A stretch of 64,000 nucleotides of DNA from an uncultured Clostridia bacterium (GTDB lineage: Bacteria; Bacillota; Clostridia; Christensenellales; Aristaeellaceae). The position numbers and the translations under genes were made by a program. This document shows, one piece after another, positions 1-64,000 of this stretch. The notes beneath the pieces are model-generated. The model searched no databases. It was not told the origin of the DNA and worked only from the letters and a program-made list of their open reading frames with translations. Every line of letters starts with the position of its first letter. The first letter of the stretch is position 1. The stretch spans positions 5,267 through 69,266 of the forward strand of contig CALGBY010000063.1 of the NCBI GenBank assembly GCA_937886445.1, in the 5' to 3' direction.

Positions 1-403
1 GACGTCTTTTTTCATAGCGCGAGCGTTTTGTCCATGGATTGCAAAAATTGATATAGATGCGTGAAACAGAGTCTTTCGGAGTCAATATTCTTTCAATATA
101 TTCTATATTATATTTTGCGATCCGGACATTATCGGGTTCATCTCCGCCAAGCTCTCTTACAATATTCCGCCTAGTATCGCCAAGTACATTATCTGCCATA
201 TCGATCACGAGAAAGTTGATATCCTTCTCGTCCCGAACCATCTGCGATGTTGAAACTCCTTTTCCGCAGCCGAGTTCAACATGGAAGGGGAGAGTACGCG
301 AAAAACATTCATGCCATATGCCTGCATATTTTTCAGGCTGATCCGTATACCATGGGCATTCGTGCAGCTCGGGCCTTGCCCATTTTTTTGTCCTCATTCG
401 CAT
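1..403 (-). CDS. trmB: tRNA (guanine-N7)-methyltransferase, 3' end cut by window edge
   Basis: Absent from the ORF track because it runs off the edge. My own minus-strand translation from the ATG (complement of 401-403) gives MRMRTKKWARPELHECPWYTDQPEKYAGIWHECFSRTLPFHVELGCGKGVSTSQMVRDEKDINFLVIDMADNVL...RIYINFCNPWTKRSRYEKRR. The SAM motif ELGCGKG and NFxxPWxK...KRR are typical of TrmB. The frame stays open to position 1. Confidence 0.8.
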   Translation of the reverse strand, partial: MRMRTKKWARPELHECPWYTDQPEKYAGIWHECFSRTLPFHVELGCGKGVSTSQMVRDEKDINFLVIDMADNVLGDTRRNIVRELGGDEPDNVRIAKYNIEYIERILTPKDSVSRIYINFCNPWTKRSRYEKRR

Positions 404-575
404 CAGAAACACCTCCAGGACAGATTACACTCATATAGTATACCACATTGTCATCGTTCAATAAAAGAACGATTTTCAGCTTTTTCGATCAATGAGAGGC
501 ATCCGTCGATTTTTGCGTTGAAAAACCGTGTAACTGATGGTAAAATACTGTTGCAGCATCACACGGAGGCTTTTT

Positions 576-1082
576 ATGTCGGAAACACTGAAAAATGTTG
601 AGCTTTTTACAGACGGAGCATGCAGCGGTAATCCGGGACCCGGCGGCTGGGCGGCTATTCTGCGATATAACGGTCATGAAATGGAATTATCCGGCAGTAT
701 GTCCAAAACTACCAATAACAGGATGGAAGTATTTGCGGTCATCAGCGGTCTGGGAAAGCTCAAGTTTCCGTGCAATGTAAATATTTATTCAGATTCTTCC
801 TATCTTGTAAACGCTTTCAATCTCGGATGGATCTACAACTGGCAGAGAAACGGCTGGAAAAACAGTCAGGGGGAACCGGTCGAAAATCAGGATCTCTGGA
901 AGCTGCTTTTGCTTACAATGAAAAAAGGCAAGCATAACATCACATTCAACAAAGTAAAAGGGCATGCGGATCATCCGGAGAACAATCGTTGTGATAAAAT
1001 GGCGAGAGATGCCATAAAAGCATATCTTACTGTAAATCCTGATCTGGGAGATCCTGATAATTTCTGTGTTCTTCCTGAATAA
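576..1082 (+). CDS. rnhA: ribonuclease HI
   Basis: Motifs LFTDGACSGNPGPGGWAAIL, TNNRMEVFAVISGL, IYSDSSYLVNAF and KVKGHADHPENNRCDKMA match the RNase H DEDD core. I chose the ATG at 576, preceded by GGAGG at 565-569, over the longer ORF start at 537. Confidence 0.9.
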   Translation: MSETLKNVELFTDGACSGNPGPGGWAAILRYNGHEMELSGSMSKTTNNRMEVFAVISGLGKLKFPCNVNIYSDSSYLVNAFNLGWIYNWQRNGWKNSQGEPVENQDLWKLLLLTMKKGKHNITFNKVKGHADHPENNRCDKMARDAIKAYLTVNPDLGDPDNFCVLPE

Positions 1083-1200
1083 TTTTTTAAGAAATCAACA
1101 GACTTTACAATAATTTATCAATTGTCATTTCGGAAACAGTACATGATGCTTATCCGGTAGCGCTGAAGAAGCGTAACTTCTCACTCAAAGCAGGGGAGTA

Positions 1201-1243
1201 TATTCTTTTGCAACTATTCGCAAAAGAATACTTTTGCGAATAG
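1201..1243. repeat. two interlocked perfect palindromes (11-bp arms/8-nt spacer at 1201-1230; 13-bp arms/4-nt spacer at 1214-1243)
   Basis: Read directly: TATTCTTTTGC-AACTATTC-GCAAAAGAATA overlaps CTATTCGCAAAAG-AATA-CTTTTGCGAATAG. This gives three copies of a CTTTTGC(A/G)A half-site in direct-inverted-direct order. It lies 92 bp upstream of the recombinase gene. Confidence 0.9.
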
Positions 1244-1334
1244 ATTGAGGTAAATATGACCTGGGGGAGCGGCAATATATCCGTGATCGATCCCTATATA
1301 GCATTTCATCCTTTCTGAATTATACGGAGGTAGT

Positions 1335-2456
1335 ATGTCTCATTCTGATTACAGAGAAAAAATCGATTTGGAACGAAATGAAAAACTGCGTGAAATGCTT
1401 AGACAGCTTCCGGCTGTATGCAAGGATTATTTTGTTTCTGTTTCATTTACAACAGGCACGCTCACCCGTCTTGCATACGCATATGATTTCAGGCTCTTTT
1501 TTGATTATCTTTGTAAGGAGAATCCGCTCTTCAGTGATACACAGCCTTTTCTTATCGGCGATGAACTGCTTGGTAAGATCAGTGCGCGCGACATAGCCGG
1601 GTTTCAGGATTATCTGATGCTTTATTATTCAAACCGAAGCAACGGTCAGGATGACAAGATCATCAAAAACGGTGAACTCGGAATCATGCGTAAGCTGAGC
1701 AGCATCCGTTCGCTGTTTGACTATATGTTTAAAAATAAGATCATCAGTTCTAACGTAACAATGCTTGTTGATCTTCCGAAGATCCACGAAAAGCCGATTT
1801 TGCGGCTTGAAAAAGAAGAAATGGAAAGAATGATCAACGCTGTACAAAACGGAAACGGTTTATCAAAGCATCAGAAAGCCTATTCAAGATCCACTTCCGT
1901 AAGGGATTATGCGATCATAATGCTTTTTCTGGGTACCGGTATACGCGTCAGTGAATGTGTCGGACTTGATATCACAGATATCGATTTTGATCTGAATGCT
2001 TTTTCTGTACTCAGAAAAGGCGGAGATCAGGCGATCCTTTATTTTCCCGATTCTGTTGCACAGGCTTTGAGAGCATATTATGACACCAGGCTTGAAACAG
2101 AAGCATTGCCCGGGCATGAAAACGCTCTGTTTTTGTCTCTTCAGAAAAAGCGCATCACCCAGAGGGCTGTTGAAAATCTGGTAAAAAAGTATGCACTTAT
2201 CGCGGCTCCGCTAAAGAAAAAAATCAGTCCGCATAAGCTCAGAAGCACATTCGGAACCAACCTTTATCAGGAAACCGGAGATATTTATCTGGTGGCTGAT
2301 GTACTCGGCCACAGTGATATCAATACTACCAGAAAGCATTATGCCGCGATGACAGACAGCAGAAGAAAAAGTGCCGCCTCTCATGTGCATCTCCCCTCAT
2401 CTGAAGAAGGCAATAGTGAAAACACTCCCGGCAGCAGTGAAACAGTATCTGAATAA
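1335..2456 (+). CDS. tyrosine site-specific recombinase (XerC/XerD-like)
   Basis: The C-terminal catalytic region HKLRSTFGTNLY...VADVLGHSDINTTRKHY carries the R..HxxR..Y signature. GTGIRVSECVGL matches the box I Arg region. GGAGG lies 6 nt upstream of the ATG. Confidence 0.85.
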   Translation: MSHSDYREKIDLERNEKLREMLRQLPAVCKDYFVSVSFTTGTLTRLAYAYDFRLFFDYLCKENPLFSDTQPFLIGDELLGKISARDIAGFQDYLMLYYSNRSNGQDDKIIKNGELGIMRKLSSIRSLFDYMFKNKIISSNVTMLVDLPKIHEKPILRLEKEEMERMINAVQNGNGLSKHQKAYSRSTSVRDYAIIMLFLGTGIRVSECVGLDITDIDFDLNAFSVLRKGGDQAILYFPDSVAQALRAYYDTRLETEALPGHENALFLSLQKKRITQRAVENLVKKYALIAAPLKKKISPHKLRSTFGTNLYQETGDIYLVADVLGHSDINTTRKHYAAMTDSRRKSAASHVHLPSSEEGNSENTPGSSETVSE

Positions 2457-2481
2457 CGTTCTGCCGGTCACATGGAAATAT

Positions 2482-2495
2482 CGAACAAATGTTTT
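2482..2495. promoter_or_regulatory. putative LexA (Cheo/SOS) box upstream of lexA
   Basis: CGAACAAATGTTTT compared with the Firmicutes consensus CGAAC-N4-GTTCG. The GAAC-N4-GTT core is conserved. It sits 65 nt upstream of the lexA ATG. Confidence 0.55.
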
Positions 2496-2559
2496 TATTT
2501 GTATTGCCTCCGCTTTGCATATGTGATAGAATACTTATGTTTTAAAGGAGTTGAAGCAG

Positions 2560-3183
2560 ATGGAAAAAAGCGGAAGAAGGCCTCGCGGAGATACACAGCA
2601 GCTGATCCTTGACTATATCAGAAAACAAACCGCGCTGAAAGGGTATCCACCTTCAGTGCGCGAGATCGGTGAAGCAGTCGGACTCAAATCCACTTCCACG
2701 GTACATGGGCATCTGATCAGGCTTGAAAGCAAGGGCTTGATCCGCCGTGACGCTATGAAACCGAGAGCGATCGATATCCGTAACAATGATCTGGATACTT
2801 CCGACGAGATCGAACATGTGCCTGTGATCGGACGGGTTGCCGCAGGTTCGCCGATCCTTGCCGAACAGGACACAGACGGAACAATACCGTTTCCTGCCTT
2901 TATGACTGACGAAAATGAGTATTTCGTTCTGGCTGTCCGCGGAAGCAGTATGATCGGCGCCGGCATATCAGACGGAGACTATGTTTTGGTCAAACGCCAG
3001 AATACGGCGAACAACGGAGATATCATCGCCGCAATGATCGACGGAGACGCAACGGTAAAAAGGTATTTTGTTGAACGGGATTGCATAAGGCTGCAGCCTG
3101 AAAACCCTGATCTTTCTCCGATCTTTTCGCGTGATGTTACAGTGATCGGAAAAGTGACCGCTGTATATCACGCCATAAAATAA
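2560..3183 (+). CDS. lexA: LexA repressor (S24 peptidase)
   Basis: Winged-helix N-terminus (YPPSVREIGEAVGLKSTSTVHGHLIRLESKGLIRR), cleavage site VAAGSP, and catalytic SM...K (VRGSSMIGAGI, ATVKRY). The ATG at 2560 has better spacing to AAGGAG than the TTG at 2551. Confidence 0.95.
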   Translation: MEKSGRRPRGDTQQLILDYIRKQTALKGYPPSVREIGEAVGLKSTSTVHGHLIRLESKGLIRRDAMKPRAIDIRNNDLDTSDEIEHVPVIGRVAAGSPILAEQDTDGTIPFPAFMTDENEYFVLAVRGSSMIGAGISDGDYVLVKRQNTANNGDIIAAMIDGDATVKRYFVERDCIRLQPENPDLSPIFSRDVTVIGKVTAVYHAIK

Positions 3184-3194
3184 TAGAAATGAAA

Positions 3195-3226
3195 AAGGAT
3201 ACGGATCTCGCCGTATCCTTTTTTGT
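3195..3226. terminator. rho-independent terminator, probably bidirectional (lexA / rnpB)
   Basis: AAGGATACGG-ATCTCG-CCGTATCCTT followed by TTTTTT and preceded by an A-run. Confidence 0.7.
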
Positions 3227-3228
3227 AT

Positions 3229-3566
3229 GAAGCGCAGTCTGTAAGCCGAGTTCTGTCTTGGATGATCATCTATCTACGCGAATCGTTACCGAAACGCTCA
3301 AGCGATACTGCGGAAACAGGACGAGCAGCCCATGTGTTTCCAAGATCTTGCACCGGATGTGGTTTACATGACGGACGAGTCGCCAGGCCGCCGGTGCGCT
3401 CTTACCGCACCTTTCCACCCTTACCGTATAAATACGGCGGTATCTCTCTGTTGCACTTGCATTGGAGTCGCCTCCACCGGACGTTATCCGGCATCCCGCT
3501 CTGTGGTGCTCGGACTTTCCTCATGCCATATGGCACGCGATCACCCGGCTGCCTTCATAGCTTTTA
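3229..3566 (-). ncRNA. rnpB: RNase P RNA
   Basis: The minus strand carries the conserved blocks GAGGAAAGTCCGAGC, GGTAAGGGTGGAAAGGTGCGGTAAGAGCGCACC and ACAGAACTCGGCTTACAG. The termini GAAGGCAG / CTGCGCTTC can pair as P1. End coordinates are approximate (about +/-10 nt). Confidence 0.85.
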
Positions 3567-3605
3567 AAGGTTATCACAAAATCTAATATCCGTCAACAGG
3601 CAAAA

Positions 3606-4307
3606 TCAAAGCATCACAAGCCTGCCGCAGTTTTCGCACTCAACAAACTCGCCGTTTTTGATACTTCTGACGGTGCCGGAAGGGAGATTCATATTGCAGC
3701 CGCTGCATTTGTCTCCGCTGAGCTTTGAAAGGGGCGGAACGCTGTGCTTCTTTATCAGCGCATACTTTTCAAGAAGCTCGGCTGATATCCCCTTTTCCTT
3801 TTCCTTTGCTTCCGCCTTTAATCCGTCAAGCTCCGCGAGGCTCTTTTTATATTCAGCGTCATAAACCTCTTTAAGAGCGGTAAACTCACTCTTGTATTTG
3901 GCAAAGCGCACCTTTACATCATGCTGGAGACGGTCCCGGTCCGATGCGTCTTTGCGGATCTTTGAAATCTCTTTTTCATAACCGGCAATATCATCGCTGA
4001 GCTTCCTGGCTTCGGCAATATAGGCGTCGGCTTCTTTACTGTCGGAAGGCGGGTTCTCTTCGATCTTCTTCTGAAGCGTTTTCATTTGCTGATCAACATG
4101 AGACATGGCATCCTTCAGCGCCTCAAGACGGTCAGCCATCATAGAGATCTCATTCTCGATACGCTTATAATTTTTCTGCTGTTCTTCAAGATTATCGTGG
4201 CATTTTACAAGCTTTGCCCTGGTAGCGGAATGCTTGATGTTGTTCTGCATCCTGTCGACCGCGACATCCGCCTTCTGATATTCCCAAAGAAGTTCGAGTT
4301 CAGTCAT
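3606..4307 (-). CDS. coiled-coil protein with C-terminal C4 zinc ribbon (COG1579-like)
   Basis: Long heptad-rich region, then CSGCNMNLP...CENCGRL. Position downstream of nif3 is conserved. RBS AGGGGGA. Confidence 0.8.
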   Translation of the reverse strand: MTELELLWEYQKADVAVDRMQNNIKHSATRAKLVKCHDNLEEQQKNYKRIENEISMMADRLEALKDAMSHVDQQMKTLQKKIEENPPSDSKEADAYIAEARKLSDDIAGYEKEISKIRKDASDRDRLQHDVKVRFAKYKSEFTALKEVYDAEYKKSLAELDGLKAEAKEKEKGISAELLEKYALIKKHSVPPLSKLSGDKCSGCNMNLPSGTVRSIKNGEFVECENCGRLVML

Positions 4308-4328
4308 TATAATCCCCCTTTCGTCTGA

Positions 4329-5087
4329 TCAGGAAAAAAGATCCTGTTCGGACGGATAGACTTTCACATTATATTTTACTACCAGTTCGGAATTTTGTAA
4401 AGTATCGCAGAGAATCGGAACGAGAATGCGTTCCGTTCCGTAATGTGTGGCATCCATAAGCACAAAACCGTCCATCGAAGCAGCCAGCGCATTGTGATGA
4501 CGCACTTCACCCGTGATCAATATATCAGCACCGGCTTCCATTGCCTGAGTGTATCCGATATCGTATGCGCCGCCTGCAACAGCTATGGTATCTATGCGTT
4601 TAGCTTTATTCCCATATATGCGGACAGATACGCCCAGCAATTGCTCAACCGCACTGCCGAGTTCTTCCGCTGTGATCGATTTTTCCGTCTCACCAATGTA
4701 CAAAAATCCTTCCGGGCGGATGTTGGACAGTTTCAGCCCCCGGGCAATGCACGCGCTGCCGCTCAGACCGGAAAGATCAAGATTTGTATGCGCGCTGATG
4801 ACCGAAATGTTATTTCTGACCAGTCTGCAAAGGATCCTTCCCTCCGGATCATCTTCAGTCAGATCTTTTCTCGCGTGGAATAAAAGCGGATGATGCGATA
4901 CGATCAGATCCGCACCGACTTTGATTGCTTCTTCAACAGCGTTCTCCGTTACATCAAGAGTAACAAGGATCGCGTGAACATCACGATCCTTTTTTCCTAC
5001 ATTCAGCCCTGAATTATCAAAGCTCTCCTGTGTATCATACGGCGCAATTGAATCAATAAATTCATATATATCCTTTACCTTCAGCAC
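4329..5087 (-). CDS. Nif3-family dinuclear metal centre protein (YqfO-like)
   Basis: N-terminus MLKVKDIYEFIDSIAP...NSGLNVG, plus SHHPLLF and TGEVRHH motifs. Position after trmK/sigA matches the Bacillus yqfN-yqfO arrangement. Confidence 0.9.
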   Translation of the reverse strand: MLKVKDIYEFIDSIAPYDTQESFDNSGLNVGKKDRDVHAILVTLDVTENAVEEAIKVGADLIVSHHPLLFHARKDLTEDDPEGRILCRLVRNNISVISAHTNLDLSGLSGSACIARGLKLSNIRPEGFLYIGETEKSITAEELGSAVEQLLGVSVRIYGNKAKRIDTIAVAGGAYDIGYTQAMEAGADILITGEVRHHNALAASMDGFVLMDATHYGTERILVPILCDTLQNSELVVKYNVKVYPSEQDLFS

Positions 5088-5730
5088 GATTTATCACCTC
5101 CGTAAGCCATTCTATATGCGTTTGTGCTTCTATGCTGTTTTTTACAGCACTCTCTACACGAATACGCCATTTGTAATATGCTACTGTCACTGAATCGGTA
5201 TGTGAAGACAAAGCGGATCCGAGATAGAATCTTTTCTCATCAGCAACTTCGGTTCCGGGCACAGCAAGCATCACCACATAGAATCTTCCTGCTGAAAGGA
5301 CAGCTCTTTCGTCATCTATTCTGTATCCGATCTCGCAAAGCGTTCGTCTGAGTATTTCAGGATCTGTCTGGGGGCATAGTACAAGCGATGCGCCGTGAAG
5401 TTTCTCTTCTCCCCTTCTGATTATTCCCGAAATCACCTCTCCCCCGATCCCGCAAATGCATATTCCGTTTACCGGCCTGCTCAGCGCCTCAAGCCCGTTG
5501 CCTGAGCAAAAATCCGCCATGCCTGTGATCCCGTGTTTTTCAAACAGAATTTCCGCTTTTTTCAGCGACAGCGGGCTTATATCCGTAACGATCACATGCT
5601 TTGCTTTTCCGGAATAAAGAAGATTACACGAAAGCCGCCCGTGATCGGCGCCTATATCAGCGGCGATATCACAGGCGGGAAACATATCAAGAACAGTTTT
5701 CAGACGGTCGTCGATTCCCGGAAGCAGCAT
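5062..5730 (-). CDS. trmK: tRNA (adenine22-N1)-methyltransferase
   Basis: RLKTVLDMFPACDIAADIGADHGRLS and ICGIGGEVI are typical of TrmK/YqfN. Lies immediately downstream of sigA and overlaps nif3 by 26 nt. Confidence 0.8.
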   Translation of the reverse strand: MLLPGIDDRLKTVLDMFPACDIAADIGADHGRLSCNLLYSGKAKHVIVTDISPLSLKKAEILFEKHGITGMADFCSGNGLEALSRPVNGICICGIGGEVISGIIRRGEEKLHGASLVLCPQTDPEILRRTLCEIGYRIDDERAVLSAGRFYVVMLAVPGTEVADEKRFYLGSALSSHTDSVTVAYYKWRIRVESAVKNSIEAQTHIEWLTEVINRAEGKGYI

Positions 5731-5731
5731 G

Positions 5732-6850
5732 TCAGTCCAGATAATCCTTCAGTTTTTTGCTTCTTGAGGGGTGACGGAGCTTGCGTAATGCCTTTGCCTC
5801 GATCTGGCGAATGCGTTCACGCGTTACCTTGAACTCTTTGCCCACTTCCTCCAGCGTACGCTGATGGCCGTCATCAAGACCAAACCTGAGACGAAGTACT
5901 TTTTCCTCGCGCGGGGTCAGCGTGTCCAGCACATCCCAAAGCTGTTCTTTCATCAAAGTGTGAGAAGCGGCTTCAGCAGGCGCGGGCGCTTGTTCATCCT
6001 CGATAAAGTCTCCAAGATGGCTGTCTTCCTCTTCACCGATAGGTGTTTCAAGAGAAACCGGCTCCTGCGCCACCTTGATGATCTCACGAACCTTGCTTTC
6101 GGTGATCCCCATTGCTTTCGCGATCTCTTCCGGAGTAGGCTCGCGTCCGTATTCCTGCAGCAACTGCCTTGAGATGCGGATCAGCTTGTTGATGGTTTCC
6201 ACCATGTGCACAGGGATACGGATAGTGCGTGCCTGATCGGCGATCGCTCTGGTGATCGCCTGTCTGATCCACCAGGTAGCATAGGTGGAAAACTTGTAAC
6301 CCTTACGGTAATCAAATTTTTCGACTGCTTTGATCAAGCCGAGATTGCCTTCCTGAATAAGATCCAGAAAAAGCATACCGCGTCCGACATATCTTTTGGC
6401 TATGGATACAACAAGGCGCAGATTGGCTTCAGCCAGCTTTTTCTTTGCTTCCTCATTGCCCTCTTCCATTTGCTTTGCGATCTCGATCTCTTCATCCGCT
6501 GTAAGAAGCGGAACAGTACCGATCTCTTTCAGATACATCCTGACCGGGTCATCGGTGCTGATTCCGTCTGTTACAGAATCATCCAGTTCCTGTACGAGAA
6601 ACGCGTTATCCTCCGGGAGAACCGTATTATCTTCCGACGTGTCCTTCGTTACCTGAATACCCTGATTTTCAATATCATCAAGTATTGTTTCAAACTGTTC
6701 CGGATCGATCTCATATGATGATAGTCTTGAAATGATCTCGTCATAAGTCAGCGATCCCTTTGCTTTACCGATGGTATAAAGCTCCTGAAGCTTACTGAGT
6801 GTTCTCTCATCTGTCAACTGTTCGCTCAAGATGTCATTCCTCCCGATCAT
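5732..6850 (-). CDS. rpoD: primary RNA polymerase sigma factor
   Basis: Region 2 ([30 protein letters not shown]), region 3 and region 4.2 ([30 protein letters not shown]). Confidence 0.95.
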
Positions 6851-6856
6851 TGGCCG

Positions 6857-8620
6857 TCATGTTGATGCTTTGTATGTATTGAGCAGTTTCATCAGACGCA
6901 TGATTTCCTGCATCGTCTCATTTCTCTTATCAGCATCTGTGATACTGCTAATTTCTTCTTTCAGTTCGTCGATTTTCTTCTCGGTATTCGATATTCTGAG
7001 GGTTTTCAGGCAGTCCTGCAGTGCGGCTGCATGGTTATCCTTCATATCGTCAGCACACATCGCGAATGTCTCGCTCAGCATTGCCCGGTCGATACTGTCC
7101 TCCGCTTCCTCCATGATCTGCTCGGCACGTATGCCTGAGATCAGCTTTTCAGCAGTCTTGGAAAAAAGCGGGTACGAAAAATCCTCTTTATTGATCAGGC
7201 CTTCCGGTACGGCTTTCAAAAGAAGCATGCATACCAGTGTCTGTTCCGCTTTGAACGCCTTGTCTTTTTTGTCCCGTTCGTCTTTTCCCCGTCTGGCTGC
7301 AGGCTGTGCAGGTCTCATATTCAGCATGGAAGGAACTGCCTTAGTGACCCCGATCTGAGAATAAAGCACATCCTTTGCAAAGCCGGTCTTCGACGAAAGA
7401 TATTCGATGTAGATCTCGATATCGACCGGATCCTTTACCCCTTTGAGCACCTCTGCACAGCTTTTCGCAGCATCAGCTCTTCCCGCGGGATCGGCAAGAT
7501 CTGCCTTCCCGAGTATCCTGTTCATCAGAAAATGCACTGCGGTATCAGGCGTAAGGCCCATAAACGCTTCTTTCCCATTTTGGCGCACATATTCGTCCGG
7601 ATCGATCCCCGGCGGAAGCTGCAGCACCTTTACGGGGATATCTTCCGATGCAAAGATGCCGATCGCTCTTTCAATCGCATGCTGACCCGGTTCATCACCG
7701 TCGTAACAGATCCATATTTCGGGGCAGAACCTGTGAAGAAGCCTCGCCTGTTCAACTGTCAGCGAAGTACCGAGTGTTGCTACCGCACCGGTGATCCCCG
7801 CCTGCCAGAGAGATATCACATCCATGTATCCTTCTGTCAGGATGATCCGCTTCAGTCCGCGTTCTTTCTTTATCAGATTGGCCGCGAAAACACCCAGACG
7901 TTTGTTGAAAACGGGGGTATCTGAAGTGTTGAGGTACTTTGGTTTCGCATCCCCCATCGTTCTTCCGCCGAACCCGATCACCTGACCTGACGCATCAATG
8001 ATCGGAAAAATCGCTCTGTTTCGAAACATATCGAAGCAGCCGTTTTCCTTTTTGACACATAGTCCCGCAAGTGCTGCATCTTCCTCCGAATAGCCAAGCC
8101 CTTTTAGATAAGTCAGTACTGCATCCCACGCGTCCGGCGCGGCACCGAGACCGAATTTGCGTATCACCTGATCAGTCAGTCCTCTGGAATAGAGGTATTG
8201 CAGTACCGCTCTTCCCTCCTCTTTCCACAGACAATCATGATAGAACCTTGCTGCCTCGGTATTGATCGCTTTCAGCCTGTCACGAATGGAACGCTTTTTT
8301 TCCCACTCCGGGTCCTCAGTGATGTTCGGCGGGGGCATTCTGTACATGTCTCCCAGAAACAGCGCGGCGTCTGAATAATTCAGATGCTCCATTTCCGAAA
8401 TGAACTGTACTACATTTCCTCCGGCCTTACAGCCAAAGCAGTAATACAGATTGGCATCGGCTGTAACGGAGAATGACGGAGTTTTCTCATTGTGAAAAGG
8501 GCAAAGCCCCCAATATCGCTTACCGTCTTTCTTAAGCGCGACATACCTGGATACTACATCACAGATATTCGCTTTTGCATACAATTCATCGAGCCATTGC
8601 TGCGGCAGTCTTCCGCCCAT
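6857..8620 (-). CDS. dnaG: DNA primase
   Basis: Zinc finger CPFHNEKTPSFSV...YYCFGCKAGGN and TOPRIM motifs (ILTEGYMDVISL, YDGDEPG). Lies upstream of rpoD as in the macromolecular-synthesis operon. Confidence 0.95.
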   Translation of the reverse strand: MGGRLPQQWLDELYAKANICDVVSRYVALKKDGKRYWGLCPFHNEKTPSFSVTADANLYYCFGCKAGGNVVQFISEMEHLNYSDAALFLGDMYRMPPPNITEDPEWEKKRSIRDRLKAINTEAARFYHDCLWKEEGRAVLQYLYSRGLTDQVIRKFGLGAAPDAWDAVLTYLKGLGYSEEDAALAGLCVKKENGCFDMFRNRAIFPIIDASGQVIGFGGRTMGDAKPKYLNTSDTPVFNKRLGVFAANLIKKERGLKRIILTEGYMDVISLWQAGITGAVATLGTSLTVEQARLLHRFCPEIWICYDGDEPGQHAIERAIGIFASEDIPVKVLQLPPGIDPDEYVRQNGKEAFMGLTPDTAVHFLMNRILGKADLADPAGRADAAKSCAEVLKGVKDPVDIEIYIEYLSSKTGFAKDVLYSQIGVTKAVPSMLNMRPAQPAARRGKDERDKKDKAFKAEQTLVCMLLLKAVPEGLINKEDFSYPLFSKTAEKLISGIRAEQIMEEAEDSIDRAMLSETFAMCADDMKDNHAAALQDCLKTLRISNTEKKIDELKEEISSITDADKRNETMQEIMRLMKLLNTYKAST

Positions 8621-8740
8621 CAGTACATCACCCTCATAATGATTCGCCGGAAAACCGATATTTCCTGCAGGGTTTACAGCAAAATAACCAATAACATAAA
8701 ACCGTTCCCCGAAAAGGAGAACGGTCCGTATTGAAAGTCC

Positions 8741-9598
8741 TTATCTGTTTTCCAGGTATTCCATACAGGAATAGATCGCTTCCAGTTCATCTCTTGTTGA
8801 ATACTGAAGAACTACCTTTCCCTTATTCACGCTGCCTGAGATCTGTGTTTTTACACCGAACACAGAACGCAGCCGCTCTTCAAGATCCGTAAGCTCAGGA
8901 ACTGAGCGGACATGCTTATTCTCGGGACGCTCGGGCGCTTTATTGCTCACAGAACGGCACAGTGATTCTGTCTCCCGCACGCTCAGCCCGTTTTTCACGA
9001 TTTTCTCGGCTATTGATATCTGATCAGACGGATTCTGAAGGGAACACAGTGCTCTTGCGTGCCCCTCGCTGATCTTGCCGTTTAATGTCATATCAATAAC
9101 GCTTTCCGGTAATGAAAGTATCCTTAACAGGTTTGTGATCACCGATCTTGACTTGCCCAGCCGCTTTGCGGCGGTTTCCTGAGTATAGCTGCATTTTTCG
9201 ATCAGTGAACGGATCGCTCTCGCCTCGTCAATGCAGTTCAGATCCTCTCTCTGAAGGTTTTCGATCAGGGCGGCTTCCATCTTATCCGTTTCGCTCATAT
9301 CGCGTACGATGCACGGGACAGTTTCCAATCCTGCTTTTCTTGCGGCTCTGTATCGCCTTTCTCCTGCTATAATCCGGTATCTTCCTTCCGTTTCTACAAC
9401 GATCAATGGCTGCAGAATACCGGCGCTTCTGATACTTTCCGCAAGCTCCCCGATATTTTCTTCATTAAAGTTCTGCCTTGGCTGCAGCGGATCCCTGTCT
9501 ATATCGTTGATAGAGATCTCCCTTACTGTATTTGCACTGCCCGTTTCCGCATCAGGCAGCAAAACATCCAAACCTCTTCCGAGTGCTGTTTTCTTCAT
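8741..9598 (-). CDS. parB: ParB/Spo0J chromosome partitioning protein
   Basis: ParB box motifs LQPLIVV and IIAGERRYRAARKAGLETVPCIV, plus an HTH (SYTQETAAKRLGKSRSVITNLLR). Confidence 0.9.
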   Translation of the reverse strand: MKKTALGRGLDVLLPDAETGSANTVREISINDIDRDPLQPRQNFNEENIGELAESIRSAGILQPLIVVETEGRYRIIAGERRYRAARKAGLETVPCIVRDMSETDKMEAALIENLQREDLNCIDEARAIRSLIEKCSYTQETAAKRLGKSRSVITNLLRILSLPESVIDMTLNGKISEGHARALCSLQNPSDQISIAEKIVKNGLSVRETESLCRSVSNKAPERPENKHVRSVPELTDLEERLRSVFGVKTQISGSVNKGKVVLQYSTRDELEAIYSCMEYLENR

Positions 9599-9605
9599 AT
9601 CATGT

Positions 9606-10364
9606 TCACCTGTTCTTCCTGATTATTTCTCTCGCGAGGTTCTGATACGCTTCGGCTCCGGCACAGCGCTTATCATACAGATTGATCGGCAGCCCATGGC
9701 TGGGGGCTTCTCCGAGACGAACATTGCGCGGTATAGCGGTAGAAAAAACTTTTCCCTTGAAATGCTTTTTCACTTCATTGACTACCTGAATACAAAGATT
9801 TGTTCTGCCGTCAAACATCGTCAGCACAATACCTTCTATGTCAAGCGAAGCATTGATACCATGCCTCACACGCTGTATCGTGTTCATCAGGGCGGATACG
9901 CCCTCCAAAGCAAAGTATTCACACTGTATCGGGATCAATACGCTTTGCGCCGCAGCCAATGCGTTTACCGTAAGCAAACCGAGAGACGGCGGACAGTCGA
10001 TGATGATATAGTCAAACAGGTTTCTGGCCTGTTCTATCACCGCACGCAGACGAAACTCCCGTCTTTCAACGGATACAAGTTCTATTTCTGCTCCGGATAA
10101 ACGGATATCGGAAGGCAAAACAAAGAGCCCCTGTTGTACGGAAGGAAACACGGAATTTTCAAGTGTCGTTTTTGCCGCGAGCAGTTCATATACAGTTCTG
10201 CTGCCGGCCTTTACGCCCAGTCCGCTTGATGCATTTCCCTGAGGGTCAAGATCGACCAGAAGCACTTTCCTGCTTTCTGCAGCCAGTGCTGCAGCGAGGT
10301 TGATCGCTGTAGTTGTTTTCCCTACGCCGCCCTTTTGATTTGCGACTGCAATAATCTTTCCCAT
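9606..10364 (-). CDS. parA: ParA/Soj partitioning ATPase
   Basis: Deviant Walker A ([18 protein letters not shown]) and DCPPSLG. The ATG at 10364 is preferred over the GTG at 10370. Confidence 0.9.
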
Positions 10365-10666
10365 TCTCACACTTCCACAGATATATTGAGCATATAATAC
10401 GATACCACATAAAGCTTAAAAAGTCTATTATAATTCAAATAACATTCATCCTCATCAAAAGCTTCTGAAGCATTCCTGTACAGGATGCCGCTTTTGCATT
10501 TTTCTTCTATTGCTAAATCCATCGTAATCTGCTAAAATATTCCAGCAGGTCAGAAAATCGATGTTGTTTTTGCATCGTCAGGATTCGGCTGACACACATG
10601 AACCTGTTTATTTTCTTTATCATACCGTTCCAGCCTGCAGTGATCGCACATCCGGGAGGGTTGTTC

Positions 10667-12004
10667 TTGAATAAAGATATTCTTTGGGAAAAAGCCTGTG
10701 TACTCATTCGTGACGAACTGAATGAGGTGACATACAATACCTGGATCGTGTCCGGGCTAAAAGCACTCTCATTTGAAAACGACTGTTTTGTGCTTGAGGC
10801 AATAACACCGTTCTATTGCAATATCATCAGACAGCGATATATCAACCTGATAAATACATGCCTTACGCAGGCAGCGCAGCGTCCGGTCAGTGTCTCGGTG
10901 CTTACTCCCGCGGAAGCAGAGGAACACAAGACTGTTAAGGAACAGAAAAGCGCTCCTGTGAACGAAAGCAAAACCATACTGAATCCAAAATATACATTCG
11001 ATACATTTGTTGTCGGAAATAATAACCGTTTCGCGCATGCGGCATCGCTTGCTGTAGCCGAAGCGCCAGCCGATGCCTATAATCCGCTTTTTATCTACGG
11101 TGGCGTAGGTCTCGGAAAAACGCATCTTATGCATGCGATCGGTCATTTTGTTCTTGCTCAGAACCCGGAAACGCGTATCAGTTATCTGACAAGTGAAGAA
11201 TTCACTAATGAAGTGATCTCATCCATTCAGGACAGAAAGGCTTCCTCCAACTTCAGAGAAAAATACCGCAACATAGATATTCTGATGATCGACGATATTC
11301 AGTTTATTGCCGGTAAGGAAAGGACCCAGGAAGAGTTTTTCCATACATTCAATGCCCTTCACGATAACGGAAAACAGATCATCATCACTTCCGACCGTCC
11401 GCCCAAGGAGATCCCGAAGCTTGAAGAAAGGCTTTGCAGCCGTTTTGAATGGGGTCTTCTGGCTGATATCTCAAAGCCCGATCTTGAAACCCGCATTGCG
11501 ATCCTTCGTAAAAAAGCAGAGACTGATCATCTGGATATTGATGAAAATGTTCTCGAAATGATCGCCGAAAACATCTCCAGCAACATCCGTGAGCTGGAGG
11601 GCTGCCTTACAAGGCTCGTGCTGTACTCATCCCTTTCCGCTCTTTCCGATCAGCCGATCACCGTCGCTCTTGCGCGGGAAGCACTTTCCGATGTGTTCAG
11701 CAAAAACAGTCCTCACGTGCTGAACTGTGATGATGTCATGATGGCCGTTGCGGAATACTACGGTGTTACTTCTGATGATCTGCGTTCTCCCAAGCGTCAG
11801 CGTGCCGTTGCCGTTCCGAGACAAGTCGCCATGTATATATGCAGAGACATGGTAAACGCTTCTCTTCCTGTGATCGGGAACGCCTTCAACAGAGATCATA
11901 CTACAGTGATGCACGCCTGTGATAAGGTAAGTGAAGAGTTGAAGACCTCAATATCACTCAAGAACCTCATTTCCGATATCGAACATAAACTGAATAATAA
12001 CTGA
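10667..12004 (+). CDS. dnaA: chromosomal replication initiator DnaA
   Basis: AAA+ motifs (NPLFIYGGVGLGKTHL, ILMIDDIQF) and domain IV (HTTVMHACDKV). The N-terminal 23 codons of the ORF look non-native. TTG at 10667 follows GGGAGGG (10654-10660). Confidence 0.93.
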   Translation: MNKDILWEKACVLIRDELNEVTYNTWIVSGLKALSFENDCFVLEAITPFYCNIIRQRYINLINTCLTQAAQRPVSVSVLTPAEAEEHKTVKEQKSAPVNESKTILNPKYTFDTFVVGNNNRFAHAASLAVAEAPADAYNPLFIYGGVGLGKTHLMHAIGHFVLAQNPETRISYLTSEEFTNEVISSIQDRKASSNFREKYRNIDILMIDDIQFIAGKERTQEEFFHTFNALHDNGKQIIITSDRPPKEIPKLEERLCSRFEWGLLADISKPDLETRIAILRKKAETDHLDIDENVLEMIAENISSNIRELEGCLTRLVLYSSLSALSDQPITVALAREALSDVFSKNSPHVLNCDDVMMAVAEYYGVTSDDLRSPKRQRAVAVPRQVAMYICRDMVNASLPVIGNAFNRDHTTVMHACDKVSEELKTSISLKNLISDIEHKLNNN

Positions 12005-12018
12005 TCGATTTATCATAG

Positions 12019-12041
12019 CACGCCGTCAGGCGTGTTTTTTG
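12019..12041 (+). terminator. rho-independent terminator after dnaA
   Basis: CACGCC-GTCA-GGCGTG followed by TTTTTT. Confidence 0.7.
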
Positions 12042-12091
12042 TTTATAAACAAATAATATTACGAATATTTGTCAATTGTTACATAAATTTA

Positions 12092-12120
12092 TTGACTATG
12101 TAATAATTTCGTAATATAAT
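12092..12120 (+). promoter_or_regulatory. putative sigma-A promoter of the SH3b-repeat gene
   Basis: TTGACT, 17 nt spacer, TATAAT. Lies 24 nt upstream of the GTG start region. Confidence 0.45.
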
Positions 12121-12143
12121 AGAAACGATCAATTTGGAAGGAA

Positions 12144-15100
12144 GTGTCAGCTTTGAAAAAGCGTTCATTCTTCTGCTTAACGGTTTCGATCGTTCTTCTG
12201 TTATCCGTTTTTATTTGTGCATACGCGTCCGATGAAGATGCTCCTTTCGGAGTCGTAAATGTTTCAACGGTTAACATGCGCGAATCCGACAGCATGAACT
12301 CAGGCATCGTTATGTCTGTAGGTCAGAACGAGAAGGTAAGTGTTCTTTGTGAATCGAACGGATTCTATAAAGTAAAATACAATAACAAAACCGGCTACAT
12401 CCTCTGTGAGTATATATCATTGGACGAAACGCTGATCGGAAAAAAGGCATATGCGGCGATCGGCAGTCTCAACATCCGCACCGGTCCCTCAACAGATAAT
12501 GATATTATTTACATAATGGATAAAAATGAAGAAATGACAGTGCTTGGCATCAGTGGTACATATTACCGTGTATCCTGCGGAAAAACCGAAGGGTATGTCT
12601 CAATGCAGTTCGTTTCTCTTCCGGAAAATGAAGAATATGGTATTTTCGGAAAAAATACCGTATGTATGATCACTGTTAACAGTGTAAACCTGCGCGAGTC
12701 TCCTTCTCTTTCATCCAATGTCATTGCTAAACTTACCAAGCAGGACCGTCTTTCTGTGATCTCGTGTTCAGACGGTTTTTACAAGGTAAAAGTAAATGGA
12801 AAAACCGGTTACGTTGCTTCGGAGTACTTAATAAAGGCGGATGACAGTGTTTCCTCCTCCGGTTCAAAAAGCGCAGATCCTTCCCCCACTCCGAGAAAAA
12901 CTGCTACTCCCTCCCTGCAGAAACTCAATAAATCAGGAACAGTCAATGTTGATTCGCTGAATGTGCGTGAAAGTCCGGATGCTTCTTCTGAAATCATTGA
13001 TAAGCTCATTCGCGGTACTGAGGTCAGCATCGTTGCGGAGACGAACGGATTTTATCAAATCAACCATGATCATCACACAGGATATGTCGCAAAACAGTAC
13101 ATCAGTATCAACGATCAGGATGCTAGAAAGAGCGCAACAGCTTTACCTTCTCAAAAAGATACTCTGCTCAATAAAAACGGCAGGACGAATGTTTCAGACC
13201 TTAACATGAGAGTCGGACCGTCTTCCGATACCGGGGTCATCATGAAGCTTTCCAGCGGAACAGAAGTGGATATCATAGGAGAAAACAACGGTTTCTATAA
13301 AATCAAGTATAACGGAAAAACCGGATATGTAAGCAAAGCATATGTGAACATTATAGAAAAGACCTCTGCGACTTCTGCCCCGGCAAAGAAAACGGAAACT
13401 GTAAAAGAAACTAAGAAAAGCGGTAAGGTCACTTCTCAAACCCTGAATGTAAGAAGTGAACCGAGCACGGAGAGCGCGATCATTACCGTATTGAGTTCCG
13501 GAACAGCATTGAATATCACAGGTGAAACCGATTCATATTACCGCATAACGGTCAATTCCAGAACCGGTTATGTAAGCAGGCAGTATGTTACAGTTATTAC
13601 AGCCACCCAGGCGCCATCCGCAAAGGCCGAGAACACCGGCGTCAAGGTTACAACTGTCAAAAAAAGCGGTTCCGTCATTTCTGAGACGCTCAATGTAAGA
13701 AAAGAAGCCAGTACCTCCTCAGCTGTCCTTACAGTTCTTCGCGAAGGGACGTCAGTATCGATCAACGGTGAAACGGATGAGTTTTACAGGATCGATATTC
13801 AAGGCAAAACAGGCTATATCGCCAAACAATATGTGAAGATCGGCAGCACCTCTTCCGGTGAGGCAAAAGCATCTGCTTCCGCTGATAAGATTAATTCTCT
13901 GAATGCGAAGGGTACGGTTTCTTCTTCTACCTTGAACATGAGAGCCGCAGCTGATAAATCATCGGATATCATCCTTGTACTGAATCACGGAACGGCGCTT
14001 AATGTGACCGGCGAAACAAAGGATTTCTACCGTGTTTCATACAATGGCAAAACCGGTTTTGTGAGCAAGCAATATCTGAACATTGACAACAGCAAAGCAG
14101 GTGAAAAGGCCACATCCTCCCCTCGTGCCACAGAAACGAAACCCACAGAAGCCTTTACATCCATCACAGCAAATGGCACCGTCAATACCGACGGTTTGAA
14201 CATGCGAAAAGAAGCTTCGACTTCCTCCGATTCGCTTTTGAAACTTCAAAAAGGCACAACAGTTTCCATTTCCGCGCAGAGCAAGAGCTTCTACAAGATC
14301 AAGTATAACGGAATGACGGGATATGTAGCAAAACAGTATGTTAATATTGTAAAAATCACTGCCGCTCCCAAGTCTGACAAAAAAACCGCCACTCCTTCCC
14401 CGAAGAAAACAGAAACTGCTGCCGTAGAAAAGTTTGAAACCTATACAGCAACAGGAAAGACAAACACCTCCGGCCTGAATCTGCGCAAAGAAGCTTCAAC
14501 ATCCTCAAAAAGTCTTGCTGTTCTCAATTCCGGTACATATCTGAATGTGATCGCACAGAGCAGAAATTTTTATAAGGTGAAAGTGAATTCTATTACCGGA
14601 TACATTGCCAAACAGTATGTATCCATTGTAAAAGAAACACCTAAACCCACCACAAAGCCTGCTGCACAGGCCGGAAAATTCGACAATGTCAAAACGATCT
14701 CCGAGCTTGGTGCAGCTCCCGGTTATCTTTCCTCAGGCAACAGCGGTGAGGATGTTGAAAAGCTGCAGCAGGCACTGAAGATAAAGGGTTATTACGAAGG
14801 TCAGGTAAACGGAAAATTCGGTTCCGAAACAAAGCAGGCTCTGATCGCATATCAGAAGGCTGCAGGGCTTGATCAAACCGGAAAGGCCGATTACAAAACG
14901 ATTCTCAAGCTTTTCGGGAAGGTCAGTGTCACCTCCGTTGCCGATGACCCCAAGATGAACGGGATCACAAAGATCTCCCAGATTTCCGTACCTGCCACCA
15001 GCAAGAAAGGTGACAGCGGCAAAAATGTTCTTGCGCTGCAGCAGGCGTTGAAGATCAAAGGCTACTACAAAGCACCAATCAATTCGGTATATGACAGTGT

Positions 15101-15617
15101 AACAACAGAAGCGGTCAAGGCGTATCAGAAGGCCAAAGGCATTACAGCTGACGGCGAAGCCGGTTTTTCAACGATCAAAGCGATATTCGGTGAGAATGCT
15201 GCGAACTATACCTATGTCACTGAATCGCTGGACTGGTTCAAAAACGGAGACAATACGATACCGAAGGGAGCGATCCTGACGGTAAAGGATGTCAATACCG
15301 GCAAAACATTCAAAGTAAAGCGGTGGAGCGGCGCAAATCACGCTGATGTAGAACCGCTCACAGCATCCGATACGGCCGTTATGAAGAGCCTGTACGGCAC
15401 CTGGAGCTGGTCCCGCAGAGCGATCCTGGTTCTCTATAAGGGTCATGTTTACGCTGCGTCCATGAACGGAATGCCTCACGGGACAAGCACGATCAATAAC
15501 AACAATTTCAACGGGCACTTCTGTATTCACTTTACCGGAAGCAAAACACACGCTTCAAAGAAGGTCGATCCGGATCACCAGGCTGCGATCAGACGCGCGC
15601 TGAAGGCAAAATGGTAA
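12144..15617 (+). CDS. secreted cell-wall-binding protein: 10 SH3b repeats + 2 PG_binding_1-like domains + unassigned C-terminal domain
   Basis: Signal peptide (FFCLTVSIVLLLSVFICAYA). Ten repeats of the pattern xLNVRxxPSxxSxVIxxLxxGxxVxV....FYK(V/I)xYNGKTGYVxxxYV, separated by S/T/P/K/A linkers. Two GxDVxxLQQALKIKGYY...AxxAYQKAxGLxxxGxA units follow. The last ~140 aa contain PHGTSTINNNNFNGHFCIHF. Confidence 0.9.
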   Translation: MSALKKRSFFCLTVSIVLLLSVFICAYASDEDAPFGVVNVSTVNMRESDSMNSGIVMSVGQNEKVSVLCESNGFYKVKYNNKTGYILCEYISLDETLIGKKAYAAIGSLNIRTGPSTDNDIIYIMDKNEEMTVLGISGTYYRVSCGKTEGYVSMQFVSLPENEEYGIFGKNTVCMITVNSVNLRESPSLSSNVIAKLTKQDRLSVISCSDGFYKVKVNGKTGYVASEYLIKADDSVSSSGSKSADPSPTPRKTATPSLQKLNKSGTVNVDSLNVRESPDASSEIIDKLIRGTEVSIVAETNGFYQINHDHHTGYVAKQYISINDQDARKSATALPSQKDTLLNKNGRTNVSDLNMRVGPSSDTGVIMKLSSGTEVDIIGENNGFYKIKYNGKTGYVSKAYVNIIEKTSATSAPAKKTETVKETKKSGKVTSQTLNVRSEPSTESAIITVLSSGTALNITGETDSYYRITVNSRTGYVSRQYVTVITATQAPSAKAENTGVKVTTVKKSGSVISETLNVRKEASTSSAVLTVLREGTSVSINGETDEFYRIDIQGKTGYIAKQYVKIGSTSSGEAKASASADKINSLNAKGTVSSSTLNMRAAADKSSDIILVLNHGTALNVTGETKDFYRVSYNGKTGFVSKQYLNIDNSKAGEKATSSPRATETKPTEAFTSITANGTVNTDGLNMRKEASTSSDSLLKLQKGTTVSISAQSKSFYKIKYNGMTGYVAKQYVNIVKITAAPKSDKKTATPSPKKTETAAVEKFETYTATGKTNTSGLNLRKEASTSSKSLAVLNSGTYLNVIAQSRNFYKVKVNSITGYIAKQYVSIVKETPKPTTKPAAQAGKFDNVKTISELGAAPGYLSSGNSGEDVEKLQQALKIKGYYEGQVNGKFGSETKQALIAYQKAAGLDQTGKADYKTILKLFGKVSVTSVADDPKMNGITKISQISVPATSKKGDSGKNVLALQQALKIKGYYKAPINSVYDSVTTEAVKAYQKAKGITADGEAGFSTIKAIFGENAANYTYVTESLDWFKNGDNTIPKGAILTVKDVNTGKTFKVKRWSGANHADVEPLTASDTAVMKSLYGTWSWSRRAILVLYKGHVYAASMNGMPHGTSTINNNNFNGHFCIHFTGSKTHASKKVDPDHQAAIRRALKAKW

Positions 15618-15625
15618 ACAAACTG

Positions 15626-15664
15626 TTCAGGGGGAGCTGCATGCAGCTCCCCCTGAATGTTTTT
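15626..15664. terminator. bidirectional terminator between convergent genes
   Basis: TTCAGGGGGAGCTGC-AT-GCAGCTCCCCCTGAA (15-bp perfect stem) followed by TGTTTTT. Confidence 0.75.
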
Positions 15665-15667
15665 CGA

Positions 15668-16381
15668 TCATCTTACAATAAAATCAAAACTTTTATCAAA
15701 TGGTTGATTGCGAAGGCGATAATGCCACCATTCCCGCTGAAAACACTTAAATCCGTATTTCTCCATAACGGTCTTCAAAATGCTCCGGTTCTTCTCCTGT
15801 TCATCCGTCAGCCCGCCTGCACCGTGCCATGCTTTCTTCCCGAAATAATCAAACCCTGTACCCATATCCAATTCATTGCCGTCAAGATCCGTAAGCGTCA
15901 TATCAACGCAGCTGCCTTTACAGTGATTTGAGTTTCTGGCAATGTATTCCCGGTCCAGAAGGAGCTGCTTGCTGCTGATCTCAGGATAGTATTCGCTGCG
16001 TGTGTCATCAAGTAATGGATCCTCCGCCCACTTAACAAATGCCCTGACTGCTCTGAGGGGTCTGTAGGCGTCCCAGATTTTTATTCTGAATCCCATATCG
16101 CGCAGTTCATCCGCCGCCTTCTTCAATGCTGTACAGGCCTCTGTTGTCAGTATGGCCGTGTTCCGTTCATATCCGTCAACGGTTCCGCCCGTAAAGTTTC
16201 TGTCGGAAAAATAGCGGATATCAACGATCACATCATCGATGTAATCCTCCGCCCGTGAAAATCCCTCCGGTAAAGAGTATTCATTTTCCGAAACAGAACC
16301 TTCACATTTTACTTCCGCGTAAAGCGGGCATATAAGAAGAATCATACAGATGATCCCGAATTTTTTTGCACTAATGCTCAT
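15668..16381 (-). CDS. secreted D-alanyl-D-alanine dipeptidase (VanX/DdpX-like, peptidase M15D)
   Basis: Motifs DIRYFSDRNFTG, IWDAYRPLRA, SNHCKGSCVDMTL, ELDMGTGFDYF and EWWHY, plus an N-terminal signal-like segment. The ATG at 16381 is preferred over 16402. Confidence 0.85.
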   Translation of the reverse strand: MSISAKKFGIICMILLICPLYAEVKCEGSVSENEYSLPEGFSRAEDYIDDVIVDIRYFSDRNFTGGTVDGYERNTAILTTEACTALKKAADELRDMGFRIKIWDAYRPLRAVRAFVKWAEDPLLDDTRSEYYPEISSKQLLLDREYIARNSNHCKGSCVDMTLTDLDGNELDMGTGFDYFGKKAWHGAGGLTDEQEKNRSILKTVMEKYGFKCFQREWWHYRLRNQPFDKSFDFIVR

Positions 16382-16886
16382 TGACGGTAAACCTCTGATC
16401 ATATTTTTTCCCGAAGATCAAGTAATCTATTTTAATATCTCTGCTTTTTTGCCCGTTATTTACTCTTCTCAGCAAAAGGCATGATACATCCTTTGTTCTG
16501 CCCGGCTCAATGACCGTTTCATTTTCATCAGGCATATAAAACAACAGATCTCCGTTTTCATGATTCAGACTCAGTTCAACAGCCCGCACATCGGCAAAGC
16601 TCCGGTTCGTTATGCGAAGCGTGTACAAAACATACTCAAGGCCTTCACCTTCTGCCGGTACTTCCTCCGCGTATACCGTACCCTTAACAGCGCTGTCCGC
16701 CATCAGTATACTGTCCTTAAGAAAGCGTTCGGCATACACAGGATCATTCAAAGAGAGTACATAGGATGTAGAAGCATCAGGATCAATATATAAAGTCGTA
16801 TTGATCCTGAACACAATGTAAAGACAGATAAAGACAAGCGCAGTGATGACAAGCACAGCAGTTGTGATAATAAGGAATTTCTTCAT
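16371..16886 (-). CDS. membrane-anchored hypothetical protein (N-terminal TM + probable beta-rich ectodomain)
   Basis: MKKFLIITTAVLVITALVFICLYIVF followed by a ~140 aa soluble domain. Overlaps the dipeptidase start by 11 nt, which suggests coupling. I recognise no family. Confidence 0.65.
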   Translation of the reverse strand: MKKFLIITTAVLVITALVFICLYIVFRINTTLYIDPDASTSYVLSLNDPVYAERFLKDSILMADSAVKGTVYAEEVPAEGEGLEYVLYTLRITNRSFADVRAVELSLNHENGDLLFYMPDENETVIEPGRTKDVSCLLLRRVNNGQKSRDIKIDYLIFGKKYDQRFTVNEH

Positions 16887-16896
16887 TTAATGTTTG

Positions 16897-17015
16897 CCCC
16901 TTCGGATGAAGTGCCATCAGGTGCTTGAAAACAACCGTACACGATTCTGATACTTATGTCCGTCCTCCGGATGAATCACCATGGGTGATTCGAATATCGG
17001 CCGACACGTTCATCA
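16897..17015 (+). repeat. two degenerate units of the dispersed 65-72 bp intergenic repeat family
   Basis: CCTTCGGATGAAGTGCCATCAGGTGCTTGAAAACAACCGTACAC... and GTCCGTCCTCCGGATGAATCACCATGGGTGATTCGAATATCGGCCGACAC align by eye with the units at 24378-24553. Confidence 0.6.
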
Positions 17016-17026
17016 AATTACATGCT

Positions 17027-17971
17027 TCAGTTTTCACCGCTGAGAAGTCTGTGCATCTCATTGACCATATCGCTGTCCTTCAGGCGGAATTTGAATGTAA
17101 CTCGCCTTGAAGCGTCCTTATCCTCGATATTCGTACCGCTTACATAGATCGGATCCGCTTCGCTTCTTCCGGTAACGCAGAGCACCTTTTCAAACATTGC
17201 ACGCTGCGCGGCGGAAAGGCCCGGGATCTGTAAGCAGTATTCCGCAACTGCTCTCGCTCTTTCCTGCGAAAGCTTCATGTTCGATAAGTAGTCGCCGTCT
17301 GTATCAGTATGCCCTTCGATCGTGATCTCACCCACATAATCCTTGTATTCATCAGACAGCAGCACATTCAGATATACCGGCAAAAAGCGATTCAGAAAAT
17401 CCTTTCCGCTGTCCTTTATCATATAGGTGTTCTTGTCAAAAAGCACGGTGCTCTTCAGCACGATATCACCGGTCTTTTCATCAACAGAAGTATTCAGATT
17501 TGCCCTGGTAAGGGAAACGGAAAGCTTGGATATGATATCACTTCTCACACCGATCAGCTGCGCGATCTGCCGTTCTTTCTCCTTAAGAAGGTTTTCCTGT
17601 TCCTGATTTGTTAAAATCAGTCTGTCCAGTTCTGTCTGCTTTTCTCCAAGCAGGATCAGCATATTGCTTATCTCAGCCTGCTGCTCATCAATTCTGATTT
17701 GTGCAAGATCAAGCTCGTTCTCTCTTTCTGACAGCTGGATCTTCATTACATCCATGCTTGCGGTCTGTCCGATAATGATGATCCGCTGCTCTTCTATTTC
17801 ATTCTGACTGGCTATCAGGATCATCTTCTGCTGATTCAAACGATATACGCATACAAACACCGCCATGACAAAAAGCATCAGTAATGAGGCCATCATATCT
17901 GAATAACTGATCCAATGAGAGCCTCCGTCACCGTTTCCCGGTCTTCTGACACTTCGTTTTTCACGCATCAC
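17027..17971 (-). CDS. MotB/ZorB-like protein: TM plug with conserved Asp, ~90-aa coiled coil, OmpA-like peptidoglycan-binding domain
   Basis: HWISYSDMMASLLMLFVMAVF matches the MotB W..Y.D......F motif. Heptad region at ~aa 45-140. OmpA-like IEGHTDTDGDYLSNMKLSQERARAVAEY. Its start GTGATG overlaps the stop of the upstream gene. Confidence 0.85.
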   Translation of the reverse strand: MMREKRSVRRPGNGDGGSHWISYSDMMASLLMLFVMAVFVCVYRLNQQKMILIASQNEIEEQRIIIIGQTASMDVMKIQLSERENELDLAQIRIDEQQAEISNMLILLGEKQTELDRLILTNQEQENLLKEKERQIAQLIGVRSDIISKLSVSLTRANLNTSVDEKTGDIVLKSTVLFDKNTYMIKDSGKDFLNRFLPVYLNVLLSDEYKDYVGEITIEGHTDTDGDYLSNMKLSQERARAVAEYCLQIPGLSAAQRAMFEKVLCVTGRSEADPIYVSGTNIEDKDASRRVTFKFRLKDSDMVNEMHRLLSGEN

Positions 17972-19521
17972 AAAACCTCCGGTACGGTTTTTCCGTTCAG
18001 CCTATTGATCGCTCCCGTCAAATCGCGAACCGCGTTCTGAAGCGCCGAGCATTCACTGATCAGCATTGAAGGATCCGAGGAGGCCATCCCTGCCCTGCTT
18101 CGGATCTCATCTGCTTTTTCCAATGCGGCAGAAAGCAGTCTGCCCATCTGCTGTTCAAAAGAAGACAATGTTTTTTCAGTACTTGATGCAAATGAACCGG
18201 TCAGTGCGGTATATGCTTCACGCAGTGCATCTGCGCTGACACGCATGCCTTCCATAATGCTGCCGGATAATTGCTCGGTACCGTTCTGCTGCACGGAAAC
18301 AGCGTTCAATACACGTCCGCTCCATTCGGCGTAATTCTTCATGTCGTTTTTCAGCGTCTGCTGGCTGTTTTCCAGGGCTGCAAGCAAATCACTCTGTTCC
18401 TGCGCAGACGCCATCATTCCGGATAGTATCTCTGAGGAATGCCGCAAAAAGTCATCGTTGCTTCGATCATGTTCAGACAGCGTATCGATCATGGCTGACA
18501 GGCGTTTTCCGGCATATTCGGTAGCCGTTTGTACACCCTTCAGGCTGTTCATCATGTTTTCCACACTGCTCAGTGTTTGATCGATGCTTTGTATGTTGAT
18601 CTGCTGTTCACGGTTCACTTCAGAAAGAGTCTCCCCCAGAGAAAGCAGTTGTCCGCTCATCTCTTCATTGAGCTTCAGAATGAAGTTATGTACGATCGCA
18701 TTCAGTCCTTCGATCTGTGACTGTGTTTCACCGGCAATAAAGCGGCTTATGCTGCTGCTAACGGGTGCAAGAGAGCCTTCTACTGCGGTCACGATACCGG
18801 ACGATACCCGTTCCGCGATAGAATCTACGCCATGCCTAAGCATAACGCTCTGATCCTCCTGCTGAATGATCATCCTTACGCTGTCATCAACAGGACGCTG
18901 CATAACGATTTCAGAGAATGTATCCTGAAAATTATCAAGTGCCTTGACTGCGCTTCCGTTTACCGTTTTGCAGATGATGTTGAAGCAAAGAGAGCAGGCA
19001 ACACCGGCAACGGAGGTTGAAAACGCAAATGTCATACCGCTTACCATATTGCTGATGGAATCAACAAGCTGCTCATTGCCTGCGTTCAGGTCCAGACCGC
19101 CAAGACCTCTGATCAAACCGATAAATGTACCAAGAATACCGATACTGGTAAGCAGCCCGGGCACGATCTCGCTCAGCTGCATATGGCCAACGGCATATAT
19201 CGTTGAGTCATCATTGATATAGTCATCAACATTGCATGTCAGTCCTCTCGCGTCCAGCTGGATCGCGTTGCTCAAAAAACGGTTCCACGCGCACTCAAGC
19301 CGTTTTCCGAGGAACAGGCTGTTCTGCCACCGCGGTGTGCCGGTAGCATCGGTCGCAGCAGGATCCCGCAGGATCCCCGAAGCCGCGCTTTTAAGGCATG
19401 CAGCAACACGCATGACCGGAAAAATACATTTAAGAAAACCTATCAGCGTAACGATCGCGATCGCGCCGTATACAAGAACATCAATGATATTACTGCCGAT
19501 ATACTGAAAAACCGATCCCAT
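17968..19521 (-). CDS. MotA/TolQ/ExbB-family proton-channel protein with ~330-aa C-terminal helical tail (ZorA-like architecture)
   Basis: TM1 is VLVYGAIAIVTLIGFL. Channel core is LLTSIGILGTFIGLIRGL and GMTFAFSTSVAGVACSLCFNI. The remainder is S/Q/E/L/N-rich with few Pro. The ATG at 19521 follows GGAAAGGAG; the track start at 19560 is a TTG. Confidence 0.8.
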   Translation of the reverse strand: MGSVFQYIGSNIIDVLVYGAIAIVTLIGFLKCIFPVMRVAACLKSAASGILRDPAATDATGTPRWQNSLFLGKRLECAWNRFLSNAIQLDARGLTCNVDDYINDDSTIYAVGHMQLSEIVPGLLTSIGILGTFIGLIRGLGGLDLNAGNEQLVDSISNMVSGMTFAFSTSVAGVACSLCFNIICKTVNGSAVKALDNFQDTFSEIVMQRPVDDSVRMIIQQEDQSVMLRHGVDSIAERVSSGIVTAVEGSLAPVSSSISRFIAGETQSQIEGLNAIVHNFILKLNEEMSGQLLSLGETLSEVNREQQINIQSIDQTLSSVENMMNSLKGVQTATEYAGKRLSAMIDTLSEHDRSNDDFLRHSSEILSGMMASAQEQSDLLAALENSQQTLKNDMKNYAEWSGRVLNAVSVQQNGTEQLSGSIMEGMRVSADALREAYTALTGSFASSTEKTLSSFEQQMGRLLSAALEKADEIRSRAGMASSDPSMLISECSALQNAVRDLTGAINRLNGKTVPEVL

Positions 19522-19740
19522 CGGAACACGCTCCTTTCCAGACTCATCATATTTTAGCAAATTATCAAAAGATTTTCAATCCATATTGTCTTTTACAGCA
19601 AATATGTTACAAACCGCAAGCTCATAAGCCGCAGCGTCGATAAGTGATCTGTATTTGCTGTTTTTTCATAATATTCGCATTGACGCGGTATTGTATTTAA
19701 TGATAAAATTGGAATATCGACTATGGAGGTTTCTTTGACG

Positions 19741-20883
19741 ATGAAACGTACTGTTGCTCTCATCCTGCTGATGCTGCTTTGTTTCGAAGCTGTCGCTTCT
19801 TCCGCTGAGGTAGAAAATTCCGGCAGTAACAGACATATCGTGATCACTTTTCTGGGAGACTGCACTCTCGGAAATGACGAAGACGGATATAAAGAGAATA
19901 ACAGCAGATCCTTTGTCTCGTACGCCGAAAAGAACGGTCCGGAATACTTTTTTTCCGGATTACAAAGTGTTATCGCCCATGATGATCTGACTGTAGCCAA
20001 CCTTGAATGTGTTTTTTGGGAAGACGGAAGCACCCGCAACCCGACAAAAACGTACTGCTTCAGAGGGCCGGATTCTTTTGTTGATATTCTGACCGGTTCT
20101 TCCATCGAGGCTGTGAGCTTTGCCAACAACCACAATATGGATTACGGCATTGAAGCGGCGATCCACACAACGAAGATCCTTGATGACAACGGTGTCGCCT
20201 GGTTCGGAATGAACATGGATGATTCTGATTTTTCGCTTGTGGATGATCTCTGCAAAACCTATATCTATGAAAAGGACGGTATTCGTATCGGCTTTGTCGC
20301 GATATATACCTCCACATGGAATAAAAATATCGTTCTCAAAAATCAGGCTCACAAGGAACAGGTGCAGGCTTTGAAGGACAGCGGATGTGATTTGATCATT
20401 GCCTGCCTTCATGGCGGAAGAGAATACGGCAAAAAGCACGATATCGATTCATTTGCTCAAAAGTATCTCGGTTACGGCTGTGATATCGTGATCGGGAATC
20501 ATCCTCATGTGCTACAGGGAATAGAAGAATGCAAAGAAGGTACCATTGTATACTGCCTCGGGAACTGCTGCTTCGGAGGAAATACACGCATACATGCCGG
20601 CGCGGAGACCTGTGCCGTTATGCAATTCGATCTGGAATTTGACAGCGGAGACAGTACAGAATACCTCGGACATACGCTCACCATCTGGCCTGCCGTGCCT
20701 GCCAGCGAAAATGACGCGGGTTATGTTGATTATCAGCCAAAGCTCGCGTCCGGCTCTCTTGCAGACAGGATCATGAAACAGATCCAGTCCGATACACGCC
20801 CTTATAAGCTGAAGCTGAATCCGTTTGTTGAAGGTATCGGTGCTGTTCAGGATTTCGTACCCAATCCCAAGCTTGCAAAATGA
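19741..20883 (+). CDS. CapA/PGA_cap-family metallophosphoesterase-like secreted protein
   Basis: Signal peptide, then ITFLGDCTLG, VANLE, SFANNHNMDYG, HGGREY and GNHPHVLQG motifs. Confidence 0.85.
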   Translation: MKRTVALILLMLLCFEAVASSAEVENSGSNRHIVITFLGDCTLGNDEDGYKENNSRSFVSYAEKNGPEYFFSGLQSVIAHDDLTVANLECVFWEDGSTRNPTKTYCFRGPDSFVDILTGSSIEAVSFANNHNMDYGIEAAIHTTKILDDNGVAWFGMNMDDSDFSLVDDLCKTYIYEKDGIRIGFVAIYTSTWNKNIVLKNQAHKEQVQALKDSGCDLIIACLHGGREYGKKHDIDSFAQKYLGYGCDIVIGNHPHVLQGIEECKEGTIVYCLGNCCFGGNTRIHAGAETCAVMQFDLEFDSGDSTEYLGHTLTIWPAVPASENDAGYVDYQPKLASGSLADRIMKQIQSDTRPYKLKLNPFVEGIGAVQDFVPNPKLAK

Positions 20884-20983
20884 GAGGATGCGTTCCCCAT
20901 CAACCTGCTTGCTGAATTAATCGGTATTGAAAACTATCCCCTTCAGTATTATAATACCGTTGAATCTGAATGAGGTGATTTCA

Positions 20984-21916
20984 TTGATCGACGCGGCAAA
21001 ATTTATCAAGGAACTGGAATTGAGCGTTTTGTCTCCTTCTACAGCTGAAAGCTGGGATGTACGCTCTGCCGAACTGAACAGGCCGGGCCTGCAGTTCGTA
21101 GGATATTTCGACTATTTCGCGCACGAACGTCCTCAGGTGATCGGAAAGGTCGAAATGGCTTATCTGGACAGCCTCGATGATGAAGCGCGGGTAGAAAGGC
21201 TGATAAAATTCTTTTCCTACCCTATGCCCTGCATCATCATCTGCCGCGGGATGAGACCGCCGGTAGAATTGCTTGAGCTTGCAAAAGAACATGATGTGCC
21301 TGTCCTTTCGACTGATGTCGTCACAACAAAGTTCTTTGTTCGGGCAATCAACTACCTCGGCAGAGAGCTTGCCCCCCGCTCAACGATTCACGGTGTACTT
21401 GTGGATGTATACGGTGTAGGTGTGTTGATCACCGGTGACAGCGGCGTAGGAAAGAGTGAAACAGCTCTGGAGCTTGTCAAACGCGGACATCAGCTGGTCG
21501 CGGATGACGCTGTTGAGATCTGCAGGGTGAATGATAACCGTCTTGTAGGACAGAGCCCTGAAAACATTCGTCACTTCATGGAGATCCGCGGGATCGGCAT
21601 CATTGACATCAAAGCGATGTACGGTGTCGGTGCTGTTCTGACCTCCAGAAGCATTGATATGGTGATTCATCTTGAGCCCTGGAAAGAAACAAAGAGCTAC
21701 GATCGTCTGGGTCTCAGTGAAGAATTCACTTCCATCATGGATGTGAAAGTTCCCCAGATCGTGGTTCCTGTACGCCCCGGCCGCAACCTTGCCATCATTG
21801 TGGAGGTTGCAGCGCGCAACTTCAGTTTGAAACAGATGGGCTACTCCGCTGCCAAAGAGCTGGACAGGCGCCTTACAGAAATGATGATGAATTCCATGAA
21901 CCGCAACAACAAATAG
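20984..21916 (+). CDS. hprK: HPr kinase/phosphorylase
   Basis: HGVLVDVYGVGVLITGDSGVGKSETALELVKRGHQLVADDAVEI and MEIRGIGIIDI. TTG at 20984 follows GAGGTGA; the track start at 20927 is also a TTG. Confidence 0.9.
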   Translation: MIDAAKFIKELELSVLSPSTAESWDVRSAELNRPGLQFVGYFDYFAHERPQVIGKVEMAYLDSLDDEARVERLIKFFSYPMPCIIICRGMRPPVELLELAKEHDVPVLSTDVVTTKFFVRAINYLGRELAPRSTIHGVLVDVYGVGVLITGDSGVGKSETALELVKRGHQLVADDAVEICRVNDNRLVGQSPENIRHFMEIRGIGIIDIKAMYGVGAVLTSRSIDMVIHLEPWKETKSYDRLGLSEEFTSIMDVKVPQIVVPVRPGRNLAIIVEVAARNFSLKQMGYSAAKELDRRLTEMMMNSMNRNNK

Positions 21917-21934
21917 TATCCGGAGGAAATTTCT

Positions 21935-22879
21935 ATGATCCGTATCGGAATAGATCTCGGCGGTACGAATATCGCCGTCGGCGCTGTGGATAATGCCGGA
22001 CATATTCTGGCAGAATGGTCTGTAAAAACACTTGCCTCCCGTCCTTATCAGGATATCGTGAGGGATATGGGCTTCTGCATCGGTAAGGTGCTTGATAAGA
22101 CAGGAAACTCGGCTAAGGATATCGAAGCGATCGGCATCGGTATACCCGGGCTGGCCGATCAGAAGACGGGCAGAGTCATTTTTTGCACAAATCTCGGCTG
22201 GCATGATATCCCGCTGGCGAAAGAATTGGGCAAATATTATTCCGCCCCCGTCTATATTGATAATGACGCTACAGTAGCCGGATACGCCGAATACATCGCC
22301 GGTATCAGCAAAGGAACTGAAAGCAGCGTATTTATCACACTGGGTACCGGTGTGGGTGCCGGCATCGTACTGAACGGGCGCCCGTTCAGCGGCTATCATG
22401 GGATCGGAAGCGAGATCGGACATACAACAGTTGAAACAGAAGGTGATCTGTGCACCTGCGGCAATAAAGGCTGTGCGGAGCGTTACTGTTCGGCAAGTGC
22501 TATCATTCGCTTCGCCAGAGAAGTTGCAGCGCAGCATCCCGAATCAGCCATGATGAAAAAGGCCGATGGAGATATCAGTCGAATCAGCGCGAAGACCGTG
22601 ATCGACTCCGCGAAAGAAGGTGATCGGACAGCCTGTGGCATTTTTGACAAATATGCTCACTATCTCGCTGTCCTGATCAATAATGTCACTGCAACGCTAG
22701 ATCCTGAAATGATCGTTCTCGGCGGAGGAGTCAGTCATGCCGGCAGCTTTCTTCTTGAAGCCGTACAGAAGCATATTCCTTCGCTGATGCTTTACAAGAC
22801 ACTCCCCTATCCCAAGATCGTACTCGCGACGCTCGGAAACGAGGCCGGCATCATTGGTGCCGCTATGCTCGGAAAATAA
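21935..22879 (+). CDS. glcK: ROK-family glucokinase
   Basis: IGIDLGGTNIAVGAVD, DNDATVAG and the ROK zinc motif GHTTVETEGDLCTCGNKGCAERYCS. Confidence 0.9.
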   Translation: MIRIGIDLGGTNIAVGAVDNAGHILAEWSVKTLASRPYQDIVRDMGFCIGKVLDKTGNSAKDIEAIGIGIPGLADQKTGRVIFCTNLGWHDIPLAKELGKYYSAPVYIDNDATVAGYAEYIAGISKGTESSVFITLGTGVGAGIVLNGRPFSGYHGIGSEIGHTTVETEGDLCTCGNKGCAERYCSASAIIRFAREVAAQHPESAMMKKADGDISRISAKTVIDSAKEGDRTACGIFDKYAHYLAVLINNVTATLDPEMIVLGGGVSHAGSFLLEAVQKHIPSLMLYKTLPYPKIVLATLGNEAGIIGAAMLGK

Positions 22880-22891
22880 AGGAGAAGCAAT

Positions 22892-24289
22892 ATGAAACAT
22901 ACAGACATCAAAAAGATATTTGAAAACAGTGATGAATACATCGGAAAAGAAGTTACAGTATGCGGATGGGTCAGAACAAGCGCGGAAGTAAAGCCGATGG
23001 CGTTTATTCAGTTGAATGACGGTACTACTGTCACCCGCAACCTCCAGCTTACCATCCATTCCGAAAGAATGCCCGAAGAAGATTTTCGCAACATTGTAAA
23101 GCCGTTGATGGCACTCGGCACCTCGCTGAAGGCTACGGGAACGATCGTTGCTTCAGAACGCAATGTAGTAGAGCTTGAAACAACGGACCTTACCCTTCTC
23201 GGCGTTTGTCCCGCGGACTATCCGCTTCAGAAGAAAAAGGCGAGTGATGAATTCCTCAGATCCATCGCGCACCTGCGTACCCGCACAAACAAAATGAAAG
23301 CATGCATGGCGATCCGTTCTTCTCTCGCGTATGCCGTTCACGAGTATTTCCATAAAAACGGATATACCTATATCCACACGCCCATCATCACCGACAGCGA
23401 CTGTGAAGGTGCCGGTGAAATGTTCCGCATTACGACACAGCCATGGAACAGCCCTGAAAAAACCGAAAAAGAATATTATGAAAATGATTTCTTCGGCAAA
23501 AAGGCCGGACTTTCCGTATCCTGCCAGCTGGAGGGAGAAATGGCTGCCGTGGGCGGAATGGGCAGGATCTATACCTTCGGGCCGACCTTCCGTGCCGAAA
23601 AGAGCGGAACTACACGCCATGTGGCGGAATTCTGGCATGTTGAGCCCGAAGTATGCTTTGCTGATATCCATGATATCATCGCGATTGCTGAGGACTTTAT
23701 CAAGTATATCATCCGCTACGCGATGAAGAATTGTGCTGACGAACTCGCCTTCTGTGACAAATTTATCGAAAAGGGCCTTCTTGAAAAGCTCTCCAATGTC
23801 GTCAACAGCGATTTTGCCCAGCTGGATTATACAGAAGCGATCGAGATCCTGCAGAAATCCGGCAAAAAGTTTGAATATCCCGTTTCATGGGGATGTGATC
23901 TGCAGAGTGAACACGAGCGTTATCTTACTGATGAATACTACAAAAAGCCGGTATTTCTGGTCAACTATCCCAAGGATATCAAGTCTTTCTATATGAAGCA
24001 GAATCCTGACGGAAAAACAGTTGCCGCTACCGATCTTCTTGTGCCCGGCATCGGTGAGATCATTGGCTGCAGCGAAAGAGAGACGGATCTTGAGAAGCTG
24101 ACAAAAGCCATGACAGACAGGAATATACCGCTGGACAGCTATACCAACTATCTTGATACCCGCAGGTACGGAACTGTTGAACACAGCGGGTTTGGCCTTG
24201 GATTTGACCGTCTTGTGATGTATGTCACCGGTATCGGAAACATCCGTGATGTTCTGCAGTTCCCCCGCACCTATAAGCATATTTATTGA
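22892..24289 (+). CDS. asnS: asparagine--tRNA ligase
   Basis: OB fold VTVCGWVRT...FIQLNDGT and class II motifs FRAEKSGTTRHVAEFWHVEPE and GFGLGFDRLVMY. Confidence 0.95.
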   Translation: MKHTDIKKIFENSDEYIGKEVTVCGWVRTSAEVKPMAFIQLNDGTTVTRNLQLTIHSERMPEEDFRNIVKPLMALGTSLKATGTIVASERNVVELETTDLTLLGVCPADYPLQKKKASDEFLRSIAHLRTRTNKMKACMAIRSSLAYAVHEYFHKNGYTYIHTPIITDSDCEGAGEMFRITTQPWNSPEKTEKEYYENDFFGKKAGLSVSCQLEGEMAAVGGMGRIYTFGPTFRAEKSGTTRHVAEFWHVEPEVCFADIHDIIAIAEDFIKYIIRYAMKNCADELAFCDKFIEKGLLEKLSNVVNSDFAQLDYTEAIEILQKSGKKFEYPVSWGCDLQSEHERYLTDEYYKKPVFLVNYPKDIKSFYMKQNPDGKTVAATDLLVPGIGEIIGCSERETDLEKLTKAMTDRNIPLDSYTNYLDTRRYGTVEHSGFGLGFDRLVMYVTGIGNIRDVLQFPRTYKHIY

Positions 24290-24377
24290 TTTCATAAAAA
24301 TTCCCGCTTTCTCATTAACGAAAGCGGGAATCTTTTCTTAAGCACATAGCCTGTCCTGCGATTGAGGTACCGATAGG

Positions 24378-24553
24378 CTGTTTGAAATCGGATCGGACCA
24401 TGCACAGTTTTGAAACTCATGGTCCGTCCTCCGGAAGAGGAAACGATGTCTGTTTGAAAAATGGCCGAACACATTTTTCAAACTTATGGTCTGCCCTCCG
24501 GAAGAGGCACCAATGTCTGTTTGAAAATGATCCGTATACATTTTCAAACTTAT
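24378..24553 (+). repeat. tandem array (about 2.5 units of 67-72 bp) of a dispersed intergenic repeat
   Basis: Units start at 24378, 24450 and 24517 with CTGTTTGAAA. Units 1-2 end ...GGTC(C/T)G(T/C)CCTCCGGAAGAGG(A/C)A(A/C)C(G/A)ATGT. Units 2 and 3 contain 11-12 bp hairpins (GTTTGAAAAATG...CATTTTTCAAAC). Confidence 0.85.
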
Positions 24554-24554
24554 T

Positions 24555-25595
24555 TCACCATTTATTATACACTTTTTCTGCAAAGCCGATCTGGTTTTTT
24601 ACACTGATCACTGTTCCGTCATCCAGTATTGCCTTTCCGGAGTATTTACCGAATACCTGATGCTGATCAGAACACAGTATCAATGCATTCAGTCTGGCTG
24701 CTCTGTCAATGATCGGCTCAAAATCCATTTCAAACCTTCCGTCTGAGGATGTAAACCTCCACGCAGAAAGATAATCTTCTTTACCGTTTTTCATGGGGAT
24801 CTCAAAACACACATGCTCCAGCTTATGCGCTTTTCCGTTATAAAACAGCATATTTTCAGTTGCCGCGCTCGTATCGCCAAAGCCATAACCGATATTGAAT
24901 CCAAAGGGATTTCCGTTTATCTCACCGGACGATGAACCCCAGTACCATGTGTTTTTGTAGGTCCACACCCCTCTGCCCCAGTCAAGCACCGCGTAAGAGT
25001 TTGCCGGAGCAAAAATATACTCTCTGTTTCCGACAAGTACGCGTCCCTCCGCACTCATGCAGTTGATCTTTTGATTATAGTAAAACGCGTTTGGATGACC
25101 GGAAAAGGGTGTCGCGATGACCATGGATTCTTCGGGTATCTTTCTTAGGGTGATATCGAAAAGAAGAGCGTCATTCCCGGAAAAACCGTCCATATGTCCA
25201 AAGAGCCGGCGCTGCTTTCCGTCATTTCTGAAAGTCATTTCACGGTCCTTTGCCGCGATGTGGATATCACCGGTTTTGCTTGTCGCAGGAAGCTTTCTTT
25301 TGCCAAGCGGAAAAAGCGAAATACGGGATACTGTTTTTTCTGATCTGTTTTCAAAATCAATGAGAGAAATACTGTCCATGCCCATATAGCCATTATCGGC
25401 TATTGTAAGCGCCAGCGCATACAGATCTGTCTGAATAAGATAGTAATCCCATTCCTTGATCCTCATTTTGCCCGCGTGTATGCGATCCTTGTCGTAATCC
25501 AGCAGCATTTTTCTGGAAAAACCTTTTTCGCACAATACGCCGTTTTCAGATAGCAGCATTCCCGGTTTTAAAATTTCGTGCTGTTCCATATTCAT
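24555..25595 (-). CDS. conserved hypothetical protein (DUF2804-like by recollection)
   Basis: A 346-aa ORF with a good RBS (GAAGGAGGA) before ATG 25595. The motif RIKEWDYYLI and an overall beta-rich composition resemble DUF2804 proteins. No catalytic motif recognised. Confidence 0.65.
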   Translation of the reverse strand: MNMEQHEILKPGMLLSENGVLCEKGFSRKMLLDYDKDRIHAGKMRIKEWDYYLIQTDLYALALTIADNGYMGMDSISLIDFENRSEKTVSRISLFPLGKRKLPATSKTGDIHIAAKDREMTFRNDGKQRRLFGHMDGFSGNDALLFDITLRKIPEESMVIATPFSGHPNAFYYNQKINCMSAEGRVLVGNREYIFAPANSYAVLDWGRGVWTYKNTWYWGSSSGEINGNPFGFNIGYGFGDTSAATENMLFYNGKAHKLEHVCFEIPMKNGKEDYLSAWRFTSSDGRFEMDFEPIIDRAARLNALILCSDQHQVFGKYSGKAILDDGTVISVKNQIGFAEKVYNKW

Positions 25596-25626
25596 GTATC
25601 CTCCTTCTGATGACGCGCTGCCGGCT

Positions 25627-25697
25627 GTTTGAAAACCGGTCATACACCATTTTCGTCTTTTTCTGCCGTGCTTCCGGATGAAGCACCAATCCGCTGA
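25627..25697 (+). repeat. single unit of the dispersed intergenic repeat
   Basis: CTGTTTGAAAACCGGTCATACACCATTTTCG...CTTCCGGATGAAGCACCAATCCGCTG aligns with unit 2 of the 24378-24553 array in the same orientation. Confidence 0.6.
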
Positions 25698-25791
25698 TCT
25701 TGTTGTTATATCTATTATACCCCATGAATAACTTCAGTCAATACGAAATGTCAAATTCGATCCTATCCTTTCAACAATCAGGAGGCACCAA

Positions 25792-28158
25792 ATGAGAACC
25801 ATTCCGAATGAACACGACGACAATCTTGTACTGCGCTATTCTTCCCCTGCAAAGGTATGGACAGAAGCCCTGCCGCTCGGGAACGGGCGGATCGGCGCGA
25901 TGGTATTCGGTGATGTTTATCACGAAAAGATATCACTGAATGAAGATACGCTTTGGAGCGGCGGCCCGAAGAAAAGAGATTACAGCGGCAATGCTGAACA
26001 CACAAAAGCGGCTGAAGAACTGATGCTTTCCGGAAAGCCGCTTGAGGCACAGCGTGAGTGTGAAAAGAACCTTCTCGGCCCGTTTACCGAAGCATATGAA
26101 CCGCTTGGTGATCTGCATATAAACTTCCGCTATCCTGAGGATCCTGTGAGCGATTATTCACGCACGCTTTCGCTCGAGGATGCTGTATCCTGTGTTTCAT
26201 ATAAGATCGGCGGTAAAAGATACACAAGAGAATGCTTCGTTTCACATCCGGATCAGGCGTTTATCATGCTCTTGACGGGTGATGAACACAGTCTGGATCT
26301 GAATGTATCCTTAAGCAGCGAGCTGATAAAAGATATCCATATAAACGACAATCTTCTGTGTATGGAGGTGACCTGCCCTACCATATCCGTACCCTCCTAT
26401 GTGCCCGGTGTTGAACAGCCGATCGTCTACAGTGATATTCCGTCTGAACGCGGAACAAAGGGATATGCAGCAATCAGGATCCATTCAGACGGTATCATTG
26501 AATTCCTTTCGGATTCTGTTTCAGTCAGCGGAGCCTCCTTCGTATTATTGCAGCTTTGCGTGCGTTCCGATTTTGAATCCTTCAATACACCGCCCTGTCA
26601 CTCCCATATAAACGCGGAAGCATTATGCACGGATGATATGGGCGCGCTCGGAAATGATTTTTCATTTCTCAAAAAACGCCATCTTGATGATTATCACGCG
26701 TTCTTTCTTCGCCAGAATATCACTCTGCCTGCATCAGGTCGTGAAAGAACCGATACCTATGAACGTCTTCGTCTGTTTGCTGAAGACGAAAACGACAGCA
26801 CGCTGCCTGTTTTGCTTTATCAGTTCGGAAGATACCTGATGATATCCGGTTCAAGAGAAAACACCCAGCCGTTGAACCTTCAGGGTATCTGGAACGCCTC
26901 TGTACGCCCCCCGTGGAGCTGCAACTACACAGTCAATATCAATACTGAAATGAATTACTGGCCGGCTGAGATCTGCGCTTTGGGAGACCTGCACCGTCCT
27001 CTGTTTGATCTGATACGCAATATGTCAGAGAACGGAGAGGAAACAGCAAAAGGTATCTTTTGCGCGCGCGGAGCCTGCGCGAATCATAATACCGATATAT
27101 GGGCACATACAAATCCCGTCGGAGAGCACGGGATCAGCAACGGTTTATGGGGATGGTGGCCCATGGCCTTCGGTTGGCTTTGCCGTCACCTTTGGGAACA
27201 CTATGAATACAGCAGAGACGACGCGTTTTTGAAGAATGAAGCATTGCCGATGTTCAGAAAAGCCGCTCTGTTCTTTATTGATACATGCCGCGACGGGAGT
27301 GACGGTTACCGCACCTTCCGCCTTGCCACCAGCCCCGAAAACCGTTATCTTTTGGATGGAAATGAAGTGGCGTTTGCAAAACGCACGGAAATGTGCGATC
27401 AGATCATAAGAGAAAACCTTAAGCACTATCTATATGCACTGACTTATTTGGGATTGGAGCAGCATGAAGCAGATGATGTACTAAAGGCCAGAGAGCTGCT
27501 CTCCCTTCTCCCGCCGACTCAAATCGGCAAAGACGGAAGACTGCTTGAATGGGACAGAGAGCAAACGGAGATAGAACCCACCCACCGTCATATTTCTCAT
27601 CTATACGGGCTGTTTCCCGCTGAAGAGATCGACGTGGCTGATCCGGCGCTGTGTAAAGCCGTACGGCGTTCTCTGGAGGTTCGCGGTGATGAAGGTACAG
27701 GCTGGAGCCTGGGATGGAAGATCAATGTTTACTGCAGGCTGCGTGACGGTGACCATACCCTGAAGCTGATCAAACGGCAGATGATGCTTGTAAACCCGGG
27801 CAATGAAAGCCATGAGCACGGAGGCACCTATCCGAATCTGTTCGATGCTCATCCTCCGTTCCAGATAGACGGTAACTTTGCGATGGCTTCCGGGGTTGCA
27901 AGGATGCTCATAGACAGCAGCATGAACACCGTATATCTGCTTCCTGCTCTGCCTTCCGAATGGAAGGATGTATCTGCATATGGATTATGCGGAGCAAACG
28001 GAACGGTCTTTGGTCTGACCGTCAAAAACGGTGTACTGGTTCGGCTTGAGGCAAAATCCGTATCCGGGACACCCGTTAAGGTAGTATACGGAAGCAAAGA
28101 ATGGCATTGGAAACCACAAAAAGGCGAAACTGTGACAGATCCCGAACAGATCATATGA
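25792..28158 (+). CDS. glycoside hydrolase family 95 (alpha-L-fucosidase-type)
   Basis: N-terminal WTEALPLGNGRIGAMVFG...EKISLNEDTLWSGGP, then LQGIWN, YTVNINTEMNYWP and HRHISHLYGLFP, which are characteristic of GH95. Confidence 0.85.
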   Translation: MRTIPNEHDDNLVLRYSSPAKVWTEALPLGNGRIGAMVFGDVYHEKISLNEDTLWSGGPKKRDYSGNAEHTKAAEELMLSGKPLEAQRECEKNLLGPFTEAYEPLGDLHINFRYPEDPVSDYSRTLSLEDAVSCVSYKIGGKRYTRECFVSHPDQAFIMLLTGDEHSLDLNVSLSSELIKDIHINDNLLCMEVTCPTISVPSYVPGVEQPIVYSDIPSERGTKGYAAIRIHSDGIIEFLSDSVSVSGASFVLLQLCVRSDFESFNTPPCHSHINAEALCTDDMGALGNDFSFLKKRHLDDYHAFFLRQNITLPASGRERTDTYERLRLFAEDENDSTLPVLLYQFGRYLMISGSRENTQPLNLQGIWNASVRPPWSCNYTVNINTEMNYWPAEICALGDLHRPLFDLIRNMSENGEETAKGIFCARGACANHNTDIWAHTNPVGEHGISNGLWGWWPMAFGWLCRHLWEHYEYSRDDAFLKNEALPMFRKAALFFIDTCRDGSDGYRTFRLATSPENRYLLDGNEVAFAKRTEMCDQIIRENLKHYLYALTYLGLEQHEADDVLKARELLSLLPPTQIGKDGRLLEWDREQTEIEPTHRHISHLYGLFPAEEIDVADPALCKAVRRSLEVRGDEGTGWSLGWKINVYCRLRDGDHTLKLIKRQMMLVNPGNESHEHGGTYPNLFDAHPPFQIDGNFAMASGVARMLIDSSMNTVYLLPALPSEWKDVSAYGLCGANGTVFGLTVKNGVLVRLEAKSVSGTPVKVVYGSKEWHWKPQKGETVTDPEQII

Positions 28159-28230
28159 TTTCCGTATGATCATTCGTATCATTCACTAAATGCCAAACTG
28201 TTCTTTTCGTGTTTAAAAACGCGGCTGTAT

Positions 28231-28258
28231 TTCAAACAGGCAATGAAAGTGATATAAT
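28231..28258 (+). promoter_or_regulatory. putative extended -10 promoter
   Basis: TTCAAA, 16 nt spacer, TGATATAAT. Lies 58 nt upstream of the 28316 ATG. Confidence 0.4.
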
Positions 28259-28315
28259 GGCATGTGCCTGTTTGGGGCACTAAGTATATCGTGATTATCA
28301 CAGAACGGAGTAACT

Positions 28316-29518
28316 ATGAGCGATCAAGAAAGAATGACAGGAACTGTATCCCGCGGAATTCGCTGCCCTATTATCCGTCAGGGTGATGACATGGCGTCTA
28401 TCGTAACAGAAAGTGTGCTTGCCGCATCCCAGAATGACGGCTTTTCTCTGCGTGACAGAGATGTTATCGCCGTCACCGAATCTGTTGTAGCACGCGCGCA
28501 GGGCAATTACTGCTCTGTATCAGACATCAGTGCGGATGTGCGTAAAAAGACCGGCGGCGAAACTCTCGGCGTGATCTTCCCCATTCTTTCAAGGAACCGC
28601 TTTGCGGTATGCCTTCGCGGTATTGCCGGAGGCGTCAAAAAGGTTGTGCTGATGCTCAGCTATCCTTCTGACGAGGTCGGCAACGAACTGGTCAGTCTGG
28701 ATCAGCTTGATCTTGCCGGAATTGATCCCTATTCCGATGTGCTTTCATTGGAAAAATACCGCGAGCTGTTCGGCATCAACCGCCATCCCTTTACAGGTGT
28801 CGATTATGTTGAATATTACGGTGATCTGATTCGTGAAAGCGGAGCTGAATGTGAGATCATCTTTGCCAACCAGCCCAGAGCGATCCTGGCTTATACTGAT
28901 TGTGTGCTAACCTGCGACATTCATACCCGCGCAAGAACAAAGCGTATCCTGAAGGCAGCCGGAGCGAAAATCGTACTCGGTCTGGACGATATCATGACGA
29001 CTCCCGTAAACGGAAGCGGATGTAATGAACAATACGGTCTGCTTGGATCCAACAAAAGCGAAGAAGACCGCATCAAGCTGTTCCCGCATAACTGCGATTC
29101 TCTTGTATACGATATCCAGGAGCGCATTTTTGAAAAGACCGGTAAACGTATTGAGGTAATGGTATACGGCGACGGTGCCTTTAAGGATCCGAGAGGAAAG
29201 ATCTGGGAGCTTGCTGATCCGGTCGTCTCCCCGGCTTATACAAAAGGGTTGGAAGGCACGCCGAACGAGTTGAAGCTGAAGTACCTTGCTGACAATGATT
29301 TCAAAGCGCTTTCAGGGGATGATCTTAAAAACGCTATCAAGGAAAGCATTCGTTCAAAGGATAAAGATCTCGTTGGCAACATGGCCTCTGAAGGAACTAC
29401 GCCCCGTCAATTGACCGATCTTATCGGTTCTCTTTGCGATCTGACCAGCGGGAGCGGTGATAAAGGCACGCCTGTTGTGCTGGTGCAGGGTTATTTTGAT
29501 AACTATACCAACGCGTAA
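28316..29518 (+). CDS. F420-0:gamma-glutamyl ligase (CofE)-like domain protein
   Basis: N-terminal region GIRCPIIRQGDD...RDRDVIAVTESVVARAQGNY resembles the PF01996 fold signature. The 400-aa length is typical of the Firmicutes homologues. Assignment is by recollection. Confidence 0.6.
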   Translation: MSDQERMTGTVSRGIRCPIIRQGDDMASIVTESVLAASQNDGFSLRDRDVIAVTESVVARAQGNYCSVSDISADVRKKTGGETLGVIFPILSRNRFAVCLRGIAGGVKKVVLMLSYPSDEVGNELVSLDQLDLAGIDPYSDVLSLEKYRELFGINRHPFTGVDYVEYYGDLIRESGAECEIIFANQPRAILAYTDCVLTCDIHTRARTKRILKAAGAKIVLGLDDIMTTPVNGSGCNEQYGLLGSNKSEEDRIKLFPHNCDSLVYDIQERIFEKTGKRIEVMVYGDGAFKDPRGKIWELADPVVSPAYTKGLEGTPNELKLKYLADNDFKALSGDDLKNAIKESIRSKDKDLVGNMASEGTTPRQLTDLIGSLCDLTSGSGDKGTPVVLVQGYFDNYTNA

Positions 29519-29611
29519 CAGTTGACTATTGTCCTTCTTTCCGACTTTGCCGCGAGTGTCCGGTGATACTCTGAATGCATCATCAATTCCGCATATCCAT
29601 ATATTTGAAAA

Positions 29612-29639
29612 GAGCCGCAATTTTCGCGGCTCGTTTTTC
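29612..29639. terminator. rho-independent terminator (between convergent genes)
   Basis: GAGCCGC-AATTTTC-GCGGCTC followed by GTTTTT, with an A-run upstream. Confidence 0.7.
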
Positions 29640-29704
29640 TGTTGGTTTTCAGGCACTGTCAGGCAGTTCACAAAATACTGCCCCGCCTCCGCCTGTATCG
29701 GTCA

Positions 29705-30433
29705 TCAGTTGCACCGGATGATATCATCACGCAGTCTGTATATCGTTGCACCGTACTTTTTTCTGCAAAAAGCGTCAACAAACCAGTCGATCTCCTTGAC
29801 AGCATTGAACTGAACATAGCCATAACGGATCCCGTCTACTCTCGTCCCCTTCATATTGCTGTCGCACCATGTCACAGTGTCCTTTTCGGGGTCATAATCC
29901 TCGGTAAATACGAGGCTGTGCGCACCGACACCGTAATAGTAGTTTGCGGCCATCTGGAAGTAATCCCCTCTTTGTACCTGCATAAGGAAAGCTCTTGCCT
30001 TCTCACGGTTTTCCGCCTTTGAAAGAGAAGGATCATATCTGAACGTAGCCGCGGCATAGAACGGATTCCCGTCAGCAGCAGGAATATCCTTCCATTCACA
30101 GCCGTATACATACTCCTTACATTCCTCTTTGGGCTTATTGTCAGGAATGACCAGCTTTGTATCCGGAAACTCCGCCATTCTGTACCCGTCAGCATTTTGC
30201 CTAAAAAGGTAAACCGTGAAATTCTTACATATATATATATCTCCGGCATATTGGGCACGCTGTTTTTTACCCTTTGTTTCTTTGAATTTCTGCTCGGCAA
30301 GAGAAATAATGCTGTCGATCAGTTCATCACGCGGTGATTGCTCCTCACCTGATCCGGCAAATGCAAATGAAGACAGAATAGACGACAATACGCAGAGAAA
30401 ACAGGTCGTTATAATTATCCACCTTTTCTTCAT
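29705..30433 (-). CDS. secreted hypothetical protein, possible papain-like Cys/His hydrolase
   Basis: Signal peptide MKKRWIIITTCFLCVLSSILSSFAFA. Candidate catalytic Cys (GDIYICKNFTVYLF) and His (GDYFQMAANYYYGVGAHSLVF) follow NlpC/P60-like order. The family call is weak. Confidence 0.6.
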   Translation of the reverse strand: MKKRWIIITTCFLCVLSSILSSFAFAGSGEEQSPRDELIDSIISLAEQKFKETKGKKQRAQYAGDIYICKNFTVYLFRQNADGYRMAEFPDTKLVIPDNKPKEECKEYVYGCEWKDIPAADGNPFYAAATFRYDPSLSKAENREKARAFLMQVQRGDYFQMAANYYYGVGAHSLVFTEDYDPEKDTVTWCDSNMKGTRVDGIRYGYVQFNAVKEIDWFVDAFCRKKYGATIYRLRDDIIRCN

Positions 30434-30451
30434 AACGGATTCACCCTCCAT

Positions 30452-32341
30452 TTACTTCTCATTCTCAAGGCGTTCACGGTTGCTTTGCAGCATATAAAGG
30501 CTCCAGTATCGTCCCTGCTTCTCAAGCAGCTGCTCGTGGGTTCCCTGCTCAATGATCTCGCCATGCGAAAGTACAATGATATTATCCGCATGCTGAACGG
30601 TAGAAAGCCGGTGTGCTACGATCAGCAAAGTACCGATACTCATCATTTTCTCAAGGCTGTCCTGGATCAGTACCTCCGTTTCCGTATCGATATTTGCTGT
30701 TGCCTCATCCAGGATCATGATCTCCGGTTTATGGATGATCGTGCGTGCAAATGAGATCAATTGCCGTTCACCGGCAGAAAAATTGCTTCCCCGCTCGCGC
30801 ACTTCCTCGTCCAAACCGCCCGGAAGCTTCGCGATCACCTTGTCAGCATTCACATATCTGCATGCTTTCATCACTTCATCATCACTCACATTTTCTTTAC
30901 GCAGCAATATGTTCGATCTGACTGTACCGGAGAAAAGGAATACATCCTGCAGCATCTGCCCGAAGTGACTTCTGAGAGAGGCGATCCTGATAGTAGTGAT
31001 GTCTCTTCCGTCAATAAGGATCTGCCCTTTTTGAATATCATAGTCTCTGCAAAGCAGCGAAAGTATTGTTGTTTTGCCGCTTCCGGTAGCACCGACAAAA
31101 GCCACTGTTTGGCTCGCCTTTACCTTGAAAGATACATTTTTAAGTACCCATTCCTCATCCTTATAGGCAAACCATACATTTTTGAACTCGATATCACCCT
31201 TTACTTCGGTCAGGTCCTGAGCATTTTCACGGTCTGTAACATCGCTTTTTATGTCAAATATCGTAAATATTTTTTCGGCTGAAGCAAATGCGCTCTGAAG
31301 CCAGTTGAACATATCCGCAAGATTCTGTATAGGGTTGAAAAACTTGTTGATATACATATAGAAAGTTACGATCACACCGCCTGTGATCGATTGCCCGAGG
31401 AAGCGGGAGCCGTCCAAAGCGCCGGTGCTGCCCAGATAGAACAGCGCAAGAACGGTGCTCAGATACAGCATGATAACAAGCGGTCTGAAAATGCCGAATA
31501 CAATGATCTGCTTGCGTTTTGCGTTGCGCAGATTCATATTCTTTTCTTCAAATTCCTTTTGTTTTTGTTCCTCACGGTTAAAAATCTGAATGATCTTCAT
31601 ACCGGACAGATGCTCAGAAAGATAGGTATTGATATCGGTAGTACCATCCTTGACCTTACGATATGCTTTTCTGGTAAATTTTCTGAAAATGATGGTAAAC
31701 AAAACGATAAACGGCACAAAGCACAGTACCATCAATGTCAGTTCAAGGTTGACTGCCAGCATAGCCGCCAAAACACCGATGATAATAAACACATTTTTCA
31801 CAAGGTTCACCAGAATATTGGTAAACATCATCGAAATCGCGTTTGTATCATTCGTTATACGGGTAACGAGCTTGCCTACAGGGATCGCATTCAGCTGCGC
31901 GTGGCTTAAGCCTTCAATATGCTCAAACAGATCAAGCCTGATACTGCTCAGTATTTTCTGCCCTATTTTCTGAAGCAGCAGCGCCTGGCAATAGCCGCAC
32001 ACCAGTGATACCGCCAGAACAGAAGCATATACCACTACCATTCCGATCAGCCGTGAAAGATTTTCCTCGTTCTGTGTTTTGACCAGTTCCTCAAGTTCGC
32101 CTACAAGAAGCGGGGATATGATATCATAGGATATCGCGACGATCAGAAACAGAAAGACCGCGAGAAAGCTTTTCCAATGAGGTTTCGCGTAGTGGATCAG
32201 CCTTCTGATCAGCTCTGTATCCTTCATATTACGGTCAAAGCCGATCGCCTCTTTGCGATTTTTGATGGAAAAAAACGCGATAATGAATATTCCGGATATC
32301 GTTCCGATCAACGCACCGACAAGCAGCAAAGGATTGACCAT
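30452..32341 (-). CDS. ABC exporter, fused permease/ATPase (ABCB type)
   Basis: Six-TM N-terminal half, Walker A GATGSGKTT, signature FSAGERQL and Walker B IMILDEAT. Confidence 0.9.
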   Translation of the reverse strand: MVNPLLLVGALIGTISGIFIIAFFSIKNRKEAIGFDRNMKDTELIRRLIHYAKPHWKSFLAVFLFLIVAISYDIISPLLVGELEELVKTQNEENLSRLIGMVVVYASVLAVSLVCGYCQALLLQKIGQKILSSIRLDLFEHIEGLSHAQLNAIPVGKLVTRITNDTNAISMMFTNILVNLVKNVFIIIGVLAAMLAVNLELTLMVLCFVPFIVLFTIIFRKFTRKAYRKVKDGTTDINTYLSEHLSGMKIIQIFNREEQKQKEFEEKNMNLRNAKRKQIIVFGIFRPLVIMLYLSTVLALFYLGSTGALDGSRFLGQSITGGVIVTFYMYINKFFNPIQNLADMFNWLQSAFASAEKIFTIFDIKSDVTDRENAQDLTEVKGDIEFKNVWFAYKDEEWVLKNVSFKVKASQTVAFVGATGSGKTTILSLLCRDYDIQKGQILIDGRDITTIRIASLRSHFGQMLQDVFLFSGTVRSNILLRKENVSDDEVMKACRYVNADKVIAKLPGGLDEEVRERGSNFSAGERQLISFARTIIHKPEIMILDEATANIDTETEVLIQDSLEKMMSIGTLLIVAHRLSTVQHADNIIVLSHGEIIEQGTHEQLLEKQGRYWSLYMLQSNRERLENEK

Positions 32342-34144
32342 TTATTTATCCTCCTTCGCGATATCATCAAGCTTCTGCAGATCCACCATGTTTCTGTATT
32401 CATTGCAGCTGCTGTACAACTCTTCGTGTTTTCCGGAGGCTATCACCATGCCGTCTTTCATAAACAGGATCTTATCCATCTTTTCGATCGTAGTGATACG
32501 GTGCGCGATCAGAATGGTCGTCTTTCCGTTTCTGGTGTCCTTCAGGTTTTTCAGTATTTTCTTCTCCGTATCCACATCCACCGCGCTCACGCTGTCATCC
32601 AGGATCAGGATCGGTGCTTTCTTCATCAACGCCCTTGCGATCGAAATGCGCTGCTTCTGACCGCCTGAAACAGTCACTCCCCTTTCACCGAGTACCGTTT
32701 CGTATTTTGCTGTGAAATCCTCAATATTTTCATGCACATCAGCAAGCCTTGCCGCGTTTTCTATCTCATCCTTATCGGAAGTATCGGATGCAAATGAAAT
32801 GTTCCTTGCCACGGTATCACTGAACAGAAAATTATCCTGCGGTACATAAGCTGAGGCAGCCCTTACTGTTCTGATAGGAATGGTGTTTACATCCTTGCCG
32901 TCAATAAACAGTGTGCCGTCGGGCACATTATATGTTCTCAAGATCAAATCGACCAGCGTAGTTTTTCCGCATCCGGTTTTTCCGATGATCCCGACATTTT
33001 CACCGGCTGCGATTTTGAAAGATACATTTTTCAACGTATCTGTTTCTGCTCCGGGATAACGGAAGGTAAGGTTTTTGAATTCAATATCTCCCCGGATGTC
33101 ACTGATATCATTCACAGTTTCAGCATCCCTGACATCAGGTTCCTGATCAAGCAGCTGACTGATCCTGTTCAAACTCGCGCGTCCGCGGCTTCTCATTTCG
33201 ATCAGCTGGCTGATGGCCATTACAGGCCACACGACGGAAAGGAAGTAGCCGATAAACTGAACAAGATCACCTGCGTTGAATTCGCCCTTCAGTACAAGAT
33301 ATCCGCCGTATCCATATATTATGCACAAAACCGATTCAACGAGAAAGGTTACGCAGATATTCATTTTTGTAGACAGCTTGGTGTATTCAATGTTCGCGAT
33401 CTCGTTCTCTTTATTCAGTTTACCAAACGCAAGCAGTTCCTTCGTTTCCTTTACGAAGGCCTTGATAACGGCTATGCCTGAAAAACTCTCCTGACTGAAA
33501 TCAGAGAGCATCGAAAACGCTTCCTGTCTTGTCTCCCATTTTTTTGTAAGATATTTTCCGAGAATGATGCTGGAGGAAAGCAGCAATGTAAGCGGAATGA
33601 GTGTGAACAGCGTAAGAAGCAGGTTTTGGCCAGCCATCTTGATCAATGCCATACCGCCCAAAAATGTAGCGTCACAAAGCATCAAAATACCGCTTCCGAA
33701 GCAATCCTGAACGGTTTCAAGATCGTTTGTAAAGAGGCTCATCAAATCGCCCACTTTACTGTGCTGATAATAGTTTTGGCTCAGCCCTTTCAGCCTGTCG
33801 AACATCCTGCTGCGCAGCCCGGTCTCAACATTGATCGCGCTTCCGAAGAAGCATATTCTCCAAATAAACCGGCACGCGGTCATACAAAGAACGATCAGCA
33901 GCATCGGATAGCATATTTTCTTATAGATGAATTCAATATCAAAAGCGGTTTTCTGACCGTTTACGATGATCATATTTTCATAATTGCCTTTATCCATCAA
34001 GGCATTTATACCGTTGACCACATAATTATAGTATTCTGGTATTTTCAACTGCAGATAATCGACAACTACAAGCACCAATACGCCGAGAAGCAGTACCGGA
34101 GCATATTTCAGATAATACCTGTTAATGTGTTTACCGAAAAGCAT
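32342..34144 (-). CDS. ABC exporter, fused permease/ATPase (partner subunit)
   Basis: Walker A GKTGCGKTT, signature VSGGQKQR and Walker B ILILDDSVSAVD. Its stop abuts the partner's start codon. The ATG at 34144 follows GAGGTGG. Confidence 0.9.
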   Translation of the reverse strand: MLFGKHINRYYLKYAPVLLLGVLVLVVVDYLQLKIPEYYNYVVNGINALMDKGNYENMIIVNGQKTAFDIEFIYKKICYPMLLIVLCMTACRFIWRICFFGSAINVETGLRSRMFDRLKGLSQNYYQHSKVGDLMSLFTNDLETVQDCFGSGILMLCDATFLGGMALIKMAGQNLLLTLFTLIPLTLLLSSSIILGKYLTKKWETRQEAFSMLSDFSQESFSGIAVIKAFVKETKELLAFGKLNKENEIANIEYTKLSTKMNICVTFLVESVLCIIYGYGGYLVLKGEFNAGDLVQFIGYFLSVVWPVMAISQLIEMRSRGRASLNRISQLLDQEPDVRDAETVNDISDIRGDIEFKNLTFRYPGAETDTLKNVSFKIAAGENVGIIGKTGCGKTTLVDLILRTYNVPDGTLFIDGKDVNTIPIRTVRAASAYVPQDNFLFSDTVARNISFASDTSDKDEIENAARLADVHENIEDFTAKYETVLGERGVTVSGGQKQRISIARALMKKAPILILDDSVSAVDVDTEKKILKNLKDTRNGKTTILIAHRITTIEKMDKILFMKDGMVIASGKHEELYSSCNEYRNMVDLQKLDDIAKEDK

Positions 34145-34291
34145 AATCCACCTCATATCGATGTTAAGCGAAAACCGCATAATGGATTATACATCATTTG
34201 CCCGTATTCAACAACAGTTTGACAACTGATTTATGTAAAAAGCGGTTGAAAAACAAAAGAAGCCCGATTCACAGGCTCCTGATGTATTCCC

Positions 34292-34831
34292 TTATTCACC
34301 GGTTTTCCAACCGACCGCCACTCCCCATATACCGGATAAACGCCAGCTTACATGATCAAAGCCGGTGCTCTCCATCAGACGCATCAGTTCTTTCTTTTCC
34401 GGGTATATATCTTTCTTTCCGCAAAAAATCTTGGTAAGGATCACTGCCTGTCCGCCCGGCTTCAATACTCTGTTTGTTTCGCATAGTACTCTTTCAGCGT
34501 TTTCCTTCTTTATCAGTTCACCTGCAAGCACAGCGTCAAAAGCGCCGTCCCGCCAGGGAATGTCATCAGGCTCTGCGAAAACGATATCGCTGTTATAAAG
34601 TCTTTCACGCAGTTCACGCGAATACTGTACATCCTGACAGATCCCGCACACATTCAATCTCAGCTTTTCACATAGAGCTGAAAGGAGCGCGCCATCACGG
34701 CAAAAAAGATCCAGCACACTGTCATGCTCCTCCAGCGTAGCCCAATTCATAACAGCCCTCATGCCGGATGTAAGTCGATTCTTTTTCTCTTTGATTTCTG
34801 TATTTTGCCAACCGCTCGTCTTTGTTATCAT
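34292..34831 (-). CDS. class I SAM-dependent methyltransferase
   Basis: VLDLFCRDGALL (motif I), FDAVLAGELI and LKPGGQAVIL. Confidence 0.8.
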   Translation of the reverse strand: MITKTSGWQNTEIKEKKNRLTSGMRAVMNWATLEEHDSVLDLFCRDGALLSALCEKLRLNVCGICQDVQYSRELRERLYNSDIVFAEPDDIPWRDGAFDAVLAGELIKKENAERVLCETNRVLKPGGQAVILTKIFCGKKDIYPEKKELMRLMESTGFDHVSWRLSGIWGVAVGWKTGE

Positions 34832-35043
34832 TGCAGTACTTCCCCGTCAATAATCATTACATCATAATTATAACACACTTTCGTAATATTTCAACCTTTT
34901 CTTAACAATTTCTTAATATATTTTGTCATCAACATATTCTGAAGCGATTGATCACATTATTTGCAAAAATTCTGAAATATCGCGTTCGTATAATGTACAT
35001 TGTGATATAATCAGTAACGAATCATATTGCACCCGGAGGAACC

Positions 35044-36438
35044 ATGTCCGCAATGAATTTGAATCAGGCTCATAACAGAGCAGAGGATTTGGAAAACAGA
35101 TATTATTCAAATATTCTTCGTCTTGCCTGGCCCGCCTCTCTTGAAGGAGCGCTTCTCAGTATCATCAGCTCCGTTGACACGGTCATGGTCAAGGCGGTAG
35201 GTGAAAACGCGATCGCCTCTGTATCTCTGACTGTACAGCCGAGAATGATCCTGCTGATCATTGCGCAGGCGCTGTGCGTAGGAACTACAGCCCTGATCGC
35301 CAGAAGGAAAGGTGAAAATGACCGGGAAAGCGCTAATGCCGTCCTTTCCCAAAGCATGCTGATCATATCTGCGATCGGCATCGTCATTACGCTATGCGGT
35401 TGCCTGCTGGCTGAACCGATCATGATCCTTTCCGGTGCGAACGAAGACACGCTTGCTCTTTCTGTGGATTATTTTCGCATTATATCCATGGGATTGATCC
35501 CTAACTGCTGGAATCTTTGCTTATGCGCCGCTCTTCGCGCAACAGGCAACACGAGGATCACCATGGTCACCAATATCACCGCTAATCTTGTCAATGTATT
35601 TTTCAACTATTGCCTTATTTCAGGCCGCCTGGGGTTCCGGGCTATGGGCGTCAAAGGCGCAGCGATCGCAACTGATATCGGAACCGTTATCGCCTGTCTG
35701 ATCAGCTTAGTCTATGTCTTGCGTAAAGGCGGATATCTTCGTCTGAGCTTCAGAAAATTCTCCTTTGACCGGCGAACACTGTCCGGTCTTTTGAAAGTCG
35801 GTTCATCTTCTGTAGCGGAAAGTGCATTTCTGCGTATCGGTTTTTTCATCAACACGAGAATGATCGCCGATTTGGGAACGATCCCGCTGACTGCCTATAC
35901 TATCGTTCAGCAGGTCACGTCTCTTTCCTTTACTGTCGGCGATGGTATAGCTACTGCAGGTGCAACGATGATCGGCTTGTCTCTCGGAGAAAACAGAAAG
36001 GACAAAGCATCAGCCTATGTCAGAACATGCCGCGTCATCTCGCTGTTTGCCTCCGTGCTTCTGATGGCAATTATCTTCTTCCTGAGAAATACGCTTGCCG
36101 GTATATTCTCTGATGACAGCGTTGTCATCGCCGGAGCATCCGCGGCATTTATCGCCGCCATTGTCGGAATGATCCCGCAAAACGCGCGTGTAGTTTACTC
36201 CGGCTGCCTTCGCGGGGCCGGCGATGTAAAGTATGTAGCAATATGCTGTATGATCAGCGTAACACTTATCCGTCCGTTTTTCACCTGGCTATGCTGCTAT
36301 CCGATCAACTCTGCATTTCCCGATCTTCTCTTTGTCTATACCGGGCCGTGGATCGCTTTTCTGATCGATGCGATCGTCCGGCAGATACTTCTTTTCCTGC
36401 GCATCAAAAAAGGTAAATGGCTGAATATCGCGCTGTAA
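35044..36438 (+). CDS. MATE-family efflux transporter
   Basis: A 464-aa protein with a 12-TM pattern. The N-terminal ILRLAWPASLEGALLSIISSVDTVMV is typical of MATE. Confidence 0.9.
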   Translation: MSAMNLNQAHNRAEDLENRYYSNILRLAWPASLEGALLSIISSVDTVMVKAVGENAIASVSLTVQPRMILLIIAQALCVGTTALIARRKGENDRESANAVLSQSMLIISAIGIVITLCGCLLAEPIMILSGANEDTLALSVDYFRIISMGLIPNCWNLCLCAALRATGNTRITMVTNITANLVNVFFNYCLISGRLGFRAMGVKGAAIATDIGTVIACLISLVYVLRKGGYLRLSFRKFSFDRRTLSGLLKVGSSSVAESAFLRIGFFINTRMIADLGTIPLTAYTIVQQVTSLSFTVGDGIATAGATMIGLSLGENRKDKASAYVRTCRVISLFASVLLMAIIFFLRNTLAGIFSDDSVVIAGASAAFIAAIVGMIPQNARVVYSGCLRGAGDVKYVAICCMISVTLIRPFFTWLCCYPINSAFPDLLFVYTGPWIAFLIDAIVRQILLFLRIKKGKWLNIAL

Positions 36439-36476
36439 GACTCACATAACTTTATTATAATATTGAAGAAAAATGC

Positions 36477-36505
36477 TTGCTTTTACCGCATGCCTGTGTT
36501 ATAAT
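36477..36505 (+). promoter_or_regulatory. putative promoter of tRNA-Ala
   Basis: TTGCTT, 17 nt spacer, TATAAT with an upstream TGT. Confidence 0.5.
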
Positions 36506-36581
36506 GCTTTCCGTGGTCAAAACCACGCTGCCTTATCAGGACGAGCGAATAAGACCAGCTCGTAAAAAACGGTCGATATAC

Positions 36582-36657
36582 GGGGCATTAGCACAGTTGG
36601 TAGCGCGCTACATTCGCATTGTAGAGGTCAGCGGTTCGAATCCGCTATGCTCCACCA
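36582..36657 (+). tRNA. tRNA-Ala (anticodon CGC)
   Basis: Manual cloverleaf: GGGGCAT/ATGCTCC acceptor with G3:U70, D arm GCAC-AGTTGGTA-GCGC, anticodon arm CTACA-TTCGCAT-TGTAG, T arm AGCGG-TTCGAAT-CCGCT, and an encoded CCA. Confidence 0.9.
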
Positions 36658-36664
36658 TACAGAA

Positions 36665-36723
36665 GAAATCCGAACCTGATCCCGATTGGGAATGGGTTCG
36701 GATTTCTTTGTTTCCTCTCAAGT
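36665..36723 (+). terminator. terminator after tRNA-Ala
   Basis: GAAATCCGAACC...GGTTCGGATTTC followed by TTTGTTT. Confidence 0.7.
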
Positions 36724-37021
36724 ATCGTGGTGTGATCGATTTCTGAGTGAAGGAAGTGGTGGCAGACACAGAAATAGTTCCATGCTTACCAACACACACT
36801 AACGATATGAAAGTGAGGAATAACTCTTTAGAAGCCCATTTCTGACCAGGTTGATATATATGTCGTCCTTATCAAAAATGGGTCATTTCTATGCCTTGAA
36901 ACTCGCTATTTTACTGGGGTTATTGGTTTCTACAGCGTGACAAAAGGGTTAGATCATATCTATCGTTTTTTGATTCATCTGCGGATTTAAGCTTGATTAT
37001 TTTCCCTACGAGTCCTACTTT

Positions 37022-37552
37022 TTACAAAATTACTCGATCCCACAGGAACGCTTTTGCTACCGCTATATGCGTTCTGACTTCCTTCGGCAATGGCACAATA
37101 CATACTAAACGTTGTTCTGAAATTGCCCTGGCTGTTTTTTCTGAAATTTCATCCGGTGTAGAGTTAATAAAATCAGCAAGAGTTCTATAGCCGGCCTTAT
37201 AATACAAGGAAGCACGGGTTTGCTTTACACCGGGAAGACAGTATAATTCGCGATAAGAAAGCTGTTCATCCGGATTCAAGGATAGTTTTTCAATTTCCCG
37301 GAATTTCTGTGGATTCGGATCGTAAATCGAATAAAATTTTCTCAACAAACTGATTACTGCAGCATCTTCTATCCCCATACCCACATAATCCGCATCTGAC
37401 AGTAATGCTGCATCATTTTTTGTTTTACAATGCAGCTGACGCAGGCCTTGAATCAGCACCCCTTTATATTGGATCAAAGGATAATACCTTTCCGCCAGGC
37501 ACGCCTCATCCAGAAGGATCTCTATTGCATTGATGTTATAGTCTGTGTTCAT
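37022..37552 (-). CDS. hypothetical protein with helix-hairpin-helix-like motif
   Basis: A 176-aa ORF with RBS AAGGGG. LPGVKQTRASLYYKAGYRTLADF resembles an HhH DNA-binding motif. No confident family. Confidence 0.5.
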   Translation of the reverse strand: MNTDYNINAIEILLDEACLAERYYPLIQYKGVLIQGLRQLHCKTKNDAALLSDADYVGMGIEDAAVISLLRKFYSIYDPNPQKFREIEKLSLNPDEQLSYRELYCLPGVKQTRASLYYKAGYRTLADFINSTPDEISEKTARAISEQRLVCIVPLPKEVRTHIAVAKAFLWDRVIL

Positions 37553-37770
37553 GATCTGCGCCCCTTATCACTTGTCAGCTTTGTTATAAAGTATCGGTTT
37601 TGATACCCTTCACATTGCTCATTACGCACAACAATACCCATTCAGTCAGCAGACAGGCATATGCATTTCCATGATCATATAGTCAGCAGCGTCCCTGATA
37701 ATATGTCCATCGATCATTTATATACTCCCGTTCAGCATCATCGTGTGCTTATAACCTTGCTATTACCTGT

Positions 37771-38355
37771 TTACACGGTAATGCCGGCATAAGGTATACA
37801 ATAAATCAAACATTCCGCCGCGTCATGAATATCCTCATCCTCCGGTAGTTCTCCGTTCCTTGCACAGCATTCAAACTCATCCACAATGTTCTCTATCAGC
37901 ACCATATCAATAAACAGCTGAAGCTGATCAAGCAATTCATCAGGTATATCCGTCTCTGTCCGGTAACCGGAAAGCACAGTATCAAAATAATGCTTCATAT
38001 AGGCCATACGTTCATCCGCGTTCGTGATATGTCTGCACCAGCCCTCACCGTGCGTCCACAGGTTTGCAAGATCAAACATATACCAGCATTTTATACAGTT
38101 ATCAAAATCAAATACTGTGATCCTTCCGTCATCCATATTGATATGATAATTACCATCACTGAAATCGAAATGAACCATTCCAAATGTCTCAGGATCAACA
38201 GGCTGCCTGTCAAACAATTCAAAACACCGGAAGATGGCAGCTTTCAATATCTCATATCGATCAGGAATGCATAGACGAATATCGGTCACACGGCCTCCGG
38301 ATCCGTGATCATCATCCATTTCCAAAAAATCTACGTATGTATTACTTTTCCTCAT
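37771..38355 (-). pseudogene. APH/CotS-type phosphotransferase-family gene, C-lobe only (probable N-terminal truncation)
   Basis: Catalytic loop HFDFSDGN (HxDxxxxN) and the metal-binding FDFDN motif are present. The whole ATP-binding N-lobe is missing. Only 175 bp of stop-ridden sequence lies upstream. Confidence 0.55.
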
Positions 38356-38530
38356 CCTAAAGGGTCACTGCTGTTATTCTCGTCCCGGAAGGAGATATAC
38401 TTTATCTTTCCGCCAAACATGCCGATATATCGTTCTACTGCTTCCCAACAATTACCATTAGGGATTGACCGAAATGCTCATAAATCTCCATTTTCCTTTC
38501 TGCACATAAAAGACATATATCATTTTAAAC

Positions 38531-41500
38531 TTATCCCACCACCAGCTTATTTGTCTTCCTCAAAAATTTTGCCGGTATCGGATGATCAAGCCGCCAGGTG
38601 ATATTCATAGGCTTTTCGCCGTCATGTATTACATAGTTAGCTGTTCCGAGATAGGTGTATGTAGCGGCACTGCCGGAGATCACGTCTGTTTTGAACTCAC
38701 GTACGAACAGCAGGATCCTGCTGCCTTTTTCCTGGTGATAAATATAGCGCCGGCCGGTAGGAGAATCAGATGCCGTTGTACTTTGACTTTGCCAATGGAA
38801 AAGATCACTGTTGATTGAATAATCATTATACATGGTAGTAGGCGAATAATCCTTATCCGACTTGTTCAAAGTCACAAATAACACATCCAGATTTTTCTCC
38901 GGCAGCCATTTAACCCCCTCTCTGACGGTGGACGGCTTCATGAAATCCAATGCGACCAATAGTTGATCACGGGTATAGGTACAGTGCAGATCCAACGGAC
39001 AGTCAAAACCGATCGGAACAGGCTCGTCAATAAAATCGATATGATCATAATTGTACTGCAGCAGCTCCGTCAATTCACCCAGCATCAACGGACTATCCGC
39101 AAGCTGATAAAGATTCCCCAGCACCTCATCGCTGTTCCAATCCTCCGCAGACTTGCCCCATATGGTAACATAGAACATCCGCATCATACGCTTTTCCATA
39201 TCGGGCAGCTCGTCAAAATTCACATCACCCAGTCGCGGCAAAATATCCAGCAAAAAGCTGATCCAACGGCGGGAATCAATGGTACACAGTCGTGCGAAAG
39301 CCTTTTCCATCACGGTCTCTGCCGGCTCTGAGAAATCATCTGTCACATCCGCTCTGGCGCAAAGCCGTGAAAAGGTACTGAATTTATAAATCATTCGTGG
39401 GTCGATATGATAATGATCCAGAAAGCTCGTCAGGGTAAGCTTCAGCCCGGTATCCTCCTCAAATGAAGCGATACGTGTTAAAAGCCCGTTACTGTTGCTG
39501 TAGGATGCACGGATATTATCCAGAATGTATTTTGCCGCCTGCTTCTCCAATTGTATATAGCAGCCTTTAGGCAATGCAATAAATCCATTCCTGATCTCAC
39601 GAGCTAAACTGCGGGCAGAATTGGACAGCAGAGAGTCAAACTTATCCTCAAAATTGTATTTTCTGTTAGCCTGTCCAATGAAATCCAGTACTGTCAGACA
39701 ATCCTTCCCTTCACACAGGCGCAGGCCGCGGCCCAGCTGCTGCAGAAAGACAGTAAGAGATTCAGTAGGACGCAGGAACAGCACTGTGTTGACCTCAGGA
39801 ATATCAACACCCTCATTATAGATATCAACTACAAAAATAAAGCGGATCTCACCGGAAACCAGACGGTTTTTCGCTGTTTTTCTTTCTTCATCACACGTTT
39901 TTCCGCTCAGATGGATAGATGGGATACCGTGCGCATTGAAATAGTCACACATGAACTCCGCATGCTCAACAGTTACGCAAAAGCCCAGTCCCTTTACATC
40001 ATCAATATCCGTTACATATTTCATCACTGAAGACAATACATGATCCGCACGACGATCGGCTATTGCACCGCTGAGCGTGTAAACCTCTGAGAGCTCTCCC
40101 CTGTCGTAACCGCCTTTGACCCATTTCAGCTGGTTCAGGTCGACTGTATCAGTAACACCGAAATATTGGAACGGACAAAGGAGCTTACGATCGATCGCTT
40201 CCGGCAGACGAATTTCCGCAGCAATACGATTGTTGAAATATTGCAGGATATTTCTGCCGTCCATACGTTCCGGCGTTGCTGTCAGGCCCAGCAGGACCTT
40301 TGGCTGATAATATTTCAACAGCTTCTGATAAGCCGGCGCTGCAGCATGGTGAAATTCATCAACGATGATATAGTCATAAAAATCCGGTGTAGTTTTTGTG
40401 GTAAAATCCTGTGAATTGAATGTCTGGATGGAAATGAACAGGTTTTCAATGCCGTCCGGCTTATAACTCCCGACAAACATCTCCCCGAAATTCACATCCT
40501 TCAGAACTGCCCTGAAGGTATAAAGACTTTGCTTCAGGATCTCTTCACGATGTGCGACAAACAAAAGGCGGCAAGGCTTACCGGCGTTTTTCCTTCGGAA
40601 ACGCTTATAATCCAGTGCTGAAATAACTGTCTTTCCTGTACCGGTGGCAGCAACTACCAGATTTCGCATATATCCGCGCACACTGCGTTCAGCCTCAAGC
40701 TTGTCCAGGATCTCCTGCTGATAGGAATAGGGCCGGATATCCAGCGAATACATTTCCGGATCATTGGTATCAAAATATTTCTCAGCTTTAAGCGCCCGTG
40801 CAAGGCGCTCTTTCTGCTCTTCATCATAATATTCAAATTCACCGGAATTCCAATAGCTTTCAAAGGTCGCGGAGATCTTGTCGATCGTTTCCGGCAGGTC
40901 CTTTTTCGTCACCTTCACGTTCCATTCAAGCCCGCTGGATATAGCGGCATTGGAAAGATTGGAGGAACCGACATATGCCGTGGTAAAGCCGGTATCACGA
41001 TAGAACATATAAGTCTTTGCGTGCAGGCGGGTGCGTTTGGTATCATAGCTGACCTTGATGCACGTGTTCGGCAGCTTACGCAGCTCCTCAATGGCTTTTA
41101 CATCCGTAGCACCCATATAGGATGTTGTAATAATACGCAGATGACCTCCGTTCTGAGTAAAGGATGTCAGTTCTTCCATGATCAGACGCAGTCCGCTCCA
41201 CTTTATGAAAGAAACCAGCATATCTATACGGTCGCATGACAGGATCTCCTTTTTCAGCTCGGTAAACATTTGAGGCTCATGGATTGCGCCGGTAAAGAGG
41301 GAGCTTTGCGCGATGGAAGTTTCCGGGCGAATAATCTCAGCCTTCCTATCCAGCGCAAACATACTGTTTTTCCTGTCAAAAAGCGCAAGAAGCTGTTCAG
41401 CCCGTTCCGCGACTGAAAGTGTATCAAAGTCATCTTCATTTGTTTCGCTCCTGATGGTGGAAACAATGCGGTTTACGAGCCCGACTTGCGAATACAGATC

Positions 41501-41680
41501 ACCGCCTTTGTCTTTTACGTTATTGAGCCCCTTTTCAACAATTCCGGCAACGTATTTTGCCAACACCTTGGATGCTTCCGCACTGTCTATCTGCACGGTC
41601 TGTGAGAGCTTGTCTGTAACAGAAAGCTCTGAATCAAGTCCTTTATTTATGATTTGTTCATAAAGTCCATTATGAAGCAT
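38531..41680 (-). CDS. PLD (HKD) nuclease + SF2 DEAD/DEAH-type helicase + DUF3427-like C-terminal domain protein
   Basis: Single HKD motif LHAKTYMF...YVGSSNLSNAA. Helicase motifs are I VAATGTGKT, II IVDEFHH, III GLTATPER and VI QQLGRGLR. The C-terminal ~300 aa end in FHWQSQ...ILLFVRE...YTYLG, which I recall as DUF3427. Strong RBS AGGAGG. Confidence 0.9.
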   Translation of the reverse strand: MLHNGLYEQIINKGLDSELSVTDKLSQTVQIDSAEASKVLAKYVAGIVEKGLNNVKDKGGDLYSQVGLVNRIVSTIRSETNEDDFDTLSVAERAEQLLALFDRKNSMFALDRKAEIIRPETSIAQSSLFTGAIHEPQMFTELKKEILSCDRIDMLVSFIKWSGLRLIMEELTSFTQNGGHLRIITTSYMGATDVKAIEELRKLPNTCIKVSYDTKRTRLHAKTYMFYRDTGFTTAYVGSSNLSNAAISSGLEWNVKVTKKDLPETIDKISATFESYWNSGEFEYYDEEQKERLARALKAEKYFDTNDPEMYSLDIRPYSYQQEILDKLEAERSVRGYMRNLVVAATGTGKTVISALDYKRFRRKNAGKPCRLLFVAHREEILKQSLYTFRAVLKDVNFGEMFVGSYKPDGIENLFISIQTFNSQDFTTKTTPDFYDYIIVDEFHHAAAPAYQKLLKYYQPKVLLGLTATPERMDGRNILQYFNNRIAAEIRLPEAIDRKLLCPFQYFGVTDTVDLNQLKWVKGGYDRGELSEVYTLSGAIADRRADHVLSSVMKYVTDIDDVKGLGFCVTVEHAEFMCDYFNAHGIPSIHLSGKTCDEERKTAKNRLVSGEIRFIFVVDIYNEGVDIPEVNTVLFLRPTESLTVFLQQLGRGLRLCEGKDCLTVLDFIGQANRKYNFEDKFDSLLSNSARSLAREIRNGFIALPKGCYIQLEKQAAKYILDNIRASYSNSNGLLTRIASFEEDTGLKLTLTSFLDHYHIDPRMIYKFSTFSRLCARADVTDDFSEPAETVMEKAFARLCTIDSRRWISFLLDILPRLGDVNFDELPDMEKRMMRMFYVTIWGKSAEDWNSDEVLGNLYQLADSPLMLGELTELLQYNYDHIDFIDEPVPIGFDCPLDLHCTYTRDQLLVALDFMKPSTVREGVKWLPEKNLDVLFVTLNKSDKDYSPTTMYNDYSINSDLFHWQSQSTTASDSPTGRRYIYHQEKGSRILLFVREFKTDVISGSAATYTYLGTANYVIHDGEKPMNITWRLDHPIPAKFLRKTNKLVVG

Positions 41681-41964
41681 AGCGTCCTCCTGATAGGATC
41701 AAAAACTAATATTTTTGTTTCATGCTATTCAGTGAATTTCAGATTGCATTCTTCTCTCCATCAGCTTAAAAATCATAACAAACTCGGATATCTGTCAAAG
41801 ATATTATACAATATATGCAAACAGTCTGCAATCCAATAACTTTTGCACAAACTCAAAACTGTTGACCGCTGCTGACTACCGTTTGACTGCCATAGTATAC
41901 TAAAGCCTGTATTTATATGATACGATATAGCATATCTGCCTTTTGAAGCTTTCGCAAAAACATC

Positions 41965-42008
41965 AAAAAAGAAGCCCTAAACCCTTATTTTCTAAGGATC
42001 TAAGGCTT
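41965..42008 (-). terminator. terminator after tRNA-Arg
   Basis: On the minus strand, AAGCCTTAGATCCTTA-GAAAA-TAAGGGTTTAGGGCTT (16-bp stem with G:U pairs) followed by CTTTTTT. Confidence 0.65.
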
Positions 42009-42022
42009 TTCATGGCGCGCCC

Positions 42023-42099
42023 TGGGGGATTCGAACCCACGACCTTTTGATTCGTAGTCAAACACTCTATCCAGCTGAGCTAAGGGCGCATTCACTGTC
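42023..42099 (-). tRNA. tRNA-Arg (anticodon ACG)
   Basis: Manual cloverleaf: GCGCCCT/AGGGCGC acceptor, D arm GCTC-AGCTGGATA-GAGT, anticodon arm TTTGA-CTACGAA-TCAAA, T arm GTGGG-TTCGAAT-CCCCC (one U:C mismatch), and an encoded GCCA. Confidence 0.85.
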
Positions 42100-42220
42100 A
42101 ACTGACAGCTTAAATATAATATCATATCTGCTTACAAAATGCAATACCTTTTTTCAAAAATTTTTTTCATTTTTATGTCAAGAAAAGCCGGTCATGGAAA
42201 CAGCAATATATAGCAAAACT

Positions 42221-42250
42221 GCAAAACGCCCTCTCCTTTCGGAGAGGGCG
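42221..42250 (-). terminator. terminator of the binding-protein gene
   Basis: CGCCCTCTCC-TTTC-GGAGAGGGCG with a T-run on the minus strand. Confidence 0.7.
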
Positions 42251-42275
42251 CGAATTATTCGACCGTTATGCGATA

Positions 42276-43622
42276 TTATTCAACGCCGTTGAAAGTGTCG
42301 CACAGAGCCTGCCAAGCGGGCATACCGGCTTCAACGATCTCCTGAGGAGTGCCATTCCACAGAGCCCACAGGAGGTTGCTGCCGAGAACGTCATTGTTGG
42401 AACCGAGCAGGAATACCTTGTGAGCGCAGCTGTGCTCGCCCTCACGCATCATGGCATAGGTCTCGTACACGGCGCGTTCGTCGGTGTAGAGGATCTTGTT
42501 GCCAACCCAGCTCTCGTTCTCTTCGCCGCCGTTTACGTCGAAGGTGTAGAGGTCATAAAGCTGCTCGATCTTGTGAGCGGTTTCTTCGTCATACACATTG
42601 GGAACACCATAGATGTTGGGGCAGCCGAAGGCCATGTAGGTAGTGCCATGAGGTCCGACGGGGAACATAACAGCGCCCCATTCATCAGCCATGTCAGCCA
42701 TTTCGGAACCATCGTTGAAGCCCTGCCAGGTCTGTCCGGCATAGAAAGCAGAGGTGCCTTCCTTCCAGAAGGTCTTGAACCAATCCCAGTTGGAGCCTTC
42801 GGGCTGAGGAGCACTGTACTTGCCCCAAGTGTCAATGTTGAACTGGAGAGCTTCCAGAGCATTGTCGCTGCCCATGGTGGGAACCAGCTTGCCTTCAGCA
42901 TCGGTATCGAAGAAGGAAGCATTGTTGGCATACATCAGACCGATGGTGTAGTCATCGCGGGAACCGGTGATGCCGTACACGTCGATAACGCCATCGTTGT
43001 CAACGTCGCGCTGTACCTTGTCGAGCAGCTCAGAAAGCATATCCCAGGTCCAGGTGCCGTTCTGCTGAGCGTCATAGATGGTATTGTAGTCGATACCGGC
43101 TTCTTCCAGAACGCGCTTGTTGAAGAAGATGCAGGAACGGGGCTCATTCTTGCCCAGAGACACGCCATAGGTCACTCCGCCGAAGTTGGAGAACTCGCTG
43201 GCAATGGTGTTCCACTTTTCATCGCTCAGGTCGATGGTCCAGGGCATATAGAGGTTGTTGGCAAAGGCGTTGCCGGCAAAGTCAGAAGCGACGGCGATGA
43301 GGCACAGTTCGCTGTTGTCCTTGTTCATAACGCGGTTAGCCAGTTCAGTGGGGTTGCCTTCCCAGTCGCTCAGAGCCTTTTCAACGATCTTTACATTGTA
43401 GGTGGCTTCGAGCCAGTCACGGTAAGCATAGGTGTTGGCCAGTTCTTCATCGGGATCGGGATCACGGTCACCGGAAGACCACCAGTCATACAGATAAACG
43501 GTGGCACCGCCAAAGTCGAGACCCTCGATCACATCGGGGTATCCTTCGGGGGTTTCGGCCAGAGCTGCGCAGCAGGCAATCAGCATCATGGCAGCCAGAA
43601 CCAGAGCTACGATTTTCTTCAT
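42276..43622 (-). CDS. ABC transporter substrate-binding lipoprotein (carbohydrate type)
   Basis: Lipobox-like MKKIVALVLAAMMLIACCAALA and SBP family-1-like length and composition. ATG at 43622 follows AAGGAGG. Third-position G/C is visibly enriched relative to neighbouring genes. Confidence 0.85.
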   Translation of the reverse strand: MKKIVALVLAAMMLIACCAALAETPEGYPDVIEGLDFGGATVYLYDWWSSGDRDPDPDEELANTYAYRDWLEATYNVKIVEKALSDWEGNPTELANRVMNKDNSELCLIAVASDFAGNAFANNLYMPWTIDLSDEKWNTIASEFSNFGGVTYGVSLGKNEPRSCIFFNKRVLEEAGIDYNTIYDAQQNGTWTWDMLSELLDKVQRDVDNDGVIDVYGITGSRDDYTIGLMYANNASFFDTDAEGKLVPTMGSDNALEALQFNIDTWGKYSAPQPEGSNWDWFKTFWKEGTSAFYAGQTWQGFNDGSEMADMADEWGAVMFPVGPHGTTYMAFGCPNIYGVPNVYDEETAHKIEQLYDLYTFDVNGGEENESWVGNKILYTDERAVYETYAMMREGEHSCAHKVFLLGSNNDVLGSNLLWALWNGTPQEIVEAGMPAWQALCDTFNGVE

Positions 43623-43788
43623 AACGAGAAAACCTCCTTGTTTATTTCCATACGCGTGCATACTGTACGCGTATAGTTACAAATTAGCCGGGCAACCTGA
43701 AACTCATGTTTCTTACAATATGCATTATATAGCATCTGTTACCCGATTGCAAGAGCAAACTGTAAATTATACAGCTTTAGGATCCTCT

Positions 43789-44811
43789 TTACTCCTTGGA
43801 ACCGCTCATCACAAGGCTTTCCACAAACGTACGCTGTGTAAAGATATACAGGATCACCAGAGGAATACAGCACATCACTACAGCAATGGAAACCAGCTGC
43901 AGAGAACGGCCGTTGGATACGACCACGCTCTGCTGCTTGTCGCTGGAGAAATACTTGCCCATTTCGCTTACCATGGTACTCATTTCTGTTGAGAAAAGCG
44001 TGTACTTCGTAAGGAAATTGCGGGAGTAGAAAAGATCTGTCCACTGCCACACAAAAGCGAACAGGAAGCAGCTTGAAATCGTGGGAACAGCATCAGGCAG
44101 CATGATCTTGAGGAAGGTATGCATGGTACCGCACCCGTCCACATAGGCCGCTTCTTCAAGGCTTTCCGGAACACTTTTGAAATACTGCCTCATCATGAAT
44201 ATGTACAGACCGTTTTTCAGACCCATACAGGTGATGGACATCATGGCATAGGGAAAGATGGATTTTCTGATATTCAATGCCTGCCCTGTAAGGCCCTTGA
44301 ATATGCCGAGGATATCAAAGTTGGAGAATGTTTTGTACAGAGATGTCTGAATAGTCTGCGGCGGAATAATGATCAGCGCGATCACGCAGGCAAACCAGAA
44401 CTTTTTAAGCGGGAATTCAAACCGGGCAAAGCCGTACGCGACCAATGTACAGGATACGATCTGCAATACAGCTGTAAGAATGGATATCCACAGGGTGTTG
44501 AACATGGAATTATCCGGCCATACATTCAGCCTTGTCAGATCAGCAACGATCCTGTAGTTATCCAGCGTCACATTTCTGGGCAGAAGAATGACCGTATTGT
44601 CATACAGGTCTCTTTCTTCCATCAGGCTCATCGCGAAACGCGTGATCATCGGCTGAATGATCATAAAGCAAAGCCCGAACATGAGAAGCCCGCGCATCAC
44701 GGAGATCGCGATCTCCTTGCTTCTGCGCTTAAGCAGATAGCCGCCGCTTCTGCGGTTTCTGTCTCTGAACTTCTTGTTTTTTCCGATGTATACCGTGTTG
44801 TTTTTACTCAT
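43789..44811 (-). CDS. carbohydrate ABC transporter permease
   Basis: Six-TM pattern and an EAA-like loop (LEEAAYVDGCGTMHTFLKIMLP). Confidence 0.9.
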   Translation of the reverse strand: MSKNNTVYIGKNKKFRDRNRRSGGYLLKRRSKEIAISVMRGLLMFGLCFMIIQPMITRFAMSLMEERDLYDNTVILLPRNVTLDNYRIVADLTRLNVWPDNSMFNTLWISILTAVLQIVSCTLVAYGFARFEFPLKKFWFACVIALIIIPPQTIQTSLYKTFSNFDILGIFKGLTGQALNIRKSIFPYAMMSITCMGLKNGLYIFMMRQYFKSVPESLEEAAYVDGCGTMHTFLKIMLPDAVPTISSCFLFAFVWQWTDLFYSRNFLTKYTLFSTEMSTMVSEMGKYFSSDKQQSVVVSNGRSLQLVSIAVVMCCIPLVILYIFTQRTFVESLVMSGSKE

Positions 44812-45814
44812 AGGACTTCACCACCAATCTGACAATGGCCGTTCCTACTCCGATAAACAGAAGTGCCACTCCGAAATAGATCCAGCTCATTGCGGAAGCA
44901 GGTCCGAAATTGCCCTGCCTGTACATGACCGTGTTGACCACATACTCCATAACCTTGTTATCATTCTTCATGAAGAAGTCGATGATGGTATAAATCAGAT
45001 TGACCAGCAGAAGCGGGCTGACCATGGGGAAGGTGATCTTCCAGAAGGATTCCCATGCGGAGCAGCCTTCCACATCCGCCGCCTCGTAAAGCGAGGGAGA
45101 AATGGACTGCAGACCGCTCAGGAAAACGATGATCTGGATTCCGCTTGCCATGACCACATCGTATATGGCATCGATCATTTTGAATATAACATCAAATACA
45201 TCGCCTGCCACGCCGGAAACGGAAAGCAGATCCTGCAGGGCGGCGGAAATGTTGACACCGCTCGCTTCCTCCACGCTCTCCCCTATACCGCTCATCAGGT
45301 TGAAGAATTCGTTGGAATTTTCAATGCCGGGCAATACGCCTGAGGAAAGGATCACGGGCAGGAAAAAGATCACACGGCAAATGGTCCTTCCCTTGAATTC
45401 CTGATTAAGGATCACAGCGATCACAAAGCTCATCACCAGTGTAGCCACGATGTTGATCATCATACGCCACACTTCACCCTCCAGATCGTTCGCCGTGCTG
45501 AATAGGTAGGTGAAGAAGTTCGGATCGGTACTCAGTGCGTATTTATAGTTGGCGAATTTGTTCCATTTGATCAGGTTCAGGCCGTCCGCGATACCGTCCA
45601 CATCGTAAAGGCTCATCAGGATGGAATTGATGATGGGCTTGATCATAAACATGAGAAGACCGATGATGAAAGGCATAATGAACAGCACGCCCACGCGGGA
45701 ACGTCTTGCCGCGATCGTTGCGTATTGTTCCTTTTTCCAGGGGACATAAACTATCAGCAGATAGGCGATCAAAAGCAAAGCCAGTACCGCTTCAATCGCA
45801 ATATCCAGTGTCAC
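44804..45814 (-). CDS. carbohydrate ABC transporter permease
   Basis: EAA-like loop (LYEAADVEGCSAWESFWKITFP). Overlaps both neighbouring genes by 4-8 nt. Confidence 0.9.
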   Translation of the reverse strand: MTLDIAIEAVLALLLIAYLLIVYVPWKKEQYATIAARRSRVGVLFIMPFIIGLLMFMIKPIINSILMSLYDVDGIADGLNLIKWNKFANYKYALSTDPNFFTYLFSTANDLEGEVWRMMINIVATLVMSFVIAVILNQEFKGRTICRVIFFLPVILSSGVLPGIENSNEFFNLMSGIGESVEEASGVNISAALQDLLSVSGVAGDVFDVIFKMIDAIYDVVMASGIQIIVFLSGLQSISPSLYEAADVEGCSAWESFWKITFPMVSPLLLVNLIYTIIDFFMKNDNKVMEYVVNTVMYRQGNFGPASAMSWIYFGVALLFIGVGTAIVRLVVKSYE

Positions 45815-48486
45815 GCTTCATTCCCCCCTTCCTGCAAAACCGCTTCTGCATCATCTGTTTCAGGCAGAGCCTCATCAAACATGGTGTCCTCGGGCATCTC
45901 GGAAACTGTTCTTACATAGCTTCTGGCCGGAACAGCCACGCCGTCCACTTCACGGTCGAAGTTGCTGTAGTTAACATACACACAGCTGCCGTCCTCATAG
46001 TAGGTAGCCGTAAGCTGTTCTCTCAGATTTCTGTGACCGATGATGGAAACACCGTTGAGCCCTTCCATGGTATTCTGGAACTCAATGATCACAGGAATCA
46101 CTTCATCCTTCCATCTGTCATACCCCGCGGACGTATAGCAGCTGTACGCGGAATCCTGAAGCAGGATCGTGTCCGCCTTCATGAAGGTAAAGTTCAGTCC
46201 CGAACCGAATTCCGCGCATTCAAGCAAAGCGGTTTTCCAGTCGCCGGCCATGTTGATCGGCTCACCGGTATAATCCTTCAGCCCGTGAAGCACGATCTGA
46301 TAGAAAGGAACATCCTCATCCAGTATCGCGTAGCTGTTTCCGGAGAGCTCCATATCCGTGATCAGATCCGCATAAGGCACAGCATACAGGTTGCCTGCTT
46401 TAACAGAAACCTTCAGACCCTTGTCAAGAGCGCTTTTCAAGGTCTCCACATTCATCTGCTTTACTTCTTCACGGGTGACCGTATCGCGGTGATAATAATC
46501 CGCGCTGAGAAGACGTCCTATATCACGGAACGCCACACCGGCAGCTCCGTTTTCCGCAAGGTTTTCGATCAGGTTTTCTGCGCATTGTGCGGCATAGGAC
46601 GGCTTCACAAGATAGAACTTGTCCATCCAGGTGCTGCGCTGGAAAGTCACAATGTCAAACGACCAAAGCTCGACCTGTTCACGCGTGGTAAAACGCGCTG
46701 CGTGCATATAAGGAATGAAGCCGTCAAAAAGATTGCTGTCGTAGGCAAAGCATGTGATCCCGTCAAAATAGAGATCCACACCGTTATCCTTTGCTTTCGC
46801 GATAAGGGATTTCATTCCCTTATTCCCGCCAAGCACAGATTCGGTACTCACCTTTGTCAGTACAGTCTGGTTGACGCCGCCGTTCGACCATCCGGTCATA
46901 CGAACGGACAGATCCTTCACACCGTTCGAGAGGAGCTCATCCATGATCTCCCCGGCCTGTTCAAAGGTGGTAACAGGAATCACGCTGTCAACAGGCAGTC
47001 CCGCCTTGGGCACTGTTTTGTTGATCGCACCGACCAGTTCCACGTTCACAGGTATTTCGGTTCCCACTTTATCCCCTGTAAGTACGTCCGCGTACCTTTC
47101 CAGAAGATATGATCTGAACGAATGCGCCATTGCCACATAGTCATTGCCGTCTGTGAAGCGGTATCTCTGTGTGATAACGCAATCCGGGATTTTCCCTTCA
47201 TACATATAGAAGGGATTGTTTGAGGCACCGGTCACCTTGAATTTGTCATAATGGATCACGCTGTATTTCGCGTATACTTCGTTATAACTGCTGATTTTTT
47301 CGGAAATATCGGCTGTGATGCTGGCAAAAGCGTCTCCTTCTTCAATGATGCAGATGAAGGATCCGTCTTCCTGCCCCATACCGAATACAGGAAGAGCGGT
47401 TCTGTTCTCAGTCTTCGCTTCTTCAGCCATCTTCGCGTAATCCATACCGTACAGGTTGGTCACATAGGTGGCCTGCTTGATCTTGTGGTTGTTGTAGCGA
47501 ATGATGGAACCGCCGCCTTCAGGAACAAAAATGAAACCGTCGGTCTCAAGATCAGCCGCGCCGAACATCGGCAGCACAGAAACCGCGACAAGCGGCTCAT
47601 CCGCGCTGCAGCGAATGCTTTCATACGGTACCTTTACGATAAAGTCACCGGTTTCTTTGTCCAGGCTGTAAACGATATCGATGTTGAACACGGGACCGTT
47701 TACCTTCTGCTCAGACTGGACAAGATTCATATTATCGATTTCAAGATCCTCGGCAGTATAGTTAGCATCCGCGAAGTATCCTTCCAGATCCCCCTTCTGT
47801 TTGATGCTCAGATCGGATTTCATAACGTAGATCGTGCCGTTTGCAAGTCCGGGATACTGGGCAAGCAGTTCTTCCTTTTCACTGTCCTTCAGCTTGGAAG
47901 GATCCTTTTTGCTGTACATCTTGCCAACGAGCTTGCTGTTTTTCTTGCCCATCGCAGTCGAGAAAGCGTTAAAGCGTTCTTCACTGATCGCCTGCGGGAT
48001 CTGATAAACGCGCTCGATCTGGCCGATCGTATACTTTACGCGTATGCTGCTGTCATCCGGCTGCTCGATAGCGTAATTTTTATTTTGAATGGAATAGGTG
48101 TAATTGTTCCACTCAATATCGGCGCCGAAGCTGGAATAGACAACAGAGAGCGTGCTGGCAAGAAATTCCCTGTTTTTCTGGATAGGTGCCAGTTTGTCAT
48201 CGGCCCATTTTTGAGGATTGGAATACCAGACCTTTCCGGTCTTTTTTTCAGTAAGCTTAAAGTGGGTCGTCTCGGGATCCATTTCAAACTTCAGCTGTTC
48301 ATTCTCCATCGTGTAGGCTTTTTTACCTTCATCCTCATAATAGAGAATTTCCGCTTCGCCATTGTAATTCTGTTCTTCGGTAGGTTTATAGATCTGCCAG
48401 AACAGATATACAAGCGCCGCAACAGCAATGAGGATCAAAGCCGCTATCACGAGACGGATGAGGAGCTTCTTTCTTTTTCTGTCCAT
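45811..48486 (-). CDS. membrane-anchored large hypothetical protein (DUF5696-like by recollection)
   Basis: An 891-aa protein with an N-terminal TM (LLIRLVIAALILIAVAALVYLFW). Motifs LPVFGMG, MTGWSNGGVNQ and DVPFYQIVLHG are reminiscent of DUF5696 / GH-like TIM-barrel proteins. Confidence 0.75.
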   Translation of the reverse strand: MDRKRKKLLIRLVIAALILIAVAALVYLFWQIYKPTEEQNYNGEAEILYYEDEGKKAYTMENEQLKFEMDPETTHFKLTEKKTGKVWYSNPQKWADDKLAPIQKNREFLASTLSVVYSSFGADIEWNNYTYSIQNKNYAIEQPDDSSIRVKYTIGQIERVYQIPQAISEERFNAFSTAMGKKNSKLVGKMYSKKDPSKLKDSEKEELLAQYPGLANGTIYVMKSDLSIKQKGDLEGYFADANYTAEDLEIDNMNLVQSEQKVNGPVFNIDIVYSLDKETGDFIVKVPYESIRCSADEPLVAVSVLPMFGAADLETDGFIFVPEGGGSIIRYNNHKIKQATYVTNLYGMDYAKMAEEAKTENRTALPVFGMGQEDGSFICIIEEGDAFASITADISEKISSYNEVYAKYSVIHYDKFKVTGASNNPFYMYEGKIPDCVITQRYRFTDGNDYVAMAHSFRSYLLERYADVLTGDKVGTEIPVNVELVGAINKTVPKAGLPVDSVIPVTTFEQAGEIMDELLSNGVKDLSVRMTGWSNGGVNQTVLTKVSTESVLGGNKGMKSLIAKAKDNGVDLYFDGITCFAYDSNLFDGFIPYMHAARFTTREQVELWSFDIVTFQRSTWMDKFYLVKPSYAAQCAENLIENLAENGAAGVAFRDIGRLLSADYYHRDTVTREEVKQMNVETLKSALDKGLKVSVKAGNLYAVPYADLITDMELSGNSYAILDEDVPFYQIVLHGLKDYTGEPINMAGDWKTALLECAEFGSGLNFTFMKADTILLQDSAYSCYTSAGYDRWKDEVIPVIIEFQNTMEGLNGVSIIGHRNLREQLTATYYEDGSCVYVNYSNFDREVDGVAVPARSYVRTVSEMPEDTMFDEALPETDDAEAVLQEGGNEA

Positions 48487-48499
48487 TTCTCACCCCTCC

Positions 48500-49201
48500 T
48501 TAATTCAGCCTGAACACGATTTCACGGTAAATGCTCACAAAATACCCGATCGCATCCGAAAGGAGACTGAAGAATACAAGAATCAGGAAGATGATCACGC
48601 AGGCGCCGAAAACCGTAAACAGAAGGAAGATGAATGTTTTCAGCGGGCTGTAATCATGAATTTCCATCAATCCCACAAATACAAGGAATATGCACCACAC
48701 AATGCTGAAGCCCATCAGAACACTGTAAAATCCCATTTCTTCAAATGTGATCATGTTGCTGATGAGGATCAAAGGCAGCTGGATCAGCACATACGGGACC
48801 AGCGCATAGCACATACCGATGTATATGTTTTTGAATGTACCTTTTCCGTCAAACAACGTCGTAAGGGACCAGTTGGCAAGACACAGGATCAGGAAAGGGA
48901 GAAGCAGAGAAGCAGCTTCTTCAAAAACATTGATATGCTGGATCGGTGTATCGACAAACTGAAAATTAGTGTAGAGCAGTTTAAGCACGCGTGTAAGCAG
49001 GAAAAGGAACAAAAACGTATTGGCGGCTGCAAGGCTTCCCTTTCCTTCATGTGCCAGATCCCAGAAGCCGTCAAAGGGATGCGTGATCACATGAAGCGAA
49101 TAACGAATACCGTTCAGGTATGTGTTCAGCCAACCCTTGAACCCGGCTGAGCGTTCGGATGAAAGCCCGGAAGCATCACTTATTGACTTTCTCATGCTCA
49201 T
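48500..49201 (-). CDS. YIP1-family polytopic membrane protein
   Basis: A 233-aa protein. N-terminal HPFDGFWDLAHEGKGSL followed by five hydrophobic segments, typical of Yip1-domain proteins. Confidence 0.7.
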   Translation of the reverse strand: MSMRKSISDASGLSSERSAGFKGWLNTYLNGIRYSLHVITHPFDGFWDLAHEGKGSLAAANTFLFLFLLTRVLKLLYTNFQFVDTPIQHINVFEEAASLLLPFLILCLANWSLTTLFDGKGTFKNIYIGMCYALVPYVLIQLPLILISNMITFEEMGFYSVLMGFSIVWCIFLVFVGLMEIHDYSPLKTFIFLLFTVFGACVIIFLILVFFSLLSDAIGYFVSIYREIVFRLN

Positions 49202-50726
49202 GGATCATCACCTCCCATTTCATTCTCTTGATCCTGCCGAGAACGACAGGCACGATCAGAAGCACCGCGATAATCAGCACCACCCACCAGATGTTCTGCT
49301 CAACCCAGTATTTCCTGTAAAGCTTGAACGTTCTGCCGTAATTATCTCTGTCATGCGCCATTTCAAAATAATCCATGGCCTGCTGATAATACTCAGGATG
49401 GGTATCACTGCCCTGCTGCAGAAGAGAACGTCCTATTCCTCTGAAGGCCAGCGGATAATTGGCGTTCATTTTCATTACATCACGCCAGGTATCGGAGCTT
49501 GCGTTGTACTCACCGCGGGAATACTGGTCGATCGCATCGTAGATCATCATACCGTATTCTGTGGGAGTAAACACGGTAATGCTGTTCTTCTGCTGGTCCA
49601 GTACAAAAAGGTCATATCCCATATGATCCATTGAGATCGCATTGATGAAGGCGCCGTCAATGTTTCCCTGCGTTCCGAACGCCCACAGCAGCACGCCCTG
49701 GCTGTCATATCCGAAAAGACGTCCTCTTGTTTTGTCCAGCGCCACATAAATGTCATTAATGTTCAGCGCGGTGATATCAGTAAAGCGACTGGGACCGTAC
49801 TGCTGCGTATCACCCTCCTGCCACCAGAGATCTCCGATGGGAGGATAACGGTCATTCTTGATCAGAATATCGTTACCGATACCGTTCAGACGGCGAATCG
49901 GCTTCGCGTTATCCCACTTCAGGTCGTACTCACTGAAGGTCGTCGTGGTCACATAGATAAACCCGTCGTCATCCATGTAAAGGTTGTCGTATTCGGTAGG
50001 TACCGTATTCTCTGTCGCGGCACGCTGCTCATCGCTTTGAATAAAGCGTTTCCAAAGGTATTCACCCATTGTGATGGATACCTGGTTCGCACCCACAAAG
50101 CCGACAAAGGTTCCGTCTGCTTCATACTTGACAAGGCCTTTGTTTACATTCTGCACATTCGCGTATACACGTCCGCTCACGTCCACGGTTATGCGTCTGG
50201 GCAGAAAATCGTTGTCCTGATTGAAAATAGGATTGGTCGGCTTTACGAATTCCTTGATCCAGTTCAGATCCTTATCCACCATGACGATGCGGAAATTCTG
50301 TTTATCCGAAATGTAGATATTGTTATCCTTATCCACAAATACATCCGTAGGCGAATTAAGTTTTGTTACCTCACAGCCCTTGATCTCGGTGATCTCGCGG
50401 ACAAATCTGAAATCACCGTTTTCGCGTGTGGCCTGAATGATCCTGTTGTTGCCGGTATCAGCAATATAAAGGTCATTGTTTCTGATGAAAATACTTTCAG
50501 GGCGGTTCATATCCGAAGTGCCCAGATTCATACTGGTGATCACCGTGCTTATACGGTAGGCGTCCGGTGATTCCATAACATCCTCATAATAATCATAGGT
50601 ATATGTATAGGATGTGCTGAACCCGTCCTTGTTCAGATTGAAGCTGTCATCAGCAAGCGCAGCACATGCCGTCATAAGAAGCACGATACAAAGCAATGCG
50701 CTTACTTTCTTTTTCAGTGTTCTCAC
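49176..50726 (-). CDS. NHL-repeat beta-propeller protein with signal peptide and C-terminal TM anchor
   Basis: Repeated (L/I)Y(I/V)ADxxNxRI(I/V) units: LYIADTGNNRIIQ, IYISDKQNFRIVMV, IYVALDKTRGRLFGYD and LFVLDQQKNSITVF. C-terminal WWVVLIIAVLLIVPVVL. Confidence 0.75.
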   Translation of the reverse strand: MRTLKKKVSALLCIVLLMTACAALADDSFNLNKDGFSTSYTYTYDYYEDVMESPDAYRISTVITSMNLGTSDMNRPESIFIRNNDLYIADTGNNRIIQATRENGDFRFVREITEIKGCEVTKLNSPTDVFVDKDNNIYISDKQNFRIVMVDKDLNWIKEFVKPTNPIFNQDNDFLPRRITVDVSGRVYANVQNVNKGLVKYEADGTFVGFVGANQVSITMGEYLWKRFIQSDEQRAATENTVPTEYDNLYMDDDGFIYVTTTTFSEYDLKWDNAKPIRRLNGIGNDILIKNDRYPPIGDLWWQEGDTQQYGPSRFTDITALNINDIYVALDKTRGRLFGYDSQGVLLWAFGTQGNIDGAFINAISMDHMGYDLFVLDQQKNSITVFTPTEYGMMIYDAIDQYSRGEYNASSDTWRDVMKMNANYPLAFRGIGRSLLQQGSDTHPEYYQQAMDYFEMAHDRDNYGRTFKLYRKYWVEQNIWWVVLIIAVLLIVPVVLGRIKRMKWEVMIHEHEKVNK

Positions 50727-50764
50727 TTTTCATTCCCTCCTTTTCATTCTCGTTCTTATCAGGC

Positions 50765-51988
50765 TCAATCCTTGATACCGGAGGATGCCATGGTCTCCAG
50801 TATCTGGCTCTGGCTGAGGATGAAAATGATAATGGGAACAGATACGATGATCACCTGTGCCGCGGCAGTCTGTCCGGTACGGGCAATACCGCCGGCCTGT
50901 ATCTGCTGAAGCGCGTATACGAGCGTTTTCTTGGATTCTGTGTAGATCAGCGTGCTGGCGGAGGTGTTCCAGAGGCTCTGCACGCTGAAAATGATCACGG
51001 TAAGCCACGCGGGCTTGACATTGGGCATCACAATGCTCCAGAAGATGCGGAACTCACCGGCACCGTCGATATGAGCGGCCTCGATCAGCGCAGTAGGCAG
51101 TCCTTCCATGAACTGCTTCATCATGAACAAACCGATAGGCGCCGCAAAGGCGGGCAAAATGAGTGCCCAGTAGGTATCGATAATATTGAATCTGCTCATG
51201 ATCAGGTAGCTCGGGATACCGGTCACATAGCCGGAGAACATCAGGCAGGTGGTTACAACACCAAAGAACAGCCTTCCGCCCGGGAACTGGTATTTGGCAA
51301 GCACAAAGGCAGCCATACTGGCAATGATCAGGTGACCGAAGGTTCCAACAAACGTGATAAAGAAGGTGTTTACGATATACCTGCTGAACGGCACCCAGCT
51401 CTGCCCCATCGTAACGATCAGATCAGAGAAGTTGTCTGTTGTAGGATGCTGAGCGAAAACCGTCGGCGGGAAGCGGAAAAGCTCGTCCAGCGGCTTAAGC
51501 GATGAGCCCACCATGAAAACCAGCGGAAATACCATCATGACCGCAACCAGCAGCAGCAGGAAATACACGAAAATATCTCCGCCGATCGAACGGTTGGGAT
51601 GACGGCGGTGAACAATGTGATGTTTTTTCTGGATGCGTTCACCGCGAAGCTCGGCCAATCTGTGAAGCTCGTCCGCTCTGGTATGGGAGGCTGTTTCGGA
51701 AGCGGGACGGTGCTTATCGATATAATCATGCACTCTGAGGCCGTTATCCAGCTCCATCGTATAGATTATATCGTCCTTGAGATGAACCGTCATTTGTGTG
51801 CTGACACCGCCGCGGCGGATCTTATCCACACGGTCAATACGCACATAACGGAATTCAGCTTCCGGGGTTTCTTTTCCTTTTCTGATAAATTCGGCGTGAT
51901 CTGCGTAGGCAAAAAGTGTTCCGTGCCACTTTTCTCCGGACGGCATTTTCAATACGCCCGTTGATTTAACGAAATCCACTTCACTCAT
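50765..51988 (-). CDS. carbohydrate ABC permease (MalG-like) fused to a ~125-aa N-terminal cytoplasmic domain
   Basis: The C-terminal 280 aa are a standard permease with an EAA loop (LIEAAHIDGAGEFRIFWSIVMP). The N-terminal MSEVDFVKSTGVLKMPSGEKWHGTLFAYADHAEFI...TVHLKDDIIYTMEL looks like a small beta-rich, PH-like domain. Confidence 0.85.
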   Translation of the reverse strand: MSEVDFVKSTGVLKMPSGEKWHGTLFAYADHAEFIRKGKETPEAEFRYVRIDRVDKIRRGGVSTQMTVHLKDDIIYTMELDNGLRVHDYIDKHRPASETASHTRADELHRLAELRGERIQKKHHIVHRRHPNRSIGGDIFVYFLLLLVAVMMVFPLVFMVGSSLKPLDELFRFPPTVFAQHPTTDNFSDLIVTMGQSWVPFSRYIVNTFFITFVGTFGHLIIASMAAFVLAKYQFPGGRLFFGVVTTCLMFSGYVTGIPSYLIMSRFNIIDTYWALILPAFAAPIGLFMMKQFMEGLPTALIEAAHIDGAGEFRIFWSIVMPNVKPAWLTVIIFSVQSLWNTSASTLIYTESKKTLVYALQQIQAGGIARTGQTAAAQVIIVSVPIIIFILSQSQILETMASSGIKD

Positions 51989-51989
51989 C

Positions 51990-52934
51990 TCAGTTTCCCA
52001 CCTTTGCCAGCAGATTGGTAATGGCCTTCTTGCAAAGGATCATTACAAGGAACAGCAGCGTGGCGATCGCCGACGCATATCCCATTTCAAAGCGGGAGAA
52101 GCCATAGTCAAACAGGTGTGTAACAACCGTTCGGGCGGCATAGTCGGTAGACGGATATCCGCAGAGAGCACGCGGCACATCGCATACATTGAACGCAGAA
52201 GTGATGCTCATTACGGCGCCGAACAGCAGCATGGGCTTCATGCTGGGCAGCGTGATATGATACAGTTCCTGCCAGCGGTTGCGTACACCGTCCACATAAC
52301 CCGCTTCATACATGCTCTTGTCAACGCTCTGAAAACCGGCCACAAAGCTTAGGAAGCCGGTACCCATGCTCATCCAGAGAATGACTACGATCAGGATCGG
52401 CATCATATATTCGGGATTGAGCAGCCACAGAATAGGGGCATCAATAATTCCCAGCTCCATCAGGATAGAGTTGAGATAGCCATATGCGTCTCCGCGGAAA
52501 ATGATGGAGAACACAGTAAAGGCGTTGGCGGCGATGGAGGGGGCATAGAATACTACCACAGCGATCGTTCTCAGCCATTTGGGAAGCTCGTTGATGAACC
52601 ACGCGAACATGAATGAAAGGATATATCCGACCGGTCCGGTGATCACGGCGATGATGAATGTATTCTTGACGGAAGTCAGGAATACTTCATCCTGCAGCAC
52701 GAGGTTCACATAGTTCTGAAAGCCGATGAATCTTGCCGGCTCAAGAATGTTGTAGTAGGTAAAGCTGTAGAAAATGGATGTGCATATCGGCAGGATAAAG
52801 AAGGTGAAGAACAGGATCGCGTAAGGCGCGAGGAAGAGGTAACATACCTTGTTCCTTTTAGCCAGCGCCCAGCCGTGCGCGATATTGTCCTTTTTCATGG
52901 ACATATATCTTGAGGCCAAAGATGCTTCTTTCAT
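51990..52934 (-). CDS. carbohydrate ABC permease (MalF-like)
   Basis: Six-TM pattern and an EAA loop (MYEAGYVDGVRNRWQELYHITLP). Confidence 0.9.
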   Translation of the reverse strand: MKEASLASRYMSMKKDNIAHGWALAKRNKVCYLFLAPYAILFFTFFILPICTSIFYSFTYYNILEPARFIGFQNYVNLVLQDEVFLTSVKNTFIIAVITGPVGYILSFMFAWFINELPKWLRTIAVVVFYAPSIAANAFTVFSIIFRGDAYGYLNSILMELGIIDAPILWLLNPEYMMPILIVVILWMSMGTGFLSFVAGFQSVDKSMYEAGYVDGVRNRWQELYHITLPSMKPMLLFGAVMSITSAFNVCDVPRALCGYPSTDYAARTVVTHLFDYGFSRFEMGYASAIATLLFLVMILCKKAITNLLAKVGN

Positions 52935-52952
52935 TCGTTATTCCCTCCCCTC

Positions 52953-55900
52953 TTATTCCAGCGGCAGGTTGAATTCCCGCCGTTTTACCTTGATCTCTTC
53001 GTTGATCGTACGGGTATAATTGAGCAAGGTCTCTCTCGGATCGGTCTTTTCATTGATCACCTTGCGGATCGCGTTCGTGATATGACGTGTAGTGGAATAA
53101 CCGCCCGCGATTTCCGGGAAGCCCTTAGTATATTTCATCTGACCGGTAAGCACCTTCAGCTGATCGTTGGACCAGGCGAGCATACGGAGCGCTTCCTTGT
53201 TGGCTGTCTGATACCTTGCACTGGCACCCAGAATGCTTTCCATTTCACGGCCGAACTCAGCCTGGGTATCCGCGCTGACCCACCACTTCATGAATTCCCA
53301 CGCGTTGCTCTTGACATTTTCATCATCCGTCGCGATCATCATGCAGCAAAGCCCGTTGGACTGTACAGTGCGGTCGATCGTTCCGTCTTCGCGCAGAGTA
53401 CCAGGAAGCAGCGTAAAGTCCCAAAGACCGCGAATTTCAGGAGCGGAGATCATAAGTGTATTGAAAGTGGAATAGCTTGCGATTCCGATGGGCATCTCGC
53501 CGCTGCGGAACCGGCTTACAAAGTCAAATATCGTAGGCAGACCGTAATCGTTATAGAGGCTGGTATAGGTTTTGAACGCGGCCACACCCGCTTCTTCATC
53601 CAGGCGAGTCTTCTTGGCTCCGTCCGCGTAGATCTCTCCGCCATTCTGGAACACCATGGTGTTGAAAATGGAAATGTCGGCGAGCGCGATATCCGGGAAA
53701 GGAATGGCCACGGTATAGTTATTGCCCTGGATGGTGGGAAGCATCGCGATCAGCTCATCCCAGGTCTGAGGAACCGTAAGTCCCATCTCTTCAAGCATGT
53801 CTGTGCGATAGAAGAGAACATTGTAATTCAGCGTCTCAGGGAGTCCGTAAACGCCCTTGCGTTCACCGTCATCCCAGGTAAGCGTTGAAAGGCTGCTGGA
53901 ATAGGTCGGGTTGTTTTCGTTGTAATAGAAGGGCTTTGTGACCTCGGCAAAATCTTCAAACTGGGTCAGATCCTCAACTGCATTTCGCATCGCGTAGTTC
54001 ACCGCGAACCAGCCGTCAACGCTCAGAACGATATCCGGTCCGTTTCCGGCAACGACCGCGGTAAGGATCGCGTCTGCGGCCACCAGCTTCAGGTTGACGC
54101 CGATTCGTTTGCCGTTCTTTTCCGTCATCGGCGTAAAGCTTTCGTCGATCATGGTCTTCAGCGCGGTACTTTGATCGCGGCCCGTAACGATCCAGATCTC
54201 GATCACGTTGGGATCGTCTTCCTCGTACTTATTTCCGAGTGAATTATAATCTACGAAATAAGAACTGACGCAGCTGTTGATCTCATGAGCGGCTTTGTTG
54301 AAGAAGCCTTCATTATTGGCAGGTACAGTAACATCATCGCCGGTGATCATGATAAGGTCAATATCCAGCTTGCTTTCGGCCATGTTCTGCATAGCCGTTC
54401 CCAGCGAAGTGATATTGTCCTTAAAGTTTGTAAAGGATTCGATCAGCCTGTCTTCATTCCCCACAAACTCTTCAAGCTGAACAGCCAATGTCTGAGCAAC
54501 AGCCACGCGGTCGCTCTTCTGGCCGGTCGTCTTAACAGCATCGTCAACGATCTGGTAGAGCCGCTTGCTCTCTCTGGACATACTTGATTTCAGTTCGGGG
54601 AACTGCTGATACAGCGTGTAATCGCGGAAGCGGTCGGGATTGACACCGGTCACAACCAGCATCTGTCTGTAAATATCGTTCAGACGGCTGATGCTGTTGT
54701 TGATACGCTTGATGATGGAGCCCATATCTCCCAGCGTGACTTCCATACGAATGGTATGCTTGCCGGCTGTAAGATAGAAGCGGTAAGGCACTCCCTCCGC
54801 GTCAGAGAGCGTTTTCATCTCCCATACGGTGGAATAGCCAAACGCTACGCTTCCCAAAGCGTCAAAAGGCACCTCGCCATCGATATATACGGTTCTGCAG
54901 GAGAGCGCGCCGCGCTGATACAGTTGTCTCCCCTTAACGGTAATACTATAGAAACCGTCATTGGGCACCTCAAATTCCCATTCGATCCACTCACCCGGAT
55001 TGGTCCATGCGGTACCGCCGATATAATTCAGCACGGTATGGGTCGTTGAAGAAGGACTGGTTTCAGAAGAGGACCGGTCATAGCGCGCATACAGAGACGG
55101 CTCGCTGCGTCTGCGGGAGCTTTCACCCTCCACGACCACAGATACGCCCTCACTGCTGCTTTCGCGTCCGGCATTGGTTTCCTGATATCCCTCATAGGTA
55201 ATATAGGTGAGAACAGGGCACGCAGAAACAGATGTAACGATCATCGGCTCATTCACGCCCACCAGAGTGATCGTGTTTTCACCTGCATTCAGATAGAAAC
55301 AATAGGGGTCTGTCTGGTATCCCTTGTCATCTCTCAGATATGAATACTGTTTTTCGCCGAAGATCTCTTTCTGGCTGGGACGGATCTCATTGCCCTGGGT
55401 ATCCTTTCCGATCTCGCCGCCATCGGTCCATATACGTGAAAAACGAAGCGTTGAAGCCCCGAAGAACGGCAATTCACCGTTGATCCTGACTTCGCGTTCA
55501 ATATCCACTCCGCGGTCAGGCACCGTATAATAACCGATCTCAATATTGTAGAAAGCCGCTTCGGGTACGGTGATACGCCATGTAACGGCAGACTCATTTC
55601 CGGTGAACACGCCTTCGTTTACCGTGACAGTTTCAGCGCTTTCTTTATCAGAATATACAGGTATGCCCTGCTCACCGACAGCGCCGGTCTCAACAGTGTT
55701 TCCGAGGATCTCAGAAGACACGCCGGCATCCTCTACCGTAAAAGCGGAAATATCCGCTTCAATGCGTTCCCCCTGATAATTCACGGCATCAGAATGCATG
55801 ACCAGATAATCGTCATACTGATCATGACGCCCGATGCTTTCCTCATCAGCTGTGATGCTCAGATCCGTTCCGCTGTATTTGGCCGAATAATCTGCAGCCC

Positions 55901-55985
55901 CGGAATTGCTGATAAGTATGATCCCCACGACAATCACAGCAACTGCTGCCACAAAGATAATGATGTTGCGAAGTCTTCTTGACAT
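52953..55985 (-). CDS. membrane-anchored giant solute-binding protein: TM + two CBM-like beta-sandwich modules + helical region + SBP domain
   Basis: ATG at 55985 (AGGAG at 8 nt) gives MSRRLRNIIIFVAAVAVIVVGIIL. There are two similar modules (WRITVPEAAFYNIEIGYY...INGELPF and WEFEVPNDGFYSITVKGR...IDGEVPF). The C-terminal ~420 aa are SBP-like (YGLPETLNYNVLFYRTD, GNNYTVAIP). Confidence 0.8.
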   Translation of the reverse strand: MSRRLRNIIIFVAAVAVIVVGIILISNSGAADYSAKYSGTDLSITADEESIGRHDQYDDYLVMHSDAVNYQGERIEADISAFTVEDAGVSSEILGNTVETGAVGEQGIPVYSDKESAETVTVNEGVFTGNESAVTWRITVPEAAFYNIEIGYYTVPDRGVDIEREVRINGELPFFGASTLRFSRIWTDGGEIGKDTQGNEIRPSQKEIFGEKQYSYLRDDKGYQTDPYCFYLNAGENTITLVGVNEPMIVTSVSACPVLTYITYEGYQETNAGRESSSEGVSVVVEGESSRRRSEPSLYARYDRSSSETSPSSTTHTVLNYIGGTAWTNPGEWIEWEFEVPNDGFYSITVKGRQLYQRGALSCRTVYIDGEVPFDALGSVAFGYSTVWEMKTLSDAEGVPYRFYLTAGKHTIRMEVTLGDMGSIIKRINNSISRLNDIYRQMLVVTGVNPDRFRDYTLYQQFPELKSSMSRESKRLYQIVDDAVKTTGQKSDRVAVAQTLAVQLEEFVGNEDRLIESFTNFKDNITSLGTAMQNMAESKLDIDLIMITGDDVTVPANNEGFFNKAAHEINSCVSSYFVDYNSLGNKYEEDDPNVIEIWIVTGRDQSTALKTMIDESFTPMTEKNGKRIGVNLKLVAADAILTAVVAGNGPDIVLSVDGWFAVNYAMRNAVEDLTQFEDFAEVTKPFYYNENNPTYSSSLSTLTWDDGERKGVYGLPETLNYNVLFYRTDMLEEMGLTVPQTWDELIAMLPTIQGNNYTVAIPFPDIALADISIFNTMVFQNGGEIYADGAKKTRLDEEAGVAAFKTYTSLYNDYGLPTIFDFVSRFRSGEMPIGIASYSTFNTLMISAPEIRGLWDFTLLPGTLREDGTIDRTVQSNGLCCMMIATDDENVKSNAWEFMKWWVSADTQAEFGREMESILGASARYQTANKEALRMLAWSNDQLKVLTGQMKYTKGFPEIAGGYSTTRHITNAIRKVINEKTDPRETLLNYTRTINEEIKVKRREFNLPLE

Positions 55986-56215
55986 GAGTCCATCTCCTGC
56001 CATACTGCCCAAGCAGCGATAATACACTGTAACGTACGAAACATATCGTCGGTTTGTTACATACGCACAAATTTCACATATTTTATTATATAATTCTACA
56101 AACATTTGTCAATCTTTCAATCATTACAACTTTGTTACAAACATGATTTGAAAACTTAATATTTTTTCAAATACCGCCGTGTATAATAGAATTTATCACA
56201 GATCCGGAGGATTTT

Positions 56216-57760
56216 ATGAGGAAGAAAACGCTTTTTCTTACATTCGCGATGATGCTGATGCTTATCACCCACAATTGCATTTTTTCTGCATCAGCCGAAG
56301 AGAGCAAGGCTTGCGAAAGCAGAACCGTGTTTTCCGTACACGGTTCCTGTATGATTCGCGGCGAAGCGGCTCCCGGTCCCGATTTTGTTTACTACAGCGG
56401 TTTCGCATCGGACGACGGCTATGTGTCCCTTTCCCCTTCCCTTTTTGAGGCTGTAAACGGGAACACAGTTGATCTGTCCTTCAGCGTCTATCAGGATACA
56501 GGAAGGGATATCTGCCTCAAATTGTTCTGGAGCAATCCGAAACATACCGTAGTATCCGAATACAGCATCCCTTCAGGCGCAAAAACCTGCATATCAGTTG
56601 AAGCTGCCTTCAACTACGGAAGAAGCCTTTGCATTACTTCGGATGATATTTTTCCCGAAGAGATCATCGCTTTCGGTGATATTACCGGAAGGATCCTTTC
56701 CTATGATGATAAAGCACTTGCTTACGAAAAGTATCCGCTTGATATTCCTTCTCTGAAGGAGCTTTGCGGCAGTTTCTTCACCTTTGGCGGAGCGATCTCC
56801 GCATCGGAAACCAAAGACGCGAAAAGGATGGCCTTCTATGCATCACAATTTTCCATCCTCACTCCCGGTAATGAGCTGAAGCCGGACGCGGTATTCGACA
56901 GGACAAAAAGCCGTAAGCTGGTCGAAGAGAGCGGTGATGAACGGCTGTTGGCGGTCAGGATCAATTCCGCCGTTCCTATCCTGAATTTCTGCCGGGATAA
57001 CGGGATAAGCGTACATGGTCATACACTGTTGTGGCACAATCAGACCCCTGAGGATTTTTTCCACCTCGGTTATGATCCTTCCAAGCCTCTTGCCGACAGA
57101 GAAATCATGCTTGCCAGAATGGAAAATTATATTAAGTCTGTGCTTGAATTGACCGAAGAATCATACCCGGGGCTAATCGTCAGCTGGGATGTTGTAAACG
57201 AGGCGATCGATGACGGGACAGGTTCACTCAGAACCAAAGTAAACTGGTACAAAACAGTCGGTCCCGATTATGTTGAAAAAGCGTTTGAATACGCAAGAAA
57301 ATACGCCCGTCCCGATATTCTCCTCTGCTACAACGATTACAATACCGTGACCGGCCGTAAACTGAACGGGATCCTTTCTCTTCTTGAAACGCTTACCGCT
57401 CAGGGTAACATCGACTGTTACGGTTTCCAGTCCCATTATGACTGCTACAGTCCCGGAGCTGCCATGGTGGAAAAGGCGTTCATAAAGATGATCGATATGG
57501 GTCTGAAGATCAGGATCAGCGAGCTGGATGTGAAAATGAACGGAAAAACCGATACGAATATCAAGATGCAGGCAAAAAAATACAGTGAAATGTTTTCACT
57601 GTATAAAAAGTACGGCGCCGATATCGCGGCTGTACAGATCTGGGGCTGTACCGATGATACAAGTTGGCTGCTCGGTAAATATCCGCTTCCCTTTGCCGCC
57701 TACGGCCAGCCCAAACCCGCCTATTTCGCAATCCAAGATGCACTGAATGCAGACAACTGA
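56216..57760 (+). CDS. GH10 endo-1,4-beta-xylanase with N-terminal signal peptide and ~170-aa accessory (CBM-like) module
   Basis: GH10 motifs TPGNELKPD, HGHTLLWHNQTP, WDVVNEAI (acid/base Glu), YNDYN, GFQSHY and ISELDV (nucleophile Glu). Confidence 0.9.
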   Translation: MRKKTLFLTFAMMLMLITHNCIFSASAEESKACESRTVFSVHGSCMIRGEAAPGPDFVYYSGFASDDGYVSLSPSLFEAVNGNTVDLSFSVYQDTGRDICLKLFWSNPKHTVVSEYSIPSGAKTCISVEAAFNYGRSLCITSDDIFPEEIIAFGDITGRILSYDDKALAYEKYPLDIPSLKELCGSFFTFGGAISASETKDAKRMAFYASQFSILTPGNELKPDAVFDRTKSRKLVEESGDERLLAVRINSAVPILNFCRDNGISVHGHTLLWHNQTPEDFFHLGYDPSKPLADREIMLARMENYIKSVLELTEESYPGLIVSWDVVNEAIDDGTGSLRTKVNWYKTVGPDYVEKAFEYARKYARPDILLCYNDYNTVTGRKLNGILSLLETLTAQGNIDCYGFQSHYDCYSPGAAMVEKAFIKMIDMGLKIRISELDVKMNGKTDTNIKMQAKKYSEMFSLYKKYGADIAAVQIWGCTDDTSWLLGKYPLPFAAYGQPKPAYFAIQDALNADN

Positions 57761-57824
57761 CATTCTGCTCACGCCTTGTTACGATCGCAAGAGCTCTGCT
57801 CTACCGGGCATTTCACAAAATATA

Positions 57825-59840
57825 CTATTTTTTCGAAAATACGATCGCGGTTCTGCACGGAATATAGATCCTGAAACCGGTCTCACCATTCGGCCCGCGC
57901 TCCGTTACATACTGATATTCCATGTTTACTCTGTCAAGCCCGGCAAAATCAAGACTGTCGCTTGAAAACACCGGGGTGTATTTTCCTTCTCCCGTTGTAT
58001 GCACCGGTACAAAGAAGCTTTCAAACGACTCTGATGTATTGAAATTGAAAACATATACCAGGCCGCCCTTTGAAAAAGCAAACACCTTCTTCTTTTGATC
58101 GATCCAAAGGCTTACCGTGTCTGATTTTTCCAGAACACGGTATTTTTTTGCAAATTTCAGCATCGCTTTATCAAAATTATTCAGCCATTCATATTTCAGC
58201 ATGCCATTATCGGCAAGTGACCACTGTCTTCTTGCGTATTGATAGCTCCATCCGTTTCCCTCACGCGGAAAATCGATCCATTCGGGATGGCCGAATTCAT
58301 TGCCCATGAAGTTCAGATATGCATCACCGCCGAGAACAAGCGTGGAAAAACGGATCAGCTTATGAAGGTCGACCGCGCGGTCCATCGTGAGTGAGTGATA
58401 TTCCTTGTTCATTCCTGTATACATTTCCGCGTCCGCCATACGGAACATGATCGTTTTGTCCCCTACGAGGGCCTGATCATGGCTTTCGGCATAAGCGACC
58501 GCTTTTTCCTGCGGGCGTCTTGTCGTCAGCTCGTACCACAGCTTGAACATATCCCATTCTTCATCCCGGTACTCCTTTAAAAGACGGATCCAATAATCCG
58601 GAAGTCCCATAGACAGTCTGTAATCAAAACCGATCCCGCCTTTTCTGACGGGAATACACATTCCGGGCATGCCGCTCACTTCTTCCGATACCGTCATCGC
58701 GTTTTTCCGCACAGAATGGATCAGTTCATTGGCAAGCTGCAGGTAAACAAGGGCGTCAATATCCGTATTCATGGAAAAATACTGGCTGTAGTCGCAAAAC
58801 GCCACTCCGAGGCCGTGGTTCTTATAGATCATTGAGGTTACTCCGTCAAATCGGAAACCGTCAAAATGATATTCCTGCATCCAGAATTTGATATTTGACA
58901 GCAAAAAGTGCAGCACCTCATCCTTGGAGTAATCAAATAGACGGGTGCCCCAGGCCGGGTGCCAGCCCTGATAACCCGAAAGGAAATACTGGTTGTCGGT
59001 TCCGTCCTGCATGTTGAGACCTTCACCGGTATTTGCACAGGCATGGGAATGCACCAGATCCAGAAGAACATTCAAGCCCATCCCGTGCGCTTTGTTGATC
59101 AGGTATTTCAGATCCTCAGGCTCTCCGTATCTTGATGACGCTGCAAAGAAATTGGTCACCTGATAACCGAAGGATGCATAATACGGATGTTCCTGGATCG
59201 CCATCAGCTGAACGGTATTATATCCGAGCTCCCTGATACGGTCCAGATTCTTATCGGCAAACTCACGGTAACTGCCAATTCCTTCTTTCTCCTGCGCCAT
59301 ACCGATGTGTGCTTCATATATTAACGGTGCCGCGATTTTTTTCACGATCCTCTCTGCGTCTGTCCATTCAAATTCCTTATCCGGCATCCAGATCTGCCCG
59401 CAGAGCATATGGGTCTTCTCATCAGGCACTGTTCTTCTGATATAGGCCGGTATTCTTTCAAAGCTGTCGCCATTCTTTTTAACCCACAGCTTCACAAACT
59501 GACCGTGATGAAGAGCGTCAGCCCCGGGAAAACGGATCTCCCACACCCCGTTATCAAGCCTGTGCAAGGGGGCCGATTCTCTGTCCCAGCCATTGAAATC
59601 ACCGATCAAATGAACATCGTCCGCTCCGGGCAGCCATTCCCTGAACACCCATCCGTCCGCTTCTTTGTGAAATCCGAAATAAAGGAAGCCGTTTGCAAAG
59701 TCGGAAACAGTCCCTTTGTTTGACAGCAGCCTGTTTTTTACCTCAGAATACCTGCTCATCCTGAGATGAATATCATTCTTATACGGGGCAAGCCACGGAT
59801 CGATGTCGATAATCTCGTAATCCTTCGTTCTGCTCATCAT
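57825..59840 (-). CDS. glgB: 1,4-alpha-glucan branching enzyme (GH13)
   Basis: REWLPGADDVHLIGDFNGW, LLDLVHSH, GFRFDGVTSM, SEEVSGMP and AESHDQ are GH13 regions I-IV. Confidence 0.9.
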   Translation of the reverse strand: MMSRTKDYEIIDIDPWLAPYKNDIHLRMSRYSEVKNRLLSNKGTVSDFANGFLYFGFHKEADGWVFREWLPGADDVHLIGDFNGWDRESAPLHRLDNGVWEIRFPGADALHHGQFVKLWVKKNGDSFERIPAYIRRTVPDEKTHMLCGQIWMPDKEFEWTDAERIVKKIAAPLIYEAHIGMAQEKEGIGSYREFADKNLDRIRELGYNTVQLMAIQEHPYYASFGYQVTNFFAASSRYGEPEDLKYLINKAHGMGLNVLLDLVHSHACANTGEGLNMQDGTDNQYFLSGYQGWHPAWGTRLFDYSKDEVLHFLLSNIKFWMQEYHFDGFRFDGVTSMIYKNHGLGVAFCDYSQYFSMNTDIDALVYLQLANELIHSVRKNAMTVSEEVSGMPGMCIPVRKGGIGFDYRLSMGLPDYWIRLLKEYRDEEWDMFKLWYELTTRRPQEKAVAYAESHDQALVGDKTIMFRMADAEMYTGMNKEYHSLTMDRAVDLHKLIRFSTLVLGGDAYLNFMGNEFGHPEWIDFPREGNGWSYQYARRQWSLADNGMLKYEWLNNFDKAMLKFAKKYRVLEKSDTVSLWIDQKKKVFAFSKGGLVYVFNFNTSESFESFFVPVHTTGEGKYTPVFSSDSLDFAGLDRVNMEYQYVTERGPNGETGFRIYIPCRTAIVFSKK

Positions 59841-59917
59841 TTTTTCCTCCGTTTATTTGGTGACATCCGTTCAGGATATACAGTAAACGGGCCGGAACAG
59901 ATCCGGTCCGTATGATT

Positions 59918-61372
59918 TTACGATTTTTTCCAAAGCAAAGGCGATACCAGTACAAGCAGCGGGAAAAACTCCAGCCTGCCCGCAAGCATGATGATGGAGA
60001 AAAGCAATTTTATCGGCTGCGAAAACCCGGCGAAATTCCCTACAGGGCCGACTACGCTGCCCATACCGGGTCCGACATTTGAAAGGCATGTCAATGTGGC
60101 GGTAAAGGAAGTGGTAACGCTGTTTCCTTCTACGGGATCAAGCGATACGATAACGCTTCCGACAAGGAGGATGATCACATATACCGCAAGATATACGCCC
60201 AATGAAGCAATCGTCTGCTCCTGAACGCTTTTCCCTTCCATACGGATCACAGAAACTTTTCTGGGAGAGATCATATGCCTTACTTCGCGAACACCGGCCT
60301 TGAACAGCATGATCACACGGCTCAGCTTCAATCCGCCGGCAGTGCTTCCGGCGCAGGCGCCGAACACCGTAAGGGCAACCAGCAATACTCTTGAATACAG
60401 CGGCCAAAGGCCATAGTCGCCAGTATTGAAACCTGTAGTCGACATGACGGTATTAATCTGGAAAAAGGCCTGTCTCACGGATGTACCGAGATCACCCTGA
60501 TAGTAAGGCATGATATTCAGTGTAATAGTGGCAGTGCCTGCAAGGATGATACCGAAGTAAACCCAAAGCTCCTCATTACGGGCGATCCCGGAATACTCTT
60601 TTCTGAGCAGATGGAAATAGATGGCGAAGTTGATACCGAACAGCATCATAAAGATCGCAATGATCCATTGTATGAGCGGGCTGTATGCGGCTATGCTCGC
60701 GTTTTTGCAGGAAAATCCGCCTGTGCCTGCCGTAGAAACGGCATGGAGCAGCGCGTCATATACCGGCATCCCGGCAGCCATTAAAGCGATAAATTCAAGA
60801 AGCGTCAGCGCCCCGTAGATCATATACAGGATTTTCGCAGTATCGCCCATTTTCGGAGCGAGTTTCGAAAAAACCGGTCCCGGCGTCTCGGCCTTCGCAA
60901 GCAGAGAGGTCCTTCCCGTTACCTTGGGAAGGATCGCAAGCGTCAGTACAAGCACGCCCATACCGCCGATCCAGTGTGTAAACGCACGCCAGAACAGTAT
61001 TCCCTTCGGAAGACTTTCAACCTCGGTAAGGATCGTTGCACCGGTAGTGGTAAAACCGCTGGCCGCTTCAAAATAGGCGTCGATCACATTCGGGATCGAG
61101 CCGGATATAACAAACGGAAGGCAGCCGAAAAATGAAAGCAGTATCCAGCTGAGCCCGGCAACAGCCAGCCCGTCCTTGGCGTTCAGATTATGGATATCGG
61201 GTTTTACAAGCAGCCACACGGGCCCCCCCACCGCAAGCATGATCAGCATGGTATAGATATAGGGGGTGACTGCTTCCTTATAGATGATCGCCACGATCAT
61301 TGAAGGGATAAGCAGCAATGCTTCCAAAGCGATAAAACCGCCAAGCAGTTTTAATACAAGTCGTCTGTTCAT
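59918..61372 (-). CDS. trkH: TrkH/KtrB-family potassium uptake protein
   Basis: A 484-aa polytopic protein with repeated selectivity-filter-like TTTG/TAGTGG/STTGF motifs. Confidence 0.9.
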   Translation of the reverse strand: MNRRLVLKLLGGFIALEALLLIPSMIVAIIYKEAVTPYIYTMLIMLAVGGPVWLLVKPDIHNLNAKDGLAVAGLSWILLSFFGCLPFVISGSIPNVIDAYFEAASGFTTTGATILTEVESLPKGILFWRAFTHWIGGMGVLVLTLAILPKVTGRTSLLAKAETPGPVFSKLAPKMGDTAKILYMIYGALTLLEFIALMAAGMPVYDALLHAVSTAGTGGFSCKNASIAAYSPLIQWIIAIFMMLFGINFAIYFHLLRKEYSGIARNEELWVYFGIILAGTATITLNIMPYYQGDLGTSVRQAFFQINTVMSTTGFNTGDYGLWPLYSRVLLVALTVFGACAGSTAGGLKLSRVIMLFKAGVREVRHMISPRKVSVIRMEGKSVQEQTIASLGVYLAVYVIILLVGSVIVSLDPVEGNSVTTSFTATLTCLSNVGPGMGSVVGPVGNFAGFSQPIKLLFSIIMLAGRLEFFPLLVLVSPLLWKKS

Positions 61373-61373
61373 A

Positions 61374-62744
61374 TTACTTTCTCACACCGAGTATTTGTTT
61401 CAGTGAATGGATACGCTCCGCCTTACTGATCACGATCACGGTATCACCCGGCTCAATCTTATCGTTACCGAAGGGGATCATGATATTGTTGTCGCGTACG
61501 ATCACGCCCACAAGGCAATCAGGCGCGACCTCCAGATCCTTGAGCGGGATATCGATATAATCATCATTTCTGTCCGCGATAAACTCAAGGGCTTCCGCCT
61601 TTCCGTTCATCAGTCTGTACATCAGCCGGATGCAGTCATCCGAACGGCTGATACGCGCCCTTACAGAACGCATAATAGTGTCGCAGGTGATCGACAGCGG
61701 GCTGACAACGCTTGACAGACCTACCTTGCCGATGATTCCCGAATAATTATACCGGTCGTTCTTGATGATCACCTTTTTCACACCGTTCTGAACGGCAAAC
61801 AGGCCGCACAGAAGGTTATCTTCATCTCTTCCGGAAAGCGTGATCAATGCATCCGTTTCCTGGATCCCCTCGCTCAGCAGCAGTTCCTGATCCATTCCGT
61901 CGCCGTGGATGATCTCCGCCTTGGGAAGCTCCTCGCTCAGATACCTCGCTTTATCCTCGTCCATTTCAATGATGGAAACCGCGATATTCATGTCGAGAAG
62001 CATTCTTGCAAGATAGAACGCTATCCGGCTCCCGCCCATCACCATAACTTTTTTAATATGCACATAATCTTTTCCGAGTGCTTTAAAGAAGGCCGTTATA
62101 GACGCGACATCAGCCATTACATGCACCTGATCTCCGGGCAGGATCACAAAATCGCCCTTCGGTATGATCGCCTCTTCACCGCGTTCTATCGCGCAGAAGA
62201 GCACCCGCGGAAGGTTTTTATTTATGCGGTACATGTCCTTAAGCGGAATATTTACGACCGGATCATCCTCACCAGCCTTAAAATCCATCATTTCTACACG
62301 GCCGCGGGCAAAGGTCTCAATGTTGTCGGCATACGGATATCTCAATATCCTGCTGATCTCGCGGGCTGTCGCACGCTCCGGATTGATCACAGAATCGATC
62401 GCCAGTTCCTTCTGCAGAAAAGGCAGGCTTCCGAGATACTGCGGGTCTCTGATACGCGCGATCGTATACTGTGCTCCGAGCCTTTTCGCGGTCAGGCAGG
62501 CAAGCATATTGGTCTCATCGCTCGCCGTTGTGGAGATGACAACATCGGCGCGCCTTGCTTCCGCTTCCGAAAGGGTTTCAAGGCTGACGCCGTTTCCGCG
62601 GATGAACAGAGCGTCCATCCTGTCCTCATTTCTGCTCAGAACATCCTGACTGGTATCTACCACAACGACATCATGCTTTTCGGCGATCAGCCGTTCCGAA
62701 AGCGCGATTCCCAGTTTTCCTTCACCGATAATTATGATTCTCAT
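61374..62744 (-). CDS. trkA: Trk system NAD-binding regulatory protein
   Basis: Two Rossmann motifs (IIIIGEGKLG, VMVMGGSRIA), each followed by a TrkA-C-like segment. Abuts trkH. Confidence 0.9.
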   Translation of the reverse strand: MRIIIIGEGKLGIALSERLIAEKHDVVVVDTSQDVLSRNEDRMDALFIRGNGVSLETLSEAEARRADVVISTTASDETNMLACLTAKRLGAQYTIARIRDPQYLGSLPFLQKELAIDSVINPERATAREISRILRYPYADNIETFARGRVEMMDFKAGEDDPVVNIPLKDMYRINKNLPRVLFCAIERGEEAIIPKGDFVILPGDQVHVMADVASITAFFKALGKDYVHIKKVMVMGGSRIAFYLARMLLDMNIAVSIIEMDEDKARYLSEELPKAEIIHGDGMDQELLLSEGIQETDALITLSGRDEDNLLCGLFAVQNGVKKVIIKNDRYNYSGIIGKVGLSSVVSPLSITCDTIMRSVRARISRSDDCIRLMYRLMNGKAEALEFIADRNDDYIDIPLKDLEVAPDCLVGVIVRDNNIMIPFGNDKIEPGDTVIVISKAERIHSLKQILGVRK

Positions 62745-62762
62745 ATCTGTTTCCTCTGAGAG

Positions 62763-63629
62763 TTATCTGAATATTCTTAAGCCGGAATGGATCAGTTCGA
62801 TCTCTACCTTATCCATTGAAACGATCTCACCGTCAATGTTCACTCTCATACCCGGGGCGGATACGCTTACTTTTCGCGCACGCAGGTAGCTGGTTTCCTT
62901 GAATGTAAGTACCTTACCCATAAGCAGCTTTACAAGATAAAGCGGCATCTTGTATTTTTTGACGCTTTTGATGATCACGATATCGAAATAGCCGTCATCG
63001 ATCTCAGCCTTCGGACACATCGGTATGCCTCCGCCGATAATGCCACCGTTACCTGCGGCAAATACGAGCAGATCATCCGTGATCTCGTTTCCGTCTTCAA
63101 TAGTATAGGTCATTTTTATGCTTTTGAAATGTATGATCGTACGTATAACGCCCCACAGGTAAGGAAGCAGACCGTTCATGTGCTGCTTTGCTTTCTCTGC
63201 GTTATCCAGTACCATCACATCAAAGCCGGTCCCGCATTCATTGATAAACGCACGACCGTTAATGAAGCCTATATCCGTACTTTTGCTTTCGCCGTTCAGG
63301 ATCAGGTTCAGTGCTTCTGCCGTGTCCTTCGGGATCTTTGCGGTTTTGATGAAGTCATTACCCGTTCCCGCGGCAATGATGCCCAATGCGATGCCGCTTC
63401 CGCTCATGCCGCGAACAACTTCACTGATTGTTCCGTCCCCGCCGATCGCGATGACCGCATCCGGTTTTTCCCCGGCCGCTTTCTGCGCAAGTTCAGCCGC
63501 ATGCCCGGCGTATTCAGTACACATCGATACATAAGGCATTTGTTTTTCTCTCAGCGAAGCAAATACCTTTTCAGCAGCCTTCTTGCCGTTTCCGTTTCCG
63601 GATGTCGGGTTGTAGATGATGTAGTACAT
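62763..63629 (-). CDS. diacylglycerol/lipid kinase family protein (YegS/BmrU-like)
   Basis: NPTSGNG, AIGGDGTISEV and GTGNDF motifs. Confidence 0.85.
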   Translation of the reverse strand: MYYIIYNPTSGNGNGKKAAEKVFASLREKQMPYVSMCTEYAGHAAELAQKAAGEKPDAVIAIGGDGTISEVVRGMSGSGIALGIIAAGTGNDFIKTAKIPKDTAEALNLILNGESKSTDIGFINGRAFINECGTGFDVMVLDNAEKAKQHMNGLLPYLWGVIRTIIHFKSIKMTYTIEDGNEITDDLLVFAAGNGGIIGGGIPMCPKAEIDDGYFDIVIIKSVKKYKMPLYLVKLLMGKVLTFKETSYLRARKVSVSAPGMRVNIDGEIVSMDKVEIELIHSGLRIFR

Positions 63630-63671
63630 ACCTTGCCTCCATTTTTTGTTTATCGGAAACGAAGGTTTCTG

Positions 63672-64000
63672 TCAGTCTTCTTTCATTGTGACAGCCAGCT
63701 CCCAGGCGGCTTTCAGCTGGGTATCGGTAAGATCGCCCAGTTCAAAATACTCATTGATCTGATCCTCAGGCTGTTCAACTACCAGATCGGGAGTGATACC
63801 GATTTTGTGAACGGCTTTGCCGGTGGAGGTGAAATACTGCGCACAGGTAAACTGGAAGCCGTCACCGTCTTCCCCGCTCAGCGGGATCACATACTGCATG
63901 ATTCCTTTTCCGTAGCTCTGTGTTCCTACGATCTTCGCGCGTCCGAGGTCCTGCAGACCGCCGGCCAGGATCTCGCTGGAGGAGGCGCTGTTTCCGTTGA
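63672..64000 (-). CDS. S41 C-terminal processing peptidase, 5' part outside window
   Basis: The frame stays open to the window end. My own translation reads ...NGNSASSSEILAGGLQDLGRAKIVGTQSYGKGIMQYVIPL..., which holds the catalytic Ser and TxGKG Lys regions of S41. Confidence 0.8.
   Translation of the reverse strand, partial: NGNSASSSEILAGGLQDLGRAKIVGTQSYGKGIMQYVIPLSGEDGDGFQFTCAQYFTSTGKAVHKIGITPDLVVEQPEDQINEYFELGDLTDTQLKAAWELAVTMKED

What the first reader, a model, noticed from the sequence alone, without database searches (positions are those of the whole stretch)
17027..19560. Orphan Zorya-like stator pair without any known partner module
Seen in sequence: a MotA/TolQ/ExbB-type protein with three TM segments and the channel core LLTSIGILGTFIGLIRGL / GMTFAFSTSVAGVACSLCFNI. 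About 330 residues of S/Q/E/L-rich, Pro-poor sequence follow the last TM. It is translationally coupled (GTGATG overlapping TGA) to a MotB-type protein. That protein has the plug/TM motif WISYSDMMASLLMLF with the conserved Asp, an unusual ~90-aa heptad region, and an OmpA-like domain (IEGHTDTDG...SQERARAV). Established knowledge: a pentameric MotA-like subunit with a long C-terminal coiled-coil tail plus a PG-anchored MotB-like subunit is the ZorA/ZorB architecture of the Zorya anti-phage system. True flagellar MotA has 4 TM segments and no tail. Inference: no flagellar, chemotaxis, Tol-Pal, TonB, ZorC/ZorD or ZorE genes lie within 10 kb. This may therefore be an ion-driven envelope machine with an unidentified output, such as a minimal or new Zorya-type defence or an envelope-stress device in a Gram-positive lineage.
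Basis: partly seen in the sequence, partly recalled or inferred. Interest (0 to 1): 0.78.

Follow-up and report, generated by a model that had tools for sequence, protein, structure and literature searches.

The report
ZorAB-like wall motor with new partner
The two genes are a real relative of the ZorA/ZorB ion-driven motor of the Zorya phage-defence system, but they are not orphans. In hundreds of uncultured gut and rumen Clostridia they form a tight, vertically inherited operon with a previously undescribed small membrane protein, and often a secreted D-Ala-D-Ala peptidase, which points to a cell-wall machine rather than a mobile defence island.

Summary
On the minus strand, a 517-aa ZorA-like protein (19521..17968) overlaps the start of a 313-aa ZorB-like protein (17968..17027). 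Sequence profiles and fold searches put both closest to solved ZorA/ZorB structures, ahead of TolQ, ExbB and MotA.

"Orphan" is wrong. A 171-aa single-pass membrane protein with an outward-facing beta-sandwich (p171, 16886..16371; no Pfam, NCBIfam or PADLOC match) follows B in 67 of 69 related loci that have room for it, with a median gap of 3 nt. A signal-peptide-bearing VanX-type M15 peptidase (16402..15668) follows p171 in about 34 of 80 loci and is fused to it in two.

The module co-diverges with the flanking housekeeping genes (r about 0.9). It sits next to HprK-ROK-AsnS in about 30 loci. It was not found on plasmids or in phage genomes. No ZorC/D/E/F/G gene accompanies it.

B carries a stalk of about 90-100 aa between its membrane helix and its wall-binding domain, which E. 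coli ZorB lacks.

Best reading (about 0.55): a chromosomally fixed ZorAB-type motor adapted to a single-membrane envelope, working in cell-wall surveillance or remodelling. Main rival (about 0.3): a new Zorya subtype. It is a new variant of a known kind. All evidence is computational.

The parts
19551..19579 (-). Promoter-like site (TTGAAA, 17-nt spacer, TAAAAT, with TG before the -10) upstream of gene A
   Evidence: 10 of 12 matches. It is a consensus match only. It lies about 30 nt upstream of ATG 19521.
17968..19521 (-). Gene A: ZorA-like A subunit of the motor, 517 aa (stop codon included)
   Evidence: PADLOC ZorA1 2.9e-24. Family profile against PDB: ZorA 8vvn and 8qyd at about 1e-18. Foldseek top hits are ZorA. 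Precomputed Pfam family is PF28082 ZorA-like_t1.
19417..19485 (-). A, TM1 (residues about 13-35)
   Evidence: Hydrophobic helix in the AF2 model. Basic residues follow it, which fits an N-terminus-out topology as in ZorA, ExbB and TolQ (inference).
19171..19416 (-). A, membrane-proximal cytoplasmic domain (residues 36-117), the most conserved part of the protein
   Evidence: invariant W65 F70 G72 W79 F82 L83 N85 A86 L89 D90 R92 G93 C96 Y101 N103 D104.
18961..19170 (-). A, TM2-loop-TM3 channel core (residues 118-187)
   Evidence: Invariant P121, T132 (aligns with EcZorA T147) and T169/S170 (aligns with about EcZorA S184).
17971..18906 (-). A, cytoplasmic helical tail (residues 206-517)
   Evidence: five long helices, low pLDDT in the monomer model; 3.5-3.65-residue periodicity (0-1 of 500 shuffles reach it in most segments; 15 of 500 for 213-284); conserved tip motif S492..Q495.
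17027..17968 (-). Gene B: ZorB-like B subunit, 313 aa from ATG 17968 (alternative GTG start at 17971); its start overlaps A's stop codon
   Evidence: PADLOC ZorB1 4.8e-65. PDB ZorB 8vvi and 8qyd at about 6e-13.
17840..17920 (-). B, TM helix with the conserved ion-binding Asp24 (WISYSD)
   Evidence: The motif W-I-S-[YF]-S-D is found in 67 of 71 homologues. It aligns with FWISYAD, containing Asp26, of E. coli ZorB.
17549..17836 (-). B, Pro-free helical stalk (residues about 45-140) inserted between the TM helix and the wall-binding domain
   Evidence: the distance from the Asp to the xEGHTD motif is 185-234 aa in the family (median 210), against about 110 aa in EcZorB; the EcZorB wall-binding domain is fused to the TM helix without a linker.
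17069..17521 (-). B, OmpA-like peptidoglycan-binding domain (residues about 150-300)
   Evidence: Pfam OmpA 6e-13. Three of the four EcZorB wall-binding residues (Y151/N152/L155/R159) are kept: N, L and R, within S-N-M-K-L-S-Q-E-R.
16887..17026 (-). 140-nt B-p171 spacer, unusually long for the family, with a 7-bp/5-nt hairpin at 16973-16991
   Evidence: The family median gap is 3 nt. No terminator-like site was found here.
16371..16886 (-). Gene p171: the conserved third component, an N-terminal TM helix plus an outward-facing beta-sandwich, with no known family
   Evidence: no hits; present in 67 of 80 loci. AF2 pLDDT 87; only generic beta-sandwich matches; 336 clusters at 50% identity among the 1.84 billion representatives; the 150 listed are about 160 aa stand-alone or shorter fragments, apart from one 390-aa hit (the length of the p171::M15 fusion ORFs) and a 227-aa and two 202-aa proteins.
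15668..16402 (-). Gene M15: VanX-type D-Ala-D-Ala peptidase with an N-terminal signal peptide; its start overlaps the end of p171
   Evidence: Pfam Peptidase_M15 3.5e-35. VanX structure 1R44 2.9e-45, with the SxHxxGxxxD and ExxH motifs kept. It follows p171 in 34 of 80 loci and is fused to p171 in L059 and L063.
15624..15659 (.). Strong bidirectional intrinsic terminator that closes the four-gene operon
   Evidence: 16-bp stem with 9 GC pairs and T-runs on both strands.

Best explanation
The locus is a four-gene operon, A-B-p171-M15, whose conserved core is A-B-p171. A and B form a ZorAB-type 5:2 ion-driven rotary motor. Five A subunits would surround two B helices that carry Asp24. Ion flow through the conserved Thr/Ser filter would turn the A ring and its all-helical cytoplasmic tail of about 310 residues.

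B differs from E. coli ZorB, whose wall-binding domain sits directly on the membrane helix. Here a rigid Pro-free stalk of about 90-100 residues (about 13-14 nm if it is a coiled coil) carries the OmpA-like domain. I infer that this lets the domain reach the peptidoglycan of a single-membrane envelope.

The third component, p171, is a single-pass membrane protein with an outward-facing beta-sandwich. I propose that it docks on the motor as TolA and TonB dock on TolQR and ExbBD. It would then act either as a force-transducing arm or as a wall sensor or gate. In the window's sub-clade it would position a secreted VanX-type D,D-peptidase at the membrane surface.

The module is inherited vertically with the chromosome. 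It most likely serves cell-wall surveillance or remodelling rather than acting as a mobile anti-phage system.

Shown here: homology, fold, conserved functional residues, operon linkage, gene fusion, synteny and co-divergence. Inferred: 5:2 stoichiometry, stalk geometry, docking of p171 on the motor, and the physiological role.
For: ZorA/ZorB identity. Conserved Asp24 and ion-path Thr/Ser. Helical amphipathic tail of near-constant length. Stalk insertion relative to EcZorB.

p171 is linked in 67 of 69 informative loci, with a median B-to-p171 gap of 3 nt, and 3 of 3 reverse checks were positive. The p171 family has 336 clusters at 50% identity and only this context was seen. p171::M15 fusion ORFs occur in L059 and L063, and both proteins have signals placing them outside the cytoplasm.

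One promoter-like site and one strong terminator bracket the four genes. Synteny with HprK-ROK-AsnS is seen in about 30 of 80 loci. Pairwise distances of A, B and p171 correlate at r = 0.86-0.91 with the housekeeping flanks (Mantel p = 0.001), and at r = 0.88-0.92 with each other.

No homologue was found in 72,556 plasmids or 50,697 phage genomes. Only 4 distant hits came from 2.9 million viral contigs. The immediate neighbours across loci are ordinary metabolic or housekeeping genes, spread over 115 Pfam families, with no recurrent nuclease or helicase. No ZorC/D/E/F/G hit was found in the window's neighbours.
Against: All characterised relatives are anti-phage systems, and nothing here tests function. 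A retains a long conserved cytoplasmic tail with a conserved tip. In Zorya that tail recruits cytosolic effectors, whereas the partners found here face outward, so the tail's role is unexplained.

A, B and p171 evolve faster than their housekeeping neighbours (mean p-distance 0.42-0.61 against about 0.31), as defence and envelope genes both do. The co-divergence test used only the 21 genomes that share the synteny.

The M15 gene is present in only about 40% of loci, so it is accessory. The p171 fold is a generic beta-sandwich with no functional signature. The coiled-coil signal in the stalk is marginal. Prevalence within the host clade could not be measured, and whether these uncultured hosts have a single membrane is assumed, not shown.
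Confidence: 0.55

Rival explanations
1. This is a new Zorya subtype, a true anti-phage system. The ZorAB-like motor senses phage attack on the thick wall. p171, with or without the M15 peptidase, acts as co-sensor or effector at the envelope. Alternatively the tail recruits an effector encoded elsewhere in the genome.
For: The closest profiles and structures are all Zorya. The tail and its tip are conserved, as in functional ZorA. The genes evolve fast. Zorya subtypes are known to be modular: zorABCD, zorABE, zorFABG. One related locus (L084) has a Gabija-like pair about 4.5 kb away.
Against: No nuclease, helicase or other cytosolic effector is linked to the module in 85 loci. The flanks are housekeeping genes, and synteny is conserved across deep divergence with host-like co-divergence. 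The family was not found on plasmids or in phage genomes, and only 4 distant hits came from viral contigs. The B stalk removes the 'wall-binding domain cannot reach the wall' logic proposed for EcZorAB activation. All NCBIfam ZorA and ZorB scores fall below the curated cut-offs.
Confidence: 0.3
2. This is a flagellar or other motility stator (MotAB, PomAB or MotPS type).
For: There is weak Pfam similarity: MotA_ExbB at 22.4 bits (below the 22.9 threshold) and MotB_plug at 1.5e-4. The conserved Asp is shared by all such stators.
Against: A has three TM helices and a 310-residue tail, with no MotA-type cytoplasmic domain. MotA and PomA rank well below ZorA and TolQ in the fold search. NCBIfam flagellar MotB models reach only about 1e-5. 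No flagellar or chemotaxis gene was seen in the ORFs read across the window (Pfam was run only on the genes within about 10 kb) or in 85 related loci.
Confidence: 0.02
3. This is a decaying remnant of a Zorya system that lost its effectors and no longer works.
For: Zor effector genes are absent.
Against: The reading frames are intact and of near-constant length in several hundred species-level genomes. Many residues are invariant, including the catalytic Asp and the ion-path residues. The genes are tightly coupled translationally, and a dedicated partner family co-evolves with them.
Confidence: 0.03

Closest known systems
Zorya type I ZorA/ZorB (E. coli 8QYD; Shewanella 8VVN)
   Same: Both have a three-TM A subunit with a long helical cytoplasmic tail, and a B subunit with W-I-S-Y-x-D in its TM helix plus an OmpA-like wall-binding domain. 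The ion-path Thr/Ser and the wall-binding N/L/R residues are kept. These are the best matches by profile and by fold.
   Different: There is no zorC/zorD (nor zorE, zorF, zorG). The tail is shorter, about 310 residues against about 500. B has a stalk of about 90-100 aa where EcZorB has no linker. The partners face outward (p171, M15). The hosts are Clostridia, presumed to have a single membrane, whereas Zorya is reported as under-represented in single-membrane bacteria. The module is vertically inherited and syntenic rather than in islands. Scores fall below the NCBIfam cut-offs.
Tol-Pal and Ton systems (TolQRA, ExbBD-TonB)
   Same: These share the three-component logic: a 5:2 motor from the same superfamily plus a single-pass protein anchored by an N-terminal TM helix that projects into the envelope. 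They have an envelope-maintenance role and are chromosomally fixed. TolQ is the next-best fold match after ZorA.
   Different: TolR and ExbD lack an OmpA domain, and TolQ and ExbB lack a tail. p171 shows no sequence match to TolA or TonB in Pfam or NCBIfam, and its TM helix has no His (SHLS-type motif). There is no outer membrane to act on.
Flagellar stator MotAB/PomAB
   Same: It uses the same 5:2 ion-driven principle, with a conserved Asp in B. Its OmpA-like domain is joined to the TM helix by a linker, as it is here.
   Different: MotA has four TM helices and a domain that binds FliG, with no tail. The gene context is flagellar. The similarity is much weaker.
VanX / PcgL D-Ala-D-Ala dipeptidases (M15D), for the fourth gene
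   Same: The match to VanX 1R44 is 2.9e-45, with the zinc ligands and catalytic Glu conserved.
   Different: It carries a signal peptide and in some species is fused to the membrane-anchored p171, so it acts outside the cytoplasm. It scores below the VanX equivalog cut-off (187 against 320 bits). There are no van resistance genes nearby.

Membership tests
Zorya anti-phage system (types I-III) | ZorA-type A subunit: MotA/ExbB-superfamily core with three TM helices plus a long helical cytoplasmic tail | tested here: met
   PADLOC ZorA1 2.9e-24. Family profile against PDB ZorA at about 1e-18. Foldseek top five hits are ZorA. Helical tail.
Zorya anti-phage system (types I-III) | ZorB-type B subunit with a TM Asp and an OmpA-like wall-binding domain | tested here: met
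   PADLOC ZorB1 4.8e-65. PDB ZorB at about 6e-13. Asp motif in 67 of 71 homologues.
Zorya anti-phage system (types I-III) | Adjacent cognate effector genes (zorC+zorD, zorE, or zorF+zorG) in the canonical gene order | tested here: not met
   No PADLOC Zor hit in the neighbours. Pfam on all genes within 10 kb found none. No conserved extra neighbour across 80 loci. Canonical orders are given.
Zorya anti-phage system (types I-III) | Scores above the curated NCBIfam ZorA/ZorB cut-offs | tested here: not met
   Best ZorA_2 score is 84.4 against a cut-off of 100. ZorB1 scores 75.7 against 400.
Zorya anti-phage system (types I-III) | Wall-binding domain of ZorB fused to the TM helix without a linker (the basis of the proposed activation model) | tested here: not met
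   A stalk of about 90-100 aa is inserted; compare the description.
Zorya anti-phage system (types I-III) | Protection against phage | not testable with these tools
   This needs an experiment.
Zorya anti-phage system (types I-III) | Behaviour typical of defence systems: patchy, mobile, located in defence islands | tested here: not met
   Conserved synteny and co-divergence with housekeeping genes. Housekeeping flanks. Absent from plasmids and phages, and nearly absent from viral contigs. Prevalence within the clade was not measured.
Pfam PF28082 ZorA-like_t1 | Match to the family model | tested here: met
   The precomputed hit is on P0001, which is 100% identical to the window's A, and on nearly all homologues. 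The family name appears. The model is not in the local Pfam copy, so no score could be recomputed.
Flagellar stator MotAB/PomAB | Four-TM MotA with a FliG-binding cytoplasmic domain, in a flagellar gene context | tested here: not met
   Three TM helices plus a tail. Pfam MotA_ExbB is below the gathering threshold. No flagellar genes were seen in the window or the loci.
Tol-Pal / Ton | TolR/ExbD-type B subunit without an OmpA domain, and a TolA/TonB third subunit with an SHLS-type TM motif | tested here: not met
   B has an OmpA domain. p171 has no TolA or TonB hit and no His in its TM helix. Only the three-part architecture is analogous.
VanX-type M15D dipeptidase (fourth gene) | Zinc ligands H/D/H and the catalytic Glu; VanX fold family | tested here: met
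   Pfam PF01427 3.5e-35. The 1R44 alignment shows SxHxxGxxxD and EWWH. The score is below the VanX equivalog cut-off, and the protein has an extra signal peptide.

The most novel reading that the evidence does not exclude
A-B-p171 may be the first ion-motive-force-driven, peptidoglycan-anchored envelope machine of single-membrane bacteria with a housekeeping role. It would be a functional counterpart of Tol-Pal, coupling membrane energy to wall maintenance through a dedicated single-pass partner. It may also represent the non-defence stock from which Zorya immunity was recruited, or a domesticated Zorya.
Probability: 0.2. Interest if true: 0.85.

Novelty: new variant of a known kind. Interest (0 to 1): 0.62.

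Why it matters
ZorAB is the newest branch of the 5:2 rotary-motor superfamily and is so far known only as an immune sensor in double-membrane bacteria. The Zorya structure paper notes that Zorya is under-represented in single-membrane bacteria.

A chromosomally fixed ZorAB-like motor in a large clade of gut and rumen Clostridia would matter in three ways. First, it shows how this motor is re-engineered for a thick-walled envelope, through the stalk on B. Second, it supplies a natural test of the proposed "wall-binding domain reach" activation model. Third, it opens the question of whether 5:2 motors power wall maintenance in Gram-positive bacteria, where no Tol-like system is known.

It also defines a new protein family (p171) whose only known context is this motor. 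And it warns annotation pipelines against calling ZorAB-like pairs "defence" on homology alone.

Tried and rejected
- **Single-sequence search with p171.** It found only its own cluster, because the family is too divergent for word seeding. This was solved by building a profile from locus ORFs.
- **Greedy longest-ORF clustering of locus genes.** It was confounded by antisense ORFs and by coiled-coil cross-hits that merged A with B. I used it only to show that no further conserved neighbour exists. The counts rely on tblastn and HMM searches.
- **First HMM iteration on p171.** It pulled in M15 peptidases through the fusion ORFs. These were separated by length afterwards.
- **Foldseek of p171 against PDB.** It returned only generic beta-sandwiches (adaptin ear, ApaG, FixG-related), so no function could be transferred.
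- **AF2 monomer of A.** The tail has low confidence (pLDDT 35-60), as expected for a chain that should be part of a pentamer. I used only its secondary structure.
- **Periodicity of the B stalk.** The signal is only marginal, so "coiled coil" stays an inference.
- **The 1049-aa helicase at 38.5-41.7 kb as a possible ZorD.** It is a type IV methyl-directed restriction enzyme, 19 kb away and unrelated.
- **Other checks that gave nothing.** Rfam found no regulatory RNA near the operon. Looking up the source contig of P0001 failed because it is not on record, so the organism is named only as an uncultured Clostridia relative. Literature searches for ZorA-like or ZorAB-like systems, or for a motor of this kind in single-membrane bacteria, found no description.
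- **Rejected readings.** Flagellar stator, Tol/Ton membership, and decayed pseudosystem.
Full report
**1. What is in the sequence**

All quoted peptide motifs are present.

Gene A most likely starts at ATG 19521, giving 517 aa, not at the mechanical TTG 19560. Homologues align from that Met. A GGAAAGGAG ribosome-binding site precedes it. A promoter-like TTGAAA-17-TAAAAT site ends at 19551.

A's stop codon (17970-17968) overlaps both possible starts of B, GTG 17971 and ATG 17968.

**2. What A and B are**

Pfam sees only a sub-threshold MotA_ExbB match in A. In B it finds OmpA (6e-13) plus a weak MotB_plug match.

The defence-system library is much clearer. Twenty-two ZorA models hit A, the best being ZorA1 at 2.9e-24. 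ZorB1 hits B at 4.8e-65. NCBIfam also ranks the ZorA and ZorB models first, but every score is below the curated cut-off.

A profile of 26 A homologues finds ZorA chains as the best solved structures (8vvn 2.7e-18, 8qyd 5.9e-18). B finds ZorB chains (8vvi, 8qyd, about 6e-13).

An AlphaFold model of A matches E. coli and Shewanella ZorA best by fold. TolQ comes next, then ExbB, MotA and PomA.

The functional residues are kept:
- B has W-I-S-Y-S-D24, aligned with the FWISYAD of E. coli ZorB that contains Asp26. The motif is present in 67 of 71 homologues.
- A's invariant T132 aligns with ZorA T147, and T169/S170 with about S184, the proposed ion filter.
- B keeps N, L and R of the four EcZorB wall-binding residues.

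The tail of A (residues 206-517) is predicted entirely helical, in five long helices. Its amphipathic periodicity is 3.5-3.65 residues. In most segments 0-1 of 500 shuffles reached the observed power, and 15 of 500 for segment 213-284.

**3. One clear structural difference from ZorB**

In E. coli ZorB the wall-binding domain is fused to the membrane helix without a linker. That feature underlies the proposal that the domain reaches the wall only after phage damage.

Here the distance from the Asp to the xEGHTD motif is 185-234 residues across the family (median 210), against about 110 in EcZorB. That is an insertion of about 90-100 residues, free of proline and rich in charged and aliphatic residues. 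Its heptad-type signal is only marginal, so "coiled-coil stalk" is an inference.

If helical, the stalk is about 13-14 nm long. From my own recollection of cryo-EM work on Gram-positive envelopes, that is of the order of the low-density zone between membrane and wall.

**4. The pair is not orphan**

A has more than 290 full-length homologues of 505-535 aa at 35-62% identity. All come from uncultured Clostridia, Christensenellales or Oscillospiraceae-labelled MAGs from gut, rumen and digesters.

Eighty loci were fetched.

tblastn of the window's neighbours against those loci gave these counts:

| Gene | Loci with a match (of 80) | Position |
|---|---|---|
| B | 76 | directly after A |
| 171-aa ORF (p171) | 48 | directly downstream of B |
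| M15 peptidase | 34 | after p171 |
| HprK-ROK-AsnS | about 30 | divergent, upstream of A |
| CapA | 20 | upstream of A |

A profile search raised p171 to 67 of 80 loci. Eleven of the 13 misses are contig ends, so the figure is 67 of 69 where there is room. The two exceptions are L035 and L048.

The gene gaps are minimal:
- A to B: median 1 nt.
- B to p171: median 3 nt, and 30 nt or less in 94% of loci.
- p171 to M15: median -17 nt, an overlap.

The window's 140-nt B-p171 spacer is atypical for the family.

The reverse test also holds. Three p171 homologues chosen only for contig length all lie right after a ZorA-like_t1 gene and an OmpA gene.

Searching the p171 profile against 1.84 billion representative proteins finds only 336 clusters. 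Of the 150 listed, nearly all are stand-alone proteins of about 160 aa or shorter fragments. The exceptions are one 390-aa protein, the length of the p171::M15 fusion ORFs, and a few of 202-227 aa.

In the window, a single promoter-like site and a single strong bidirectional terminator (15624-15659) bracket all four genes.

**5. What p171 and the fourth gene are**

p171 has no hit in Pfam, NCBIfam or PADLOC, and every homologue is annotated "hypothetical".

Its AlphaFold model is confident (pLDDT 87). It shows an N-terminal TM helix, a short helix and a seven-stranded beta-sandwich. Fold search returns only generic sandwiches, so no function can be transferred.

The N-terminal Lys-Lys before the TM helix suggests that the sandwich faces outward.

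The fourth gene is a VanX-type M15 peptidase (Pfam 3.5e-35; VanX structure 1R44 2.9e-45). Its zinc ligands and catalytic Glu are intact. It has about 46 extra N-terminal residues that read as a signal peptide.

In L059 and L063, p171 and the peptidase are one ORF of 390-399 aa. That links the two proteins functionally and places both on the same, outer, side of the membrane. The peptidase is confined to the window's sub-clade, so it is accessory.

**6. Defence island or housekeeping?**

All genes within 10 kb are ordinary: DnaG, ParB, ParA, DnaA, an SH3b/PG-binding wall protein, CapA-like, HprK, ROK kinase, AsnS, DUF2804, GH95 and an F420-ligase-like protein. None hits a PADLOC model.

The only defence gene in the window is a type IV methyl-directed restriction enzyme 19 kb away, between two tRNA genes.

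Across loci, the immediate neighbours fall into 115 Pfam families. The only recurrent ones are CapA-like, HprK and MarR. No nuclease or helicase recurs.

Pairwise distances of A, B and p171 correlate at r = 0.86-0.91 with the mean distance of the flanking HprK/AsnS/ROK genes (Mantel p = 0.001). They correlate at r = 0.88-0.92 with each other. The three genes are more divergent than their housekeeping neighbours (mean p-distance 0.42-0.61 against about 0.31).

No homologue was found among 72,556 plasmids or 50,697 phage genomes. Only four distant hits came from 2.9 million viral contigs.

This is the signature of a chromosomally fixed, vertically inherited module. There are two caveats. The co-divergence test covers only the 21 genomes that share the synteny. 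Prevalence within the clade could not be measured.

**7. Mechanism proposed**

Shown here:
- ZorAB-type motor parts, with the ion-binding Asp, the filter residues and the wall-binding residues.
- A helical cytoplasmic tail of constant length with a conserved tip.
- A stalk insertion in B.
- A dedicated single-pass partner, translationally coupled to B.
- A secreted D,D-peptidase that is coupled or fused to that partner.

Inferred:
- A5B2 stoichiometry and rotation.
- The stalk bridges membrane and wall, so the motor can be anchored to the wall in a single-membrane envelope.
- p171 docks on the A ring as TolA and TonB dock on their motors. It would either transmit force to the wall side or report the state of the wall to the motor, and it would hold the peptidase at the membrane surface.

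The role of the cytoplasmic tail remains unexplained, because no cytosolic partner is encoded in the operon.

I put about 0.55 on "vertically inherited envelope or cell-wall module". I put about 0.3 on "a new Zorya subtype that really defends against phage". Flagellar stator and decayed remnant each get a few percent.

**8. Comparison with what is known**

Published Zorya gene orders are zorABCD, zorABE and zorFABG. [quoted passage not shown]

Searches of the paper library found no description of a ZorAB-like system with this partner set, or in these organisms. Pfam already holds a family named ZorA-like_t1 (PF28082) that covers A. So the resemblance of A to ZorA is recorded in databases, while NCBI names these proteins only "MotA/TolQ/ExbB proton channel family protein".

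The module works like a ZorAB motor but fails the Zorya membership tests on effectors, curated score cut-offs, the linker-less ZorB and island behaviour. It resembles Tol/Ton only in its three-part logic.

**Verdict:** a new variant of a known kind.

Noticed in passing
window 38531-41680 (-), with tRNA genes at 36582-36654 (+) and 42016-42089 (-): A 1049-aa PLD-nuclease/helicase protein is a type IV methyl-directed restriction enzyme (PADLOC PDLC03659, 1e-230). It sits with two small unannotated ORFs between two tRNA genes, which looks like a small defence islet. It is unrelated to the ZorAB-like operon 19 kb away.
   Followed up: partly
window 12144-15617 (+): A 1157-aa secreted wall protein has about 10 SH3b repeats and 2 PG_binding_1 domains, plus a C-terminal stretch of about 130 aa with no assigned family. 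It converges on the operon's terminator. SH3b or PG-binding proteins also lie near the module in distant loci (L081 14787-16952; L085 8548-11002; tblastn hits in 8 of 80 loci). This could be chance, since such proteins are common in Clostridia.
   Followed up: partly
L059 12596-13795 and L063 12641-13813: These are single ORFs of 399 and 390 aa that fuse the p171-type TM helix and beta-sandwich to the M15 peptidase. A 390-aa hit (P0376) in the 1.84-billion-protein search has the length of these fusions but was not inspected.
   Followed up: yes
L076 and L079 (both from MAG JBJEUL01, Aristaeellaceae): The same MAG carries two A-B copies on different contigs, so the module can be duplicated.
   Followed up: no
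L084 13007-16462: A Gabija-like pair (OLD-type TOPRIM ATPase plus UvrD helicase), together with small phage-like genes, lies about 4.5 kb downstream of the module in one distant relative. This is not conserved elsewhere.
   Followed up: no
window 16887-17026 (hairpin at 16973-16991): The B-p171 spacer is 140 nt here, against a family median of 3 nt. It contains a 7-bp/5-nt inverted repeat (GAATCAC-CCATG-GTGATTC) with no T-run. It could be a local regulatory or processing site.
   Followed up: no
window 6857-12004 and 3225-3556: The window covers the replication-origin region (DnaG, ParB, ParA and a divergent DnaA) and the RNase P RNA gene. The ZorAB-like operon lies only about 5 kb from dnaA. 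The DnaA boxes of oriC were not mapped.
   Followed up: no
L001, L047 versus the other loci: AsnS identity to the window's copy is bimodal: 85-88% in the two closest loci and about 50% in the others. HprK declines smoothly. AsnS may therefore have been replaced, or may exist as two types in this clade (HprK-AsnS distance correlation is only r = 0.43).
   Followed up: no

Follow-up and report, generated by a model that had tools for sequence, protein, structure and literature searches.

What does a gene encode that, in a single polypeptide, joins a PLD-family nuclease to a helicase-like ATPase and a domain named DUF3427? We addressed this question for a 1,049-residue protein encoded in a 64,000-nucleotide stretch of DNA from an uncultured Clostridia bacterium (the window). 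An earlier note had proposed an NTP-driven, translocating nuclease directed against foreign nucleic acid, and had held its three-domain architecture to be without an experimentally defined function. Our analysis upholds the first of these views and corrects the second.

Gene and domain architecture

The reading frame (38531..41680, minus strand) is intact, with an ATG at its start and a stop codon at its end, according to the ORF listing and the translation. Its parts are as follows.

38531..41680, minus strand: complete CDS of a probable SauUSI-family Type IV restriction endonuclease, 1,049 residues plus stop (PADLOC, 7CLG and Foldseek matches)
41336..41680, minus strand: N-terminal helical extension, residues 1–115 (conserved in relatives; AF2 helices; no SauUSI counterpart)
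40811..41335, minus strand: PLD-family nuclease domain, residues ~116–290 (Pfam PLDc_2 and RE_NgoFVII; residues mapped to 7CLG)
40739..40810, minus strand: flexible linker between nuclease and ATPase, residues ~291–314 (AF2 pLDDT below 50 at 304–311)
39500..40738, minus strand: SF2 helicase-like ATPase with two RecA-like lobes, residues ~315–727 (Pfam ResIII and Helicase_C; aligned to SauUSI 221–617)
38990..39499, minus strand: α-helical coupler domain, residues ~728–897 (collinear profile alignment to the SauUSI coupler, 618–805, with no break)
38534..38989, minus strand: C-terminal target-recognition domain (TRD; DUF3427, SRA-like), residues ~898–1049 (Pfam DUF3427; aligned to the SauUSI TRD, 808–921)

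Every motif quoted in the earlier note is present in the translated protein: LHAKTYMF (residues 219–226), which holds H220-x-K222, the sole HxK of the 1,049-residue protein; YVGSSNLSNAA (236–246); VAATGTGKT (343–351); DEFHH (441–445); TATPER (467–472); and QQLGRGLR (647–654). The ATPase motifs are thus Walker A (GTGKT, 347–351), Walker B or motif II (DEFH, 441–444), motif III (TAT, 467–469) and motif VI (QQLGRGLR, 647–654). Four Pfam domains are found with E-values far past chance: PLDc_2 (165–277, 5e-11), ResIII (315–472, 1.4e-35), Helicase_C (560–655, 3.8e-13) and DUF3427 (893–1040, 1.8e-24; 87 bits against a cut-off of 27.7). The last of these matches bears out the earlier note's naming of the C-terminal domain as DUF3427. 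The coupler is all-helical in the AF2 model at residues 730–879, and the equivalent of the linker in SauUSI is the disordered segment of residues 192–220 (PMC7913695).

Compared with 85%-identical homologues, the gene has ~460 synonymous and ~160 non-synonymous codon differences and 0 indels, a strong synonymous excess that indicates purifying selection. Its composition (GC 0.463, GC3 0.50) is only mildly atypical against a GC3 of 0.53–0.67 in most of the compared neighbours (DUF4332 0.38, GH95 0.51), and is not strong evidence for recent transfer.

Relationship to SauUSI and proposed mechanism

SauUSI is the ATP-dependent Type IV enzyme of Staphylococcus aureus USA300 (Xu et al. 2011, PMC3141236), for which a crystal structure (7CLG; PMC7913695) and a single-molecule study (bioRxiv 10.1101/2025.10.16.682607) are available. 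It is the best match to the window protein across the whole length, by sequence and by structure. A single-sequence phmmer comparison with 7CLG gave E=6.9e-91, and a profile built from 88 relatives gave E=3.3e-170, with profile positions 125–1020 aligned collinearly to SauUSI 29–921. The AF2 model of the protein (pLDDT 90.4, pTM 0.85) retrieved 7clg_A as the first Foldseek hit (E=5.7e-48, 936 columns, TMt 0.62, identity ~24–25%), the runners-up being helicase-only structures at ~1e-17. SauUSI residues H119, K121, N139 and E150 map onto H220, K222, N241 and E252 in the alignment to 7CLG, and these four residues, together with the ATPase motifs, are invariant in the 88 diverse relatives (35–57% identity).

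The two proteins carry the same elements in the same order on one polypeptide: a single-HKD PLD domain, a disordered linker, an SF2 ATPase, a helical coupler and an SRA-like TRD (DUF3427). Neither enzyme's gene adjoins a cognate methyltransferase gene. They differ in length (953 residues in SauUSI, 1,049 here), in Walker B (DEAH in SauUSI, DEFH here), in the ~115-residue helical domain that the window protein carries in addition at its N terminus, and in two pocket positions (M829 and Y831 in SauUSI, E921 and V923 here). We conclude that the gene probably encodes a SauUSI-family, single-polypeptide, autonomous, modification-dependent Type IV restriction endonuclease. To regard the architecture as lacking any function defined by experiment is wrong, since it is exactly that of SauUSI (PMC3141236, PMC7913695, bioRxiv 10.1101/2025.10.16.682607), and this view is countered as well by the full-length model that PADLOC holds for the clade (mREase_IV, PDLC03659), which matches residues 114–1039 on model positions 12–935 of 945 with E=1e-230. 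By contrast, the proposal of an NTP-driven, translocating PLD-type defence nuclease acting on foreign DNA gains support from the SauUSI-family match.

With its near full-length match, the PADLOC model shows that standard defence-annotation tools already detect the clade, although it omits the N-terminal 113 residues of the window protein and its label is a family annotation, not an experiment on the long-form clade. We found no characterized member of that clade in the literature searched. The gene is real but ordinary, a further member of a well-studied family of ATP-driven enzymes that move along foreign DNA bearing modified cytosines and cut it; its discovery value is small because SauUSI already establishes architecture and mechanism and annotation tools already detect the clade. 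A functional label would nonetheless aid genetics in bacteria carrying these proteins: by analogy with S. aureus, such enzymes may block transformation by Dcm-methylated Escherichia coli plasmid DNA.

From homology to SauUSI (PMC3141236; PMC7913695; bioRxiv 10.1101/2025.10.16.682607) we infer how the window protein may work, including its dimerization, modification dependence, translocation and the modification that it reads. Two protomers would pair through their single-HKD PLD domains to form one nuclease centre, as the single HKD motif and 7CLG suggest. The SRA-like C-terminal domain (DUF3427) would flip a modified base, most likely 5-methyl- or 5-hydroxymethylcytosine, from incoming DNA, with D953 and W963 forming part of the pocket. 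The helical coupler would relay this recognition to the SF2 ATPase and so activate it, and the motor would then translocate along double-stranded DNA, extruding a loop. The PLD centre would cut away from the site, and repeated cycles would shred modified phage or plasmid DNA. Host DNA would be spared because the recognized modification is missing from it.

Target-recognition pocket and N-terminal extension

The suggestion that the C-terminal domain might be a PUA/EVE-like modified-base reader agrees with its homology to the SauUSI TRD, which has an SRA fold (PMC7913695); the SRA domain is shown among representative PUA-superfamily domains (PMC6765204). Within the TRD, Y902, K940, D953, R994 and G1012 are invariant in relatives, and G922, T937, Y951, W963, Q966 and F992 are nearly so. 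Of the six SauUSI residues modelled as the base-flipping pocket, four are kept or conservatively replaced in our alignments (D858 to D953, W868 to W963, F841 to F935 and I842 to V936), the roles in SauUSI being themselves model-based. The other two differ (M829 to E921 and Y831 to V923), and the resulting 'REGV' is the family consensus. These two replacements make the modification read uncertain. In particular, 5mC specificity is not to be assumed, because the proposed methyl contact of SauUSI, Y831 (PMC7913695), is V923 here.

We therefore considered whether the protein is a SauUSI-like motor-nuclease whose TRD, throughout this clade, reads another mark (cytosine that is glucosylated or hypermodified in some other way, 6mA or a further hypermodified base), so that its targets differ from those of SauUSI. 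Besides the two pocket replacements and the clade consensus, this reading can draw on the way in which the SauUSI pocket roles were assigned, by modelling on SUVH6; the excerpts of PMC7913695 contain no mutagenesis of the pocket residues. It can also draw on the DUF3427-PD-(D/E)XK fusions McaZI, BwiMMI, EfaL9I and YenY4I (Lutz et al. 2019, PMC6765204), in which DUF3427 proteins bound 5mC and 5hmC DNA and restricted T4gt with little or no endonuclease activity in vitro. These fusions, which restrict the 5hmC phage T4gt and are frequent in defence islands (PMC6765204), have the DUF3427 modified-cytosine-sensing domain in common with the window protein, but carry it at the N terminus, use a PD-(D/E)XK rather than a PLD nuclease and are ATP-independent because they have no helicase. 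Against another mark stands the conservation of D858/D953 and W868/W963, the residues proposed to hydrogen-bond and stack with the flipped cytosine, and likewise of Y856/Y951 and Y809/Y902, all invariant or nearly so, which argues for a cytosine-type ligand. On balance we regard a different mark as rather unlikely.

The N-terminal extension is the sole architectural difference from SauUSI. Residues 1–115 are kept in most of the diverse representatives, with G5, Y7, N70 and L97 near-invariant, and AF2 predicts helices at 6–22/13–21, 33–57, 62–80 and 83–88 (pLDDT 81–97). The extension is without detectable relatives in sequence or structure: Pfam gave 0 matches at E≤10, a PDB profile search nothing significant (best E=0.18) and Foldseek on a dedicated AF2 model nothing significant (best E=1.4). 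We suggest, tentatively and with low confidence, that the extension and the altered TRD pocket may together set apart a functionally distinct subtype of Type IV enzymes of the PLD-helicase kind. Such a subtype could differ in modification specificity or be subject to an extra layer of regulation, for example autoinhibition, a changed oligomeric state, or a means of sensing or resisting phage anti-restriction proteins, and would be abundant in Oscillospiraceae, Ruminococcus and other Clostridia assemblies. The modification specificity of this long-form clade, whose pocket diverges from that of SauUSI and which carries the additional N-terminal domain, is of modest scientific interest.

Locus, family and alternative readings

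The signals and boundaries of the locus are listed below.

42013..42089, minus strand: tRNA-Arg(acg), upstream boundary of the locus (ARAGORN; also in the close relative L022)
41972..42008, minus strand: terminator-like hairpin and T-run directly after tRNA-Arg, dividing the upstream transcription unit from the gene
41803..41831, minus strand: promoter-like TTGCAG-17 nt-TATAAT with a TG-extended −10, found by eye 122 nt upstream of the ATG
41686..41691, minus strand: Shine–Dalgarno sequence AGGAGG, 5 nt before the start codon
36582..36657, plus strand: tRNA-Ala(cgc), the other end of the ~5.3-kb segment between the tRNA genes (ARAGORN)

Both tRNA genes that the earlier note had taken as boundaries are real, and the region upstream of the gene (41681–42012) is indeed AT-rich (GC 34.6% against 47.2% for the window). 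The TTGCAG/TATAAT element is tentatively the promoter of the gene. A consensus scan omitted it because its −35 hexamer matches at just 3/6 positions; that scan gave 15 sites against 13.4 ± 3.6 in shuffled controls, which is no excess. The surrounding genes of the window are transporter, sugar-utilization and housekeeping genes, and the gene lies outside any defence island. A 562-bp deletion has removed the 5′ half of the adjacent APH-family gene. No DNA methyltransferase is encoded by the 30 other larger ORFs of the window that were scanned, the nearest methyltransferase (34292–34831) belonging to general SAM-methyltransferase families (Methyltransf_11/25, ubiE/COQ5) and to no DNA-methylase family.

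The description of the locus as variable holds in part. More distant relatives have the same sugar-uptake operon but lack the gene downstream of it; L022, the one close relative that was found, does carry the gene. No att-like repeats flank the gene. A search for direct repeats or tRNA-fragment duplications around the inter-tRNA segment gave only short repeats at chance level, and homologous loci do not regularly show a tRNA beside the gene; for these two reasons a tRNA-targeted integrative element carrying the gene was rejected. The sole phage-integrase-family gene among the ORFs scanned (1335–2456) is ~36 kb away. No strain-level empty site was found, exact look-ups of the SauUSI-like protein, the solute-binding protein and the MatE transporter being empty. 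A search of the E. coli genome likewise gave no match, so the window does not come from E. coli.

The family is very large, with 3,722 representatives at E≤1e-30 and at least 8,000 protein clusters in the close-homologue search. Among the matches listed, the closest homologues come from Oscillospiraceae, Ruminococcus and other Clostridia assemblies, and the databases searched name these proteins only 'DUF3427 domain-containing protein', 'DEAD/DEAH box helicase' or 'superfamily II helicase'. Their neighbours differ at every locus and are often rich in defence and toxin–antitoxin genes: they include Wadjet JetABCD, Type I R-M, BREX PglX/PglZ/BrxL and Fic, as well as PARIS-like AriA, Septu-like PtuA, AbiLi, HipA and ParE. 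Across the homologue loci compared there is no conserved partner gene, in keeping with the earlier description of a gene that stands alone.

This bears on whether the protein is instead the effector subunit of a multi-gene system whose partners choose the target, as in MANTIS (MtsD), PbeA/dnd_restrict_1 or DISARM (DrmC with DrmA). Matches come from the PbeA models of PADLOC, which hit the PLD-helicase core (4e-39), and in part from NCBIfam dnd_restrict_1 (5.6e-20), and MtsD has been described as a SauUSI-like ATPase-PLD module (bioRxiv 10.64898/2026.09.23.753747). In CglI/NgoAVII (R2H2), MtsD, PbeA and DrmC alike, a PLD-family nuclease and an SF2 motor work together to cleave DNA at the expense of ATP; unlike the window protein, these systems comprise several subunits or genes, act on unmodified DNA or on marks of other kinds, and have neither coupler nor SRA-like TRD. 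The window protein has its own TRD, as does SauUSI but not MtsD (same preprint), and no neighbour is conserved across loci, so that we consider an effector role very unlikely. The Dnd-associated dnd_restrict_1/PbeA assignment was rejected on score (TIGR04095, 71.8 bits against a cut-off of 600) and on the partial PbeA matches, and DndFGH/PbeABCD models are not among the 25 most frequent families in the neighbour scans. DrmC and Mokosh MkoB, which the earlier note had offered as comparisons, are remote: their matches are marginal and confined to the PLD region (E=4.8e-4 and 8.9e-4), both assignments were rejected, and the window holds no DrmA/B or MkoA neighbour. Type I HsdR of the EcoAI/FtnUII type (NF046051, 115.4 against 550 bits, helicase core only) and TIGR00348 hsdR (16.8 bits against a cut-off of 284.55) were rejected as well.

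A housekeeping helicase-nuclease of DNA repair or replication restart, RadD- or XPB-like, would suit the housekeeping, transporter and sugar-utilization neighbours, and the helicase core does resemble RadD (PDB 6JDE, E=4e-17; Foldseek 1.5e-17). The resemblance is confined to the ATPase, however, and RadD was rejected on score (NF053632, 83.5 bits against a cut-off of 720), whereas nuclease, coupler and SRA-like TRD all match SauUSI. With the gene missing at the syntenic position in relatives and its contexts elsewhere variable and defence-rich, a housekeeping role is extremely improbable. We give just as little credence to an inactive relic of a decaying defence gene. Some homologues do appear split (317 + 739 residues in L016, 501 + 530 in L019), and the neighbouring APH-family gene is truncated; against decay, the frame is intact over 1,049 codons, the catalytic and ATPase residues are complete, synonymous differences are in strong excess and the ribosome-binding site is intact.

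Relation of the window protein to SauUSI

The ORF listing and translation give an intact ORF of 1049 codons with an ATG start. The earlier note had read PLD, SF2 and DUF3427 motifs in its 1049-aa product; every quoted motif is found in place, Pfam agrees, and the C-terminal domain named there as DUF3427 indeed matches that family.

Motifs and Pfam domains of the window gene (38531..41680 (-)) and its product.
5 nt before the ATG (-): AGGAGG
aa 165-277: PLDc_2 (Pfam)
aa 219-226: LHAKTYMF, containing the sole HxK in the protein
aa 238-241: GSSN
aa 315-472: ResIII (Pfam)
aa 343-351: Walker A, VAATGTGKT
aa 441-445: DEFHH
aa 467-472: TATPER
aa 560-655: Helicase_C (Pfam)
aa 647-654: QQLGRGLR
aa 893-1040: DUF3427 (Pfam, E=1.8e-24)

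The PADLOC model PDLC03659 ('mREase_IV', Type IV methyl-directed restriction enzyme) matches aa 114-1039 (E=1e-230), and its sister model PDLC03658 matches at E=1.5e-94. With the window protein as query, the top match by far among solved structures is 7CLG (E=6.9e-91). This is the crystal structure of SauUSI, a Type IV restriction endonuclease from S. aureus that depends on ATP (PMC7913695). A profile built on alignment A1, in which the window protein is joined by 87 diverse relatives at 35-57% identity, is collinear with SauUSI (E=3.3e-170; profile 125-1020, SauUSI 29-921) through the nuclease, linker, ATPase, coupler and target-recognition domain (TRD). An AlphaFold2 model from A1 (mean pLDDT 90.4, pTM 0.85), compared with the PDB by Foldseek, places 7clg_A and 7clg_B on top (E=5.7e-48, 936 aligned columns, TMt 0.62); the runners-up RadD, LlaBIII and HsdR (~1e-17) have the helicase alone in common with the window protein. 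By these sequence and model matches, the three-domain architecture of the window protein is that of SauUSI. The statement in the earlier note that this architecture had no experimentally defined function is thus refuted: a first description appeared in 2011 (PMC3141236), a review in 2013 (PMC3874153) and a solved structure in 2021 (PMC7913695), followed in 2025 by a single-molecule dissection (bioRxiv 10.1101/2025.10.16.682607). Homology to SauUSI bears out the direction of that note (a defence enzyme, a translocating PLD nuclease and a modified-base reader), and the claim of novelty falls. The window protein is an uncharacterized new member of the SauUSI kind; nothing in it is left unexplained but a helical extension at the N-terminus and two substitutions in the pocket.

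The extension, aa 1 to ~115, lies upstream of the region alignable to SauUSI or to the PADLOC model, and SauUSI lacks it. It is genuine and no annotation artefact, because the RBS is positioned at the first ATG, homologues share its length and coverage, and its residues are conserved. Among the matches listed, each of the 120 closest clusters is ~1049 aa long and covers 97-100% of the query; in most of the best 150 of 40,234 50%-identity representatives the alignment begins at residue 2-5, and a few representatives (945, 961, 900 and 917 aa) are without the extension, like SauUSI. Conservation reaches at least 90% for G5 and Y7 in A1 and again in the N-terminal alignment A3, for L97 and P119 in A1, and for N70 in A3. 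AlphaFold2 predicts a helical bundle (pLDDT 81-94 as part of the whole protein, up to 97 when modelled alone), for which no match was found in Pfam at E<=10, among PDB sequences (best E=0.18) or with Foldseek (best E=1.4).

Catalytic residues, base pocket and proposed mechanism

In SauUSI, the PLD residues H119, K121, N139 and E150 were each changed to alanine by Xu et al. (PMC3141236), and in vitro activity is lost on mutating any of them (PMC3874153). In the alignment to 7CLG they correspond to H220, K222, N241 and E252 of the window protein, all invariant in the 88 sequences of A1. Also invariant there are the Walker A residues T346, G347, G349, K350 and T351, as well as D441, E442, H444, H445, T467-T469, R472 and Q647-R654. 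For the TRD, Tumuluri et al. modelled a base-flipping pocket lined by Y831, F841, I842 and W868, with D858 hydrogen-bonding the flipped cytosine and M829 filling the gap left in the duplex (PMC7913695).

SauUSI pocket residues and their counterparts in the window protein (profile alignment).
M829: E921, in the A1 family consensus 'REGV'
Y831: V923, in the A1 family consensus 'REGV'
F841: F935
I842: V936
D858: D953, invariant in A1
W868: W963, at least 90% conserved in A1

By this alignment, the cytosine-contacting and stacking residues appear to be retained and the proposed methyl-contacting tyrosine replaced. We take this to mean that the TRD is a predicted reader of modified cytosine, its exact modification left unspecified.

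SauUSI itself is established to be a dimer joined via its PLD domains, in which ATPase activity rises strongly once the TRD recognizes 5mC or 5hmC. One motor then translocates unidirectionally while the partner TRD stays anchored at the site, so that a loop enlarges; cleavage follows on arrival at the end of the DNA, at a preferred sequence or at a second modified site, and repeated cycles shred the DNA (PMC3141236, PMC7913695, bioRxiv 10.1101/2025.10.16.682607). We propose the same scheme by homology for the window protein, leaving the modification unspecified. It would dimerize via its PLD domains, and recognition of a modified base by the TRD would stimulate the ATPase. One motor would translocate and the loop grow while the partner TRD holds the site; cleavage would come at the same three kinds of place, with repeated cycles shredding the DNA. 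The host's own DNA is predicted to lack the modification that is read.

The replaced tyrosine bears on the reading that the architecture is the same and the TRD recognizes another modification than SauUSI does; with D953 and W963 retained, we consider this unlikely, if well worth keeping in mind. Dependence of the protein on partners, as an effector, is quite improbable; no neighbour gene recurs across the loci examined. A repair helicase, with which the match to RadD would agree, is scarcely plausible, as that match covers the helicase alone. Equally hard to credit is an inactive relic. The window gene differs from its counterpart on contig L022 by 31 synonymous and 15 non-synonymous codons, and from three 85%-identical homologues by ~460 synonymous and ~160 non-synonymous codons, with no indels between it and those three; this synonymous excess and the lack of indels indicate purifying selection. 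Two distant homologues appear split into two ORFs (L016:168-3319, 317+739 aa; L019:10001-13132, 501+530 aa) and are either pseudogenes or assembly frameshifts. The reading we retain is a SauUSI-type enzyme with a predicted modified-cytosine reader.

Genomic setting of the window gene and its homologues

The earlier note had placed the gene in a tRNA-bounded variable locus behind an AT-rich region. Both tRNA genes are confirmed, and GC content is 34.6% in the intergenic stretch upstream of the gene and 47.2% over the window.

Features around the window gene.
36582-36657 (+): tRNA-Ala(cgc), bounding tRNA
37771-38355 (-): 194-aa ORF, remnant of an APH-family gene with a new N-terminus
41831->41803: tentative TG-extended -10 promoter TTGCAG-17-TGTATAAT, 122 nt upstream of the start
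42008->41972: terminator-like hairpin after tRNA-Arg; the window gene lies between it and the APH-family remnant
42013-42089 (-): tRNA-Arg(acg), bounding tRNA

Directly after tRNA-Ala, an inverted repeat (36663-36708; 21-nt perfect-stem-like, 86% complementary, 4-nt loop) is probably its terminator.

The window locus is no defence island. Around the gene are ABC exporters, a MatE transporter and a sugar-uptake operon (DUF5696, two permeases, solute-binding protein), and the window also holds glycoside hydrolases, RpoD, DnaG and a class II aminoacyl-tRNA synthetase (D/K/N family); no DNA methyltransferase was found among the window ORFs scanned. The L022 contig has 98.7% nucleotide identity to the window and the same arrangement; relative to L022, the window carries a 562-bp deletion at ~38268 (L022:13412-13973). 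Lost with it are the promoter region and first ~167 codons of an APH-family (phosphotransferase) gene of 332 aa that follows closely downstream of the restriction gene. Sugar-operon relatives at 50-67% identity keep the operon, and none has the restriction gene or tRNA downstream. This absence is no more than faintly suggestive of a variable locus, given how distant these relatives are in evolution. No att-like repeats were found around the inter-tRNA segment, and a tRNA adjoining the gene does not recur at homologous loci.

Elsewhere in the window, a phage-integrase-family tyrosine recombinase (1335-2456 (+)), in a low-GC stretch at the window start (GC 0.398 over 1001-2000), may mark a mobile-element edge and, ~36 kb off, is unrelated to the restriction gene. 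A DnaA-family gene (10598-12004) adjoins the gene (12144-15617 (+)) for a very repetitive 1157-aa cell-wall-binding protein with some ten bacterial SH3_3 repeats plus two peptidoglycan-binding domains. At E<=1e-5, Pfam returned nothing for ORFs 17968-19560 (-), 21380-22537 (-) and 29705-30451 (-) (530, 385 and 248 aa).

Across the loci examined (eight from genomes and a few from metagenomes), the neighbours of the homologue change from locus to locus. On a 333-kb metagenome contig, an 80%-identical homologue lies directly beside a complete Wadjet system (JetA-JetB-JetC-JetD; L023:11390-17963), together with a Fic protein and a DUF2726/AAA_12 helicase, a clear defence island. At two loci (L024:11160-12665 and L025:11160-12665), a 501-aa AAA_30/SLFN-g3 (Schlafen-like, DUF2075-type) helicase starts 16 nt past the homologue; this pairing may be functional, because possible cooperation between DUF2075-domain proteins and DUF3427-DUF3883 fusion enzymes was suggested by Lutz et al. 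2019 (PMC6765204). In an Oscillospiraceae lineage (L001-L010), a 215-aa T5orf172/MUG113 protein always lies upstream across a 59-nt gap (L001:9294-9941), a 105-aa ORF with no family match follows (L001:13201-13518), and HipA or ParE toxin-antitoxin genes and a phage terminase are close by; this may be a small lineage-specific cassette. The 95 ORFs flanking the eight genome homologues include defence matches (Type I REase and MTase, BREX PglX/PglZ/BrxL, mad2/mad3, PtuA-like and AriA-like ATPases, AbiLi, Abi_2 and RhuM) and ordinary genes (LeuRS, PTS components, GH1). The lack of a recurrent neighbour fits an autonomous, horizontally mobile defence gene.

Size and distribution of the family

A word-indexed search returned at least 8,000 candidate clusters, every one at E<=1e-10, and an exhaustive search of 50%-identity representatives returned 40,234 at E<=1e-3, 22,148 at E<=1e-10 and 3,722 at E<=1e-30. 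Database names for homologues are only 'DUF3427 domain-containing protein', 'DEAD/DEAH box helicase' and 'superfamily II DNA or RNA helicase'. Assemblies labelled Eubacteriales, Oscillospiraceae, Ruminococcus sp., Erysipelotrichaceae and Tissierellales contain relatives at 66-85% identity, as do short contigs assigned to Prevotellaceae or Bacteroidales bins; in Peptoclostridium, Pseudoalteromonas, Hymenobacter and Arthrobacter, long-form homologues at 39-51% identity are carried by megaplasmids or chromids. Three entries of a phage collection (MT837245.1, MT835817.1 and MT836409.1) carry full-length long-form homologues at 39-56% identity; these short, unannotated 'Bacteriophage sp.' contigs come from human faecal viromes and may represent either genuine phage-borne copies or bacterial DNA within virome preparations.

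What the first reader, a model, noticed from the sequence alone, without database searches (positions are those of the whole stretch)
42276..55985. Nine-gene cluster: two ATPase-less ABC importers wrapped around DUF5696-like / YIP1 / NHL-propeller membrane proteins
Seen: nine co-oriented genes, mostly separated by overlaps or gaps under 40 bp. In transcription order they are a giant TM-anchored binding protein, a MalF-like permease and a MalG-like permease with an extra domain. Next come an NHL propeller with a C-terminal TM, a YIP1-type polytopic protein and an 891-aa TM-anchored DUF5696-like protein. Two more permeases and a lipoprotein SBP complete the set. The cluster has no nucleotide-binding subunit, no regulator and no recognisable glycoside hydrolase; a GH10 xylanase is divergent at 56216. 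Established: carbohydrate ABC importers in Firmicutes often borrow a shared MsmX-type ATPase. Inference: inserting three surface- or membrane-anchored proteins of unknown function between two importers suggests a coordinated extracellular capture, processing and uptake machine for an undefined polymer. The DUF5696-like protein is a candidate new glycan-active enzyme.
Basis: partly seen in the sequence, partly recalled or inferred. Interest (0 to 1): 0.62.

Follow-up and report, generated by a model that had tools for sequence, protein, structure and literature searches.

The report
Conserved two-module sugar importer with DUF5696
This nine-gene operon is one copy of a widespread but unstudied sugar-uptake cassette of gut and rumen Firmicutes. 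In it, two ABC importers always travel with a membrane-anchored glycosidase-fold protein (DUF5696) and a propeller/Yip1 membrane unit, here most likely serving xylan breakdown products.

Summary
Nine co-oriented minus-strand genes (42276-55985) form one operon with a consensus promoter and a terminator-like hairpin. Pfam confirms every family call.

The order 1-9 recurs in all 80 closest loci (Clostridia MAGs, Christensenellaceae, Lachnospiraceae including cultured Butyrivibrio), and in three full paralogous copies in this genome. A phylum-wide sample refines the anatomy:
- Module B, the invariant core: NHL-Yip1 (fused in 12 of 22 loci), DUF5696 and a permease pair.
- Module A: a giant tethered binding protein plus a permease pair, which lies before or after module B, or is absent.

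DUF5696 models confidently as a GH129/DagB-fold protein (Foldseek E 3e-31). However, the GH129 catalytic pair is not kept. This copy has Asp655 at the nucleophile site but Lys696 at the acid/base site. A different polar set (D663, R672, N699, D723, N745, E759) is 86-100% conserved. Enzyme or binder therefore stays open.

ATPases of the MsmX/MalK type lie elsewhere in the genome. Neighbours of orthologous loci (GH10, GH43, GH39, AraC) and the divergent secreted GH10 here point to xylan oligosaccharides.

No paper mentions DUF5696.

Verdict: real, conserved and uncharacterised; a new variant of CUT1 ABC importers.

The parts
56085..56112 (-). Operon promoter, TTGACA-16-TATAAT (12 of 12 matches); leader of about 90 nt to the g1 start
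   Evidence: It overlaps the first codons of the longer ORF from 56105, which argues for the 55985 start.
52953..55985 (-). g1: 1010-aa TM-anchored giant solute-binding protein. N-terminal TM at residues 8-26, two duplicated beta-sandwich (CBM35-like, weak) modules, a helical linker and a C-terminal CUT1 SBP domain.
   Evidence: Pfam SBP_bac_8 E 2e-24, CBM_35 only E 0.002. Internal duplication E 3e-8. SBP domain matches Lin1841 (5ysb) at E 7e-11. TM.
51990..52934 (-). g2: MalF/UgpA-type permease, 314 aa (module A)
   Evidence: BPD_transp_1 E 2e-13; UgpA/GlcT-like hits; EAA motif read.
50765..51988 (-). g3: MalG/UgpE-type permease, 407 aa, with an N-terminal cytoplasmic extension of about 135 aa and unknown fold (module A)
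   Evidence: BPD_transp_1 at residues 223-397. The extension has no Pfam match. It is present in the closest relatives (about 400 aa) but absent in Lachnospiraceae orthologues (about 300 aa).
49176..50726 (-). g4: exported six-bladed NHL beta-propeller, then a helical TPR-like domain (390-477), then a C-terminal TM helix (479-515)
   Evidence: Pfam NHL. AF2 pLDDT 84.9. Foldseek matches TRIM71, Brat, the PknD sensor and BT1954. Overlaps g5 by 26 nt.
48500..49201 (-). g5: Yip1-family polytopic membrane protein, 233 aa; the functional partner of g4
   Evidence: Pfam Yip1 51 bits. Fused to the g4 homologue in paralogue C64, in Paenibacillus and in 12 of 22 sampled loci.
45811..48486 (-). g6: 891-aa DUF5696 protein. 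N-terminal TM anchor and an extracellular GH129/DagB-fold body: beta-sandwich 58-445, TIM barrel about 480-800, beta-sandwich 815-861.
   Evidence: Pfam E 3e-182. AF2 pLDDT 89.4, pTM 0.84. Foldseek 5opq E 3e-31 and 5wzn E 8e-24. Profile against PDB E 2e-12. Residue mapping.
44804..45814 (-). g7: MalF-type permease, 336 aa (module B)
   Evidence: BPD_transp_1. Its best paralogues are the g7 genes of the two other cassettes.
43789..44811 (-). g8: MalG-type permease, 340 aa (module B)
   Evidence: BPD_transp_1; MalG and UgpE hits.
43623..43788 (-). Structured 166-nt spacer with a promoter-like TTGCAA-17-TATAAT and a perfect 8-bp inverted repeat; possible separate control of g9
   Evidence: RNA fold -53.7 kcal/mol, z = -4.0.
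42276..43622 (-). g9: lipoprotein CUT1 solute-binding protein, 448 aa
   Evidence: Weak SBP_bac_1. PDB 6rjy arabino-oligosaccharide SBP E 1e-5. RBS and lipobox read.
42223..42251 (-). Terminator-like hairpin (10-bp GC-rich stem, GAAA loop, T run) 25 nt after the g9 stop
   Evidence: Read directly. Not listed by the scan, because the T run is interrupted.
56216..57760 (+). Divergent secreted GH10 endo-xylanase; likely producer of the imported oligosaccharides
   Evidence: Pfam GH10 E 1e-78. Signal peptide and the NEA / SELD motifs read. GH10 is the commonest CAZyme flanking orthologous cassettes.

Best explanation
The nine genes are one operon for a two-module, CUT1-type oligosaccharide importer. 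It is powered in trans by an MsmX/MalK-type ATPase encoded elsewhere in the genome.

**Module A (g1-g3).** A membrane-tethered giant binding protein carries two CBM-like modules. It captures longer oligosaccharides at the cell surface and feeds its own permease pair.

**Module B (g4-g9).** This is a second permease pair with a lipoprotein binding protein and two obligate surface partners:
- an NHL-propeller/TPR/Yip1 membrane platform (g4+g5, one functional unit);
- the membrane-anchored DUF5696 protein (g6), which has the fold of retaining alpha-glycosidases (DagB, GH129, GH101, GH31).

I infer that g6 handles the glycan on the outer face of the membrane before import. Most likely it trims or positions decorated oligosaccharides. 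The propeller/Yip1 unit would hold it at the translocator.

In this copy the substrate is most likely xylan-derived (arabino- or glucurono-) xylo-oligosaccharides released by the divergently transcribed secreted GH10.

Shown: the families, the topology, the fold, the conservation of order, the fusions, the ATPases encoded elsewhere and the CAZyme neighbours.
Inferred: physical assembly, catalysis by g6 and the substrate.
For: **Operon structure.** Consensus promoter, tight or overlapping genes and a terminal hairpin.

**Families.**

**Conservation of order.**
- The order 1-9 is identical in all 80 closest loci. 51 are complete and the rest are cut by contig ends.
- The order is annotated independently on B. 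fibrisolvens plasmid pNP243.
- Three full paralogous cassettes sit in this genome. Every component's best paralogue is its counterpart in the other cassettes.
- The core 4(~5)-6-7-8 is present in all 22 phylum-wide loci.

**g4 and g5 as one unit.** The g4 and g5 homologues are fused in 12 of 22 loci. The fusion was verified by BLASTP at E 9e-46 and 4e-15.

**ATPase.**
- An MsmX/UgpC-type ATPase gene lies directly upstream of g1 in two Paenibacillus-type loci.
- This genome has five MalK-type ATPases and about 62 CUT1 permease ORFs.

**g6 fold and conserved site.**
- AF2 pLDDT 89.4; Foldseek 5opq E 3e-31 and NagBb E 8e-24.
- Profile homology to DagB at E 2e-12 and to GH129 at hhalign probability 94.8%.
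- A polar set on the barrel's C-terminal face is 86-100% conserved in 141 representatives: D663, R672, N699, D723, N745, E759.
- A soluble DUF5696-like paralogue lies among GH genes at C52 and keeps D655, D663, D723 and N745.

**Substrate.**
- Neighbours of orthologous loci: GH10 in 16, GH43 in 17, GH39 in 3, GH115 in 1, GDSL esterase in 5 and AraC regulators in 21 of 189 flanking proteins.
- A secreted GH10 lies next door here.
- The two paralogues sit beside mannan enzymes: GH26, GH130 and a beta-mannosidase-like gene that was not scanned against Pfam.
Against: - No experiment exists on any member. No paper mentions DUF5696.
- The GH129 catalytic pair is not conserved. The acid/base position is Lys696 here and is never acidic in 45 orthologues. 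The nucleophile position is acidic in only 45% of the wider family.
- All structural relatives cleave alpha-linkages, whereas xylan and mannan backbones are beta-linked. Any hydrolytic role would be limited to side chains.
- The same protein family accompanies loci for different polysaccharides. That fits a generic role better than a substrate-specific one.
- Physical association of the trio with the permeases rests only on gene order and fusions.
- The xylan assignment rests on neighbours only. g9's best solved relative binds arabino-oligosaccharides.
- This copy has no adjacent regulator.
- Co-transcription is untested.
Confidence: 0.6

Rival explanations
1. DUF5696 is a pseudo-glycosidase. 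It kept the GH129-type fold and pocket but no longer cleaves glycans. Instead it is a non-catalytic extracellular subunit that receives, orients or gates oligosaccharides. It may dock the binding proteins over the module B permeases, with NHL-Yip1 as its membrane scaffold.
For: - The GH129 acid/base site is Lys, Asn, Arg or Ser in all 45 orthologues.
- The nucleophile site is Ser, Thr or Asn in about 40% of the family. Both sites are acidic in only 17 of 141 representatives.
- The protein is a constant partner of the transporter whatever the neighbouring CAZymes are, whether xylan type or mannan type.
- The conserved polar set lies at positions other than the GH129 dyad.
Against: - The best-conserved residues sit exactly where TIM-barrel glycosidases place their catalytic machinery, on the loops after strands 4 to 7.
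- D663 and D723 are 60 residues apart, on the loops after strands 4 and 6, as in GH27/31/36. This spacing rule is from general knowledge, and GH31 and GH36 are themselves Foldseek hits.
- DagB itself differs from NagBb in its acid/base residue and is still active (PMC5698469).
- A soluble cytoplasmic DUF5696-like paralogue sits among GH genes without any Yip1 or NHL partner.
Confidence: 0.3
2. The cluster holds two independent importers that merely share an operon. The trio has a job unrelated to transport, such as envelope sensing or signalling through the NHL propeller (as in the PknD sensor domain), or cell-surface maintenance.
For: - Modules A and B are separable and their relative order varies.
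- g9 has its own promoter-like site and a structured leader.
- The g4 propeller resembles the extracellular sensor domain of PknD.
Against: - g4-g5-g6 were never seen apart from the g7-g8 permease pair in the 102 cassette loci examined here, nor in the three cassettes of this genome.
- g4 has only a cytoplasmic tail of about 19 residues and no output domain.
- g4/g5, g6/g7 and g7/g8 overlap, which suggests translational coupling.
Confidence: 0.07

Closest known systems
CUT1-family (TC 3.A.1.1) ABC oligosaccharide importers of Firmicutes that share an orphan MsmX/MsmK-type ATPase (MalEFG/MsmEFG/UgpABCE type)
   Same: - Binding proteins of the SBP_bac_1/8 type.
- MalF/MalG-type permease pairs with EAA motifs.
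- No ATPase gene in the operon, with MalK-type ATPases elsewhere in the genome.
   Different: - Two permease pairs sit in one operon.
- One binding protein is 1010 aa, TM-tethered and carries duplicated CBM-like modules.
- Three obligate extra membrane proteins (NHL propeller, Yip1, DUF5696) have no counterpart in any characterised CUT1 system.
DagB / ZgGH129 (PDB 5opq, 8rzk), exo-alpha-1,3-(3,6-anhydro)-D-galactosidase of Zobellia galactanivorans, and GH129 NagBb (5wzn) of Bifidobacterium bifidum
   Same: - Three-domain fold: beta-sandwich, TIM barrel, beta-sandwich. Foldseek E 3e-31 and 8e-24.
- Detectable profile homology.
- Asp655 lies at the position of the NagBb nucleophile Asp435.
   Different: - 12-14% identity.
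- Membrane-anchored.
- Extra helical insert in the N-terminal domain.
- Lys696 in place of the NagBb acid/base Glu478.
- The family-wide conserved residues are a different set.
- No Pfam GH129 match.
- Always encoded inside a transporter cassette.
Gram-positive polysaccharide utilisation loci (gpPULs; Sheridan et al. 2016, PMC5320581)
   Same: A CAZyme gene (GH10) lies next to a carbohydrate ABC transporter in a gut or rumen Firmicute. Orthologous loci also carry AraC or two-component regulators and further GHs.
   Different: - This copy has no adjacent regulator.
- The accessory trio came up in none of my literature searches on gpPULs and Yip1.
YknWXYZ of Bacillus subtilis (Yip1-family YknW as accessory subunit of an ABC transporter; PMC4887032)
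   Same: A bacterial Yip1-family membrane protein is encoded with, and works with, an ABC transporter.
   Different: - YknYZ is a MacB-type exporter for a peptide toxin, with a membrane-fusion protein.
- It has no propeller, no DUF5696 and no binding protein.
BtuG-type surface beta-propeller lipoproteins of Bacteroides (BT1954, PDB 8bmz)
   Same: A surface-exposed beta-propeller that captures a ligand for a transporter; a Foldseek hit of g4.
   Different: - Different propeller family.
- Outer-membrane TonB system.
- The ligand is vitamin B12.
- This is an analogy only.

Membership tests
CUT1 ABC importer (TC 3.A.1.1) | Extracytoplasmic solute-binding protein of the SBP_bac_1/8 class | tested here: met
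   g1: SBP_bac_8 87 bits and SBP_bac_1 74 bits. g9: 23.8 bits, just under the cut-off, but PDB 6rjy at E 1e-5.
CUT1 ABC importer (TC 3.A.1.1) | Two MalF/MalG-type membrane subunits with an EAA coupling motif | tested here: met
   BPD_transp_1 in g2, g3, g7 and g8. EAxxxDG motifs read in the translations.
CUT1 ABC importer (TC 3.A.1.1) | MalK/MsmX-type ATPase with a C-terminal OB/TOBE domain | tested here: met
   Not in the operon. Five OB_MalK-containing genes lie elsewhere in the genome, none beside a CUT1 permease gene. An ATPase gene is adjacent to the cassette in L091 and L093. Which ATPase serves this cassette is unknown.
DUF5696 (Pfam PF18952) | Match to the family HMM above the gathering score | tested here: met
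   607.6 bits against a cut-off of 25.6, covering model positions 2-612.
GH129 (CAZy; Pfam PF11308) | Match to the GH129 HMM | tested here: not met
   Pfam reports only DUF5696 for g6. PF11308 finds nothing in this genome.
GH129 (CAZy; Pfam PF11308) | Beta-sandwich / (beta/alpha)8 barrel / beta-sandwich fold | tested here: met
   AF2 model. Foldseek NagBb E 8e-24 with target-normalised TM 0.71; DagB E 3e-31.
GH129 (CAZy; Pfam PF11308) | Catalytic nucleophile Asp (NagBb Asp435) after barrel strand 4 | tested here: inconclusive
   NagBb D435 is the first D of the WFIDCD motif in four Bacillota GH129 proteins. hhalign places window F653-R-D655 there, with a 2-residue gap of uncertain placement. 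The column is acidic in 44 of 45 orthologues but in only 45% of 141 family representatives.
GH129 (CAZy; Pfam PF11308) | Catalytic acid/base Glu (NagBb Glu478) after barrel strand 5 | tested here: not met
   NagBb E478 is the E of GSEGGN. It aligns with window K696, ahead of the conserved G698-N699. The column is acidic in 0 of 45 orthologues.
Yip1 (Pfam PF04893) | HMM match and a five-TM core | tested here: met
   51 bits against a cut-off of 28.6, covering 171 of 173 model positions. Five hydrophobic segments.
NHL-repeat beta-propeller | NHL repeats forming a six-bladed propeller | tested here: met
   Pfam NHL 39 bits. AF2 model with Foldseek target-normalised TM 0.75-0.8 to TRIM71, Thin and Brat NHL domains.
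Gram-positive PUL (gpPUL) | CAZyme, transporter and transcriptional regulator in one locus | tested here: not met
   GH10 and the transporters are present, but there is no regulator within the flanking genes. Orthologous loci often have AraC.

The most novel reading that the evidence does not exclude
The cassette would encode a single supramolecular glycan capture-and-import machine of monoderm bacteria, a functional counterpart of the Bacteroidota Sus apparatus.

- The NHL-TPR-Yip1 unit would dock DUF5696 and the tethered giant binding protein over two ABC pores.
- DUF5696 would be either a new glycoside-hydrolase family with a relocated catalytic pair (D663/D723 type), or the first glycosidase-derived non-catalytic subunit of an ABC importer.
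- Such an importer could take up decorated oligosaccharides that ordinary CUT1 systems cannot.
Probability: 0.25. Interest if true: 0.85.

Novelty: new variant of a known kind. Interest (0 to 1): 0.6.

Why it matters
How Gram-positive gut and rumen bacteria take up complex plant glycans is far less understood than the Sus systems of Bacteroidota.

- **Spread.** The cassette occurs in about 8% of evenly sampled genomes of the phylum (19 of 278 genera). It is often multi-copy: three copies here, and four to six giant binding proteins in some 2.2-2.4 Mb genomes.
- **Context.** It sits beside different fibre-degrading enzymes in different loci.
- **Blind spot.** It is absent from every model organism in the control set, which may explain why nobody has studied it.

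If the trio really is part of the importer, a major uptake route for xylan and mannan oligosaccharides in fibre-degrading Firmicutes has unrecognised subunits. DUF5696, with more than 4,600 sequence clusters, would then be either a new CAZy family or a new kind of transporter accessory.

Cultured carriers exist (Butyrivibrio hungatei, B. proteoclasticus, B. fibrisolvens, Paenibacillus cellulosilyticus), so the question is directly testable.

Tried and rejected
- **Locus search.** The search for related loci with the 30-sequence alignment A1 failed because it had no conserved 7-10 column stretch. It worked with the 12-sequence A2.
- **Literature.** Searches for DUF5696, 'YIP1 family protein', 'NHL repeat' with Butyrivibrio, and Yip1 with polysaccharide utilisation found nothing relevant.
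- **Pfam on the extra regions.** The long DUF5696 forms (1.6-2.4 kaa), the 580-aa g3 variants, the g3 N-terminal extension, the g1 N-terminal modules and the GH10 N-terminus gave nothing significant. The long forms are not fusions with other cassette parts.
- **A mapping I abandoned.** I first equated D663 with the DagB/NagBb nucleophile, on the strength of a weak HMM alignment (-1.7 bits). The NagBb-to-GH129 alignment and hhalign then placed the nucleophile at the F653-R-D655 site, and D663 opposite NagBb Cys445.
- **No intact subfamily.** I looked for a DUF5696 subfamily with an intact GH129 dyad. Both positions are acidic in only 17 of 141 representatives, fewer than the roughly 25 expected if the two positions were independent.
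- **RNA families.** Rfam found only the tRNA.
Full report
**1. Observation**

The window carries nine co-oriented minus-strand ORFs between 42276 and 56105.

- g1 has a C-terminal SBP_bac_8/SBP_bac_1 domain.
- g2, g3, g7 and g8 are BPD_transp_1 permeases.
- g4 has NHL repeats.
- g5 is a Yip1 protein.
- g6 is a full-length DUF5696 member (607 bits, E 3e-182).
- g9 is a weak SBP_bac_1 hit. Its nearest solved relative is an arabino-oligosaccharide binding protein (6rjy, E 1e-5).

NCBIfam places the permeases with the UgpA/UgpE, GlcT/GlcU and MalF/MalG types.

Hydropathy gives these anchors:
- an N-terminal TM in g1 and in g6;
- a signal peptide plus a C-terminal TM in g4;
- five hydrophobic segments in g5;
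- a lipoprotein signal in g9.

**2. Operon limits**

- *Promoter.* A perfect sigma-70 promoter (TTGACA-16-TATAAT) lies at 56112-56085. It overlaps the start of the longest g1 ORF.
- *Start of g9.* g9 most likely starts at 43622, with AAGGAGG 7 nt upstream and the lipobox LIAC.
- *Gene spacing.* The spacing is 18, 1, 38, -26, 13, -4, -8 and 166 nt.
- *The 166-nt spacer.* It has a promoter-like site and folds far more stably than shuffled sequence (z = -4.0). g9 may therefore have extra control of its own.
- *Terminator.* A GC-rich hairpin with a T run follows g9. After it comes a tRNA-Arg with its own promoter.
- *Flanks.* One flank is a SauUSI-like restriction gene. The other is a divergent secreted GH10 xylanase with intact NEA and SELD motifs.
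- *RNA families.* No Rfam family other than the tRNA is present.

**3. Conservation**

*Family size.* The DUF5696 protein has 4,635 representative clusters at E <= 1e-3 in the 1.84-billion-protein library.

*Closest loci.* A scan of one genome per species returned 80 loci. They come from rumen and gut Clostridia MAGs, Christensenellaceae, Lachnospiraceae (including Butyrivibrio hungatei DSM 14810, B. proteoclasticus P6B7 and two other cultured Butyrivibrio) and a Faecalibacterium MAG. I called ORFs in each locus and assigned each ORF to the best-scoring of the nine window proteins. Every locus shows the order 1-2-3-4-5-6-7-8-9 on one strand. 51 loci are complete. The others are cut by contig ends or, in four loci, carry a gene split into two or more ORFs.

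*Paralogues in this genome.* The genome holds three full paralogous cassettes:
- C63, which is the window;
- C102:6427-21242;
- C64:16691-27696.

For every component, the best paralogues are the counterparts in the other two cassettes. The cassette therefore multiplies as a unit. There is also a soluble DUF5696-like protein at C52, beside a GtaA-type hairpin hydrolase and an ordinary ABC system.

*Phylum-wide frequency.* In an even sample of the phylum, DUF5696 occurs in 32 of 401 genomes and 19 of 278 genera. It occurs in none of the 14 model genomes used as controls.

**4. Refined anatomy**

I fetched 20 loci from that even sample and added two annotated plasmid loci.

- The block NHL(~)Yip1 - DUF5696 - permease - permease is present in all 22.
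- In one of them, L110, only the Yip1 half of that first gene was detected, and three other ORFs lie between DUF5696 and the permease pair.
- The block giant SBP - permease - permease usually precedes it. It follows it in three loci (L101, L105, L107) and is not adjacent in two (L096, L111). In those two, the core with a g9-type SBP stands alone.
- The position of g9 varies: before the cassette, after it, or not detected.

I therefore read the operon as module A (g1-g3) plus module B (g4-g8, with g9).

The g4 and g5 homologues are one polypeptide in 12 of the 22 loci and in the C64 paralogue. BLASTP against the 719-aa 'YIP1 family protein' of Paenibacillus cellulosilyticus aligns g4 to residues 39-498 (E 9e-46) and g5 to residues 520-719 (E 4e-15). 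g4 and g5 are thus two halves of one unit, consistent with their 26-nt overlap here.

**5. Energy supply**

- No ATPase gene lies in the cassette or in the 80 orthologous loci. Two flanking ABC_tran hits there sit with ABC_membrane (exporter-type) hits.
- The genome has five OB_MalK-type ATPases and about 62 CUT1 permease ORFs. None of the five has a CUT1 permease gene beside it.
- In two distant loci an MsmX/UgpC-type ATPase gene sits directly upstream of the giant SBP gene.

Sharing an MsmX-type ATPase in trans is established for Firmicute CUT1 systems. That statement is general knowledge, not something tested here.

**6. The DUF5696 protein**

*Fold.* With a 45-sequence alignment, AlphaFold2 gives a confident model (pLDDT 89.4, pTM 0.84). 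Its parts are:
- a TM helix at 3-33;
- a beta-sandwich with a helical insert at 58-445;
- a (beta/alpha)8 barrel at about 480-800;
- a C-terminal beta-sandwich at 815-861.

*Structural relatives (Foldseek):*
- DagB, 5opq: E 3e-31.
- GH129 NagBb, 5wzn: E 8e-24, target-normalised TM 0.71.
- GH101, GH31 and GH36 follow.

The solved enzymes among these hits are alpha-glycosidases.

*Sequence homology.* Sequence profiles confirm the relationship: DagB at E 2e-12 and NagBb at E 2e-9.

*Catalytic residues in the relatives.* The DagB paper names Asp486 as the equivalent of NagBb Asp435. It names Asp202, Glu517 and Glu531 as further essential acids, and it notes that the NagBb acid/base is not conserved in DagB (PMC5698469).

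*Mapping onto g6.* I took four Bacillota proteins that match the Pfam GH129 model.
- Their profile aligns NagBb Asp435 with the first D of WFIDCD, and NagBb Glu478 with the E of GSEGGN.
- hhalign of the 138-sequence DUF5696 alignment against them (probability 94.8%) puts window F653-R654-D655 at the nucleophile motif, with a 2-residue gap of uncertain placement.
- It puts K696 at the acid/base Glu, just before the conserved G698-N699.

*Conservation of those two sites.*

| Column | Role by homology | 45 orthologues | 141 family representatives |
|---|---|---|---|
| 655 | nucleophile | acidic in 44 | acidic in 45% |
| 696 | acid/base | acidic in 0 | acidic in 40% |

Both columns are acidic in only 17 of the 141 representatives.

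*A different conserved set.* Another set of residues is very well conserved across the family:
- D663 94%, R672 96%, N699 87%, D723 89%, N745 100%, E759 94%;
- in the N-terminal domain: D251, D/E323, D349 and E382.

Most of these lie on the loops after barrel strands 4 to 7 in the model. D663 and D723 are 60 residues apart, a spacing like the strand-4 and strand-6 pairs of GH27/31/36. That comparison is my inference from general knowledge.

*Conclusion on g6.* The protein has an enzyme-like fold and a strongly conserved pocket, but not the GH129 dyad. Whether it cleaves glycans is open. I put catalysis at roughly even odds.

**7. The NHL protein**

AF2 (pLDDT 84.9) gives a six-bladed propeller, a helical TPR-like domain (390-477) and one long TM helix. 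The structural neighbours are binding platforms: TRIM71 and Brat NHL domains, the PknD sensor domain and the B12-capturing lipoprotein BT1954. None is an enzyme with an obvious matching site. The cytoplasmic tail is about 19 residues long, so a signalling role is unlikely.

**8. Substrate**

Among 189 proteins flanking the 80 orthologous cassettes, the commonest families are:

| Family | Flanking proteins |
|---|---|
| AraC regulators | 21 |
| GH43 | 17 |
| GH10 | 16 |
| GH5 | 8 |
| GDSL esterases | 5 |
| GH39 | 3 |

GH115, GH130 and alpha-galactosidases also occur.

B. fibrisolvens pNP243 has GH43 and a two-component system next to its cassette. Together with the divergent secreted GH10 here, this points to xylan-derived oligosaccharides for this orthogroup.

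The two paralogues in the same genome sit beside mannan enzymes:
- C102: GH26 with CBM35, a CBM65 protein and GH130;
- C64: LacI (read from the sequence, not scanned against Pfam), GH130, a CBM26 protein and a beta-mannosidase-like (GH2-type) gene that was not scanned against Pfam.

The cassette is therefore a generic chassis whose copies specialise.

The g1 SBP domain resembles the oligosaccharide binder Lin1841 (E 7e-11). Its N-terminal region holds two duplicated beta-sandwich modules (E 3e-8) with only a weak CBM35 signal.

**9. Comparison with what is known, and verdict**

The transport core is a member of the CUT1 ABC importers. The locus resembles a gpPUL but lacks a regulator. DUF5696 is a distant relative of GH129 and DagB, not a member of either. 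A bacterial Yip1 protein acting with an ABC transporter has one precedent, YknW, in an unrelated exporter.

No paper in the library mentions DUF5696. RefSeq annotation gives only domain names.

Earlier notes of this scan describe the same cassette in many genomes, and they disagree on whether DUF5696 is catalytic. My residue mapping explains the disagreement: in this orthogroup the nucleophile site is kept and the acid/base site is lost.

The finding is real, ordinary in its transport core and undescribed in its accessory proteins. It is a new variant of a known kind.

Noticed in passing
window 43623-43788 (-): The 166-nt spacer before the g9 binding-protein gene is highly structured as RNA (-53.7 kcal/mol, z = -4.0). 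It holds a perfect inverted repeat ATACGCGT-N9-ACGCGTAT and a promoter-like site. It could be an operator, a processing site or a stabiliser that sets g9 expression apart from the permeases.
   Followed up: partly
G000 C64:21525-23555 and C64:27707-29092: In the third paralogous cassette, NHL and Yip1 are one 676-aa protein. The g9 position is taken by a 461-aa lipoprotein with no Pfam match and a GH5/GH30-like NIGNEPD motif, not by a recognisable binding protein. Its DUF5696 copy has Thr at the D723 and E382 columns.
   Followed up: partly
G000 C52:6428-8242: A soluble DUF5696-like protein of 574 aa has no signal peptide (DUF5696 E 4e-31, weak DUF6259). It sits between a GtaA-type six-hairpin hydrolase and an ordinary ABC system, without Yip1 or NHL. 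It is a possible cytoplasmic enzymatic branch of the family.
   Followed up: partly
L091 (Paenibacillus cellulosilyticus plasmid NZ_CP054609.1), 15787-25010: Here the cassette, with its own UgpC-type ATPase, is followed by four LLM-class flavin-dependent oxidoreductases, an NADPH-dependent oxidoreductase and two more binding proteins, not by glycoside hydrolases. That is an odd context for a sugar importer.
   Followed up: no
G044 and G054 (whole genomes): Two small genomes of 2.2-2.4 Mb hold six and four giant g1-type binding proteins. They also gave 13 and 11 first-look DUF5696 candidates, of which only three each were scored. The cassette may be the main glycan importer type in these lineages.
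   Followed up: partly
L062, L065, L071, L081; P0125, P0126: Some rumen Clostridia have DUF5696 proteins of 1,300-2,431 aa. These carry an insertion of about 300 aa after residue 190 and repeated C-terminal beta-sandwich-like segments. Their g3 permeases are 580-605 aa. None of the extra regions matches Pfam.
   Followed up: partly
G000 C102:365-1909: A 514-aa ORF with a YADD motif, typical of group II intron reverse transcriptase/maturase, lies about 4.5 kb upstream of the second cassette. I judged this by eye and did not run it against Pfam.
   Followed up: no
L084 (Lachnospiraceae MAG, 1.43-Mb contig): The g1, g6 and g8 homologues of this cassette are each split into two or three ORFs. This is either decay of the cassette or indel errors of a long-read assembly.
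   Followed up: no
window 42013-42089 (-): A tRNA-Arg(ACG) lies co-oriented directly downstream of the operon terminator, with its own promoter-like site and a strong terminator at 42008-41972.
   Followed up: no
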